Assembly: GCA_041752095.1 (NCBI GenBank)
Contig: JBGSHQ010000108.1
Location: 1-38,199, forward strand
Source of the DNA: Bdellovibrionia bacterium
Lineage (GTDB): Bacteria > Bdellovibrionota > UBA1018
Length of the DNA: 38,199 nucleotides
Direction of reading: 5' to 3'
Part shown: positions 1 to 38,199 of the stretch, piece after piece
How the letters are laid out: the number at the start of each line of letters is the position of its first letter
Position numbering within the stretch: position 1 is the stretch's first letter
Translations under genes and position numbers: made by a program
Notes under the pieces: generated by a model
Databases searched by the model: none
Seen by the model: the letters and a program-made list of their open reading frames with translations, nothing else
Told to the model about the DNA's origin: nothing

Positions 1-630
1 GAGAGCGTCCTTACGAGCTTCGAGTTCTTTTCTTATCTTTTCGCGGTCTTCCTTTATTCGAACTCTGAGGGAAACACCCGGGGGCTTAGCGAGCTCAAGC
101 GCGAGCTTTTTTGCGACCTTCTGGCCCCAGTCTTTTTTCCACTGCTCGACCATTTCAGGGGGAAAATCATCGACGGTTCCGTAAATTTGGCTCTCTGCAA
201 TAATTTCGGGCGAAACACTCGAGTCCAGAGCAAGGTTTCTAGCGACTTCGGGGTGGGCTTCGAGGGCCTTGAAAACCTGAGCGGCGGTGGGCCATTCGGA
301 AAGTTCTTCTGCGTTTAAATTCCAGGGTTCGCCCGCGAGTAATCCGATCCCAAGTTCAGCAGCAAGAGATGAAGGTATCCGGAGAAGGGCTTGGATACGG
401 GGTGCCCACTCGGTTTTCTTATTTTTAGGGAGATCCGCGAGTAAAGCATCAAGGTGTCTGCGGGATTCGACCCATTCGCGCCAGAACTTCCCAAACGGAT
501 CGTTAGTCTTTTGGCGGAGGATAAACTTTTCAGTTCTGATTCGGTCATCGCGGTCCCGTTCCGAACGGGCTCGCTTTATCTGAGTCTTTTTCTTTTGTGA
601 CCGAGTTCTTCTATTTGATGTGCTTGCCAT
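1..630 (-). CDS. Partial CDS running off the left edge (N-terminal 210 codons). Hypothetical; possibly the N-terminal region of an RsmB/Nop2/Sun-type RNA methyltransferase.
   Basis: Not in the ORF track because it has no stop inside the window. My hand translation from ATG at 630..628 is open to position 1 (MASTSNRRTRSQKKK...FGKFWREWVE...PPEMVEQWKKDWGQKVAKKLALELAKPPGVSLRVRIKEDREKIRKELEARKDAL). The PPxxSLRV-plus-linker pattern resembles the region preceding the methyltransferase core in Sun-family enzymes. The function is a guess. Confidence 0.45.
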   Translation of the reverse strand, partial: MASTSNRRTRSQKKKTQIKRARSERDRDDRIRTEKFILRQKTNDPFGKFWREWVESRRHLDALLADLPKNKKTEWAPRIQALLRIPSSLAAELGIGLLAGEPWNLNAEELSEWPTAAQVFKALEAHPEVARNLALDSSVSPEIIAESQIYGTVDDFPPEMVEQWKKDWGQKVAKKLALELAKPPGVSLRVRIKEDREKIRKELEARKDAL

Positions 631-669
631 GGTTGAAGTCCCGGAAGGTGAGATTTACACTTGAGAGAT

Positions 670-1815
670 ATGATTGACTTTACACTCTCTGACGACCAAA
701 AGCAGCTCCAAGAACTCGCCCGTAAATTTTCTAAGGAAGAAATTATTCCTAAGGCGGCCCACCACGACGAAAAGGGAGAATTCCCACGTGAGATTGCGGC
801 TAAGGCCTGGGAACTGGGGCTGATGAACACCCATATCCCAGCCGATTACGGTGGACTGGGGCTTGGGGTCATCGACGGATGCATTATAACTGAGGAACTC
901 GCATACGGCTGTACGGGGATTTGTACCGCCATGGAAGCGAATGTTCTGGCCGCGGCACCCGTTATGGTTGCTGGGAACGACGAACAAAAGAAGGAATTCT
1001 TAGGCCAGCTCACCTCGGCACCGAATTTTGCTGCTTACTGCGTGACGGAGCCAGGAGCTGGATCGGATGTTTCAGGGATTCGTACTACCGCTAAGAAAGA
1101 AGGCGGCGACTACGTTATTAATGGATCGAAGATGTGGATCACAAATGCTTCGGTCGCTTCATGGTACTTCGTACTCGCTTATACGGATCCTTCTTTAAAG
1201 CATAAGGGAATGAGTGGATTTCTTGTTCCGGCGAAGACCCCTGGAATCGTGGTCGGGAAAAAAGAATGGAACATGGGCCAACGTGCGAGTGATACGCGTG
1301 GGATTACGTTTGAAAACGTCCGTGTTCCTGAACGCTATCGCCTAGGCAAAGAGGGCGAAGGATTTAAGATTGCAATGGGAGCGTTCGATCACACGCGTCC
1401 CGCAGTCGCAGCGGGTGCAGTCGGACTTGCTCGTCGTGCAATGGATGAAGCGATCGCTTATTCTCAGTCACGTAAAGCATTCGGCCAACCTATCGCTGGA
1501 TTCCAAGCAGTGAGTTTTATGATTGCGGAGATGGGAATGAACATCGAGGCAGCGCGACTTCTCGTTTGGAAGTCAGCTGCTGTGATTGATTCAGGTCAGC
1601 GAAATACAAAATTCGCTGCAATGGCAAAAGCATTCGCAGCCGACATGGCGATGAAGGTGACAACCGATGCTGTGCAAGTTTTCGGTGGTTACGGTTACTC
1701 TGAAGAATACCCCGTCGAAAAACTCATGCGCGATGCGAAGATCTATCAGATCTATGAAGGGACTTCACAGATTCAGCGACTGATTCTGGCGAAAGAGATT
1801 TTCGAGCGAGCGTAA
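670..1815 (+). CDS. Acyl-CoA dehydrogenase (short/medium-chain type)
   Basis: ORF 661..1815. ATG at 670 gives the typical [13 protein letters not shown]-terminus. ACAD hallmarks are present: [19 protein letters not shown], and C-terminal [19 protein letters not shown]. Confidence 0.93.
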
Positions 1816-1857
1816 TCTTTAAGTATTTTTTCTAATCGCGTTTCATAAAATTAAATC

Positions 1858-1893
1858 ATGCGGAAAACCTTGCGGTTTTCCGCATTTTTATTT
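1858..1893 (+). terminator. Rho-independent terminator of the acyl-CoA dehydrogenase gene
   Basis: Perfect 12-bp stem ATGCGGAAAACC (1858-1869) / GGTTTTCCGCAT (1874-1885) with a 4-nt loop, followed by TTTTTATTTATT. Confidence 0.85.
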
Positions 1894-1954
1894 ATTCTAT
1901 ACAAACGTAGTAGAAATTTTCTTCTCTACGCACCTCTCCTGAAAGGAGGCGACC

Positions 1955-2044
1955 ATGAAGTTATATAAAATCACCTTAGGAATCTCTCTCGAAACGATTA
2001 CAGGAATTGATGTCATGGGAATCGCCTCCGATCCTCGTCGCTGA
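1955..2044 (+). CDS. Candidate 29-aa mini-ORF (MKLYKITLGISLETITGIDVMGIASDPRR)
   Basis: Below the ORF-track cutoff. ATG at 1955 lies 5 nt downstream of AGGAGG. That SD can pair with an upstream CTCCT (CTCCT-GAA-AGGAG hairpin). I recognise no homology. Confidence 0.2.
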   Translation: MKLYKITLGISLETITGIDVMGIASDPRR

Positions 2045-2239
2045 CGAAACCCCTCTCATTAATTTTTAAGTAGTCTGATTCATTCGGAATTTTTCCGGAT
2101 GCGACTTTATCTTACCCATTTCTCTCGAGGCTTCCGCGCCATCGCGAATCTTTGAGAAAAAACCGGGATGGGCTGTGCACACCGGCGTGCATTTTCCGTC
2201 CCGGTACCGTGATCCCATAAACCTAAATTAAGGAATGAT

Positions 2240-2518
2240 ATGAAAAATCTGAATGTAAATGTCCCGTTTGAAAATGAAGCTTCTCACTCCATCGAAAATG
2301 TACCCTACGCAAATAAGGTTCACTTTCTCCGATTCGAAAAAATAAAACCGAGCTCGTCACCACCCGGGGAGAAATCCCATCCGGACTGGTGGTGGCGAGT
2401 TGTTCTTGGATTTTTTGGGATCTTTTCTGTTCGAAACGGAATCGAGCTTGAACGCCACGTCGGTCCGAACAGCCGGCCAGAACGATTCGAAAGAAGGGAG
2501 CAGCAGAATCGCTTCTAA
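2240..2518 (+). CDS. Hypothetical 92-aa protein with one hydrophobic segment (DWWWRVVLGFFGIFSV)
   Basis: ORF-track entry. AAGGA lies 5 nt upstream of the ATG and a stem-loop follows at 2530-2563. The competing antisense ORF 2223..2531 is Arg-rich and less protein-like. Weak call. Confidence 0.35.
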   Translation: MKNLNVNVPFENEASHSIENVPYANKVHFLRFEKIKPSSSPPGEKSHPDWWWRVVLGFFGIFSVRNGIELERHVGPNSRPERFERREQQNRF

Positions 2519-2529
2519 TTCGTTCGGCC

Positions 2530-2563
2530 AAAGCCCCGATCCGGTTCGCCGGGTTGGGGCTTT
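2530..2563. terminator. Stem-loop between convergent genes (possible bidirectional terminator)
   Basis: AAAGCCCC (2530-2537) pairs with GGGGCTTT (2556-2563), with an inner CCGG-TTCG-CCGG hairpin. The T/A runs are short, so terminator strength is uncertain. Confidence 0.45.
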
Positions 2564-2566
2564 GGG

Positions 2567-3079
2567 TTATTCGCCGAGACCAATTATCCGTTTCTGTGGA
2601 ACCGAATGCTCTGAAACGAGTTCTCGAATGGCATCAAAAACCATTTGAAACTGTCCATCGTATTTTGATTCAAGCTCATTGATCCGTTTTTCGAGCGCTG
2701 AGTTCGAAATCAGGACCGCTTTCATTTGCACGAAAGTACGCATGATGGCGATATTCACTTCGATGGCTCTTCGGCTATTAAGGACTGAAGAAAGCATCGC
2801 AATACCTTGTTCAGTGAAAGCAAGAGGTGGCTTTCTACTTCCTCCCCACCCTAAACTTGAAGTCACAAACTGTGACTTCAAGTTTCTAACCTCTTGATTA
2901 GTTAGGGAAAACATAAAGTCCGGAGGGAAGCGATAATGATTCCTCCTGACCTGCTGATTTAACCCCTTTGTAGGCATCTGATAAAGCTCAGCTAGATCAA
3001 AATCGAGCATCACTTTTTGGCCACGGATTAAATAGATTTTCGAAGCAACATTCTCATCTTCATTTTTTCTTATTTTCAT
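2567..3079 (-). CDS. ORF6N (KilA-N-related) DNA-binding domain protein
   Basis: N-terminus IYLIRGQKVMLDFDLAELYQMPTKGLNQQVRRNHYRFPPDFMFSLTNQE matches the characteristic ORF6N pattern (IRG..VMLD.DLA.LY...TK.LN..V.RN..RFP.DFMF.LT). Confidence 0.85.
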   Translation of the reverse strand: MKIRKNEDENVASKIYLIRGQKVMLDFDLAELYQMPTKGLNQQVRRNHYRFPPDFMFSLTNQEVRNLKSQFVTSSLGWGGSRKPPLAFTEQGIAMLSSVLNSRRAIEVNIAIMRTFVQMKAVLISNSALEKRINELESKYDGQFQMVFDAIRELVSEHSVPQKRIIGLGE

Positions 3080-3099
3080 ATGAAGTCAGAAGGCAAACT

Positions 3100-3861
3100 T
3101 CATTCCAAAAAAAGTCCACAAACTCTTAATACAGCATCATTCACCACCAGAGGTGCTGGAATTAGAATCACCGCCCAGCAGAAAGCGAACCGATAAAACG
3201 ATCCCTGTTTTAATCTTCTCTCACCCAGTATCCCTAGCGCCTGGATTAAAAAATAGAGGGTCTGAGAACCAAATATATTCACGTCGAAAAAAAGATAGAG
3301 CGGTAAATTTAAAAGGAGTTCATGCCAGATTCCTGAACATAAAAACGCGAGGAATAAACCGAGTACAGGCTTCTTCCGGTAACGTGGCATCACCATTTCA
3401 CTTAACCAGTCAGAAACCCAAGTAGCCCAGCGACGGCCCCAAAATTCAGAAAGGGATTTCGAAAGATACGGATACTGAAAGTGACCCGGATAGTGCCATC
3501 CAGTAGCCAAAAATATAAACTCCAAAAAAATACTTATAAACTGCCACGAGAGATAGAATGGAATAACGGCAAGAAAGTTTAATTTAATTCCAGATAACTC
3601 AAACCTCTTCGCACAAAAAAGGGAGAGTCCCAATGCTAAAATAGACGCAATTCCGAATAATGTTCCTCGGAAAACCATCCTCTGAACACACTCCAGAGAA
3701 ATTTTTTCACGCTTCTTCCAAGATGAAACTGAAAAAACAGGTGAGAGAAAGAAGAAATTTATAAATCCGTCGGGCCTGCCTGACTTCACCCAACTCGCTG
3801 CTTTAGCGGTGAAGACTGTGAAAAACAGAATGCAGCCGATCCAGACTGAAAGTGGGGACAC
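3100..3861 (-). CDS. Membrane-bound O-acyltransferase (MBOAT_2 / wax-synthase-like) family protein
   Basis: Polytopic membrane protein with FWGRRWATWVSDWL and SGIWHE (conserved His) motifs. The GTG start at 3861 directly abuts the rsgA stop (TAG-GTG). Confidence 0.6.
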   Translation of the reverse strand: MSPLSVWIGCILFFTVFTAKAASWVKSGRPDGFINFFFLSPVFSVSSWKKREKISLECVQRMVFRGTLFGIASILALGLSLFCAKRFELSGIKLNFLAVIPFYLSWQFISIFLEFIFLATGWHYPGHFQYPYLSKSLSEFWGRRWATWVSDWLSEMVMPRYRKKPVLGLFLAFLCSGIWHELLLNLPLYLFFDVNIFGSQTLYFLIQALGILGERRLKQGSFYRFAFCWAVILIPAPLVVNDAVLRVCGLFLE

Positions 3862-4875
3862 CTACCCCTCACCCGCCAGTAACGACTCGATCATCCGGCG
3901 GTAACTTGCGTACCGGGGGAGATCATGCGCAAGACAGCCCTCTTCTTCTTGGTGAAGGCATCCTTCTTCCGCGCAGCCAAGACCCGCTAACTCAGGAAAA
4001 AAACTTTTTAGATTTTCGGGTTCGATATCGAGGAGTCCGAATGCGCGAATACCAGGCGTATCGATGAGCTTAGAACCGGGAATCAGATAGGCTCCGGTAG
4101 TTGTGTGTTGACCCTTACCTGTAGAAAGACTCACTTCGGCAGTACGTCCTACTTCTTCACCGCGAAGCACACTGAGCAGAGAAGTTTTCCCCACTCCCGA
4201 ATGACCACAGAAAGTCGCAAGTTTTCCTTCGAGAGCGGCTGAAAGTTCATCGACTCCCTCGCCATCCTTCGCACCCGTTTCGATCACGCGAAACCCGATA
4301 TCCAAATAAAGCGTCCACGGTTTTTCACCGCCTTCGAATAAATCCATCTTCGTCACACAGATGATCGTCTCGATCGACTGGGCCTGGGCCGCGACTAAGA
4401 ATCGATCGACTAATCCAGGAGTGAAAACAGGTTCACGGCAAGCAGCCACGATCACCAGCACATCGATATTCGCGACCAGCACGTGTCTTTGGGCACGCTC
4501 GGGGGCGGGACGAGCGAGTAAGTTTCGTCGCTCACAAACTCCGTCGATCACGCCGTCTTTCACGCCAACTTTTTCAAACTTCACGCGGTCCCCGACCGCA
4601 ACCGGTGCACGTTCACGAATTTCTGAATTAGGGAGACGCGCTTTTCGGTAGGTACACGCGAAGTCGCGGTTTACTCTATCCTCTAAAACCCCGTCGTCGA
4701 CCAGAACTCGACACTGATTTGGGAAAACTTCCGTTACGGTCGCGTTTGATTCAGCGATTGGAAAGTATCCGGCCTTCGGTTTTTTCTTTTTCTCTTTACG
4801 TCCCGAGCCGTGACTTCCCCGCTCTTTTTCAGAGTCGAGCCAGTCATCATCATCGCCACGGTACTTAGGAGCCAT
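3862..4875 (-). CDS. rsgA: Ribosome small-subunit-dependent GTPase A
   Basis: Circularly permuted GTPase motifs: TKMD, GHSGVGKTSLL, DTPGIR. C-terminal Cys/His cluster GCAEEGCLHQEEEGC. Lys-rich N-terminal extension. Confidence 0.9.
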   Translation of the reverse strand: MAPKYRGDDDDWLDSEKERGSHGSGRKEKKKKPKAGYFPIAESNATVTEVFPNQCRVLVDDGVLEDRVNRDFACTYRKARLPNSEIRERAPVAVGDRVKFEKVGVKDGVIDGVCERRNLLARPAPERAQRHVLVANIDVLVIVAACREPVFTPGLVDRFLVAAQAQSIETIICVTKMDLFEGGEKPWTLYLDIGFRVIETGAKDGEGVDELSAALEGKLATFCGHSGVGKTSLLSVLRGEEVGRTAEVSLSTGKGQHTTTGAYLIPGSKLIDTPGIRAFGLLDIEPENLKSFFPELAGLGCAEEGCLHQEEEGCLAHDLPRYASYRRMIESLLAGEG

Positions 4876-4904
4876 AGTCCTAATCTAACGCATAAAGTAA
4901 GGAC

Positions 4905-5402
4905 TTACCATCGGTGGTAAGCGGGATGGCCTTCCTTCACGGCTACGAAAGTACCCACACAGGTTGCAGTAATTTTTCCACCTGCCTCAAGCGTCGCCTC
5001 GATGACGGCCCGATCTTCCTTCGACTCACGCACTCTTGCGCGAAGGTAAACGGGTCCTTTCGAAGGGGTGGGGCGTTTTAGAGTCACATGGAAATCAGAA
5101 GTCACCGTACAAGGCGGAGTTGTGAGGCCCACCTTAAGCATCAGCGCGTAAGCAGCCGTCCAATTCGAGTGACAATCGAGTAGGGCGCCAATTATGCCGC
5201 CATTCAGCATACCGGGGAAAGCTTCGTGGAAATTCTCTGGGGTCCATACGGCTCGGACCTCAAGCGATCCGTCTTCGAGAGTCACTGGAATACTGTTAAT
5301 TCTGAGGCCTTTCGGATTCGCCGGACCGCATCCAAAACAGATACTCGCAGGTGAATACTTTTGCTGAAGTCCTTGTTCTTTCCCTAACTGAAACGGTTCC
5401 AT
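4905..5402 (-). CDS. Hotdog-fold (PaaI-type) thioesterase
   Basis: CFGCGPANPKGL N-terminal motif followed by GMLNGGIIGALLD, typical of PaaI/4HBT-family thioesterases. Confidence 0.8.
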   Translation of the reverse strand: MEPFQLGKEQGLQQKYSPASICFGCGPANPKGLRINSIPVTLEDGSLEVRAVWTPENFHEAFPGMLNGGIIGALLDCHSNWTAAYALMLKVGLTTPPCTVTSDFHVTLKRPTPSKGPVYLRARVRESKEDRAVIEATLEAGGKITATCVGTFVAVKEGHPAYHRW

Positions 5403-5431
5403 TCCTCACCTCACTCTTCTATATTTACTTA

Positions 5432-7861
5432 ATGGCTTATTCGCACAAGACAGTCGAGGCAAAGTGGCAAAAATTTTGGGATGAAACGCAGGTTTTTAAA
5501 TCGACTCTCGATCCAAATAAACCGAAATACTACGTCCTCGACATGTTTCCGTATCCCTCTGGCTCGGGTCTCCACGTCGGTCACCCCGAAGGCTACACTG
5601 CGACTGATATTCTCGCGCGCTATAAGCGGACAAAGGGTTTCAGCGTTCTTCACCCGATGGGATGGGATGCGTTTGGCCTCCCTGCAGAACAACATGCAAT
5701 TCAAACCGGGACTCATCCTGCGATTACAACGAAACAGGCGATTGAAAATTTTCGTCGACAGTTAAAGATGCTCGGGTTCTCCTACGACTGGACTCGAGAA
5801 ATTTCTACGGCAGAGCCAAGCTACTATAAGTGGACACAGTGGATTTTTAAGCGCCTCTACGAAAAGGGCCTCGCCTACCAAAAAGAAGTACCTGTGAACT
5901 GGTGCCCGGCTCTTAAGACGGTTCTCGCAAATGAAGAAGTCGTCGATGGAAAATCTGAGCGCGGCGGACATCCTGTCTTCCGCCAGCCGATGAAACAGTG
6001 GATGTTAAAAATCACTGACTACGCTGAACGTTTAATTAAAGATCTCGATGGACTCCAGTGGCCCGAGGGAACGAAAGAGCTTCAGCGGAACTGGATCGGG
6101 AAGAGTGAAGGACTACAAACACGGTTTAACGTGTTTGGGTCTGAGAAAAATATCGAAATTTTTACAACCCGGCCCGATACCCTTTATGGCGCGACATTTC
6201 TTGTATTAGCACCTGAACATCCGATCGTGAATGAAATCACTACGAGTGATCGAAAATCAGAAATGGATGAATACGTAATCACATCTGCACGAAAATCAGA
6301 AATTGCTCGCCAAGAGCAAACTAAAGTTAAAACAGGTGTTTTCACAGGTTCCTACGCCATTAATCCAGCAAACGAAGCTAAAATTCCGATCTGGGTCGCT
6401 GACTACGTGATGATGGGCTACGGAACGGGTGCGATCATGGCTGTTCCAGCACACGATGAACGGGATTATGAATTCGCAAAAACTTTTAGTCTACCAATCG
6501 TAGAAGTGGTCGTGCCTTTAGACGGTGTAAAAACCGACGGATGCTATTCCGGTGAAGGAAAATCAGTAAACTCAGGATCCCTTACTGGCCTTACGACTAG
6601 AGAGGCTAAAGCAAAAATAATTTCAGAGATTGAAAAAGAGGGTCGCGGTAAAAAAACCGTAAATTATAAACTCCGCGACTGGCTCTTCTCTCGCCAGCGC
6701 TACTGGGGCGAACCTTTTCCAATTATTCATCTCGATGACGGAACGAAAGCAGCACTTCCGGACGATATGCTCCCGGTTGCTCTACCCGATGTGAAATCTT
6801 ACGAACCGAGTGGAACGGGCGAGAGCCCGCTTGCCGGGGTTACGGAATGGCTTTACACGACGGATCCGAAGACTGGAAAAAAAGCACGTCGTGAAACCGA
6901 CACGATGCCGGGTTCCGCTGGATCGAGTTGGTACTTTCTTCGTTATGCGGATCCTAAAAATGATAAGGAGCCCTGGTCGAAGGAAGCTGAAAAATACTGG
7001 CTCCCAGTGGATCTTTATTTAGGTGGACCAGAGCATGCCGTAGGTCACCTGCTTTATGCTCGGTTTTGGACAAAGGTTTTATTCGATGCGGGACTCGTCA
7101 CTCATCACGAACCGTTTCAGCGGTTAGTTCACCAGGGAATGATCTTAGGTGAAGATGGCGAGAAGATGTCGAAGTCACGTGGAAATGTGATTAATCCTGA
7201 TGACGTCGTTAGCCAGTATGGCGCCGATACACTTCGTATTTACGAAATGTTCATGGGGCCTCTCGAGCAGGATAAACCGTGGAATACGACGGCAATTTCT
7301 GGAACGTATCGTTTCCTCATGCGTGCATGGCGAATTTTCGTCGATGAGGCAGCAGACGGGAGCGAATCGTTTATCGTGAAGGATGAACCGGCGAGCGATG
7401 AAGATCTTCGGATCACGCATAAGACGATCCAAAAGGTGACCGAAGATATCGAAAATTTACGGTTTAATACCGCGATCTCCCAGATGATGATTTTCGTGAA
7501 TCACTTCACGAAAGAACCCCGTAAACCACGTGCGTGTTTAAAACCGTTCGTACAGCTTCTTCACCCGTTCGCTCCGCATATTGCGGAAGAGTTATGGGAG
7601 AAGTTAGGAGAAAAATCTCTTCTTTCGTATGCGGAATGGCCAAAGTTTGATCCGGCTTATGTTCGCGAGGATTCAGTCACCATCGCGATTCAGGTTTTAG
7701 GGAAGACACGCGGAACGGTCGAAGTTCCAGCGGGGTCCGATCAGGCTACGGTCGAAAAAGCCGCTCGCGCGATCCCTCAGGTCGCTGCCCAGATGGAAGG
7801 GAAGACCGTGAAAAAGGTCATCTTCGTTCCGGGTAAGATTATGAATTTTGTGGTGGGATAA
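5432..7861 (+). CDS. leuS: Leucine--tRNA ligase
   Basis: ORF 5351..7861. ATG at 5432 gives the canonical MAYSHKTVEAKWQKFW start. HIGH-type motif PYPSGSGLHVGHPEGY and KMSKS motif are present. Confidence 0.97.
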   Translation: MAYSHKTVEAKWQKFWDETQVFKSTLDPNKPKYYVLDMFPYPSGSGLHVGHPEGYTATDILARYKRTKGFSVLHPMGWDAFGLPAEQHAIQTGTHPAITTKQAIENFRRQLKMLGFSYDWTREISTAEPSYYKWTQWIFKRLYEKGLAYQKEVPVNWCPALKTVLANEEVVDGKSERGGHPVFRQPMKQWMLKITDYAERLIKDLDGLQWPEGTKELQRNWIGKSEGLQTRFNVFGSEKNIEIFTTRPDTLYGATFLVLAPEHPIVNEITTSDRKSEMDEYVITSARKSEIARQEQTKVKTGVFTGSYAINPANEAKIPIWVADYVMMGYGTGAIMAVPAHDERDYEFAKTFSLPIVEVVVPLDGVKTDGCYSGEGKSVNSGSLTGLTTREAKAKIISEIEKEGRGKKTVNYKLRDWLFSRQRYWGEPFPIIHLDDGTKAALPDDMLPVALPDVKSYEPSGTGESPLAGVTEWLYTTDPKTGKKARRETDTMPGSAGSSWYFLRYADPKNDKEPWSKEAEKYWLPVDLYLGGPEHAVGHLLYARFWTKVLFDAGLVTHHEPFQRLVHQGMILGEDGEKMSKSRGNVINPDDVVSQYGADTLRIYEMFMGPLEQDKPWNTTAISGTYRFLMRAWRIFVDEAADGSESFIVKDEPASDEDLRITHKTIQKVTEDIENLRFNTAISQMMIFVNHFTKEPRKPRACLKPFVQLLHPFAPHIAEELWEKLGEKSLLSYAEWPKFDPAYVREDSVTIAIQVLGKTRGTVEVPAGSDQATVEKAARAIPQVAAQMEGKTVKKVIFVPGKIMNFVVG

Positions 7862-7862
7862 A

Positions 7863-7898
7863 CACACTCCGTAAGGAGTGTGGGATTCCTCGTTTTTT
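7863..7898 (+). terminator. Probable leuS terminator
   Basis: 8-bp stem CACACTCC (7863-7870) / GGAGTGTG (7875-7882) with a GTAA loop. The T6 run (7893-7898) starts 10 nt after the stem, so the geometry is imperfect. Confidence 0.5.
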
Positions 7899-7950
7899 AT
7901 CGCGTGTCAGCTTTTTTCGGACATTTTAGGGTATAAGTAAAATTCTTATT

Positions 7951-7990
7951 GAACTAAATCCTGAGTGATTTGATCAAAACACCTGTATCG
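7951..7990 (-). repeat. Copy A of a 3-copy intergenic element (core CGATACAGGTGTTTTGA, inverted orientation)
   Basis: The reverse complement of 7974-7990 is identical over 17 nt to 13019-13035 and 15173-15189. Flanking similarity continues (yyAAAT..TCAG..TTTAGT). It lies 62 nt downstream of the minus-strand GNAT gene. Confidence 0.85.
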
Positions 7991-8013
7991 CGCACTCAAT
8001 GTATCAAACAATC

Positions 8014-8033
8014 GACTTCGGCCAACCGAAGTG
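8014..8033 (-). terminator. Hairpin downstream of the GNAT gene
   Basis: ACTTCGG (8015-8021) / CCGAAGT (8026-8032) with loop CCAA. On the minus strand it is followed by CGATTGTTTGAT, a weak U-tract. Confidence 0.45.
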
Positions 8034-8051
8034 CCGAACTAAACTATTTTT

Positions 8052-8531
8052 CTACGGGGAAAGATCTGATCGCAGTAGTCCATAAACATACTCACTCGCA
8101 GGAATTCCATTCACAAGAAAATGTTCCCTGAGTAGTCCTTCGCGCTTATAGCCAACGCTTTCTAGAACTCGAATCGAATGGATATTGTTTTCATGTACGT
8201 ATGCGGAAATTTTTCGAACGCGTGTTTTTTCGAAAACTTCATGCGAAATCATTTTAACTGCTTTTTTCGCAATTCCCTTTGAGCGTCCTTCAGGCGCTAT
8301 TCCATATCCAATATCGAGGGTCAGCATTTTCTTATTCAAATTAAATAAGCTGATCCACCCGAGTTTGATTCCATCAACCTCTATAAACCACTGAAAAGAC
8401 TCAGCGGTTTCAAAACAGGAAAGATCAGAACTCGACTTCATCAGTCGTTCTCGAAGTTTTTCTATCTCTACCATTTCAAGGGGATTATACTTTTGGGTAA
8501 TCGGATCAGCTACTTTAAGAGCAAGATTCAT
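8052..8531 (-). CDS. GNAT-family N-acetyltransferase (RimJ/RimL-like)
   Basis: ORF 8052..8567. The C-terminal ENNIHSIRVLESVGYKREGLLREHFLVNG pattern is typical of the Acetyltransf_3/RimL group. ATG at 8531 forms an ATGA overlap with the upstream gene's stop, so I prefer that start. Confidence 0.85.
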   Translation of the reverse strand: MNLALKVADPITQKYNPLEMVEIEKLRERLMKSSSDLSCFETAESFQWFIEVDGIKLGWISLFNLNKKMLTLDIGYGIAPEGRSKGIAKKAVKMISHEVFEKTRVRKISAYVHENNIHSIRVLESVGYKREGLLREHFLVNGIPASEYVYGLLRSDLSP

Positions 8532-9724
8532 TTCACCGCTCGCCAAGAAGAAATAAATCTTTCCCACATGATCTCTGGTTCACCCGTGTATCCGATACTA
8601 AACCGAAGGAGTCCCTGAGAGAGTCCGATTTCCTTTTGCTGTTCCGCAGGAATTTCACTCGATGTGCTCTTCGCTGAACAGCTCATAAGTGTTCGCGAGA
8701 ATCCAAGAGAGACGGCGTAGAGCCCGAACTTCACGTCTTGTAACTTTTCCGCAAGTGCCTGCGCTCGCTCGGGAGTTCCACAGTCGACGGTCAGAATTCC
8801 ACCGAAACCATATCGCGCATCGATCACTTGGCGCGCAATCGCCGACTGCGGGTGTGACTTTAGAGACGGATAAATCACTGGAATTTTTTCTGCTTCCATT
8901 CGACCCGCTAGAAATTCTGCCATCTTTGAATGCGCTTGGATTCGAACCGCAAGATGATCCATTCGTAGATAAAGCTCATGCGCTACACGTGGATCCATCA
9001 CAGGTCCGGTAAGCATGACTGCACCGTGATTCACGTCGATGAGAGAAGCAATAAATTCTTCAGGCCCCGCGACAGCACCCGCGATAAAGTCGCTCGATCC
9101 TGAAATATACTTCGTGCAGGAGTGAATGACGATATCGGCTCCATGTTCGAGTGGACGAACCATAAGGGGCGTAAAAGTATTATCGATCACGAGTTTTAGG
9201 ACGTGCTTACGGCAGATTTTCGAAAGCCCACAGATATCGATGAGCGATAAGAGTGGATTACTGAGTGTCTCAGCGTAAATCACTTTTGTTTTTTTTGTGA
9301 TCGCCGCTTCGACCGCTTTTAGATCTGTCATTTCTACGAACGAAACATCGACTCCTCGCGAAGGGAGAAGGTTTTTAAAAAGTGCGTACGTCCCGCCGTA
9401 GACTGTGCGAGAGGAAATCAGATGACCGGGTTCACGAAAAAGTTGGTCGATCGTGCACGCAATCGCAGCCATTCCACTGGCCACTCCGAGCGCAGCAGGC
9501 GCACCCTCCATCGCAGCTAATTTTTTCCCGAAAATATTCACCGTCGGATTTGAATGACGGCTGTAGAGGTAGCACCCCTGGATCTCGCCTTGAAAGGTTC
9601 GCTCCATATCCTTCGGATCGAGAAAGGTCGAAGTCGCGGCCACGTCGATCACGGGAACGACCCCACCCTCTTCTCCAAAATGCTGAATATCGCGGATGGC
9701 CTGTTCGGGATGGGTGGGCTTCAT
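8528..9724 (-). CDS. Cys/Met-metabolism PLP-dependent enzyme (methionine gamma-lyase / cystathionine gamma-synthase family)
   Basis: YSRHSNPT, the DNTF motif and the PLP-lysine motif HSCTKYISGSSD are present. The ~398-aa size is typical of the family. Confidence 0.9.
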   Translation of the reverse strand: MKPTHPEQAIRDIQHFGEEGGVVPVIDVAATSTFLDPKDMERTFQGEIQGCYLYSRHSNPTVNIFGKKLAAMEGAPAALGVASGMAAIACTIDQLFREPGHLISSRTVYGGTYALFKNLLPSRGVDVSFVEMTDLKAVEAAITKKTKVIYAETLSNPLLSLIDICGLSKICRKHVLKLVIDNTFTPLMVRPLEHGADIVIHSCTKYISGSSDFIAGAVAGPEEFIASLIDVNHGAVMLTGPVMDPRVAHELYLRMDHLAVRIQAHSKMAEFLAGRMEAEKIPVIYPSLKSHPQSAIARQVIDARYGFGGILTVDCGTPERAQALAEKLQDVKFGLYAVSLGFSRTLMSCSAKSTSSEIPAEQQKEIGLSQGLLRFSIGYTGEPEIMWERFISSWRAVK

Positions 9725-9964
9725 GCCCTGGTTTTACCGCTCTCTGTATATATAGAGAAGGGTCTAGAACGATTGTTGAAATTATTAGGTTTTTCATGCC
9801 CCCACGACCCTTATGGGATTCTCCTTGTAATCTTAGATGCAACGCGTTAAAAACCAGCTGTAATTTACTTTTATCCACCTATTGCGGTTCTTGGGTGCGC
9901 AGATAACCGAAGGAATCGCAAACGGGTTTAGACTCGGAAACATTGGATTAAAGACGGAGAATTT

Positions 9965-10336
9965 ATGAAGACTATTTTTAGCTTGATGACGATGCTTCTG
10001 GCTCAATCTGTACTGGCAGATTGTTCGATTGTCAGCGCCGGTTCCTGGGATGAAGTAATCATGAAGGTTTCAGTCGATGGTGTCGAAGTGGCAGCAACCA
10101 AGTACGATCCTCTGGATCGGGCTGGGGAGCGCACCCAAGCGAAAGCGTACGCGAAAGTAAGCGATGAGCTGATTAAATTAGTTCAAACCGACAAATGTTC
10201 ATCTGGCGTCGTAGTCGAGACCTTTTGGTTCAGCACAACCCCATTTACCTGGTTTGAACAAACAGAATCAAAATCCAAGCGTCTGCAGGATTTGGCGGAA
10301 TTAAACGTAATCTACAAACGAAACGCGGGACTTTAA
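9965..10336 (+). CDS. Small secreted hypothetical protein (123 aa, 2 Cys)
   Basis: Signal peptide MKTIFSLMTMLLAQSVLA-DC. GGAG SD 6 nt upstream of the ATG. I recognise no family. Confidence 0.6.
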   Translation: MKTIFSLMTMLLAQSVLADCSIVSAGSWDEVIMKVSVDGVEVAATKYDPLDRAGERTQAKAYAKVSDELIKLVQTDKCSSGVVVETFWFSTTPFTWFEQTESKSKRLQDLAELNVIYKRNAGL

Positions 10337-10424
10337 CCCTGAATTAGCTCGCAACCACTGCGCGCATGAACAAAACATTTCGGCGCATGCCACGGACTAA
10401 AAAAAATTGGATTGAAAACAAAGT

Positions 10425-10922
10425 ATGAAAATAAAAATCGCAGCAATTGTAACCTTCTCCTTTATGGTCACTATTCATTCGGCAAATGCGTTCACCGCAT
10501 TTTGCTCACTCAATGAGAAGAAAAACTTCGTGGCTTACTCGAAAGCTGAATTCGAATGTACGACCGGTGGACGAGAATCCATTGGAACCTTAGAAATCGA
10601 CCTCGTGGGGATCGACGCTCAGATTCGATATGATGGAAGAGCACCCGTCGACGAGGAAGGACGGCAAGCTATGGGTACCGGTACGGCGGAAGGCCTTATA
10701 TTAACTTGCCCACTGGTTTCAAAAAAACGTCTCCACAAAGTAATCAACAAGCGGGGTTTTTGGGGAGGTGTTGGTTTAATGGCCGGTGCTGGAGTAATTG
10801 GTTCGGTTAAGGCCGGAGTCGGATTCAATCATCGGGGAGCTGCTTGTCTAATTATGGGCGGATCCGTTGTTGTACTACCGGAAGTGGCAGCTGGTTTCGT
10901 CCGATTTAAAATTTCGTATTAA
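10425..10922 (+). CDS. Secreted hypothetical protein with a C-terminal glycine-zipper-like segment (165 aa)
   Basis: Signal peptide ...TIHSANA-FT. C-terminal GFWGGVGLMAGAGVIGSVKAGVGFNHRGAACLIMGG resembles GxxxG glycine-zipper membrane-inserting segments. Confidence 0.6.
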   Translation: MKIKIAAIVTFSFMVTIHSANAFTAFCSLNEKKNFVAYSKAEFECTTGGRESIGTLEIDLVGIDAQIRYDGRAPVDEEGRQAMGTGTAEGLILTCPLVSKKRLHKVINKRGFWGGVGLMAGAGVIGSVKAGVGFNHRGAACLIMGGSVVVLPEVAAGFVRFKISY

Positions 10923-10943
10923 TGAATATCAGGAGAATTAATT

Positions 10944-11369
10944 ATGAAACTTCTAATCGTCTTATTAAGTCTTACAGCACTACCAGCACAGGCTGAACAA
11001 ACTCGGATTACGGTCCGAGGAGTTGCTGCAACCGCCATCATGGATTCGTTTACCTATGGTGAACACTTTAATCCTCCCTATCATCACGATAACGAAATTT
11101 ACTGTAAGGCTAAAGAACCGCGTGGATCTCGCTCCTTCGGATACGCGAGTTGTACGAATAACTCATGGTTCGATAATGGAACTAAGAATGCTTTTAACTT
11201 TACACTCGCTTTAATCGAGGCTCTTCCGATTGATCTTCAGCAAAAACTCGTCGTTTCACGAGAAGATCAACGCAATGGATATACGATGAGCATAGAGGTT
11301 AAGTCTCTCGTCTGTAACCGCTCACGCAGTCGCGTGCCGGATCAATGCGATATCGTTGTCGATCTTTAA
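10944..11369 (+). CDS. Small secreted hypothetical protein (141 aa, 4 Cys)
   Basis: Signal peptide MKLLIVLLSLTALPAQA-EQ. AGGAGA SD upstream. Confidence 0.6.
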   Translation: MKLLIVLLSLTALPAQAEQTRITVRGVAATAIMDSFTYGEHFNPPYHHDNEIYCKAKEPRGSRSFGYASCTNNSWFDNGTKNAFNFTLALIEALPIDLQQKLVVSREDQRNGYTMSIEVKSLVCNRSRSRVPDQCDIVVDL

Positions 11370-11377
11370 TTCTAAAA

Positions 11378-11491
11378 ATGAAATTTTTCCTGTTATTAAC
11401 AGCACTATCGTTTCTTCCGAGCATCAGTTTTGCGATTACGGGAACAAATGTAAAAACACCGGATGAAACTTTAATTGGAATGCGCCGTTAA
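11378..11491 (+). CDS. Candidate 37-aa mini-ORF: signal peptide plus an 18-residue tail (or an N-terminal gene remnant)
   Basis: Below the ORF-track cutoff. Hand translation: MKFFLLLTALSFLPSISFA-ITGTNVKTPDETLIGMRR. It starts 9 nt after the stop of the preceding gene. Confidence 0.3.
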   Translation: MKFFLLLTALSFLPSISFAITGTNVKTPDETLIGMRR

Positions 11492-11543
11492 ACAAAGAAT
11501 TGCGGCGAGATAGATTGAATTAAAACATTGGATTGAGAGTCTT

Positions 11544-12035
11544 ATGCGTTTCCCGATGCGATTGATGATCTTCCTGCTTTTGTCTTCAATAGCCACGACC
11601 TCGTTCGGCGCACCTACCCGACTGGAGTGCGAAGAAATCGTAATGAGCGGACGACGTTTAGGCAGCAATCTTTTTGGAAGAGCATTTACTAGTAACGCCC
11701 CTAAAGAAGAAGGCGTGGCATTGCTCCGGTTGCTCGATCGAGTCGACGAATATTCTTTGCGTGAAATCGGCGCATCCGTCACCCCGTGGGAACTTTCGCT
11801 GATCCCTCATTTAAGGACTCGACAAGAAGGTTTATACGCTCAGATCGCTAAACTTTTCGATCGTTTTCGATTGGATGGTTTCGCTTCGAAATTCAGGCTG
11901 CCCGGTGGCGAATGGAGAGGTGCAAGACTTGCCGCCACTCGTGCCTTTTTAGACGGGAGCTTGGCATTCGATGGAGACTATTTTGAGAAAATGGCCGATC
12001 TTAGCGAACTCCGACATCCCCCGCATGGGAAATGA
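11544..12035 (+). CDS. Secreted hypothetical protein (163 aa), possibly the N-terminal part of a frameshifted larger gene
   Basis: Signal peptide MRFPMRLMIFLLLSSIATTSFG-AP. It ends 11 nt after the C5 tract at 12018-12022, and the +1 frame stays open for a further 310+ codons. Confidence 0.55.
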   Translation: MRFPMRLMIFLLLSSIATTSFGAPTRLECEEIVMSGRRLGSNLFGRAFTSNAPKEEGVALLRLLDRVDEYSLREIGASVTPWELSLIPHLRTRQEGLYAQIAKLFDRFRLDGFASKFRLPGGEWRGARLAATRAFLDGSLAFDGDYFEKMADLSELRHPPHGK

Positions 12036-12969
12036 ACTTGGATTGACGACGTTGATCCCCTCCATGTCGGCATGCACAATGTACGTGAAGTCCGATCGAG
12101 GCGAATGCACGGCTACGTTGAATTACGTGTTAAAAAAAATGAAACGTACCAACGAGCATGTTACCGCAGGTCCGTTCCTGGCGAAGATTTTGGCTGATCC
12201 GTCCTATGCCGATCCATTAAAAAAGGCGGCGAATAAGATCCTATCTAAGGCACTTTCGTATTCTGGGCCTTCGGGCGGTTTATTCGATGATATCTACCAA
12301 TCGTTCATCGAATGCGGTTTCTCGAGAGCAGATGCGACTGAGAAAACATGGTACTCTATCTTGCTCATCATGACGGACGGACCTAATCTCTTCGTGCTGT
12401 TTGATTGGGCTGATCGAGGCAACGCGATGACTTTATTTTCAGCTGCGATCATCGCTTCTGCGATCCCCGTCTTGAATAGCCTTACATTCGAAAGCGGGAG
12501 GCCGTACTCTTTTCCGGAGAGTTCGCACGTCACATGTGACACCGGAAAACCCTACCATTTTTGGGTCCCCGCGTTTTTAACGTATGCTTCGATCCAGGCA
12601 GGCTTCAAGGCGAGAGCGGCGATTCAGTCTGGTTATATTAGCGATGTCGGATACCAGATTTTCGCCACCGGATACGGACGAAAACCCTGGAAAACGTTTT
12701 CATCTGAATGGAACTCAACTGGAAACAATAAGACGAGATTGGATTTGGCTTATGCCGCCGCTGGCGCGCGTTTTGGCTTCAATCCAGCCGCAAACGGTCA
12801 AAACATCGATGCAAATTTCGACCGGCTGATGAAAGCAGGGAAAGTTATCGAGCCGTTAGCCGAACAAGATGCTTTGGATTTGACGAAAAATCCATTCCAC
12901 AAGCTAAAGATGGTGAAAAGATGGAATGCTATTTTTTCGCCGGATGTGCTGTTGGATGGAAACCACTGA
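12025..12969 (+). CDS. Hypothetical protein (about 300-315 aa, no signal peptide of its own)
   Basis: ORF 11971..12969. Candidate starts are ATG 12025 or ATG 12064, neither with an SD. The protein-like sequence includes GKPYHFWVPAFLTYASIQAGF. Confidence 0.6.
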   Translation: MGNELGLTTLIPSMSACTMYVKSDRGECTATLNYVLKKMKRTNEHVTAGPFLAKILADPSYADPLKKAANKILSKALSYSGPSGGLFDDIYQSFIECGFSRADATEKTWYSILLIMTDGPNLFVLFDWADRGNAMTLFSAAIIASAIPVLNSLTFESGRPYSFPESSHVTCDTGKPYHFWVPAFLTYASIQAGFKARAAIQSGYISDVGYQIFATGYGRKPWKTFSSEWNSTGNNKTRLDLAYAAAGARFGFNPAANGQNIDANFDRLMKAGKVIEPLAEQDALDLTKNPFHKLKMVKRWNAIFSPDVLLDGNH

Positions 12970-13011
12970 TTTCAAATTCCATTGATGAGCTATTAAGCAA
13001 AACTATCTAAA

Positions 13012-13057
13012 CTGTAGACGATACAGGTGTTTTGATTAAATCCGTCAGACTTTAAGT
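13012..13057 (+). repeat. Copy B of the 3-copy intergenic element
   Basis: CTGTAGA-CGATACAGGTGTTTTGA-TTAAATCCGTCAGACTTTAAGT. The core is 13019-13035, 50 nt after the stop at 12969. The 3' end overlaps the stop codon of the convergent STAS-like gene. Confidence 0.85.
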
Positions 13058-13324
13058 ACCTTGCTCCTGAATCGCCTTAAGAGATTCGATAACCGAAACG
13101 TTCTCAGTCGGTAAACACACCACGCGATCACGTCCAAACTCCGCATATAAGGCAGACAGGACTTCATCAAGCCATGATGGAGCCACTGCGAGTACGTCAG
13201 TGAAATCGAGCTCGATTTTCTCATTAGAGCCGATCTTAAAATAAGATTTAATCGTCAATGCAGCATCACGACCAGCCGGCCTTGAAGTTAAAATTTCGCC
13301 AAATTTTTTTATTTCAACTTTCAT
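13052..13324 (-). CDS. STAS-like domain protein (DUF4325-type)
   Basis: ORF 13052..13336. The pattern ...SRPAGRDAALTIKSYF...IELDFTDVLAVAPSWLDEVL fits the STAS-like/DUF4325 layout (ldF.gV..i..SF.DE). ATG at 13324 makes an ATGA overlap with the upstream ATPase stop. Confidence 0.7.
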   Translation of the reverse strand: MKVEIKKFGEILTSRPAGRDAALTIKSYFKIGSNEKIELDFTDVLAVAPSWLDEVLSALYAEFGRDRVVCLPTENVSVIESLKAIQEQGT

Positions 13325-14097
13325 GAGAGCCCCCACACTAACACGGTTACTGTGCCATGAACCGATTTGAAGTTTTTCTTCAGAAACTTCTCCGCCTTTT
13401 CTCCTAAATCACCGTAAGAAACGAAAGCCGTTCCGGATAAACACGCTAAACCACGATTTCCGGTTTCTGAAAAATTTCTACGCACGAACTTAAGACCATT
13501 TCCCCGCTGTTCAGGAGCCCGACCCGAAATAATTTTCTCAAACGCAGCATGGAGTGCAGTTTTTTCATCACTTAAAGAGGGATGCATGCGCGAAAGTGAA
13601 CGAAAAATTCCTTGGCCTCGATCCGCAACGCAAATCCAAAGTAGTTTTCCAGTTACTTGCGTTTCTACCCAACACCCGGGCACATCACGCCACTGCCCGA
13701 GATTATGATCGAAAGTATTATTTCCAATCTCCCCCACAGTAGAGATCACTAAGGGCAGCCACTCAGATGCCAAGCCTTGTTTCAGGAGAACTTTAAGTCT
13801 AGACAAGCGACCCGTGAAAACATCTCGCGATTCGCTTAAAAACTCCGACCGAATAGCGGAGGCGTTCTTTGCACTTACCCATTCAATCATCGAAGCGAAG
13901 TCAGGAACTCCCGCTAGAGTGTAGTAAGTCTGCGGGGCTGAACCCCGTACGACTAAAATCCCTTCAGCAACCAACTTCCTCAGATGGCGATGAACGGCTT
14001 GGGGCGATATTCCAAGATGGGTATGGAGTTCAACCGGCCGGGTTTTTCCATTTTTATCTATAATCTCAATTATTTGTGATCGAGTCGTTGTTTTAAT
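13321..14097 (-). CDS. Winged-HTH fused to a GHKL-type (RsbW/SpoIIAB-like) ATPase/kinase domain
   Basis: The ORF track starts at TTG 13974, but the frame stays open upstream to the TAA at 14109..14107. That extension encodes TTTRSQIIEIIDKNGKTRPVELHTHLGISPQAVHRHLRKLVAEGILVVRG, a clear wHTH. GHKL boxes: EIGNNTFDHN (N box), VADRGQGI (G1), GNGLKFV (G2). The start codon is uncertain (ATT 14097 or ATA 14103). Confidence 0.7.
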   Translation of the reverse strand: MKTTTRSQIIEIIDKNGKTRPVELHTHLGISPQAVHRHLRKLVAEGILVVRGSAPQTYYTLAGVPDFASMIEWVSAKNASAIRSEFLSESRDVFTGRLSRLKVLLKQGLASEWLPLVISTVGEIGNNTFDHNLGQWRDVPGCWVETQVTGKLLWICVADRGQGIFRSLSRMHPSLSDEKTALHAAFEKIISGRAPEQRGNGLKFVRRNFSETGNRGLACLSGTAFVSYGDLGEKAEKFLKKNFKSVHGTVTVLVWGLS

Positions 14098-14100
14098 ATT

Positions 14101-14128
14101 TATAGTTTATAGTAAACTATAAACTATA
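14101..14128. promoter_or_regulatory. Perfect 13-bp inverted repeat (candidate operator)
   Basis: TATAGTTTATAGT-AA-ACTATAAACTATA. It abuts the 5' end of the wHTH-ATPase reading frame and lies in the divergent intergenic region shared with the gene at 14237. A further TTTATAG half-site follows at about 14141-14147. Confidence 0.5.
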
Positions 14129-14236
14129 GCAATTATGATATTTATAGATTTTAACAGCCTTGGGAATAGGCCTTGTACATTTTTACGCACTGCGCTAAAG
14201 GTTGGTCAAACATTACTTTCGATTTAAGGAGAATTT

Positions 14237-14659
14237 ATGAGTTTATTAAACCTGACTTGGACCCTGCTCGCACTCTCAACATCGGCATTAGCAGAACCCA
14301 GCACCATCTCGATTACCTGTAAAGATGGTAATAAAATCGTCGCGGAAGTCGTCGCCGATATCGAGACGGGCGAAAAAAATTCATTCATTCACTACGGCAA
14401 CGCTAAGCCAACATCACTTGTGATCACCCACCTCGAAGGTGATCCTGAGGCAATGAGAACAGAAAAAGCAATGCTTGAAGTTTACGCAAGTAATGAAAGT
14501 GAAACATCCACTGCACTCCTCACGCTTATGACCCCTAAGGGCAGCAAAAAAGTTACTGATAAAATTTCTACTGCAGGCGCCCTAGAATTCAATGATTCAA
14601 CAACGGATAAGCTCATAAAAATGGATGACCTCACCTGCGAAGTGAAAAACTCTAAATAG
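14237..14659 (+). CDS. Small secreted hypothetical protein (140 aa; Cys near the mature N-terminus and the C-terminus)
   Basis: Signal peptide ...LALSTSALA-EPSTISITC. C-terminus DDLTCEVKNSK. AAGGAGA SD upstream. Confidence 0.6.
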   Translation: MSLLNLTWTLLALSTSALAEPSTISITCKDGNKIVAEVVADIETGEKNSFIHYGNAKPTSLVITHLEGDPEAMRTEKAMLEVYASNESETSTALLTLMTPKGSKKVTDKISTAGALEFNDSTTDKLIKMDDLTCEVKNSK

Positions 14660-14700
14660 CGCGCAGGAAAAATGCATCGTTTTTCTAAAAGGATAAAAAA

Positions 14701-15117
14701 ATGAAAATCGCAATAATTATTATTTCAGCATTAATTTCGGCAGGTTCTTTAGCCAGTTTTAGCTCGAAAATTTACACATGCAGCGTAAACGACCTCCGCG
14801 AAGAAATCACGATCACCACTAACATGAATGCTGTTGGAGATATCACGAGTGATTATTTCACCATAAGCAGTCCAGGATTATTTTCAGAATTCGATAACCT
14901 CGACTTTGATCTCTCCGTCTGTGCTTACGATGGCATGTATGGAGACGAAAAACTTTCTACCGGAATGCACTGTGAAGGCCAATCTATCGGTGGTGGCTTC
15001 GACTTTAAATCGATTTTCAAAATCCAATCCAACGAAAAAAATCTCGGAAATAACCCAAAAACTTTCAAAGCAACGATCACGAACGGCGCAAAAAAATATT
15101 CCCTTGAATGTAAATAG
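14701..15117 (+). CDS. Small secreted hypothetical protein (138 aa; Cys near the mature N-terminus and penultimate residue)
   Basis: Signal peptide MKIAIIIISALISAGSLA-SFSSKIYTC. C-terminus KKYSLECK. Confidence 0.6.
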   Translation: MKIAIIIISALISAGSLASFSSKIYTCSVNDLREEITITTNMNAVGDITSDYFTISSPGLFSEFDNLDFDLSVCAYDGMYGDEKLSTGMHCEGQSIGGGFDFKSIFKIQSNEKNLGNNPKTFKATITNGAKKYSLECK

Positions 15118-15165
15118 CTCGTTAATAACCATTTACGGCGCACACAGGATAGCGAAGGATTTGAA

Positions 15166-15210
15166 CCTGTAGCGATACAGGTGTTTTGACTAAAATGATC
15201 GGTCTTTAGT
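15166..15210 (+). repeat. Copy C of the 3-copy intergenic element
   Basis: CCTGTAG-CGATACAGGTGTTTTGA-CTAAAATGATCGGTCTTTAGT. The core is 15173-15189, 56 nt after the stop at 15117. It is in direct orientation relative to copy B. Confidence 0.85.
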
Positions 15211-15347
15211 CCCTTATCTTCAAATTTCCCTGGAATGACTAAAAAATTAGGCATCTAAGCCACTGTTTTTATTGATCTTTAATAAAATACTCTATGGTGC
15301 GCGGAATAGATCGGTAACTAGAAAGCTCGCTTGCCCGTAAAGCTGCC

Positions 15348-18300
15348 ATGCGTTATAACGCGTCGTGGCCATCTGGCCTAAGGGGCGCTCATTTGATCAT
15401 CCGGCTTCCAATTTCATCACTCTTAATCCTATTCATTTCGACCTCTGCTCTCGCAAGCAGCGGTGCGGACGAATATCCAATGGCAATAAAGACGACTGGC
15501 GCACCTGCGATCGATCTCATGTACCAGGGAAAAGCAATCGACCGAGATGAAGCGACAGACATTGCAAAACGTGGCATCGATCTCTCCACTCTCGACTCCG
15601 CTCCACACGATCTTTGGAAACCTGTTTCACTCCCCCTCTCAAACGCTGAAAAATTTAATTACCCACCCGAAGGTGCGCAAGTCGTTTTCCAAAACGATGT
15701 CTCCCCAAAAGGAAATTACCGCGGTCAGGTCACCTACTACGGCCGCCCATTCCGTATCATCATCGATATGGATAACCACCAGTATTTAATGAACGCCGCG
15801 ATGATGCGGAAACTCGGCTACCCCGTCGACATGCCGAAACGTTATCAGCAACTTTCCATTCGGTTTACGAATATTAAAACGATGGAAGGATTCATCGACA
15901 ACTTCGCTTTCGAAACCGGCTTTAGCCGAGACGTTTGGTTAAAAGCCGTCGATGCAAAAAATCTAATCGTCACCCTTCAAGACGTAAACCTCGAATACCC
16001 CCGAATCGATGTTCCACAACTTTACGAAGGAAAGTTCGATACCGACTGGATCGCCGGACGAAGAGCCATGCGTGGCCTCATCATCCCACTCATGCTCCTC
16101 GATATCCGCCTTTCAGAAGACAGCGTAAATATTTTTCCATGGGAATTCTCACGGATTCTCGCTGAACACATCATGCTGAAATATACCGACGTCCAGTGGT
16201 TTAAAGAAACCACCTACGAGGATGCCCGGTGGGCAGCGCGAAAAATCTCCAAACTCACTAAAGAAGATCTCCGACTTATCGTCACAGAAGCTCGGCTTCC
16301 CGAAGACATCTCTGCACTCCTTCTAGAAAAAATCACAGCCCGAAGAAACCACATGGTGCAGATGTTTAACCTATCGGGAGAACTTCCCTCATCCGAAGTA
16401 AAATTACCGTACGTAACTGATCTCACTCTCGGACAAATAAAAAATGGTAAGGCCCTACAAGAAAAATATCCGGGCTATGCCCCCCGTTTCACATTCGGAG
16501 ATCCAAAGTCTCCCCTCGCGTGGAATGAAATTAAACACTATGTGCGCATGCAGGGTATCACGCTCGGAATTAACTACCTCGTCGATAAAGCAAATAAACA
16601 ACTCCAACTTTTCACTCCAAATCAGGGACTAGAAAATCATAAGCAAGATTTTTTAGATGCGATTACAAAACATTTTAAAGAAAAACCAACTGAACCTTAT
16701 GTCGTTCCACTCAAGCCTTGGGCTCAGCCCCTCGCTGGAGTTAATCTCAATGCTTCGCGCTCACTCGTAACAGGAACCTTCTTTGGATCTAACTCGAATA
16801 AAGCACAACTCGTCGACACGTTTAGTGTCGGAGCAAGTGTGGGAGTATTTGGTGGTATCGACGGAAACACTTACTTAAAGAATTTTGGATTTGGCGCGAG
16901 CGTAAACTACCAGAGGAACTACACCCACGTTCGTCCCCTCGTCGCTTCACTTGAAGAAGTAAAAAATGCGAGATGGTCGAGTCTATTCGTTCCTGGATTC
17001 ATGAAAGGGATGTCTAAAGTCCTTAAGTGGAAAATCATTAAAAAGAATTTCGATTTATTCCGCGAAAAATATTATGCGGCCCAAACCGAGTGGATTAAAA
17101 ATTATCCTACTTATAAAGTAAAGTTCGAACAGGACCAAAAAGAGTATGAAGTGACTCGTGCTCGAGTCTGTACCGAACAGGGATATCCACCACCCTATAA
17201 AGACTGCAACCTCGACGAAAAAATTTACCCATCACCCCACTTTCAAGAACAACTCGACACTCGTGCGCTCTACGCAGAGATTATAGGAACACCTCTCCCA
17301 GAAGGGCGTAGCTTACCGCCTTTCACTGACGAGGTGACCGAAGAAACAAAACCAGCAGTCCTTCCAGAAAATTTAGAAGACTCGATCGTCCTCAGCACAT
17401 TAAAAGAATTCTTAGCAGAAATTAAAGACGGTGAAGTATTCACCATTACCGACTCGTTCGTAAATCAGATCAGCCCACAGATTCGAATCCCCCTCACCAC
17501 ACTTATGGGAATGGGAGTAGTCGACCTCCTCGGATCTTCACTCTATAATAAAATTAATCCTTCAGTCGGTGTGAGCTTAACCGGTGAATATGCGATCGTA
17601 AAACGCCTCATGTTAATGCGTCACGGTGATCAGTTCGAAGTTTATGATAACCGAATGAAAACGCGTGCGTTTAGAGCTGGGGCAGATTTCACGGCCTGGA
17701 TCGAAATCGCTAAGATCGCTGCCCAAAAAAAGGGAGGTGACTCAAATACTGACGCTATGATGCTCGACCTCACATCCATCACCGATCAGGATAGAGCGAA
17801 TGATGAGAAGCTGGCAGGAGATCGTAAAAAAATTCTCCAAGCTCTATCAAGCCTTTTTATCCAAAATGAAACCGATGTGGCGAAAGCGGTTGCTCCTCCT
17901 TATGCCGTTCATAACGATCTTAAAGGAACCACAAAAACTGCAAAAGTTCTCATATGGAACTGGACGAATTATGCAGAAACGAACCGGGTAAAGGTTAAGC
18001 CCCCGGTCGATCTTCTAGGTCGTTATGATGCTGAAAAAGAAGCGCGGACCCTCTTTAGCGCTCGAAAAATGAATCTGAACGGAAAAAATCCCTATGGACT
18101 GGTAGGACAGGTGATTAACCGCGCACTCGGAGTGAATGGACTTCTCGATCCAGGTACGAACATGAATCCAGCAGGAAACTTTCTCGGAACATCGAACTGG
18201 AGTCAGGTGCGTGCTGAAGCCGAAGTGACTGAAGGCCGAGATTTTAGCCCGACCCTCACTTTCGAGGAACGCTATGCGGGTTGGTACCTAAAAAAAGATA

Positions 18301-19013
18301 AACTCTTAAAGATTCTCGACCAGTTCCAATCCGAAGTAAACGATCTGAACCTGGGCTCACCTATTTTCCGTAGAGATGTGTTCCAATCCACAGAAATGCT
18401 CCAGGCCTACGACATCCGATCGAACGTCATTCTTTACCAAAGCGGTGTAAAAAAATTCAAAGACATCCTCCTAGGTGCGAAATCGCGTCAAGAGCTTCTA
18501 TTAAACTTCCTGACGATGATGAATCCGGATGACTACCGAAAAAGATGTACGAAATTTTTTGAAAATAAAGGTGTGGAACCTGAACTCGAAGCTTTTGAAA
18601 AAATGAGTAGTGATGATGGGCAAAGAAGTTGGAATCGATGCATTCAGCCTTGGATGCGAAAAATCATGCGCCATGTGAAAAATATTCCGGTGGCGACGGA
18701 TAAAGAAGGGACCATTCAGTGGCTCACCGATACCCTTTTTATTCTTGATAAACACCTTGATCCTTCTCGTTTTCTCGCCCGTATCGGCAAGGAAAACTTT
18801 TTCATGCAAATTAAAGTGAGCGGATTCAGAACGAAGGATGAAAACGGTGACCGAGGAAACGTCGATGACGGGTACGTCACTGACACCATCGGTACGGTCC
18901 AAAAACCGATTTCTCTGGGTGCTTTCAGAGATCTGAAGGTTTTCACAAACGGCGTAGAATGGCAGATTTCTGATTTTGAACTCCAAGCACGCTATTTTGG
19001 AGATGGGTTATGA
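15348..19013 (+). CDS. Very large secreted hypothetical protein (about 1206-1221 aa)
   Basis: Long uninterrupted ORF. ATG 15348 lacks an SD. TTG 15393 is preceded by TAAGGGG at 7-nt spacing and gives a clean signal peptide MIIRLPISSLLILFISTSALA-SS. Several Gly/Ser/Asn-rich beta-like stretches occur (e.g. GASVGVFGGIDGNTYLKNFGFGASVNYQRNY). I recognise no family. Confidence 0.85.
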   Translation: MRYNASWPSGLRGAHLIIRLPISSLLILFISTSALASSGADEYPMAIKTTGAPAIDLMYQGKAIDRDEATDIAKRGIDLSTLDSAPHDLWKPVSLPLSNAEKFNYPPEGAQVVFQNDVSPKGNYRGQVTYYGRPFRIIIDMDNHQYLMNAAMMRKLGYPVDMPKRYQQLSIRFTNIKTMEGFIDNFAFETGFSRDVWLKAVDAKNLIVTLQDVNLEYPRIDVPQLYEGKFDTDWIAGRRAMRGLIIPLMLLDIRLSEDSVNIFPWEFSRILAEHIMLKYTDVQWFKETTYEDARWAARKISKLTKEDLRLIVTEARLPEDISALLLEKITARRNHMVQMFNLSGELPSSEVKLPYVTDLTLGQIKNGKALQEKYPGYAPRFTFGDPKSPLAWNEIKHYVRMQGITLGINYLVDKANKQLQLFTPNQGLENHKQDFLDAITKHFKEKPTEPYVVPLKPWAQPLAGVNLNASRSLVTGTFFGSNSNKAQLVDTFSVGASVGVFGGIDGNTYLKNFGFGASVNYQRNYTHVRPLVASLEEVKNARWSSLFVPGFMKGMSKVLKWKIIKKNFDLFREKYYAAQTEWIKNYPTYKVKFEQDQKEYEVTRARVCTEQGYPPPYKDCNLDEKIYPSPHFQEQLDTRALYAEIIGTPLPEGRSLPPFTDEVTEETKPAVLPENLEDSIVLSTLKEFLAEIKDGEVFTITDSFVNQISPQIRIPLTTLMGMGVVDLLGSSLYNKINPSVGVSLTGEYAIVKRLMLMRHGDQFEVYDNRMKTRAFRAGADFTAWIEIAKIAAQKKGGDSNTDAMMLDLTSITDQDRANDEKLAGDRKKILQALSSLFIQNETDVAKAVAPPYAVHNDLKGTTKTAKVLIWNWTNYAETNRVKVKPPVDLLGRYDAEKEARTLFSARKMNLNGKNPYGLVGQVINRALGVNGLLDPGTNMNPAGNFLGTSNWSQVRAEAEVTEGRDFSPTLTFEERYAGWYLKKDKLLKILDQFQSEVNDLNLGSPIFRRDVFQSTEMLQAYDIRSNVILYQSGVKKFKDILLGAKSRQELLLNFLTMMNPDDYRKRCTKFFENKGVEPELEAFEKMSSDDGQRSWNRCIQPWMRKIMRHVKNIPVATDKEGTIQWLTDTLFILDKHLDPSRFLARIGKENFFMQIKVSGFRTKDENGDRGNVDDGYVTDTIGTVQKPISLGAFRDLKVFTNGVEWQISDFELQARYFGDGL

Positions 19014-22000
19014 TTTTACGGCTTCTTATTTTATTTATCTCAAGTCTCACCGTCGGTGCTCTCACAGCACATGCAGAACAGTTAATCATTACGGGTCGTG
19101 ATACCGAACTCGCCCGAGTCAGCGCGTCCCTAGGAAAAAACTATGCAGTCGAACCCGTATTTAATACGACCGAGAAAGCACTCCTGAAGACGATCGGTAA
19201 ATCCGACCTGTCTTTATCACTGATCGTTCAGCCGATTAAGAAAGGAGCTCCAGGTGATGCTCGATCGATAGATACGATTCGTCTAAAACTAAAAAAATCT
19301 AAAATTCACGTAAAAGTAGAGTCAGATCTCCGGGTAAAACTAAAGTCGACACCAGTAGGAACTGATCCCCTTATAAAAGAACTTTGGGGCATTAAAAATA
19401 ATGAGGGTGTTCATAAACTTTACTTAGATAACTTCACTTCGATCGCCGTAAAAGGCGTAAAAGGTGAAGACGTTAACCTTCCATCTTTATCGAACGAAGG
19501 TAGAGGAATGGTTGTCGCGCTTCTTGATTCAGGATTTGATACAGAACACCCAGATTTAAAAGGTCAGTTCGTCGAAAAAAAAGGTGAATGCGAAAACCTT
19601 ATCAAGTACCAGGAGTGCCTCGCAACCGCTGACCGAAAAGGGGACCCAAAAACGGTTTGCAATTCTTTTCTAAAATTAGACACCGATGGAAACGGTTATC
19701 CCATGGACTGCCATGGATGGAACTTCATTGGTAAAAAGAGCAAAATCCATAACCAGTACGGTGATCCGATTCTTACTGAAGTGATCCCTGAAAAAAGCAC
19801 TGGTCACGGCACTAAAGTCGCTGGAATCGTCGCGGCTGCTTCGAACAACAGTATCGGTGTTCGCGGAATTGCTCCAAAAGCTAAAATTCTTGGCGTAAAG
19901 GTTACCCAGGAACCACCTGGGTCTGAGGCCCAGGGCGTTGCGAGTGAAGAGGAAACTCAGAGTCTCATTTCTTCCGTCGTGCGTGGCATGGTTTACGCTA
20001 TTGGTGAGAAAGCGAACGTGATCAACCTTTCGCTTGGATGGAATGGGCGTGCTGACTCGACCTTCATGCGAGATATCGTTAAAACTGCGCAGGACCAAGG
20101 AATTATCGTCGTCGCTGCTGCTGCAAATGACTCTACTGATGCACTCGTTTATCCGTGTCAGTATGAGGGCGTCGTTTGTGTAGCTTCACATGACCCCGAT
20201 GGAAAACTTTCAGAATTTTCTAATTTTGGCTCCGGTGTCGATATCGCAGCCCCTGGTTTTAGTATTCTCTCCACTTGCCAGATGGATCAGGATCCCTTTT
20301 TCTACACCGACGGTCAGGGATATGATTTTGATAACGGAACCTCGTTTGCCGCTCCTTATACTGCTGGCGCACTAGCGGTATTAAGATCGCAAGGCCTCAC
20401 CGTGCAGGAATCTATTGCGCGACTGCTGGTAGGTGCTCGTAAAAGAAATTACTCAGAGGGAAAAGTCACACTCGCGGGAAACCTCGACGTCAAAGGAGCA
20501 CTGAGTGCTACACCACAGCCGTATATCACTCCTGTAAATAAAGGGATTTATCCTGTCATCTGGGACCGAAAAACTAACACGGCTGATCTCTCTATCGATC
20601 TAAAAAATATTTGGAAAACTGCTGCGACCACATCTGCTACACTCACTCTTTCTGAACGAGATAAAACCTTAAGTCAGATTAAATTGAACTCTTCGAAATT
20701 TAAAATTCAAAACTGGAAATCAGGTGAAACGAAAACGCTCGACACTCAGATTCTGATTACCGATCCACGAGTGACAAGTGATGCAACACTCGTTCTTGAG
20801 ATTTCTTCAGATGGATTTCCAATCGAAAAGATCAGGATTCAACTCCAAATTTCTGTCGTACTCGAAAAATCATCTTTATTACCAAACGCGATTCGACTCC
20901 CGATCCGCGGGACCGTTAATCCAAATGCGGTCGTTTTCACTATCCAGTCGATGGATGGAAAACCTGAGCAAGATTACGTCACCTATGAACTGGCCGATGA
21001 TGCTTGGAAAATTCAGATTCTACGCGAAACTCAAGACTCAACGGGTAACTATTATAGTGCTGGCCCCATTAAGTCGATCACAGCACCCAAGGATGGTTCA
21101 CCTCGAACAGTGCAGAGACTTGACGTGAATCTGGATGGAAAGCCTGACTATGTTTTTACGAGTTTTCTTCCTGGAGAAGAAGAAGATAAAATTCCCTATT
21201 TTCAAATGGATTACCGGGATGCAAACGGCGAAGAAGTTATACCTTCCTACCTCTTTAAAAATCGTTCGACTGTTTTAACCCTCGACCGTTTCCAATGGAT
21301 TCGCGCTGGAAGTCGGCTTGTACCGATTTGGACGGGGGCAGGCATTACGCCCACCTCAGAAAAATCGACGAAGTATGATCCATGGAATCCGACCGCAAGT
21401 GATGATGAAGACTCCGAACCTCGAATCTATTATCACGACCCAGCTACGAGTGATGGGGTCCGCTCTATCGCTCTCCCCGTTAACCCTCTTCTCACTAAAG
21501 ACTGTGTTGTACTCGGGCTCCTCTCCCAAAGCACATCACAGAGAATAAACGGAAAAGTGTCTGTTTTAATTACCCAGACGGATAATTATGTCAGTAACGT
21601 TTTCGTAGGTGAAATCTCATCGCTGAATGATCCAATGAAGATGCTCACAGTCGAGATGCCCAATTATCGAAACTTTAGATCGGTGGAATCTCCAAAGACT
21701 TTCACTCTTGATCCTGCTTCAACTAGTGCAGCTTCCAGTTTTTCTGGAAACTCGGGACTGAATTCACAGAAAATCAGTTCACTCATTCGTACGGGGGATC
21801 ACTATCTCGTGCTTGAACAGCGGATCACTCCACTCGCTCCCACCGAAACCGTTTATAAAACCATTTCTTCATTCGTCGATACATCCACTCGATTTACGGG
21901 AGCATTCGGACAGGGGAACTACGACCTTCTTTACGGAGACTCGACTACGAATAAAATTTTATCAACGTCCCTCCGTAGATACACCTACCTCCCTACTGCA

Positions 22001-22285
22001 CTCTACGAACTGAGCTTCCTCGGCGCTGTTGCAGAGAGCGGCGGCGTTCGCCTCCCAGCGATCCAGATTCCAGATGGATTCGGTGCCTATCCAGGTGCAG
22101 AGGTCATCACCCCGGTTCGTTGGGGTGGCACGAGTATCGAGCTGACCCGTCCTGCTGCACTTCGAATTCAAATGGCATCTGAAGACTGTGACTGGCTCGC
22201 AAAAATGGAACCGAACTCACTCAATCCAGCTCAGGCCGTTTACTTCTGCGGCGACCAGATGATTCGGATTCCTTACCGTTTTTAG
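19010..22285 (+). CDS. Subtilisin-like (S8) serine peptidase with a pro-region and a ~600-aa C-terminal extension
   Basis: ATGA overlap with the upstream gene; GGAG SD. Signal peptide ...GALTAHA-EQ. Catalytic triad motifs: VVALLDSGFD (D173), HGTKVAGIV (H266), GTSFAAPYTAG (S445). Also contains the DTDGNGYPMDCHGWNF insert and one FG-GAP/VCBS-like DVNLDGKPDYVF motif. Confidence 0.9.
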   Translation: MILRLLILFISSLTVGALTAHAEQLIITGRDTELARVSASLGKNYAVEPVFNTTEKALLKTIGKSDLSLSLIVQPIKKGAPGDARSIDTIRLKLKKSKIHVKVESDLRVKLKSTPVGTDPLIKELWGIKNNEGVHKLYLDNFTSIAVKGVKGEDVNLPSLSNEGRGMVVALLDSGFDTEHPDLKGQFVEKKGECENLIKYQECLATADRKGDPKTVCNSFLKLDTDGNGYPMDCHGWNFIGKKSKIHNQYGDPILTEVIPEKSTGHGTKVAGIVAAASNNSIGVRGIAPKAKILGVKVTQEPPGSEAQGVASEEETQSLISSVVRGMVYAIGEKANVINLSLGWNGRADSTFMRDIVKTAQDQGIIVVAAAANDSTDALVYPCQYEGVVCVASHDPDGKLSEFSNFGSGVDIAAPGFSILSTCQMDQDPFFYTDGQGYDFDNGTSFAAPYTAGALAVLRSQGLTVQESIARLLVGARKRNYSEGKVTLAGNLDVKGALSATPQPYITPVNKGIYPVIWDRKTNTADLSIDLKNIWKTAATTSATLTLSERDKTLSQIKLNSSKFKIQNWKSGETKTLDTQILITDPRVTSDATLVLEISSDGFPIEKIRIQLQISVVLEKSSLLPNAIRLPIRGTVNPNAVVFTIQSMDGKPEQDYVTYELADDAWKIQILRETQDSTGNYYSAGPIKSITAPKDGSPRTVQRLDVNLDGKPDYVFTSFLPGEEEDKIPYFQMDYRDANGEEVIPSYLFKNRSTVLTLDRFQWIRAGSRLVPIWTGAGITPTSEKSTKYDPWNPTASDDEDSEPRIYYHDPATSDGVRSIALPVNPLLTKDCVVLGLLSQSTSQRINGKVSVLITQTDNYVSNVFVGEISSLNDPMKMLTVEMPNYRNFRSVESPKTFTLDPASTSAASSFSGNSGLNSQKISSLIRTGDHYLVLEQRITPLAPTETVYKTISSFVDTSTRFTGAFGQGNYDLLYGDSTTNKILSTSLRRYTYLPTALYELSFLGAVAESGGVRLPAIQIPDGFGAYPGAEVITPVRWGGTSIELTRPAALRIQMASEDCDWLAKMEPNSLNPAQAVYFCGDQMIRIPYRF

Positions 22286-22432
22286 GCGGAGCGATTTGTC
22301 ACCTCGCACCCTGATTTCCCAAATTGGCACCGGGTTTTAGTATCGCATTTTTGCCATTTTTTATGGCTAATATCCAGTATCCTTTAAAGAATTCATGAAC
22401 TTCACGCGACGCAATAAATTCTTCCTAAGAGT

Positions 22433-22448
22433 TGGCACTAAGTCTGCA
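22433..22448 (+). promoter_or_regulatory. Candidate sigma54 (-24/-12) promoter
   Basis: TGGCACTAAGTCTGCA versus consensus TGGCACG-N4-TTGCW. The GG and GC dinucleotides are at the correct 10-nt spacing, 68 nt upstream of ATG 22516. Confidence 0.45.
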
Positions 22449-22515
22449 AACCAGACTGGAAGAAGGTTTTAAAAGAAGCCCCAGCGTCCCCAACTTAAAG
22501 AGGAGTACTAACAAT

Positions 22516-23298
22516 ATGAAGAGTGTAATGAAGAAAAATTTAACGACGGTGTTAGCAGGATGCCTTACCATTCTCGCACTGGGCGGAGCAGACTGTTCTG
22601 GAACTGGCGGTGTCGGCCGAGGAGGTGGTGGCGTAATCATCATCGATCCTGTCGTCTATGCCTGGTTTGATGTGTATGGAAATGGGTGTGCGACCGCGGG
22701 TCAGGGACCACGTGCTGGATGTAACTTCTACGTCTATGGCCGCGACCTGATTAAGATCATGGACTTCGAAGATCCGTACTTCGAAAACTATTATTGGCCA
22801 GAGTATGACTACTGGACCTATTATCTAAACGGCGTCCTCTATTCTTACGAAGGCTGGGCATGGCTCTCTCCTACCGGAATTCTGTATGATGACTATGGAA
22901 ATGCGCTGAACAAGAAGAAAGGCTCCGGCGGACGAGACATCGTTCGCGATGTCGCCGCTCAGGAAGCAAAAGTCGTTGCTAAAGCAGGCAAGGATCTCGC
23001 AGCAAAATATAACCTCTCTGCAGCTAAAGGTGTACAGATCGCTCGTACCTTAAACGACTGGGCAAAAATCGGAAAATCCCGTGCAAAAACTGAAAAGGAC
23101 TTTGCAGAGTTTTCTCAGAAGCTCTACGGCGTTGATTACCTAAAAGTGAAGAAAGCCGTTCTGGATGCTGCTAAAGGCGATAAGGCTGCGATGAAGCAGA
23201 CGGTTGCTGATGCCGCTAAGAGCTGGGGAACAAACGAAGAAACAATGAAAGAAGTTCTGAAGCGTTGGTATAAAGGCCAAGTTCCAGGGCTTGATTAA
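22516..23298 (+). CDS. Lipoprotein: Gly-rich linker, aromatic-rich middle, Lys/Ala-rich helical tail
   Basis: ORF 22432..23298. ATG 22516 (GAGGAG upstream) gives MKSVMKKNLTTVLAGC with the classic lipobox LAGC. Confidence 0.75.
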   Translation: MKSVMKKNLTTVLAGCLTILALGGADCSGTGGVGRGGGGVIIIDPVVYAWFDVYGNGCATAGQGPRAGCNFYVYGRDLIKIMDFEDPYFENYYWPEYDYWTYYLNGVLYSYEGWAWLSPTGILYDDYGNALNKKKGSGGRDIVRDVAAQEAKVVAKAGKDLAAKYNLSAAKGVQIARTLNDWAKIGKSRAKTEKDFAEFSQKLYGVDYLKVKKAVLDAAKGDKAAMKQTVADAAKSWGTNEETMKEVLKRWYKGQVPGLD

Positions 23299-23313
23299 GA
23301 AAAAAATTAAATA

Positions 23314-23355
23314 AAGAAAAAAAACCCCGGAGGAGAAATCCTTCGGGGTTTTTTA
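23314..23355. terminator. Bidirectional rho-independent terminator
   Basis: A-run, then stem CCCCGGAGGA (23325-23334), loop GAAA, stem TCCTTCGGGG (23339-23348), then a T6 run. It sits between convergent genes. Confidence 0.85.
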
Positions 23356-23365
23356 TTGGGCCTGA

Positions 23366-23767
23366 TTATTTCTTCGTATGAAGGTCAGTACGAACACTCC
23401 CGACTTTTCCAGCCATAAACTCTTCTAGGAAATCGATATTCAGTTCTAGCTTTTTCCCCATCCACACGGCGCGTTCCGTATGATCCTTCACCTCTTCGTC
23501 GGAAACAGGGTGAATCAGAATACTAAGACCTTCCCGTTCTTTCTCTAGAAAGGGTGCAAGCTCAGTCGCTAGCTCCGAATGAAAATCAACCTCGAACATC
23601 GGTACGGGATGTGGCCCGATCGGACGGTCAATAAGGCGACTAATCTGGGCACGCCCATCAAACTTCTCAACGATCTTCTTTCGAAACCGGACCGCGATTT
23701 CTCGGATATCTGGTGTGAAATAAATATGGGAATGGGTGTAGGTGGTTTTAAAGGGGAGATTTGACAT
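23366..23767 (-). CDS. DOPA 4,5-dioxygenase-family protein (PF08883-type)
   Basis: HSHIYF near the N-terminus, DRPIGPHPVPMFEVDF, and LSILIHPVSDEEVKDHTERAVWMG match my memory of this small family. Confidence 0.75.
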   Translation of the reverse strand: MSNLPFKTTYTHSHIYFTPDIREIAVRFRKKIVEKFDGRAQISRLIDRPIGPHPVPMFEVDFHSELATELAPFLEKEREGLSILIHPVSDEEVKDHTERAVWMGKKLELNIDFLEEFMAGKVGSVRTDLHTKK

Positions 23768-23794
23768 CGTTCGATCCTAGTCGGGATGAAGTCG

Positions 23795-23834
23795 AAAAAA
23801 AAGCCCCCACTCGAAGATCGAATGAGGGCTTTTT
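23795..23834 (-). terminator. Rho-independent terminator of the S8 peptidase gene
   Basis: On the minus strand: GCCCTCATTCGA-TCT-TCGAGTGGGGGC (12 bp including two G-U pairs) followed by T8. Confidence 0.8.
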
Positions 23835-23854
23835 AATCATTTTAGCAGAAGCTA

Positions 23855-25282
23855 TTAATCGATCGGACTGACGAGTGGGAAGAATCCAACAATTCCACCG
23901 TCATCTTCAGTCGACGTTGTCGTCGGTGCTTCGTCGATTTCCAGATCCTTCACCCGGGACATCGCCGCATTCGATGCATTATAGACAGACATCGTCTTGG
24001 ATAGAACTGCTGCATCGACAGCACGTGCAGGGTTTACGATACCAGACGACTTCACCTTACCGATGAGCCATGGCTTCGTGTCGACCGTACTCATCAGAAT
24101 TTGCTTAATCTCGGAAGGCTTAAGTGCAGGGTTTGCATTCTTAATCGATGCCGCTACACCCGCAACATAGGGAGAAGCCTGAGAAGTTCCAGACATCAAA
24201 CCGAAGTCATTTCCAGGATAAAGAGATTTAATCCCGACTCCAGGAGCCGCCACATCGACCTTTGTTCCGTAGTTCGAGAACGAAGCAAGTTCACGATTAA
24301 AGAGCGTTGCCGCTACTGAGATCGAGTTATCAGTCCCTACGTTAGCTGGGCTAACAGGCTTTGCATCGTTATCACTGCCATCGTTACCCGCAGCAAATAC
24401 GAAAAAGGTGTTAGGAGCGGTATCCACCATCACGCGTGCTCCCGTTAAAATTCGCTGCATATAGAATGCGTTGAATTCTTGGAGTTTAGCAGGATTGCGC
24501 TCTTCTTCTTTAAAGACGAGATTATAAAGCATTTCTACGATTTTTCCGGCCTGTTCATATCCAATCCCAAATGAACCGTTCGCAATATCCGACCCACGCG
24601 CATTCACATAAGTTCCAACCGTTCCGAAGATTTTAGTCTGGAACTTAGCTAAGAGCTGGAGAGCGGCTGGAAAAAGAGCTTCCCGAAGCGAAACGGGAAT
24701 TTTACTTCCACCACCAGGACCCATGTTCATCATCGAACGAAATTCAGGGCTCTGGGCAAACTTCACAGAAAATGGAAGTTTTACTTCAGTTGGAATGATC
24801 TTCACTGCGTAAGGGTGATTCTCGACTTCTACTTTCGTCGAATGTCCGCCTGTGATTCCCGCGACGTGGGTTCCATGTGCGAAATTTCCAAATACTTGGA
24901 GTTCTTTTAGAAAGGTTTCATCAGCGATTTTTGCTTTATACCAGTCTTTATCCGCTTGGTTGGCAGTCTTTTCGAGAGCGCGAACTTGAATTTCAAAAAG
25001 GCGATGAATATCAGCCATATTTGGCTTTAAACGCTCGAGATAGCTCATATCGATGACGAGGTTATTTTTTTCTGCAAAATTATAACCGTAAACATCATCG
25101 ATGACCCCGTTTTTGTCATCGTCCGTTTTATTATCCGGAATTTCCTTCGAGTTCGCATCATACTGAGGGGCAAGCGCCGTGTGGCTATAATCCGAACCCG
25201 AATCGATGATCGCAATGGTTGCGGCGAACGTGGATGCTGGCAGAAGCGCGAATAGCGCGAGTGTACTGAGTGTCTTATTCAT
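23855..25282 (-). CDS. Secreted subtilisin-like (S8) serine peptidase
   Basis: ORF 23855..25300. ATG 25282 (GGGGGGAA SD) gives the signal peptide MNKTLSTLALFALLPASTFA. Motifs: IAIIDSGSD, HGTHVAGI, GTSQASPYVAGVAA. Confidence 0.9.
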   Translation of the reverse strand: MNKTLSTLALFALLPASTFAATIAIIDSGSDYSHTALAPQYDANSKEIPDNKTDDDKNGVIDDVYGYNFAEKNNLVIDMSYLERLKPNMADIHRLFEIQVRALEKTANQADKDWYKAKIADETFLKELQVFGNFAHGTHVAGITGGHSTKVEVENHPYAVKIIPTEVKLPFSVKFAQSPEFRSMMNMGPGGGSKIPVSLREALFPAALQLLAKFQTKIFGTVGTYVNARGSDIANGSFGIGYEQAGKIVEMLYNLVFKEEERNPAKLQEFNAFYMQRILTGARVMVDTAPNTFFVFAAGNDGSDNDAKPVSPANVGTDNSISVAATLFNRELASFSNYGTKVDVAAPGVGIKSLYPGNDFGLMSGTSQASPYVAGVAASIKNANPALKPSEIKQILMSTVDTKPWLIGKVKSSGIVNPARAVDAAVLSKTMSVYNASNAAMSRVKDLEIDEAPTTTSTEDDGGIVGFFPLVSPID

Positions 25283-25416
25283 GAAATTCCCCCCGGTCAT
25301 TTTTAATGACTTTTCATTGAAGCGTTCCTTTGCCCAATGAGTGTCTGAGAATAAGAAAACGGCGGGACCCCAAGGTCAAGCCGCATACCGCCAGAAAACT
25401 GACTCATTTCCTTTTT

Positions 25417-26289
25417 TTACTTATTAATAGAGAAAACTGCTGACCCACCGCGATCATCCCGAAGCACCGCAATAAAACTAGTCACTGCGGGAAGTGGAGA
25501 CTCAGGAGTAAATCGATTATCGACCCCGAGATCCGAACGAGAGAGCCTCATCTTTCCTGAACTTACTAACCAGGTCAGAGTAAGTTTCTCCGTCGATGCG
25601 GTAAAAGATCCATCTGCGTTTTGGGCAGAATACGATTCAGAACTCGAAGTCGAAACCTGGGCGGCGATCGTTAATGCATCCGTCGTTAGGGTGTAACTCG
25701 CAGCCGACGCTCCCGCGAATAAGAGCTCGGGACTACTAAAAGTCGGATTCTGATTTTTCGTCGTCTTCGTCGAGACGATAATCCTCTTAAATGCAGTGAC
25801 CGATTCGGTGGTCGATGCGGTCAATGTCATTACGACTAGATATGCCACTCCATTATACTGGTCCGCTGCCGAACGCGCTGTACCGGTGAGGGGATTAATA
25901 AAAACAATCCCTGCTGCTGGGACCGTAAATGCGGGAGGGGTTAAAACGCCATAATAATTCGTCGCCGCACTCCCCGGTACAAGCGATCCGGTGATTGCGG
26001 TCGTAGCGGTAGGGTTCCCCGCACAAGTCGGAGTAAGCCCGATACTGATACCGGGATCAACACAAGCCTGAACCGAATAAGAAAGCGTACGCCCAGCCCC
26101 TTTCGGATCTGAAATATGAAAAGAAAGCGTGACTGAATCCCCTGCTGAAAATTCCGAAGCCGCCACACTATTCGTCGTCGCTAGGACACGGAGTCGATCG
26201 AGTAGAAAGTAATCAGGGAGTCCATCGTTGCCACATGAAGAAAGAAGAAGAGGAAAAATAAAAAATAAAGCCTGCTTGATGATTTTCAT
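25417..26289 (-). CDS. Lipoprotein of unknown function, last gene of the TonB operon
   Basis: Lipobox LLSSC (MKIIKQALFFIFPLLLSSC). Ser/Thr/Ala-rich and beta-like. Its start lies 1 nt after the receptor gene's stop. Confidence 0.7.
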   Translation of the reverse strand: MKIIKQALFFIFPLLLSSCGNDGLPDYFLLDRLRVLATTNSVAASEFSAGDSVTLSFHISDPKGAGRTLSYSVQACVDPGISIGLTPTCAGNPTATTAITGSLVPGSAATNYYGVLTPPAFTVPAAGIVFINPLTGTARSAADQYNGVAYLVVMTLTASTTESVTAFKRIIVSTKTTKNQNPTFSSPELLFAGASAASYTLTTDALTIAAQVSTSSSESYSAQNADGSFTASTEKLTLTWLVSSGKMRLSRSDLGVDNRFTPESPLPAVTSFIAVLRDDRGGSAVFSINK

Positions 26290-26290
26290 T

Positions 26291-28546
26291 TTAAAACTCT
26301 CCTTTAAGGCCGATGGAAGGAATAATCGGTAATCCGGTTACGTCCGCCCGTTTCGAATAATCATAAGCGTAACTCACACTCTCGACATTCTTTCTGTTCG
26401 TGGCGTTTTGGATATCGAGGTAGGCAGTCACGATCATACGGTCATAAATCCATTTTTTATCAACACGAATATCAAGTTGAGTGAAAGCATTCACTCGCTC
26501 ACTATAAAAAGGGCCGCGAATCGGAATATAAGCATCATTATCCGAATCGAATACGGACCCTGTGACAGGGGTCAGAGGATTTCCAGTTACATAACGAAAA
26601 CGTCCAGCAATGCGCCAGTTCCGTGGTAAATCTCTACCTACGATCAGGTTAATATTATGGGTTTGGTCATACTGGGATGGGAACCAGGGTTGGGTTCCAT
26701 CTTTTCGATTACTTCTGGAGAGGGTGTAAGAAAGCCACCCGTTCCATGGATTTGCATCAAGCCGAAGCAGAGCCTCAAGACCATAAGAACGACCTAGCCC
26801 ATCATTATTATAGTATTCAGGCGTCGCGACTCCATTTTTCGTAACATATGCACTCGAAGGAATAATCAGTCGATCGAAATAACGTGCGAAGGGTCCGCCC
26901 TGAAAACTCCATCCGTTCGATGCCCCTTCACGAAAATCACGATCGTATGTGAGTGCAAGGTGGGTAGAGCGCGGAGTGAGGAGATTCGGATTTCCGATCG
27001 TTTCATTCGTTTCTTGCTCGCGCGGCGGCTGGTAGTAGAGTCCTGTTGCAAGCCGGAGTGAACTCCAAGGTGTCATCTCACGGCGAATAGCAAAACGTGG
27101 AGAAATATCCCCACTTTTATTTGTCGTAAAATAATCGTAGCGAAGTCCTGGTTTAATCGACCAGATGGGTGAAAGTTTTAATTCATTATTCCAGTAAGTG
27201 CCGAATTTATGGCTCGACTGACTGACATCGACTCGGCGCTGAGTCCCAGTAGAAAGGGGATTATTTACTCCTCCCTGGCTATAGAAGCTTGGTAAATTTA
27301 GGGAAACATCTGCCCATCCTAAATTATTATCGAGTCCAAAATAACTCGTGGTTCCCTCACCCCATTTTTTTTCAAGTTCGTATCGATTCGTAATCGATAG
27401 GAGTGAAAGTCGAAAATACTGGTCATTCAGCAAGAACTTTATCCAGTCCCGACCGAAACCGAACGATAAACGACTCGTTGTCCTTTCATCATGACGATGC
27501 GTCCACTGAGGGATTAAACGGAGAAATGAAGTCCGGGTCTCAAAACTACCCCGAATTTTAGGATCATTTTCAGGTGAATCCTTTAGAACAAACTCAAAAA
27601 GATCATCCGAAAGAATAAAATCAAATTTAAAATCATCGTTTACTGAAAGTGGCTGATCATAAACAAGAGTAAAATCCTGGAAGGTCGGAGCCGCTGTCAG
27701 GCTAAAGTCTGAGTCTTCCTTAACCTTCGAAACCGCCTTTAAAACATTTCCAATATAACTTCGACGGAGTCCTAGAGTCAGTGAACCTGTTTCACCCACT
27801 GGAGTTTCGATCGCTCCACCAGCGTTAATTAAGTCAGCATAAACAAAACCCTTAAACCGTTCACGGCTCGGCTTCTTCGTCCACGCTCCGACTAATCCAC
27901 CTATCGCACGTCCATACTCGACACTATAACCGGCAGAAAGATAATCGACTCGGTCGAGTGCTTCGGGAAAAACAACAGAGGAAAACCCTCCAAAGTGGAA
28001 GATGATCGGAACTTCATGGCCGTCGATGGTGTATCGCGTATCCTGGGGTGAGGCCCCCTGGATGATCACCTGAGAACTAAAACCTGACGCTCTCGATATT
28101 CCTGGTAGATTCTGAACCGCTTTAATCGGATCGCCATTGGACCCGGGTAATTTAGCAGCGAATGAAGCCTTTAAAGAACGAGTCGAATCATCGCGCTTCT
28201 GCTCTTTCCCGTAAATCGTCGTTTCATAAATCTGATAGGAAACTTTAGGGAGATAAAGAATCCGTGAAGGTCTTAGTTCTCCATTCATATAATAATCGGG
28301 TTCTTCGAGTTTTTCATACCCGGTGAGATTAACGATAAATTTAAAATCGCCTTCAGGAACTTCTGGAAAACGAAAAAGACCGGCACTATCGGTTGTCGCC
28401 TTTAGGGCTTCGGGATTCAGGGATGAAAGGATAAAGACATTCGCTTCTGGGATCGGGGTTTTAGTCCCTTTTTCTAAAAGAGTTCCCTCGATCGAACCTG
28501 CAAAAACTGAAGAAACCAAAAACAACATCACACTTAGAAACATCAT
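26291..28546 (-). CDS. TonB-dependent outer-membrane receptor with an N-terminal CarboxypepD_reg-like domain (Oar-like architecture)
   Basis: Signal peptide, then GSIEGTLLEKGTKTPIPEANVFI...TDSAGLFRFPEVPEGDFKFIVNLTGYE, then a plug and a long beta-barrel ending ...IGLKGEF (terminal Phe). ATGA overlap with tonB. Confidence 0.88.
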   Translation of the reverse strand: MMFLSVMLFLVSSVFAGSIEGTLLEKGTKTPIPEANVFILSSLNPEALKATTDSAGLFRFPEVPEGDFKFIVNLTGYEKLEEPDYYMNGELRPSRILYLPKVSYQIYETTIYGKEQKRDDSTRSLKASFAAKLPGSNGDPIKAVQNLPGISRASGFSSQVIIQGASPQDTRYTIDGHEVPIIFHFGGFSSVVFPEALDRVDYLSAGYSVEYGRAIGGLVGAWTKKPSRERFKGFVYADLINAGGAIETPVGETGSLTLGLRRSYIGNVLKAVSKVKEDSDFSLTAAPTFQDFTLVYDQPLSVNDDFKFDFILSDDLFEFVLKDSPENDPKIRGSFETRTSFLRLIPQWTHRHDERTTSRLSFGFGRDWIKFLLNDQYFRLSLLSITNRYELEKKWGEGTTSYFGLDNNLGWADVSLNLPSFYSQGGVNNPLSTGTQRRVDVSQSSHKFGTYWNNELKLSPIWSIKPGLRYDYFTTNKSGDISPRFAIRREMTPWSSLRLATGLYYQPPREQETNETIGNPNLLTPRSTHLALTYDRDFREGASNGWSFQGGPFARYFDRLIIPSSAYVTKNGVATPEYYNNDGLGRSYGLEALLRLDANPWNGWLSYTLSRSNRKDGTQPWFPSQYDQTHNINLIVGRDLPRNWRIAGRFRYVTGNPLTPVTGSVFDSDNDAYIPIRGPFYSERVNAFTQLDIRVDKKWIYDRMIVTAYLDIQNATNRKNVESVSYAYDYSKRADVTGLPIIPSIGLKGEF

Positions 28547-29196
28547 CGCTCCAAAACAAACTGATAAGCATATCGTATTTTTACCGCGACAGGCTTATCT
28601 TGAACCCTTGCGGGCTTAAATTTAAAATTTCGAACAGCGCTCAGGGCTGCTTCATTCAACCCAAAGCCGGGTCCACTCACCAGAGTCGCCTGGCGAACGG
28701 CTCCTAAGCTATCGATGATGAGATCCATAATCACGCGACCCTGAATATTTGCCTTACGAGCTTCGGGTGGATAAGGAACTCGAAATTCATTCTCGAGGAT
28801 GGGCATCGCACTCACTAAATATTCTTCGACCGGTATGGGGATCGAATCGGCATCGTCCGCTCTTAATTTTTCAGTGTCCGGAGTTTTCGCCACTGTATTT
28901 CCAGCTTTTACCTCGGCAGTAGAAGGATCATTCGTCGAATCCAGAATCGATTTACGAGAGGCTCCAAAAACAGCGCGCTTTTCTGGCTCCTTCTTTTTTT
29001 CAGGAATCGGTTTAGAAAGCTGGATCGCGGGTGCAGCTGCCACCTTGGGTTGCTCATAAACCTCAAAATCCATCGAATCGTTTTGCGAATGAGGAATAAC
29101 CATATAAAGAATAACCAAAAAAAAGAGAAAATGAGTTCCTAGAGAAATTTTCCAGGGACTTAAACGAGCAACAAATGAGTTTGCTCCCGCACTCAC
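28543..29196 (-). CDS. tonB: Energy transducer TonB
   Basis: N-terminal TM segment, a Pro/Lys/Glu-rich linker (KPIPEKKKEPEK), and a C-terminal TonB domain (VPYPPEARKANIQGRVIMDLIID...FKFKPA). GTGA overlap with exbD. Confidence 0.85.
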   Translation of the reverse strand: MSAGANSFVARLSPWKISLGTHFLFFLVILYMVIPHSQNDSMDFEVYEQPKVAAAPAIQLSKPIPEKKKEPEKRAVFGASRKSILDSTNDPSTAEVKAGNTVAKTPDTEKLRADDADSIPIPVEEYLVSAMPILENEFRVPYPPEARKANIQGRVIMDLIIDSLGAVRQATLVSGPGFGLNEAALSAVRNFKFKPARVQDKPVAVKIRYAYQFVLER

Positions 29197-29612
29197 TGCT
29201 TTTCCTTTTCAATTTGGAGCGCAAATCGATTCATGCCCGATTGCTTTAGGAGATCGATCGCACGAACCACGTCCGCATGCCTCGCTTCACCATCGGCAGC
29301 AACGATGGCTTGTGCGGTCGGATTTTTCTCGATCGCTGCCTTCACGGCGGCAGTCACTGCCTCTTCTGTCGCCATTACTCCATTTAATAGAATCTGACCC
29401 TGGCGAGTGACGGCGATTCCAAGCGTTTCCACAGAGGAACCATCGGCACTTGTTGCCTTTGGGAGCTTAAGACCAATCGTGTCTTTAACGAGAGCAGGTG
29501 CCGTGACGATAAAAATCACGAGCAGAACGAGAACCACATCCACAAACGGCGTAATATTAATATCCGAAATGAGTGATTCTTCTTCTGTCGAAGAAGGTAA
29601 ATTTCCGGCCAT
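29193..29612 (-). CDS. exbD: Biopolymer transport protein ExbD/TolR
   Basis: INITPFVDVVLVLLVIFIV TM motif. Size and position match ExbD. Confidence 0.9.
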   Translation of the reverse strand: MAGNLPSSTEEESLISDINITPFVDVVLVLLVIFIVTAPALVKDTIGLKLPKATSADGSSVETLGIAVTRQGQILLNGVMATEEAVTAAVKAAIEKNPTAQAIVAADGEARHADVVRAIDLLKQSGMNRFALQIEKEKQ

Positions 29613-30232
29613 TATCGAGAGTCCTTAAGAATGAACCGAGAAAGATAGAGATCCCGAAGTGATTCACAGTCAGCCACTGCCGACTTCATTTTCTGAAGAA
29701 AAAAGTTATAGCCGACGCTTGCTGGTATTGCGACGAAGAGCCCGACCGCTGTTGCGGTCAGAGCTTCTGCGAGTGAGGCGATGACTTGGTTCATTGCTGA
29801 ACTCGAAGTAGCGAGAGCCGCGAAGGACTGAATAATCCCTAAGACGGTTCCAAATAATCCGATGAACGGAGCGTTCGATCCTAGCGTTGCTAAAATCGGA
29901 AGTCCCACTGAAAGCTCTGAGCGGCGATCAGCGAGGTAAGATTTCTGCGCATATGCAATCGCTTCTGCTGTCTGGGGTGCTGCAATGACTTCACGAAGAG
30001 CAAGCGACTGAAGAGAGTTATTTTCTGCAGCCCACTTTTTAATTCCTGGTAGGTTTTCACTACGGATGAGTTCTCTGACTTCATTAGAACCCTCATTTAA
30101 AAAAAGTTCCTTAAACTTTCTTTTCCGGTCGATCAAAATTGAAACCGACCAAACCGATAGTCCCGCTAAAAAGAGTAAAACCGCTTTCGTAGCCCAGCCG
30201 ATAAATAGGATCCAAAGTGGAGTCGTTGCCAT
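29612..30232 (-). CDS. exbB: MotA/TolQ/ExbB proton-channel protein
   Basis: Three TM segments. LATLGSNAPFIGLFGTVLGII is the conserved ExbB/TolQ signature region. Confidence 0.9.
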   Translation of the reverse strand: MATTPLWILFIGWATKAVLLFLAGLSVWSVSILIDRKRKFKELFLNEGSNEVRELIRSENLPGIKKWAAENNSLQSLALREVIAAPQTAEAIAYAQKSYLADRRSELSVGLPILATLGSNAPFIGLFGTVLGIIQSFAALATSSSAMNQVIASLAEALTATAVGLFVAIPASVGYNFFLQKMKSAVADCESLRDLYLSRFILKDSR

Positions 30233-30243
30233 AGCCTTAAGGG

Positions 30244-30561
30244 CTACTGGAGATTCGGAAAAATCGCAAACAGAAGGATGCCCTCATTACTATTTGGAAA
30301 GCACTGACAAGCTAGGCGGTAACCTTTTTTAATCTCATCCGTAGTTAAAATCTTATGCTCTGCTTCCGTTAACGCAGACAGAGGCACGGTGGATCCATCA
30401 AGAATCTGGACTCGGTCCCCCCCACACTTACCATGTCCACCACACCGTGACCCAATTTCAAGCTCCACAGTCTGGGCATGGGCGAGAAGATTTAGGTTCG
30501 AATCGATGAAATCGATTTGGGCGACTTTGGAGCTTTCGCGAAAAATTAGAGTTTGACTCAT
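30244..30561 (-). CDS. Small 2Fe-2S ferredoxin-like protein with an atypical Cys pattern
   Basis: GSRCGGHGKCGGDRVQI ... YRLACQC resembles the plant-type ferredoxin loop CGGxGxCGxC, but Asp occupies the third Cys position. ATGA overlap with the upstream nucleotidase gene. Confidence 0.55.
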   Translation of the reverse strand: MSQTLIFRESSKVAQIDFIDSNLNLLAHAQTVELEIGSRCGGHGKCGGDRVQILDGSTVPLSALTEAEHKILTTDEIKKGYRLACQCFPNSNEGILLFAIFPNLQ

Positions 30562-32477
30562 TTTATCTCATTCACAAAACGTCCATCGATTTTTGCAGAT
30601 ATTTTCCCAGGATTTTTTGAGAGTTCGTCTACCAGCACTTCTCGGAATATTCCGATATCGGCAGCGCGCGGAGCTTCCTTAAAGAAAATATAGCCGGATC
30701 CGCCCGCTTCTAAAAAGTCGAGTGTGGCCACGCGGAGATCCCGTTCGTTTACGATCGGATTCGAAGTATCGGTTCCATCGTAAATGAGTGTTCCATCATC
30801 AAGCCGAATCGAAACGACACCACCCGTAGGGTCTAGACCATCCACAGCGTCTTTACAGTCACCCCGGCGATAGACCACTCGAATACCCGAACCGAGAACC
30901 GCGCCGTGCTTTCCACATGCACGCGCCGATCGATCCATAATTTTTACTAGAGTGGAAACCTTCATAGGTGCGAGAATGACGGCTCGATTATTAAACGGAG
31001 ATATTTGGAAAAGATTTTCGTAAGTGAAAACACCCGGCTCGATGTTCACCCGAATCCCACCCGTATTCACAAGAGCAATATCGGCTCCCGACGCCTTTCG
31101 GTAGGTATCCGTAATAAAATTCATGAGCGCACTTTCGCTATCACGATTTTTCGTAATAGGAGCGTCCGCGGTCCCTAATATTTTTCCTGCGAGTGGGGTT
31201 AATTCTGCCTGAGCTAGATTAATTTTTTCTACGGCTGATGGAAGCTCAGAAACGCCTTCACATTCATAAGTGATTTTTTCTTCAGGAACTTCTTCGCAAA
31301 ATGAATCTATTTTTTTATCGCAAGACTGACTGAGAAGAAGCGCTCCAGCAGCGACACGTGTTTTTTCTTTAATCACTTTTTTCGTGATCGAATCAATAAC
31401 GAGGTCTATCCGGCCGAACGCGTCTCCATACGACCCAGACTGAATCGCGTAAACACCCTTTTTTTCGATCCGGTTCACTGTATGGGTATGTCCACCAATG
31501 ACCGCATCTACTCCATCCTCGCGCCATGAGGTGATCGACTCGAGAAGGGAGGAAAGATTTTTATCCTGATTAATGTCGCCATCATGAATAACCGCTACAT
31601 AGAGATCGGCCTGACCTTCAAGTTCGGTACGAATTCTTTTATATTCATCGAAAGCCGTTCTAAAACAGAGATCACTCACATTCGCCGGAGTGGTCGTACT
31701 CGGCGTAGAGGGATTATCAAGCCCGATGATCGCGACACGAAGGCCAGCAACCGTTTTAATCACATAGGGCTGAAGAAACTCAGGGCGTTCTGCTGTCGTC
31801 CAGTCGAGAATATCTTTCGATTCACAGCCGATTGAATTTACTTCTGCTTCTTTTCCATCGACTGCCTTAAGAGTAGATTTTTTATAAGTATTTGCCGAGA
31901 GCATTGGAAAATGAGCGGTGTTAGAAAGTTTCTTTATCACCCCACGCGGGTCACCCGATTGACCGGGAATGACTTGGTCTATTAACCAACCCTCAGGTCC
32001 GAAATCATAGTCATGATTTCCCGGAACAATTGCATCGTAGCCCACGTCGTTCATGAGCGAGAACATGAGAGCACCTTCAGAGTAATTCGAGAGAAGGGAT
32101 CCTTGAAATTGGTCGCCGCCGTCGAGAACGAGAACTCCACCCCGTTCACCGTAGCGTTTCGATACACCCTCACGAACGGCGCGAACTGCTCCTGCCCAAA
32201 ACGCCATTCCACCGATCGGTTCGCCGCTCTTCATTTTTTTAGGTGCGATCGATCCGTGAATATCATTCGTCCCCAGAATAGAGAGAAGGACTTCGTTTTT
32301 TTCGAGCGTCATCGGGGCTTTTGCACAAGCCGCCGCTGGAACAACGGGCGGTGATTTTTGCTTCTCTTGGACGGGTTCCAGAGGTGCCCTACCCTTACGG
32401 TCAGAACAGGCAGCTGAAAAGAGTACTAGGACTAAAAAAGGAACCCCAACCGACCGATGAAAGTTTCGCAATTTCAT
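30558..32477 (-). CDS. Bifunctional metallophosphoesterase / 5'-nucleotidase (UshA-like), probable lipoprotein
   Basis: GTNDIHG, GGDQFQGS, GNHDYDFG and GGHTH metallophosphatase motifs, plus a C-terminal 5'-nucleotidase-type domain. N-terminus ...LVLFSAAC. Confidence 0.88.
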   Translation of the reverse strand: MKLRNFHRSVGVPFLVLVLFSAACSDRKGRAPLEPVQEKQKSPPVVPAAACAKAPMTLEKNEVLLSILGTNDIHGSIAPKKMKSGEPIGGMAFWAGAVRAVREGVSKRYGERGGVLVLDGGDQFQGSLLSNYSEGALMFSLMNDVGYDAIVPGNHDYDFGPEGWLIDQVIPGQSGDPRGVIKKLSNTAHFPMLSANTYKKSTLKAVDGKEAEVNSIGCESKDILDWTTAERPEFLQPYVIKTVAGLRVAIIGLDNPSTPSTTTPANVSDLCFRTAFDEYKRIRTELEGQADLYVAVIHDGDINQDKNLSSLLESITSWREDGVDAVIGGHTHTVNRIEKKGVYAIQSGSYGDAFGRIDLVIDSITKKVIKEKTRVAAGALLLSQSCDKKIDSFCEEVPEEKITYECEGVSELPSAVEKINLAQAELTPLAGKILGTADAPITKNRDSESALMNFITDTYRKASGADIALVNTGGIRVNIEPGVFTYENLFQISPFNNRAVILAPMKVSTLVKIMDRSARACGKHGAVLGSGIRVVYRRGDCKDAVDGLDPTGGVVSIRLDDGTLIYDGTDTSNPIVNERDLRVATLDFLEAGGSGYIFFKEAPRAADIGIFREVLVDELSKNPGKISAKIDGRFVNEIK

Positions 32478-32483
32478 GCGCCA

Positions 32484-32533
32484 TCTGTATCTAAAACGGC
32501 GCGCAGTGTCAATCTAGGGTTCCCTAGATTGAC
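32484..32533 (-). promoter_or_regulatory. Perfect 26-nt palindrome overlapping a candidate promoter of the 5'-nucleotidase/TonB operon
   Basis: GTCAATCTAGGG-TT-CCCTAGATTGAC (32508-32533). On the minus strand its proximal arm contains TTGACA (32512..32507), then a 17-nt spacer, TACAGA (32489..32484), 6 nt, and the ATG at 32477. No SD is visible. Confidence 0.4.
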
Positions 32534-32561
32534 TAATCATAAGTGTACGATTTTATTTGTG

Positions 32562-33311
32562 TTATTGAAAAATGAACTCTACCCGAGGGGCATCGCTTGA
32601 GGGACTTCGAGACTCCTCGCGATCTTTAACCTTCTTACGGTACATCGTCGTCGAAATTCGGTCTTCTTCGATCAGCTTATGATCGACTAAGTAACGTGCG
32701 ACCGAAACGGTGCGGGCGACTTGGAAGTCATAGTTACCCGTATCAGCCGAACCCCATGAACCCCGAATCGTGAGCTTTCCTTGGGACTGGTTCTTTGCGA
32801 GTCGACCGATCTTATGAAAAATCTTTTCAATCCCCGCCTTCCACTGATCCGTAGCGCCGGGTTGGAAAAGATCATCTTCTAAAACTGAGAAGCGCATGAC
32901 CTCGACCATCACACGGTCACCTGAACTGACTAACTTTGCTGCCGCATCCGCTGCATCTTCAGCAGCCGTATTATTTTCAAGCAGAGGCTTCGATGGATTC
33001 TGAACGAGTTGTTCTGGAATTTCTCCCTCAGCACCCTTTAAGACACTCTCACCCGCTCCAGTTCGGTCTCCGAGCGGAACGTTATCTTTATTTGAAAGAT
33101 CGATCCGAAGCGCGGAGGTTGGGTTATTGAAGTAATTCGAAATCGAAGCCTTCGTTTCTTCGTCAGATCCCATCAGCCACATCACGAGGAAGAAGGCCAT
33201 CATGGCGGTCATGAAGTCGGCAAAGGCAACCTTCCAGGCACCCCCATGCGCACCCGCATGACCCCCTTTTACCTTCTTAATGACGATTGTCGATTTTGAT
33301 GAATCAGCCAC
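32562..33311 (-). CDS. motB: Flagellar motor stator protein MotB
   Basis: N-terminus KKVKGGHAGAHGGAWKVAFADFMTAMMAFFLVMWLMG is the canonical MotB plug/TM region. It lies immediately downstream of motA. Confidence 0.85.
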   Translation of the reverse strand: MADSSKSTIVIKKVKGGHAGAHGGAWKVAFADFMTAMMAFFLVMWLMGSDEETKASISNYFNNPTSALRIDLSNKDNVPLGDRTGAGESVLKGAEGEIPEQLVQNPSKPLLENNTAAEDAADAAAKLVSSGDRVMVEVMRFSVLEDDLFQPGATDQWKAGIEKIFHKIGRLAKNQSQGKLTIRGSWGSADTGNYDFQVARTVSVARYLVDHKLIEEDRISTTMYRKKVKDREESRSPSSDAPRVEFIFQ

Positions 33312-33323
33312 GTTACCTTACCT

Positions 33324-34199
33324 TTATGCTGCAGCAGCAGCTCCACCTTTACCTGCGCCAGAGGTTGCCTTATCGACTTCGTCGAAAGATGGGCGAACTT
33401 CCGGTGGAATTGAACGACGTGCAAACTCTACACAAACTTTAGGCGAACAGTCTTTCGCATAAGCCAAAAGAGCTGCTTTTACGGCATTAAAAACAGCACC
33501 TGAGTCATTGATCCCGAGTTCGATACGAGCAGCAATAGGACCCATAAAACCGTAAGAAACGAGAATACCGAGAAAGGTTCCGACGAGAGCGGCGGCAACC
33601 GAGTGCCCGATCACCTCTTTACCCATGGTTAACTTACCCATGGTTTGTACGATCCCGAGAACGGCGGCAACAATTCCAAGACCCGGCATCGCATCCCCGA
33701 ACTTACCGACTTGGACTGCTGCTTTCATTTCTGCTGCGTGAATCGCGTCGATGTCTTTATCCATGAGATCTTCTAAGTCGTAAGGAGACATCGGAGCAGA
33801 GATCTGGACTTTCAGTGTATCGCAAAGAAAATGGAGAACATGATGATTTGCGATGACCGATGGATAGCGTTTGAAAATTTCGGATGCCTCAGGTTTTTCG
33901 ACGTGTGCTTCGAGTGAGAGGGGATTTCCCTTAGCGGTTTTAATAATTTCGTACATGAGCAAGAGAACCTCAGTGTATTCCGTTTTAGTCGGAGGTTTAC
34001 CCTTTAAGGTGAGAAGAATTTGGTGAGCGATTTCTTTTAGAACAGCAGGACTCGAGGAAATGATTGTTGCGCCAATTCCGGCGCCAACAATAATCACAAT
34101 TTCTACCGGCTGCCAGAGAACAGCGAGATTTCCACCGTGAAAGGCGAAAGCCCCGAACACGCAGACACAGACGAAAATACCACCAATGATTACAAGCAT
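33324..34199 (-). CDS. motA: Flagellar motor stator protein MotA
   Basis: MLVIIGGIFV...FHGGNLAVLWQPVEIVIIVGAGIGA is closely similar in pattern to enterobacterial MotA. It carries a short Gly/Ala-rich C-terminal tail. Confidence 0.9.
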   Translation of the reverse strand: MLVIIGGIFVCVCVFGAFAFHGGNLAVLWQPVEIVIIVGAGIGATIISSSPAVLKEIAHQILLTLKGKPPTKTEYTEVLLLMYEIIKTAKGNPLSLEAHVEKPEASEIFKRYPSVIANHHVLHFLCDTLKVQISAPMSPYDLEDLMDKDIDAIHAAEMKAAVQVGKFGDAMPGLGIVAAVLGIVQTMGKLTMGKEVIGHSVAAALVGTFLGILVSYGFMGPIAARIELGINDSGAVFNAVKAALLAYAKDCSPKVCVEFARRSIPPEVRPSFDEVDKATSGAGKGGAAAAA

Positions 34200-34473
34200 A
34201 GGGATTAACCTGCCACTTTCCTTCAGTATGCTTTTCGCCTCGAACTGGCTAAAAGTTGAGCGATATAGTTGGTTTTTTAGACAGTTGTGAATTTATTGTT
34301 TTTTTCCTTATTATTTCAAAGGGTTAAATATCTTGTAACGATCTCCCCCACTTAACAGTTTAAAGAGTAAACTCGTCAAGAATATGGCTAAACGGTTGAC
34401 CCCGAATGCCCAGGTCGATAAACCCGAGAGTGCTTTCTATTTAATTTTCGTCTCTCCGGGGGGAATTCGACGA

Positions 34474-35406
34474 ATGAGACTCTCTATTATTACTCTATTC
34501 TTTACGACACTCATGATGAACGCCTTTGCTGAAGAAGGTTTTTATCGTGTGGACCAGTTTGGTGGCGCTGCAAATCGCCTACTGAGTACTGCGCGAGGCG
34601 CGGCCGTACTTTTCGAAATGCGGGGAAACGACGGAAGATACTCACCGCTTGCGAATGGGTTTTTTATTTCGTCTGAAGGACATCTATTAACGAACCATCA
34701 TGTCGGAACCAACTGCGGCGGTCGCTTTCCTTCACCCGATTATGAAGACCGCTCTCGAGCTTTGGAGTTTCCCTTAAATCGGGGTTACCTCTGTAAAGAT
34801 TTTCGTGCGCGAGTTTTTCCAAACACTCCAGCCGAAGTCATTTTACAACTCGAGTTAATCGCTCGCCCCGATCAGTACACGATCGACCGCGGTGGAGACT
34901 TTATCATTCTCCATGCGATCGGTTATCGGCCAGCGTCTTACGTTACTATCGGCGGCACCAGAGACTTTCCGACTGGAACCTCTTATTACATGGTTGGCTT
35001 TCCACCGACCACATCACGTGGAAATAGCTCCGTCCTGATTCGTCAGGGCTACTATACCGATGTTTCAGTTCGAGGCGATTACCGTATCGCGTATGGAACG
35101 ACGGTTCCAAAACCCGTCGACTATCAAAATCGAAATAATCCGGCTCCGTATTTTGTGGGTAATGCAGACGGTGCGCCAGGCACCAGTGGATCACTCATAA
35201 TTTCGTGGTCAGGCCACTTCCTAGGTTATGTCCAAGGATATGCGGATCGAAGAGGAATTCCAGGAAGCCCACTCTGCCAGCGTAACGGCAGACCTGCTGG
35301 CCCATCCGAGTATTACTGCGGTGGCTTAATTAACTACCTCCGGGCGACTTGGGTGATCGATCGTATGATCAGTCTTTTTCCGAACACCGTTTTACAATTA
35401 AAATAA
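34474..35406 (+). CDS. Secreted trypsin-like (S1) serine protease
   Basis: ORF 34384..35406. ATG 34474 gives the signal peptide MRLSIITLFFTTLMMNAFA. Triad contexts: LLTNHHVG (His), GGDFIILHA (Asp), GAPGTSGSLI (Ser). Confidence 0.75.
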   Translation: MRLSIITLFFTTLMMNAFAEEGFYRVDQFGGAANRLLSTARGAAVLFEMRGNDGRYSPLANGFFISSEGHLLTNHHVGTNCGGRFPSPDYEDRSRALEFPLNRGYLCKDFRARVFPNTPAEVILQLELIARPDQYTIDRGGDFIILHAIGYRPASYVTIGGTRDFPTGTSYYMVGFPPTTSRGNSSVLIRQGYYTDVSVRGDYRIAYGTTVPKPVDYQNRNNPAPYFVGNADGAPGTSGSLIISWSGHFLGYVQGYADRRGIPGSPLCQRNGRPAGPSEYYCGGLINYLRATWVIDRMISLFPNTVLQLK

Positions 35407-36345
35407 AACGCTGACCATTGCGGGAAGAAAAAAGAGAGCAAAGAGTGTCGAAAATAAAACGACGACTCCTGCTTTTTCGGGTTCAGTTTTCAGAAGTGTT
35501 GCAAACGCTACTGTATTTGCAGCGAGAGGAACACACGCAATCAGTAGAAGCATCTGATGAACGCGTTCATCATAAAAATGAAACTGATTTCTATCGAGAA
35601 GAATAAAGCCCGATATCACCGCAGGCCAGACGATAAATTTTCCAATAAATGCGATCCCAATAAAGAGCCAATCAAATTTTAGCGATCGAATTTCAGCCAC
35701 GCCTAGTCCGATCAGCATCACGCCAAGTACAGAATAGGTGCCACGAAAAAATCCTGAAAAATCAGCAAAACTTCCTGACAGCTTTAACCCTGCCGCATTT
35801 GCAATGAGTGCAGCAGCAAATGCGTAAAGTGCCGGTAACTTTAATAACCGATTCAATGCCTCTCGAGCCGTGGCATTCCCACGAGCGAGGATATAAAACC
35901 CGACCGAGTTTTCATAAAGAATGAAGCCCAGACAAAAGAGTAAATAGAGACCAATCACACTCGGTCCAAAAAGCATCATCGCTACGGGTAACCCAAAATA
36001 CCCGGTGTTTGCATTGCCTGCAGAAAACGCGAGCAAGTTTCCGAGTGGACCATCGAGTCCGAGACGTTTCCCGACGGTTTTTGAAAATGCCAAGAAAATG
36101 ACGGCTAAAAGTGAACAGAGAATAGCAAAACCAAAAGGGACGGCGAGGTATTCCCGACGCATTTCGATTTGGCTTACATTCGTAAATACAACCACGGGCG
36201 AAACAATATAAATGACGAGTTTAGCGATCGAATCCCGATCAATCTTCATCTTACGACCCGCAATAAATCCAGTGGCCACTATTATATAGAGGGGAATGAG
36301 CCTTCCCACGAGGTTTAAAAATACGGCGCCACTACTTGTTTCCAT
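35398..36345 (-). CDS. AEC-family (auxin efflux carrier-like) membrane transporter
   Basis: ORF 35398..36372, with the likely start at METSSGAVF... (36345). About 10 TM segments, with the family-typical N-terminus FLNLVGRLIPLYIIVATGFIAGR. Confidence 0.8.
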   Translation of the reverse strand: METSSGAVFLNLVGRLIPLYIIVATGFIAGRKMKIDRDSIAKLVIYIVSPVVVFTNVSQIEMRREYLAVPFGFAILCSLLAVIFLAFSKTVGKRLGLDGPLGNLLAFSAGNANTGYFGLPVAMMLFGPSVIGLYLLFCLGFILYENSVGFYILARGNATAREALNRLLKLPALYAFAAALIANAAGLKLSGSFADFSGFFRGTYSVLGVMLIGLGVAEIRSLKFDWLFIGIAFIGKFIVWPAVISGFILLDRNQFHFYDERVHQMLLLIACVPLAANTVAFATLLKTEPEKAGVVVLFSTLFALFFLPAMVSVLF

Positions 36346-36392
36346 ACACCCAAGAATAGGACAGCACCCCACATCCGTGCTAGCTTTAATCT

Positions 36393-37799
36393 ATGAACTT
36401 CACTGCAAAAGGATTTGCGGGCTTCATTTATACTGGTCTTGCGCTAGGATTTTCGATTTCTGCATCTTCCGGAGAAGTTCGAATGGGATATGCTGCCCAT
36501 ATCGAAGATGAGCTCGGCCTATCGCAGAACTCACCCCGACCTGCTTTTACTCCCGACTGGGCTAACCCCGATGTCGATTGCATTGAAAATCAAATTCCAA
36601 AATTTATTCAATGCTTAGATCTTTCAGGGGTTGTAAATCCCGTGAGCGATCTACCCACCACTCTCACTCCTGATGAAGTGATTTACTGGAGCATCGACCA
36701 TAAACCAGATCTAAATGTATGCCGAGCGCGCGAAGTCGATCGAAGAGAAAAGACTTTCCCTGGCAGTATGACGAAAACAGCTCTCGCTTGGGCTTGGATG
36801 TGGAATAAGCAGGCGGATCACATTGATGAAAAATTATTAGCCACGTACGAAGCCGCCGAAGCCGCTAATATGCCACCACAGATTCTCTTTGGTGCTCTAA
36901 AACAAGAATCTCTTTTATCGGACCTCGGCATTTCGGTCGACGGTGGCAATTATTCGTGCGGTATCGGTCAGACTAATGTGGGTGAATGGTGCCGATTCAT
37001 GAATTCGTTTTCTGATGTCGATCAAATTGCTTTTGGTTGGCCCGTAGGAATTTCATGTGCTGCGGATGTTTTACCGAGTGAGATTGTGAAATCCTTTTAT
37101 GACATCGCTTTGAAAAAGCTAGGTGGACGACCTGATTACGAACTGACTCCTAAGGAGTTTGCAGGAATTCTCTATGATGATGTCGTGGTTTCATTTCCAC
37201 CTGCGATTGAATCGATACAAAAAAATCGTTTTACAGCAATTTCTTCTTTTGTGAAGAACTGTTCAGATTCAAAACTCGGAATCGCTGCAAAAGGAAAGAT
37301 TTTAAACGGCCTCTTTTCAGGAATTCCCCAGGGATTAAAGGATGCAGAAAAATATCCCGCGGGAACTACTTTTCCTCGTTCGTGTATGCGGAAATATCAG
37401 AGTCCTTATTTCCCTCTTCATACGGGCTGGCTACTGGCAGATGCGGTTTATAATGCGGGTGAACGCGAAATTTCACTTCTTCAGCATTATTTTAGAATGA
37501 CGGTGAGTTCTCACGAGTCGGGCTCAGACTGGAAAACACTCACACCACACGACTTAATCGAAGCCCTTTACTGGGGTGGGAAGTGGAACTCTAAAACGAA
37601 GAAAATCGAATATAAGAGTGTTTACGGCATAGATGCCTCACAAACCTGGTTTAAAAGCTGTGTGGTCCAGCGCCACATTGCTCGCGTGATTCAGTACGCA
37701 ACCCTACCGGGTGCAGTCATTGCAAATTCACTCGAAACCATTCCTTGCGCAAAAACCGACCCGTCTGCAGATCGTCAGAAAAGCTCTGGGAAAAAATAA
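36393..37799 (+). CDS. Secreted protein with a lytic-transglycosylase (SLT/GH23)-like core
   Basis: Signal peptide. LKQESLLS (catalytic Glu-Ser), CGIGQTNV (GLMQ-like) and AVYNAGE (AYNAG-like) occur in the correct order and spacing. Confidence 0.6.
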   Translation: MNFTAKGFAGFIYTGLALGFSISASSGEVRMGYAAHIEDELGLSQNSPRPAFTPDWANPDVDCIENQIPKFIQCLDLSGVVNPVSDLPTTLTPDEVIYWSIDHKPDLNVCRAREVDRREKTFPGSMTKTALAWAWMWNKQADHIDEKLLATYEAAEAANMPPQILFGALKQESLLSDLGISVDGGNYSCGIGQTNVGEWCRFMNSFSDVDQIAFGWPVGISCAADVLPSEIVKSFYDIALKKLGGRPDYELTPKEFAGILYDDVVVSFPPAIESIQKNRFTAISSFVKNCSDSKLGIAAKGKILNGLFSGIPQGLKDAEKYPAGTTFPRSCMRKYQSPYFPLHTGWLLADAVYNAGEREISLLQHYFRMTVSSHESGSDWKTLTPHDLIEALYWGGKWNSKTKKIEYKSVYGIDASQTWFKSCVVQRHIARVIQYATLPGAVIANSLETIPCAKTDPSADRQKSSGKK

Positions 37800-38199
37800 T
37801 GAGTGAAGTATTTGAAGACACTGCAATCGTGCTACGCGCGGTTGCTTTCGAAGAACGACACCGCATTGTTACAGCACTCACCGAAAATAACGGTAAAATT
37901 TCTGCGCTTGCTCGAAACGCGATCCAGTCGAGGCGTTTTGGAGCTTGTCTTGATCCCTTCACGGCTTCGACCTGGCGAATCGCCCCTGCTAAACAGGGCG
38001 CCGATCTTTTTCGCGTCGAAGAAGCCGTAATTCGAAAATCTTTCGAGGGCCTTCGTAAAAATTTTGAAATACTCGCGCTGGCATCGGTCTTTAATGAACT
38101 CATGCTTCGGCTCGCGCCTGAACGAGAAAGCTGTATCGACCTTTTTAAACTCCATTCGAACGCACTCGCTTTACTGGAAGAACTCGCACTCGACGGCTC
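37799..38199 (+). CDS. recO: DNA repair protein RecO (N-terminal part, runs off the right edge)
   Basis: Not in the ORF track (no stop in the window). My hand translation from ATG 37799 gives MSEVFEDTAIVLRAVAFEERHRIVTALTENNGKISALARNAIQSRRFGACLDPF..., which has the typical RecO N-terminal OB-fold pattern. TAATG overlap with the preceding stop. Confidence 0.8.
   Translation, partial: MSEVFEDTAIVLRAVAFEERHRIVTALTENNGKISALARNAIQSRRFGACLDPFTASTWRIAPAKQGADLFRVEEAVIRKSFEGLRKNFEILALASVFNELMLRLAPERESCIDLFKLHSNALALLEELALDG

What the first reader, a model, noticed from the sequence alone, without database searches (positions are those of the whole stretch)
7951..15210. Three copies of a ~40-nt element with a 17-nt identical core, each 50-62 nt downstream of a gene on the same strand
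CGATACAGGTGTTTTGA occurs at 13019-13035 (+), at 15173-15189 (+), and as the reverse complement at 7974-7990. Degenerate similarity continues 3' of the core (yyAAAT..TC[A/G]G..yTTTAGT).
- Each copy follows a stop codon on its own strand: GNAT, the gene at 12025-12969, and the gene at 14701-15117.
- Copies B and C also share a 5' CTGTAG, which forms a 5-bp hairpin with TACAG of the core. Copy A lacks this arm, so conservation is of the sequence rather than of a terminator fold.
- In copy A the core is part of a near-perfect 18-bp palindrome (GTGTTTTGATCAAATCAC).
- The three reading frames across the copies differ, so this is a nucleotide-level element.
- Copy A is inverted relative to B, with the CGATAC ends facing each other across 5 kb. 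B and C are direct repeats 2.15 kb apart.

Candidate roles are a recombination (att or cassette-type) site, a protein-binding site, or a family-specific 3'-UTR/terminator element.
Basis: seen in the sequence. Interest (0 to 1): 0.6.

Follow-up and report, generated by a model that had tools for sequence, protein, structure and literature searches.

The report
Hairpin repeat ending accessory gene cassettes
A roughly 45-base sequence (a small hairpin, a run of Ts and a conserved tail) recurs five times in this predatory-bacterium genome, each time just after a gene its closest relatives lack, so it is most likely a shared stop-signal module spread as a small repeat at the tail of newly acquired genes; a recombination role is not shown.

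Summary
The 17-mer CGATACAGGTGTTTTGA occurs exactly three times in the window, against 0.1 expected.

- **Copies.** The 3.1-Mb draft genome (an uncultured Bacteriovoracaceae/Bdellovibrio-like MAG) holds two more full copies. That makes five full copies, not hundreds.
- **Module.** The unit (M1) is about 45 nt: hairpin CCTGTA-GCGA-TACAGG, GTTTTGA, then an AT-rich tail with a TCAG/GTCGG motif.
- **Long form.** Three copies (A and two on other contigs) continue into a second repeat, M2 (AAATGTCCGAAAAAAGCTGACA; 19 genomic copies), giving a ~95-nt unit.
- **Position.** All five copies lie 28-87 nt after, and co-oriented with, a gene absent from seven or eight congeners. Long forms are ordered accessory gene, M1, M2, conserved backbone.
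- **Distribution.** M1-like elements occur in about 9 of 116 genomes of the order, 1-6 copies each, at non-orthologous sites beside unrelated genes.
- **Not found.** There is no recombinase in the window, no integron integrase in the genome and no M1-like sequence at the cassettes' 5' borders. The IS200-type transposase genes are not flanked by these repeats.

Best reading: a lineage-restricted mosaic intergenic repeat (REP/BIME-like in behaviour) whose hairpin plus T-run terminates accessory genes. A recombination-site role remains possible but unproven.

The parts
7905..7932 (-). M2 module of the long form at site A (ACCCTAAAATGTCCGAAAAAAGCTGACA). It faces the 3' end of leuS.
   Evidence: There are 19 copies in the genome within 4 mismatches. 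It holds the highest-copy 16-mers of the genome, 8 copies. In 15 of 19 copies a gene end lies on the 3' side.
7953..7990 (-). M1 copy A: core 7974-7990 plus tail TCAAATCACTCAGGATTTAGT. No left hairpin arm.
   Evidence: Covariance-model match at 7949-8001 with E = 3.6e-11.
8015..8032 (-). Hairpin repeat M4 (ACTTCGGTTGGCCGAAGT), terminator-like, directly after the GNAT gene.
   Evidence: Flagged by the terminator scan. The family ACTTCGGTTRRCCGAAGT has 8 further copies in the genome and is marked as a repeat.
8052..8531 (-). GNAT acetyltransferase gene, the accessory gene that precedes copy A. Its ATG overlaps the stop of the PLP gene (ATGA).
   Evidence: Pfam Acetyltransf_3 at 8.5e-16. Absent between leuS and the PLP gene in the congeners. 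The start overlap is read.
9965..12969 (+). Five small ORFan genes (123, 165, 141, 163 and 332 aa) that precede copy B.
   Evidence: No Pfam, NCBIfam or PADLOC family. No homologue at the syntenic locus of any of the seven congeners.
13012..13056 (+). M1 copy B: weak hairpin CTGTA-GACGA-TACAG, core 13019-13035, tail TTAAATCCGTCAGACTTTAAG. It lies between convergent genes.
   Evidence: Covariance-model E = 1.6e-12.
13052..15117 (.). Segment between B and C: a STAS-like DUF4325 gene and a 217-aa partner on the minus strand, and two small genes (140 and 138 aa) on the plus strand.
   Evidence: DUF4325 at 8.3e-08. The 217-aa gene is found in only 8 of 116 genomes of the order, never next to an M1-like element.
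15165..15211 (+). M1 copy C: hairpin ACCTGTA-GCGA-TACAGGT, GTTTTGA, and a second hairpin GACTAAA..TTTAGTC.
   Evidence: DNA fold -9.2 kcal/mol, z = -4.3. RNA fold -14.0 kcal/mol. Terminator-like. Covariance-model E = 2.4e-13.

Best explanation
M1 is a low-copy, lineage-restricted, modular intergenic repeat. Its first module is a 6-8 bp hairpin with a GCGA or TCGA loop followed by GTTTTGA. This most likely acts as the Rho-independent terminator and 3'-end hairpin of the accessory gene just upstream. Its second module is an AT-rich tail with a TCAG/GTCGG motif.

The unit has been copied between intergenic sites in two forms: a ~45-nt short form (B, C) and a ~95-nt long form fused to a second repeat, M2 (A, C115, C240). 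It persists at the tails of recently acquired genes, where it is harmless or useful. Together with M2, M3 and several palindrome families it forms mosaic repeat clusters comparable to BIMEs or NIMEs.

Shown: the repeat itself, its strictly intergenic position after co-oriented genes, the accessory nature of those genes, the hairpin plus T-run in three of five copies, the patchy non-orthologous distribution, and the absence of linked recombinases.

Inferred: that it terminates transcription, and that it spreads as a non-autonomous element or by recombination.
For: - **Real repeat, low copy.** Three exact copies in the window and five full copies in the genome. The genome is otherwise repeat-poor (maximum 16-mer copy number 8), and the window's only 16-mers with 3 or more copies lie at sites A, B and C.
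- **Terminator-like form.** Hairpin plus TTTT in B, C and E. Copy C is flagged as terminator-like, with fold z-scores of -4.3 and -3.6 for C and E.
- **Position.** All five copies lie 28-87 nt after a co-oriented stop codon.
- **Accessory neighbours.** The upstream genes are lineage-specific: GNAT and the 9.9-15.3 kb block, the 247-aa gene and the 159-aa gene.
- **Copied as units.** The long forms are 80-83% alike over about 90 nt. C433 holds an internally deleted version that keeps both ends.
- **Distribution.** The covariance model finds related elements in 10 of 116 genomes of the order including G000 (8 of 70 genera; 7 genomes at E <= 0.001), 1-6 per genome. One of the other nine (G032) matches only inside a coding gene. 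Sites are not orthologous and the neighbouring genes are unrelated. Several neighbours look like toxin-antitoxin or HTH genes from their N-terminal sequences; only one HTH gene was checked against Pfam.
- **Helix 1.** It is 85.6% paired across 28 distinct sequences, and three pairs show changes on both sides.
- **M2 behaviour.** M2 lies mostly between convergent gene ends, as REP-like repeats do.
Against: - Copies A and D lack the left arm and cannot form the terminator, yet keep the core perfectly. GNAT has its own hairpin at 8015-8032.
- The 17-19 nt core is 100% identical while the adjoining 20 nt are only about 55% alike. That looks like sequence-specific recognition, not a fold requirement.
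- The T-run is short (4 T).
- Helix 2 is only 57% paired.
- No transposase or other mobilising enzyme was identified. There are no terminal inverted repeats or target-site duplications around M1 units.
- The copy number is far below that of typical REP/BIME families.
- No transcript data could be consulted.
Confidence: 0.5

Rival explanations
1. M1 is a site-specific recombination site, att-like or cassette-type. Under this reading the identical 17-19 nt core is the crossover region. Accessory genes are inserted, excised or shuffled at it, and M2 copies would be the chromosomal landing pads, so that M1-M2 is the joint left after insertion.
For: - The core is perfectly identical and flanked by diverged arms, and it is kept even without the hairpin arm.
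- All five copies border DNA absent from congeners, and the long forms always read accessory gene, M1, M2, conserved backbone.
- B and C are direct repeats that bound a four-gene segment.
- The distribution across genera is patchy, beside accessory-type genes.
- An inverted M2 pair with GGCT on both sides flanks an XRE gene.
Against: - No recombinase or transposase lies in the window or on the small contigs carrying copies D and E.
- No integron integrase scores above the cut-off in the genome.
- No M1-like sequence lies at the 5' borders of the cassettes.
- M2 in the composites is not truncated relative to solo M2.
- About 55 nt of unmatched sequence lie between M2 and the point where homology with G004 resumes at site D.
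- The leuS/PLP orientation is the same as in congeners, so there is no A-B inversion.
- GNAT is translationally coupled to the PLP gene.
- Congeners gain different cargo at the same spots without M1.
Confidence: 0.2
2. M1 is a binding site for a trans-acting factor. The factor could be a DNA-binding regulator or nucleoid protein, or an RNA-binding protein acting on a shared 3'-UTR motif that co-regulates or stabilises accessory-gene transcripts.
For: - The right arm plus GTTTTGA is conserved at the sequence level independently of the fold (A, D), within G000 and in G001, G010 and L161.
- A TCAG/GTCGG motif is conserved at a fixed distance from it.
- In genus g3 the element has a conserved 5' extension with a -10-like TATAAT box, compatible with a tiny transcript.
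Against: - Sites are not at orthologous positions, and they lie after rather than before genes, often between convergent genes with nothing downstream to regulate.
- No Rfam family matches.
- No candidate factor was found.
- Only 1-6 sites exist per genome, and they are absent from most relatives.
Confidence: 0.15
3. The copies are functionless relics of a few duplication or gene-conversion events among intergenic regions. No role and no dedicated mobility mechanism is involved.
For: The copy number is very low. No mobilising enzyme, terminal repeats or target duplications were found.
Against: - The core is perfectly conserved next to diverged flanks.
- The same core occurs in a congener with only about 70% genome-wide nucleotide identity, and in another genus.
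- All five of five copies are co-oriented after accessory genes.
Confidence: 0.15

Closest known systems
REP sequences and BIMEs (bacterial interspersed mosaic elements) of enterobacteria
   Same: Short imperfect palindromes in extragenic DNA at gene 3' ends, often between convergent genes. They combine with other short motifs into mosaics: here M2-M1-M4 at 7905-8032, and M2-M3 pairs elsewhere. They can act as terminators or mRNA-stabilising hairpins (established knowledge).
   Different: There are 5-9 copies rather than hundreds. Two copies lack the palindrome. No GTAG-plus-palindrome layout is conserved across genomes. The Y1-transposase homologues are not flanked by the repeats.
REPINs mobilised by RAYT transposases (Bertels and Rainey 2011, PMC3116915; PMC3337134)
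   Same: Non-autonomous, species-specific short repeats that spread within a genome without coding capacity.
   Different: There are no inverted REP doublets and no RAYT flanked by the repeat. The distribution is patchy rather than vertically stable, and the population size is tiny.
Neisserial intergenic mosaic elements and Correia elements
   Same: Modular repeat blocks in variable intergenic regions next to accessory genes, with terminator or promoter side-effects (established knowledge).
   Different: M1 has no terminal inverted repeats or TA duplication, and there are no dRS3-type delimiters.
Integron attC sites / CALINs
   Same: A structured element placed 3' of promoter-less accessory genes (ORFans, a GNAT here; accessory-type genes in relatives). 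It is nearly identical within a species and marks cassette ends. B and C are direct repeats 2.15 kb apart.
   Different: There are no RYYYAAC/GTTRRRY boxes. M1 forms two small hairpins instead of one long imperfect palindrome of 57-141 nt. There is no array, the genes between B and C are in mixed orientation, and the genome has no integron integrase.
MITEs / mobile insertion cassettes
   Same: The long form behaves as a ~95-nt unit with conserved ends and an internally deleted derivative (C433). M2 occurs as inverted pairs around 130 bp (C355) and around an XRE gene (C13).
   Different: M1 units have no inverted termini and no target-site duplication. Solo M2 copies share nothing beyond about 36 nt. 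No parent IS was found.

Membership tests
REP / REPIN-RAYT | Short imperfect palindrome (20-40 nt) in extragenic DNA | tested here: inconclusive
   The hairpin is present in B, C and E and in most relatives. It is absent in A and D. All full copies are intergenic. The 16-mer hairpin alone also lies inside two ORFs.
REP / REPIN-RAYT | Tens to hundreds of copies per genome | tested here: not met
   Five full copies plus about four partial ones in 3.08 Mb.
REP / REPIN-RAYT | A RAYT (Y1 transposase) gene flanked by the repeats | tested here: not met
   Five PF01797 hits in the genome, none with M1, M2, M3 or any 3-or-more-copy 16-mer within 1.5 kb that belongs to these families.
REP / REPIN-RAYT | Inverted doublets (REPIN) forming a long hairpin | tested here: not met
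   No close inverted M1 pairs. A and B are 5 kb apart.
Integron attC | R'' RYYYAAC and R' GTTRRRY boxes at the ends of one imperfect palindrome of 57-141 nt | tested here: not met
   The sequence reads GTTTTGA / TCAAAAC. The element folds as two small hairpins.
Integron attC | Array of co-oriented cassettes, each ending in a site, next to intI/attI | tested here: not met
   Only B and C are in tandem. The five ORFs at 9965-12969 have no site between them. No integrase lies in the window. TIGR02249 scores at best 66.9 bits against a cut-off of 265.
MITE | Terminal inverted repeats and target-site duplication | tested here: not met
   The ends CGATACAGG... and ...GCTGACA are not inverted repeats. 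The flanks of A, D, E and C433 share no duplication.
Intrinsic (Rho-independent) terminator | G+C-containing stem-loop directly followed by a T-run, downstream of a gene on the same strand | tested here: inconclusive
Known RNA family (Rfam) | Match to a curated covariance model | tested here: not met
   No hit at gathering score in the window. No relevant hit at E <= 5 in 7800-15400.

The most novel reading that the evidence does not exclude
M1 and M2 are the two halves of the joint left by an undescribed, integrase-independent cassette-loading system of Bacteriovoracaceae. In this reading, single accessory genes that carry the M1 tail are inserted next to M2 'landing pads' in 3' intergenic DNA. 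The invariant 17-mer would be the sequence recognised and cut by a still unidentified trans-acting recombinase.
Probability: 0.12. Interest if true: 0.75.

Novelty: new variant of a known kind. Interest (0 to 1): 0.42.

Why it matters
Bdellovibrio-like predators have compact, repeat-poor genomes, and how they gain and lose small accessory genes at fixed hot spots is unknown. Here every full copy of one of the genome's few repeat families tags the tail of a lineage-specific gene. The same core recurs in other genera beside unrelated accessory genes. If the element only terminates transcription, it is a tidy example of a shared 3' module and of BIME-like mosaics outside the enterobacteria. If the invariant core is a recombination site, it would point to a new way of loading gene cassettes. 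In either case the 17-mer is a practical marker for variable DNA in these genomes.

Tried and rejected
- **Public genome scan with the 17-mer.** It returned 117 or more hits, about what chance predicts (my estimate is ~140). None share the tail except records that are G001 and G010 themselves.
- **Metagenome scan with the hairpin pattern.** Only one true relative turned up (L161). The rest lie in a Microcoleus coding region.
- **Viral contigs.** No hit.
- **Rfam.** Nothing.
- **A paralogous ORF family starting MPQSFAI after M2.** Rejected: the reading frames stop after 12-49 codons, so it is a nucleotide repeat, M3.
- **M2 as a promoter (sigma-70, sigma-54, sigma-28).** Rejected by eye: hexamer spacing is inconsistent, and most copies face gene ends.
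- **M2 as the end of a full-length IS.** Rejected: nothing is shared beyond about 36-50 nt.
- **RAYT association.** Rejected.
- **M1 travelling with the RsbW-like/DUF4325 pair.** Rejected: seven homologous loci lack it.
- **Shared gene families next to M1 copies.** None found. Three covariance-model hits in G032 and G036 lie inside a conserved gene and were set aside as coding.
- **M1-like sequence at cassette 5' borders.** It looked plausible by eye for D and E. It is not significant against 1,197 control upstream regions: the best case (E) has p = 0.024 before correction for 11 tests, and the covariance model gives E = 0.21.
- **A small conserved ORF across the g3 elements (MT..LLSRYR).** Rejected because of variable stops and lengths.
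- **Resemblances to dif, hix/gix, LexA, CsrA and IHF sites.** Recalled from memory and checked by eye. None fits in spacing or symmetry.
- **Covariation on the seven-sequence alignment.** None.


Full report
**Observation.** The 17-mer CGATACAGGTGTTTTGA is present exactly at 7974-7990 (-), 13019-13035 (+) and 15173-15189 (+). No further match appears even with three mismatches, and none of 100 dinucleotide-preserving shuffles gives three matches.
- B and C have a left arm CTGTAG that pairs with TACAG.
- A lacks that arm and carries the near-palindrome GTGTTTTGATCAAATCAC.
- All three continue into a degenerate tail, YYRAAW-N3-TYRG-N3-TTTA.

Each core lies 49-61 nt after the stop codon of a gene on its own strand. 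These genes are a GNAT acetyltransferase at 8052-8531, a 332-aa ORFan ending at 12969 and a 138-aa ORFan ending at 15117.

**The element in its own genome.** The window is contig C108 of a 3.08-Mb, 439-contig draft.
- Earlier notes of this scan call it Bdellovibrio-like.
- Two relatives that share the element are deposited as an uncultured Bacteriovoracaceae MAG and an Oligoflexia MAG.

The genome has one more exact copy (E, C240:1222) and one copy with a single mismatch (D, C115:3223). A doubtful match lies inside an ORF on C110. Copies A, D and E are alike over about 95 nt. After the M1 tail and a loosely conserved spacer they end in a second motif, M2 (CACCCnAAAATGTCCGAAAAAAGCTGACA).

**M2 and the other repeat families.**
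- M2 alone has 19 copies. One of them, on C433, is preceded by only the first 11 nt of M1, which looks like an internally deleted long form.
- M2 is in turn often followed, about 20 nt on, by a third repeat, M3 (..CAGAGCTTCGCCATCGGTGGGG, roughly 13 close copies). M3 is not a reading frame.
- The genome is very poor in repeats: no 16-mer occurs more than eight times, and M2 and M3 are at the top of the list.
- Several palindromes recur five to nine times, for example ACTTCGGTTRRCCGAAGT and ACTTCCAGCGCTGGAAGT.
- In the 38-kb window the only 16-mers with three or more genomic copies, apart from two isolated ones, lie at site A, at B and at C. At site A they are M2 (7903-7927), M1 (7973-7991) and the hairpin at 8015-8032.

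Site A is therefore a mosaic of three repeat families packed into the 190 nt between leuS and GNAT.

**Anatomy.** The left arm, where present, gives a 6-8 bp hairpin with a GCGA loop followed by GTTTTGA.
- For C and E this fold is far better than shuffles (z = -4.3 and -3.6).
- RNA fold energies are -14.0 and -12.5 kcal/mol.
- C is picked up by the terminator scan.
- B's hairpin is weak, and A and D have none.
- GNAT has its own terminator-like hairpin just before copy A.

A second helix in the tail (GACTAAA/TTTAGTC in C) is convincing only in some copies.

**Relatives.** Exact or one-mismatch cores occur in only 2 of the other 74 genomes of the family. G001 (same genus) has two exact copies and G010 (another genus) has three. 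There the core is the right half of a perfect palindrome, ACCTGTATCGATACAGGT, plus GTTTTGA.

A covariance model built from seven copies finds related elements in 10 of 116 genomes of the order including G000, in 8 of 70 genera, with one to six per genome. Seven of those genomes score at E <= 0.001. The search over the class (127 genomes) adds none.
- The hits keep GTTTTGA and a TCAG/GTCGG motif 8-9 nt further on.
- In an alignment of 28 distinct sequences fitted to the model, helix 1 is 85.6% paired. Three of its pairs change on both sides; for example, G080 reads CTCGTC/GACGAG in place of CCTGTA/TACAGG.
- Helix 2 is only 57% paired.
- Three weak hits in G032 and G036 lie inside a conserved gene and were discarded. 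This removes G032 from the list, so about nine genomes in total carry a credible element.
- The public genome, metagenome and viral scans added one true relative (L161) and otherwise chance or coding matches.
- No Rfam family matches.

**Context: every full copy follows an accessory gene.**
- *Site A.* In seven congeners leuS is followed by the Cys/Met PLP gene, or in G001 directly by the large secreted protein and subtilase. None has GNAT or any gene of the 9.9-15.3 kb block. The leuS-PLP gap is 58 nt in G008 and 89 nt in G006. It holds different cargo in G003 (a 243-aa secreted protein) and in G002 (two other genes).
- *Site D.* A conserved 136-aa gene and a conserved response regulator are separated by about 600-650 nt in four congeners and by about 100 nt in G004. 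In G000 a 247-aa ORFan followed by M1-M2 sits between them.
- *Site E.* The convergent 533-aa gene is conserved in all eight congeners. The 159-aa gene before M1-M2 has no counterpart.

In all three long forms the order is accessory gene, M1, M2, conserved backbone. M2 itself sits mostly between gene ends: 15 of 19 copies have a gene end on the 3' side.

In other genomes the M1-like elements lie at non-orthologous positions. Their neighbours are unrelated to each other. Several look like toxin-antitoxin, nucleotidyltransferase/HEPN or XRE regulator genes, judged from their N-terminal sequences only; one HTH gene was confirmed against Pfam.

**Tests of a recombination role.**
- No integrase, resolvase or transposase domain is found in any ORF of the window.
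- The best match to the integron-integrase model in the genome scores 66.9 bits against a cut-off of 265.
- Five weak IS200-type (Y1) transposase homologues exist, but none is flanked by M1, M2 or M3.
- The 217-aa partner of the DUF4325 gene has homologues in seven other genomes of the order, none with an M1-like element nearby.
- A by-eye resemblance between M1 and the 5' borders of cassettes D and E did not survive testing. Against 1,197 control upstream regions only E scores at all (p = 0.024, uncorrected for 11 tests), and the covariance model gives E = 0.21.
- GNAT overlaps the stop of the PLP gene (ATGA), so it is embedded in an operon and is not a free-standing cassette.
- The relative orientation of leuS and the PLP gene is as in congeners, so no A-B inversion is fixed.

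**Interpretation.** The facts fit best a small, lineage-restricted, modular repeat whose hairpin plus T-run terminates the accessory gene in front of it. It has been copied, as a 45-nt or a 95-nt unit, among permissive 3' intergenic sites. In behaviour this is close to REP/BIME or neisserial mosaic repeats. It does not qualify as a member of those families, nor of attC sites or MITEs (see the membership table).

Two facts are not explained by a mere terminator:
- The 17-19 nt core is perfectly identical next to a tail that is only about half conserved.
- The core is retained in the two copies that cannot form the hairpin.

Both facts, together with the five-of-five association with lineage-specific genes, keep alive the idea that the core is recognised by a protein, possibly a recombinase. 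I put the terminator/mosaic-repeat reading at 0.5, a recombination site at 0.2, another kind of binding site or RNA motif at 0.15 and functionless relics at 0.15.

**Novelty and interest.** No curated RNA family matches, and no paper found in the library describes such repeats in Bdellovibrio-like bacteria. Earlier notes of this scan report comparable small hairpin repeats at accessory-gene borders in other Bdellovibrio-like genomes. Those are unverified leads and were not used as evidence. The element is a new variant of a known kind (short intergenic mosaic repeats). Interest is moderate. It would rise sharply if junction reads or a cognate enzyme showed cassette recombination at the 17-mer.

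Noticed in passing
G000 contig C13:3269-3849 (own genome, outside the window): Two M2 copies in inverted orientation (about 34/36 identical by eye) flank a single XRE-type HTH gene. GGCT lies directly outside both ends, which looks like a mobile insertion cassette with a 4-bp target duplication. A second inverted M2 pair encloses only about 130 bp on C355:2166-2294.
   Followed up: partly
window 7862-8528 and the syntenic loci L149, L150, L151, L155: The gap between the convergent leuS and Cys/Met PLP genes is an insertion hot spot. It is 58 nt in G008 and 89 nt in G006. It holds a 243-aa secreted protein in G003, two other genes in G002, and GNAT plus three repeat modules here.
   Followed up: partly
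window 8528-8531: The GNAT start codon overlaps the stop codon of the PLP-enzyme gene (ATGA). The lineage-specific GNAT is therefore translationally coupled to a conserved gene.
   Followed up: no
own genome, e.g. C138:11184-11205, C109:10416-10437, C200:3917-3938: A third repeat family, M3 ((T/C)AACG or TGCCG + CAGAGCTTCGCCATCGGTGGGG, roughly 13 close copies). It often lies about 20 nt after M2. It mimics an ORF start (MPQSFAI..) but the frames are not conserved.
   Followed up: partly
own genome: C102:758, C114:1178, C168:1215, C218:1439, C394:8062; C369 (three copies), C359, C425, C438; window 8015-8032: Several perfect palindromes recur 5-9 times each in a genome where no 16-mer exceeds 8 copies. 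Examples are ACTTCCAGCGCTGGAAGT, ACTTCGGTTRRCCGAAGT and TTCGTTCTGCGCAGAACGAA. They form families of stereotyped hairpins of unknown origin.
   Followed up: no
own genome C64:2110 and C114:4858: The exact 16-mer hairpin CCTGTAGCGATACAGG also lies inside two apparently real ORFs. One, judged by eye, looks like a DUF2062-type membrane protein, where the 16-mer encodes PVAIQ. Chance expectation for a given 16-mer in this genome is about 0.001.
   Followed up: partly
G010 and G052 loci L178, L179, L189, L192, L195, L197, L205: In genus g3 the M1-like element carries a conserved 5' extension (..TATAATTTCAAACACATAAgnGATGACGCrcgc). A -10-like box lies about 35 nt before the hairpin, so this is possibly a tiny transcription unit. 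In G010:C242 the element lies about 375 nt from a tRNA-His gene.
   Followed up: partly
window 13052-13974: The DUF4325 (STAS-like) gene and its 217-aa partner form a pair found in only 8 of 116 genomes of the order. Neither gene matches PADLOC.
   Followed up: partly
window 2567-3079: An ORF6N (KilA-N-like, phage antirepressor-type) domain protein lies among housekeeping genes. It may be a remnant of a mobile element.
   Followed up: no

Follow-up and report, generated by a model that had tools for sequence, protein, structure and literature searches.

Why would a bacterium encode a secreted subtilase in a reading frame that overlaps that of an even larger exported protein? The question is raised by two adjacent genes, here called A and B, in the 38,199-nt stretch of Bdellovibrionota DNA that was analyzed (the window). 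Predatory Bdellovibrionota are under study as living antibiotics, and few of the proteins that they direct at prey have been characterized. The original prediction for this locus paired a large protein without assignable family with an S8 peptidase, and listed substrate, scaffold, inhibitor, anchor, and export partner as possible roles for the former. We asked how general this pairing is, what the proteins look like, and which of these roles best fits the combined evidence.

A coupled gene pair and its third gene

Both open reading frames are as first described (Table 1). The stop codon of A and the start codon of B overlap in an ATGA (19010-19013), and a GGAG lies 7 nt 5' of the B start codon, inside A. 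The same arrangement recurs across related loci: the spacing from A stop to B start is between -11 and +7 nt in all 33 that could be measured, making the overlap in the window more than a chance event, and most loci place a GAGG or GGAG inside the equivalent final codons of A (..E/D-G-[FLYM], then stop). The conservation of the last residues of A is thus explained, at least in part, by the Shine–Dalgarno sequence of B embedded there. Given this conserved translational coupling, stoichiometric co-expression of the two proteins, as originally proposed, is a reasonable expectation.

Table 1. Coordinates of the genes, protein segments, and signals discussed in the text (window positions).
Feature	Position	Strand	Description
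Gene A	15348..19013	+	1221 aa, 138.8 kDa, pI 8.5, ATG start; open reading frame and translation
Signal peptide of A (predicted, Sec)	15348..15455	+	aa 1-36, ...STSALA↓SS; read from sequence
Core of A, highest conservation	16752..16937	+	aa 469-530, ASRSLVTGT..GS....QLVD...G.F.G...R.Y.HVRP; first three long β-strands (model)
Clade-specific insertion in A, ~120 aa	17016..17375	+	aa 557-676; low-confidence/disordered; has Cys608 and Cys620; divides N and C halves
Shine–Dalgarno GGAG of B	18999..19002	+	within conserved final codons of A (..Y-F-G-D-G-L-stop)
Gene B	19010..22285	+	1091 aa, 118.9 kDa, pI 5.8, ATG start; S8 peptidase
B pro-region	19076..19489	+	aa 23-160; I9-like β-α-β fold aa 25-105, then linker (model)
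B catalytic domain	19490..20524	+	aa 161-505; D173, H266, N373, S445; Cys-rich helical insert aa 191-234
B β-sandwich domain	20525..20869	+	aa 506-620; all-β, pLDDT >90 (model); no Pfam match
B C-terminal all-β domain	20891..22282	+	aa 628-1091; ~34 strands, propeller-like; one DxNxDGxxD motif aa 705-714 (nt 21122-21151)
Gene C	22516..23298	+	260 aa, lipoprotein family; signal peptide, conserved Cys27, Gly-rich linker, Tyr/Trp-rich two-Cys domain, helical C-terminal half

Adjacency is as strict as spacing. A B homolog lies directly 3' of the A homolog in all 37 related loci with DNA beyond A (of 41 in total; the remaining four stop at or before the stop codon of A and are uninformative for pairing), a constancy that chance does not explain, and none of these 37 presents the large protein without an adjacent S8 peptidase. 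The association persists to ~22–30% identity and across several families of the phylum. Family A counts 1088 cluster representatives at E ≤ 1e-3, and A has 25 close homologs. Every named source of the module belongs to the Bdellovibrionota, including one cultured Bdellovibrio bacteriovorus; among named sources, then, it is restricted to predatory Bdellovibrionota, where it is frequently present in multiple copies within a single genome. The module has been unstudied to date.

While the coupling of A and B held across loci, their description as a two-gene unit did not, as the unit usually comprises three genes, in the order A-B-C or C-A-B. The third gene, C, was absent from the earlier account; it adjoins A-B in 25 of the 41 loci, either 3' of B or 5' of A, and the order C-A-B is found in seven. 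Its true start in the window is the ATG at 22516; the list of open reading frames had it begin at the TTG at 22432. About a third of loci lack C, among them a whole clade whose B is short (L003, L018, L019, L024, L034), so the core mechanism cannot depend on it. Its product belongs to a predicted bacterial lipoprotein family: the cysteine is invariant in 13 aligned homologs, typically as ..[GA]C followed by a run of glycines, and the B. bacteriovorus homolog carries the UniRef name "Lipoprotein". The window protein has Asp directly before the conserved cysteine (GGADC), an unusual residue for a lipobox, and a second possible lipobox, LAGC, at Cys16. Searches of Pfam, NCBIfam, PDB sequences, PHROGs, and PADLOC returned no match for C.

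Architecture of the two large proteins

Both A and B carry the predicted Sec signal peptides, each with a basic n-region, a hydrophobic core, and an AXA-type site when read by eye (ALA↓SS in A, AHA↓EQ in B). In A, the signal peptide is the sole hydrophobic 19-mer peak (score 1.9), and a similar N-terminal segment is present in all 44 family members inspected; B, likewise, has no hydrophobic helix beyond it.

B is, by its sequence, a subtilase with an intact active site. Residues 164–461 match Peptidase_S8 (PF00082; E 2.6e-45, 155.4 bits against a cut-off of 21.8), a model matched by all 39 B orthologs, and the triad D173/H266/S445 lies at the positions first assigned to it and is invariant in the 39, as is the oxyanion Asn373. 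The AlphaFold2 model (pLDDT 87, pTM 0.80) aligns in Foldseek with thermitase, subtilisins, and deseasin (E 1e-17 to 1e-23; target-normalized TM 0.79–0.85), and Aeromonas sobria ASP (PDB 3hjr) is among the fold matches at rank 48. The pro-region of ~140 residues noted earlier does adopt an I9-like fold in the model, but it is not universal across the family: about a quarter of B orthologs, the cultured B. bacteriovorus copy among them, lack an I9-like propeptide (L003, L004, L018, L019, L034, L037, L039, L040, L041), their signal peptide running straight into profile position ~100–109, and A is kept in all of these. The non-catalytic tail of B is conserved in every locus with A. To judge by the number of strands in the model, its C-terminal domain may be a propeller. 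The FG-GAP/VCBS-like motif reported there is present as DVNLDGKPDY, with D705, D709, and Y714 near-invariant, but its assignment is weak: PF13517 (FG-GAP_3) matches three of 39 orthologs (best E 0.0038), PF01839 matches one of 39, and B of the window is itself unmatched.

A appears as the first member here of an unannotated Bdellovibrionota family of putative exported proteins of 1,000–1,200 residues. Pfam, NCBIfam, and PDB sequences, searched with single sequences and with profiles, gave zero matches, single-sequence scans of PHROGs and PADLOC were empty, and structural matches in Foldseek were non-significant, in keeping with the initial failure to place the protein in a known family. It has exactly four cysteines, as stated before (608, 620, 1067, 1098), and seven positions are invariant across 44 diverse members (R471, G476, Q487, D490, G499, R523, H527). 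The AlphaFold2 model (pLDDT 77.8, pTM 0.57) combines an α/β N-domain with ~14 very long strands accompanied by helices, ~40% of the whole being helix, and this predicted fold looks new. Model and alignment together describe two lobes joined by a disordered, variable linker: the insertion at residues 557–676 has 58–88% gaps in the family alignment and a pLDDT of 57–71, and BLAST alignments to distant homologs break there. The C-terminus reads ..Y-[FL]-x-x-G-[FLYM] in many members and has R, Q, K, E, or D as its last residue in others; the model places no strand at this terminus, which overlaps the Shine–Dalgarno sequence of B. Elsewhere, the window also encodes a TonB-dependent receptor-like protein with Plug and CarboxypepD_reg domains.

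A candidate exported protease complex

We propose that A, B, and usually C form one stoichiometric secreted or envelope protease complex, organized like the spirochete dentilisin but non-homologous to it, and used in predation; we assign this reading a probability of roughly 0.4. It draws on the unbroken adjacency and narrow spacing of A and B, on a B tail conserved alongside A and an invariant catalytic center, on the recurrent linkage of a lipoprotein family at either end of the pair, on the N-terminal export signal that each of the three proteins carries with no further hydrophobic helix, on the two-lobed form of A with its variable linker, and on the precedent of the dentilisin operon (PMC8167434). 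From these data we infer a physical complex, cleavage of A, anchoring by C, and a role in predation; an interaction between A and B is what the genetics would suggest.

All three proteins would pass the inner membrane via Sec; in the clade of the window, B would be synthesized as a zymogen that carries an I9-like propeptide. A would act as a non-catalytic targeting or scaffolding subunit, produced 1:1 with B through translational coupling, and the β-sandwich and propeller-like tail of B could provide its docking platform. As PrcA is cut in dentilisin, so A is probably cut by B, and the exposed variable linker between its halves is the most plausible site. Lipoprotein C may tether the complex or aid its assembly at the predator envelope prior to release, and the complex would then target prey-envelope proteins in the early intraperiplasmic stage of predation. 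Whether A is named scaffold or substrate, the data may be accommodated alike.

A possible counterpart exists in B. bacteriovorus HD100, where Bd2428, an S8 protease of 1033 residues, lies between the large uncharacterized Bd2429 and the 301-residue Bd2427. That Bd2429-Bd2428-Bd2427 are orthologs of A-B-C is an unverified lead, based on sizes and gene order and not on sequence. Abundance of Bd2428 and Bd2429 co-varies, with a peak between 45 min and 2 h after contact with prey; Bd2428 is part of the prey-directed secretome and was also found in a screen for predation-deficient mutants. Subject to the same caveat, these observations also argue for the proposed complex; the later peak of Bd2427 in the same proteome, at 2–3 h, counts against it. 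If the lead holds, Bd2427–Bd2429 constitute a secreted system of early predation, implicated by genetics and directly testable in a tractable organism. Two of the three module proteins, A and C, are without annotation in the libraries searched, and the module may offer both a new protein fold and a new mode of subtilase regulation without a propeptide. The strict pairing further implies that large subtilases of the B type should not be studied or expressed alone.

It is also conceivable, though rather less than an even bet, that A is an effector pro-protein, such as a membrane-active or lipid-binding β-sheet protein, that stays inert until B, as its dedicated maturation protease, cuts it or removes a segment, the tail of B serving only to recognize A. 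The variable linker and the conserved C-terminus of A may be the sites of cutting. The strictly 1:1 coupling of the two genes and a B tail conserved together with A are compatible with such a division of labor, as are the very long, amphipathic strands of A (some with one hydrophobic face), its exposed linker, and its weak Foldseek echoes of long-stranded β proteins, and the subtilase SphB1, which matures the adhesin FHA, offers a precedent (PMC8167434). However, Pfam, NCBIfam, and PDB sequence searches find A unlike any toxin, pore-former, or lipid-transfer family; the C-terminal motif that might be read as a conserved processing site owes its conservation at least partly to the embedded Shine–Dalgarno sequence; and equimolar synthesis is more than a processing enzyme requires. 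A bolder version, which we regard as unlikely, holds that A is a predator-specific effector with a new fold, secreted into the prey periplasm with its own subtilase. B would dock by its propeller tail and activate A by cleavage, the amphipathic β-sheets of A would engage prey membranes or lipids, many paralogs per genome would have arisen to cover different prey, and no counterpart would exist outside the Bdellovibrionota.

A third proposal, more doubtful still, is that A serves as a latency or folding partner that keeps B inactive, or folds it, in the predator periplasm until export, whether as external chaperone, inhibitor, or self-protection factor. To our knowledge, known subtilase inhibitors and chaperones need far less than the ~1,100 conserved residues and two large domains of A. 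The order of synthesis suits the proposal, with A translated first and B coupled to it, and so does the retention of A by those B orthologs without the I9-like propeptide that is normally needed for subtilase folding and latency; yet propeptide-bearing clades keep A unchanged. Bdellovibrio is also known to employ dedicated proteins that protect it against its own secreted hydrolases (PMC4686830). If the HD100 lead holds, however, the abundance of Bd2429 during predation is not that of a minor regulator.

Finally, A could be an outer-membrane β-barrel that exports B or anchors it at the surface, in the manner of two-partner secretion or a split autotransporter. Its model does share with TonB-dependent transporters and SusC a long up-and-down antiparallel β meander of ~650 residues, its best Foldseek matches are TonB-dependent transporters, SusC, and autotransporter β-domains (probability up to 0.82), and the aromatic and hydrophobic ending of many family members might be read as the C-terminal β-signal of such a barrel. 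But these matches are non-significant (E 0.003 or worse, TM 0.10–0.16, rmsd >20 Å), hhalign gives A a probability of 1.6% against the receptor-like protein of the window, and no Plug, POTRA, or OMP signal is found with Pfam across 44 members. Nor do the strand faces form an alternating hydrophobic belt: in the family average, only two of 14 strands have a face above +2 and about half (at least six) are polar on both faces. The strand connections, at 10, 7, 166, 23, 2, 3, 44, 2, 15, 34, 9, 34, and 121 residues in order, lack the alternation of short turns and long loops, and the high helix content and strandless C-terminus also count against a barrel. The integral export barrel is very unlikely and is the least supported of the roles first listed for A, so that list is narrowed only in part.

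Comparison with known systems

The best NCBIfam model for B is that of the type VII secretion mycosins (TIGR03921; 159.7 bits over residues 264–505, below the cut-off of 278.75). Mycosins have an S8 catalytic domain whose sequence type resembles that of B, and they work within a larger envelope machine; B differs in having no C-terminal membrane anchor, no ESX genes nearby, and a β tail of ~590 residues that mycosins lack. Assignment of B as a type VII mycosin was rejected on the equivalog score and the missing anchor.

Subtilases whose folding or latency depends on an adjacent, separately encoded partner include Aeromonas sobria ASP, with its external chaperone ORF2, and Myxococcus PopC, with its inhibitor PopD. 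The partners in these systems are small and unrelated to A, and PopC and PopD are cytoplasmic before secretion. In Bordetella, SphB1 is an autotransporter whose gene is neither adjacent to nor coupled with fhaB, and FhaB is a β-helical TpsA adhesin. The likeness lies in a dedicated subtilase acting on one very large exported partner (PMC8167434); A differs in showing no TpsA or hemagglutinin signal. Closer in phylogeny is Bd2269 of B. bacteriovorus HD100, a stand-alone secreted subtilase that takes part in prey exit and lyses E. coli from the inside (PMC12546842). It shares with B the phylum and the S8 type, is secreted, and is used against prey, as is proposed for B; unlike B, which is twice as large and always partnered, it has a mass of 56.6 kDa, peaks at 3 h, and could be complemented with 196 bp of its own upstream sequence, with no partner gene described.

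[quoted passage not shown] Against the PrtP model NF033595 (cut-off 300 bits), B reaches 71.9 bits, and it was rejected as a PrtP equivalog; judged by NCBIfam and Pfam family matches, neither A nor C shows detectable homology to PrcA or PrcB. The two systems also differ in host phylum and lifestyle, PrcA is half the size of A, and in the present module a complex and cleavage are predictions. All three dentilisin products are acylated, whereas a lipobox cysteine is found here only in C, with AXA-type signal peptides in A and B. The parallel is therefore organizational, not evolutionary. It consists in a single operon that joins a small lipoprotein confined to its lineage, a larger accessory protein without homologs elsewhere, and an S8 subtilase; the dentilisin order of lipoprotein, accessory protein, and protease is the C-A-B order of the seven loci described above.

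A coupled gene pair and its distribution

The new element in this stretch is an invariant, translationally coupled partnership between an S8 peptidase (gene B), whose catalytic domain is itself ordinary, and a family of large exported proteins (gene A), usually joined by a lipoprotein family (gene C). The A and C families are in none of the libraries searched, and no account of the module came up in full-text literature searches. The original prediction of an overlapping pair of 1221 and 1091 codons stood in its particulars: the positions are as proposed (see table), A ends and B begins within one ATGA, a GGAG Shine–Dalgarno sequence lies inside A 7 nt before the ATG, and each protein opens with a plausible Sec signal peptide, neither having a further hydrophobic helix.

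When conservation across genomes was checked, as had been proposed, a B homologue with both catalytic domain and tail was found directly 3' of A in 37 of 41 loci; in the other four the contig ends at or before the A stop. The A stop lies −11 to +7 nt from the B start in every measurable locus (33/33), in the forms ATGA, TAATG, TGATG and TAAnATG. An A gene adjoined B each time a search was seeded with B, and the pairing is kept even at 22–30% identity to the window proteins. A GGAG or GAGG for B sits in the final codons of A (..E/D-G-[FLYM]-stop) in the window and in about 30 loci, and the conserved end of A, ..Y-[FL]-x-[ED]-G-[FLYM], is written in the codons ..GAGGG.. or ..GGAGA... As these codons double as the ribosome-binding site of B, the C-terminal conservation of A is in part a nucleotide-level constraint, and too much should not be made of it as a sorting signal. 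The coupling of A and B holds, but the claim of a two-gene unit does not hold throughout, as C adjoins the pair as a third gene in 25 of the 41 loci, just 3' of B or just 5' of A.

A word-indexed search returned 25 A homologues; an exhaustive profile search returned 1,088 cluster representatives at E≤1e-3 and 434 at E≤1e-30. Among the best 150 of the 1,088, most are about 1,000–1,200 aa long; sequences below this length are apparently fragments. Scanning one genome per species gave 32 loci with the A family, nearly all labelled Bdellovibrionota (Bdellovibrionales, Bdellovibrionaceae, Pseudobdellovibrionaceae, Bacteriovoracaceae, Oligoflexia), with three records under a generic Proteobacteria or Pseudomonadota label only; named cluster members are likewise all Bdellovibrionota, save generic Proteobacteria labels. 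The module is confined to predatory bacteria. A cultured Bdellovibrio bacteriovorus strain carries the pair (AZI86_15985 and AZI86_15980), and the MAG GWB1_55_8 holds at least three module copies. Two upstream genes, for leucyl-tRNA synthetase and a Cys/Met-metabolism PLP enzyme, are syntenic in the close relative L002 and in the locus of P0014, which marks the module as stably chromosomal rather than a mobile island; GC content is uniform across the window (~46%), with no island signature. Scanning the window with Rfam and for tRNAs recovered no RNA genes, and a promoter/terminator scan, with fewer sites than shuffled controls, added no information.

Features of the window and of the module proteins
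Feature	Position	Strand	Size	Remarks
Leucyl-tRNA synthetase and PLP enzyme genes	5351-9724			Upstream of module
Small ORF	14237-14659	+	140 aa	Signal peptide
Small ORF	14701-15117	+	138 aa	Signal peptide; just 5' of A
A	15348-19013	+	1221 codons	Large exported protein
A, N-terminal alpha/beta domain			~350 residues	Model
A, three very long strands				Family-invariant R471, G476, Q487, D490, G499, R523, H527; model and family alignment
A, helix after the three strands			50 residues	Model
A, clade-specific disordered insert	aa 557-676			Model and family alignment
A, C-terminal part				Eleven more long strands, helical bundles between; model
A end with ribosome-binding site for B	18990-19013	+
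GGAG	18999-19002	+
ATGA overlap	19010-19013	+
B	19010-22285	+	1091 codons	S8 peptidase
B, signal peptide	N-terminus			Followed by propeptide
B, I9-like beta-alpha-beta propeptide	aa 25-105			Model
B, subtilisin domain (Peptidase_S8)	aa 164-461			E 2.6e-45; Cys-rich helical insert in model
B, beta-sandwich	aa 506-620			Model
B, all-beta domain	aa 628-1088		~34 strands	One conserved DxNxDGxxD loop; model
C	22516-23298	+	260 aa	Predicted lipoprotein
C, start with GGADC and LAGC	22516-22596	+
DOPA 4,5-dioxygenase family	23366-23767	-		PF08883, E 4.4e-31
Second S8 peptidase	23855-25300	-	481 aa	PF00082, E 3.3e-35
TonB-dependent receptor-like	26291-28546 and 28543-30561	-	751 aa	CarboxypepD_reg and Plug
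5'-nucleotidase-like	30558-32477

Several neighboring genes lie outside the module. Neither of the two small ORFs just before A has a Pfam match or a homologue adjoining the module in any other locus, and for want of this conservation they were left out of it; one has a sub-threshold match to a SipW-dependent signal-peptide model. Convergent with the module, beyond the dioxygenase-family gene that separates it from C, is a second, smaller S8 peptidase, whose match covers 380 residues on a profile of 288 positions, which implies an insertion. L002 has this peptidase in synteny at 61% identity, and two more loci have an S8 gene near the module. Four small ORFs that overlap or abut follow one another on the strand of the TonB-dependent receptor-like gene, which lies at their downstream end; the 5'-nucleotidase-like gene is further upstream, and this arrangement may be an uptake operon.

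The three proteins

Protein A, with four cysteines as first counted, had been described as lacking any assignable motif. Searches of Pfam, NCBIfam and PDB sequences, with the single sequence and with profiles or alignment members, found no family, and a single-sequence scan of PADLOC and PHROGs returned nothing. Matches to RAP, Alkyl_sulf_C and the like were scattered single-member noise, and one to MRT4 was a chance match. The fold search of the model also gave weak kinase-like matches for a stretch of some 300 residues (E 0.2–1.2); a kinase assignment was dropped, the family having no conserved Lys, Glu, Asp, Asn, Asp pattern. The AlphaFold2 model of A has a pLDDT of 77.8 and a pTM of 0.57.

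The model of B is firmer (pLDDT 87, pTM 0.80, AlphaFold2). The D173/H266/S445 triad is complete, as first read, and with the oxyanion Asn is invariant among orthologues. The model suggests that the all-beta domain is probably a propeller; as to the FG-GAP/VCBS-like motif first read in the tail, one DxNxDGxxD loop is conserved, but profile support for FG-GAP repeats is weak. Foldseek matches to B were swamped by the catalytic domain, leaving the tail without a match of its own, and a tail-only search retrieved two proteins; the full-length search succeeded.

The start of C was set by homology at the ATG, the ORF list having given a TTG at 22432. Its relatives all share one layout, in which a short signal peptide with [GA]-C at its end is followed by a Gly run, a Tyr/Trp-rich two-Cys domain and a helical C-terminal half, and the B. 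bacteriovorus homologue is named "Lipoprotein" in UniRef; C matched nothing in Pfam or PDB sequences. Tandem duplicates occur in loci L022 (8591-10406) and L038 (2580-4329), and in L036 (7015-7896) an extreme Asp/Gly/Tyr low-complexity run (DDGYDDGYDDGY...) replaces the Tyr/Trp-rich domain while the helical half is kept. One clade with a short B has no C (L003, L018, L019, L024, L034). In the window copy, an Asp occupies position −1 of the family-conserved lipobox Cys (GGADC), and a second, canonical LAGC lies at Cys16.

A candidate counterpart in the model strain

In B. bacteriovorus HD100, sizes and gene order make Bd2429-Bd2428-Bd2427 a candidate A-B-C, offered here as a lead. Bd2428 is an S8 protease of 1033 aa (114.9 kDa), Bd2427 an uncharacterized protein of 301 aa, and Bd2429 an uncharacterized protein whose 43 unique peptides imply that it is very large. 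Their accessions are Q6MKG5, Q6MKG6 and Q6MKG4, respectively. The closest fit in size is the L039/L040 subfamily (B of 1033 or 1038 aa, C of 325 or 306 aa, and A of 1152 aa in L040); profile searches assign the A, B and C members of L040, and those of L039 (where A is truncated), to the three families. Cluster look-ups for the module families returned no HD100 members, and a Tn-seq supplement has no entry for Bd2427–Bd2429; the 1e-60 cut-off of the full-length B search probably left out the HD100 orthologue.

In a time-course proteome, the levels of Bd2428 and Bd2429 increase from 30 min onward, are highest between 45 min and 2 h and drop by 4–5 h; Bd2427 peaks later (2–3 h), and Bd2428 shares an abundance cluster with Bd2430, an uncharacterized protein of 342 aa (PMC12546842). 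Bd2428 is also listed among the prey-directed proteins of the "kiss of death" secretome (PMC11003981) and occurs in host-independent culture supernatant (PMC3898049). PMC2797640 reports it as up-regulated at 30 min and as a hit in transposon screening for mutants deficient in predation. If the orthology is true, the module would be an early-predation secreted system.

Possible roles and known systems

Our leading reading, held tentatively at a probability of roughly 40%, is that A, B and C form an exported, stoichiometric protease complex. B would be its enzyme, with the beta tail as docking surface; A would be a non-catalytic targeting or scaffold subunit, probably cut by B; and C may be a lipid-anchored factor for assembly or tethering. 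Were the action of B on A a maturation step, A would be a pro-effector, which we consider unlikely. Less likely again is a role for A as foldase or latency factor for B. It bears on this that the pro-region first described for B is I9-like in the window model but missing in about a quarter of orthologues (L003, L004, L018, L019, L034, L037, L039, L040, L041), among them the B. bacteriovorus copy. There the signal peptide leads straight into the stretch that precedes the catalytic domain, and an A gene still comes before B, which makes the foldase reading attractive.

That A is an outer-membrane export barrel is very doubtful: the top fold matches of the full model against PDB and BFVD are TonB-dependent transporters, SusC and autotransporter barrels, but these are non-significant (E 0.003 or worse, TM 0.10–0.16), family-averaged hydropathy has no membrane belt on most strands, strand connection lengths in the model do not alternate, and hhalign against the TonB-dependent receptor-like protein of the window gives a probability of 1.6%. 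A was therefore treated as a soluble exported protein, probably of new fold as modelled.

Among well-studied systems, only dentilisin parallels the proposed protease complex: one operon encodes the PrcB lipoprotein, the accessory protein PrcA and the S8 protease PrtP; the three form an equimolar complex, PrcA cleavage is PrtP-dependent and the C-terminal domain of PrtP is required (PMC8167434). Because B falls below the family cut-offs of both PrtP and mycosin, and A and C match nothing in NCBIfam, the likeness between dentilisin and the module is one of organization only.
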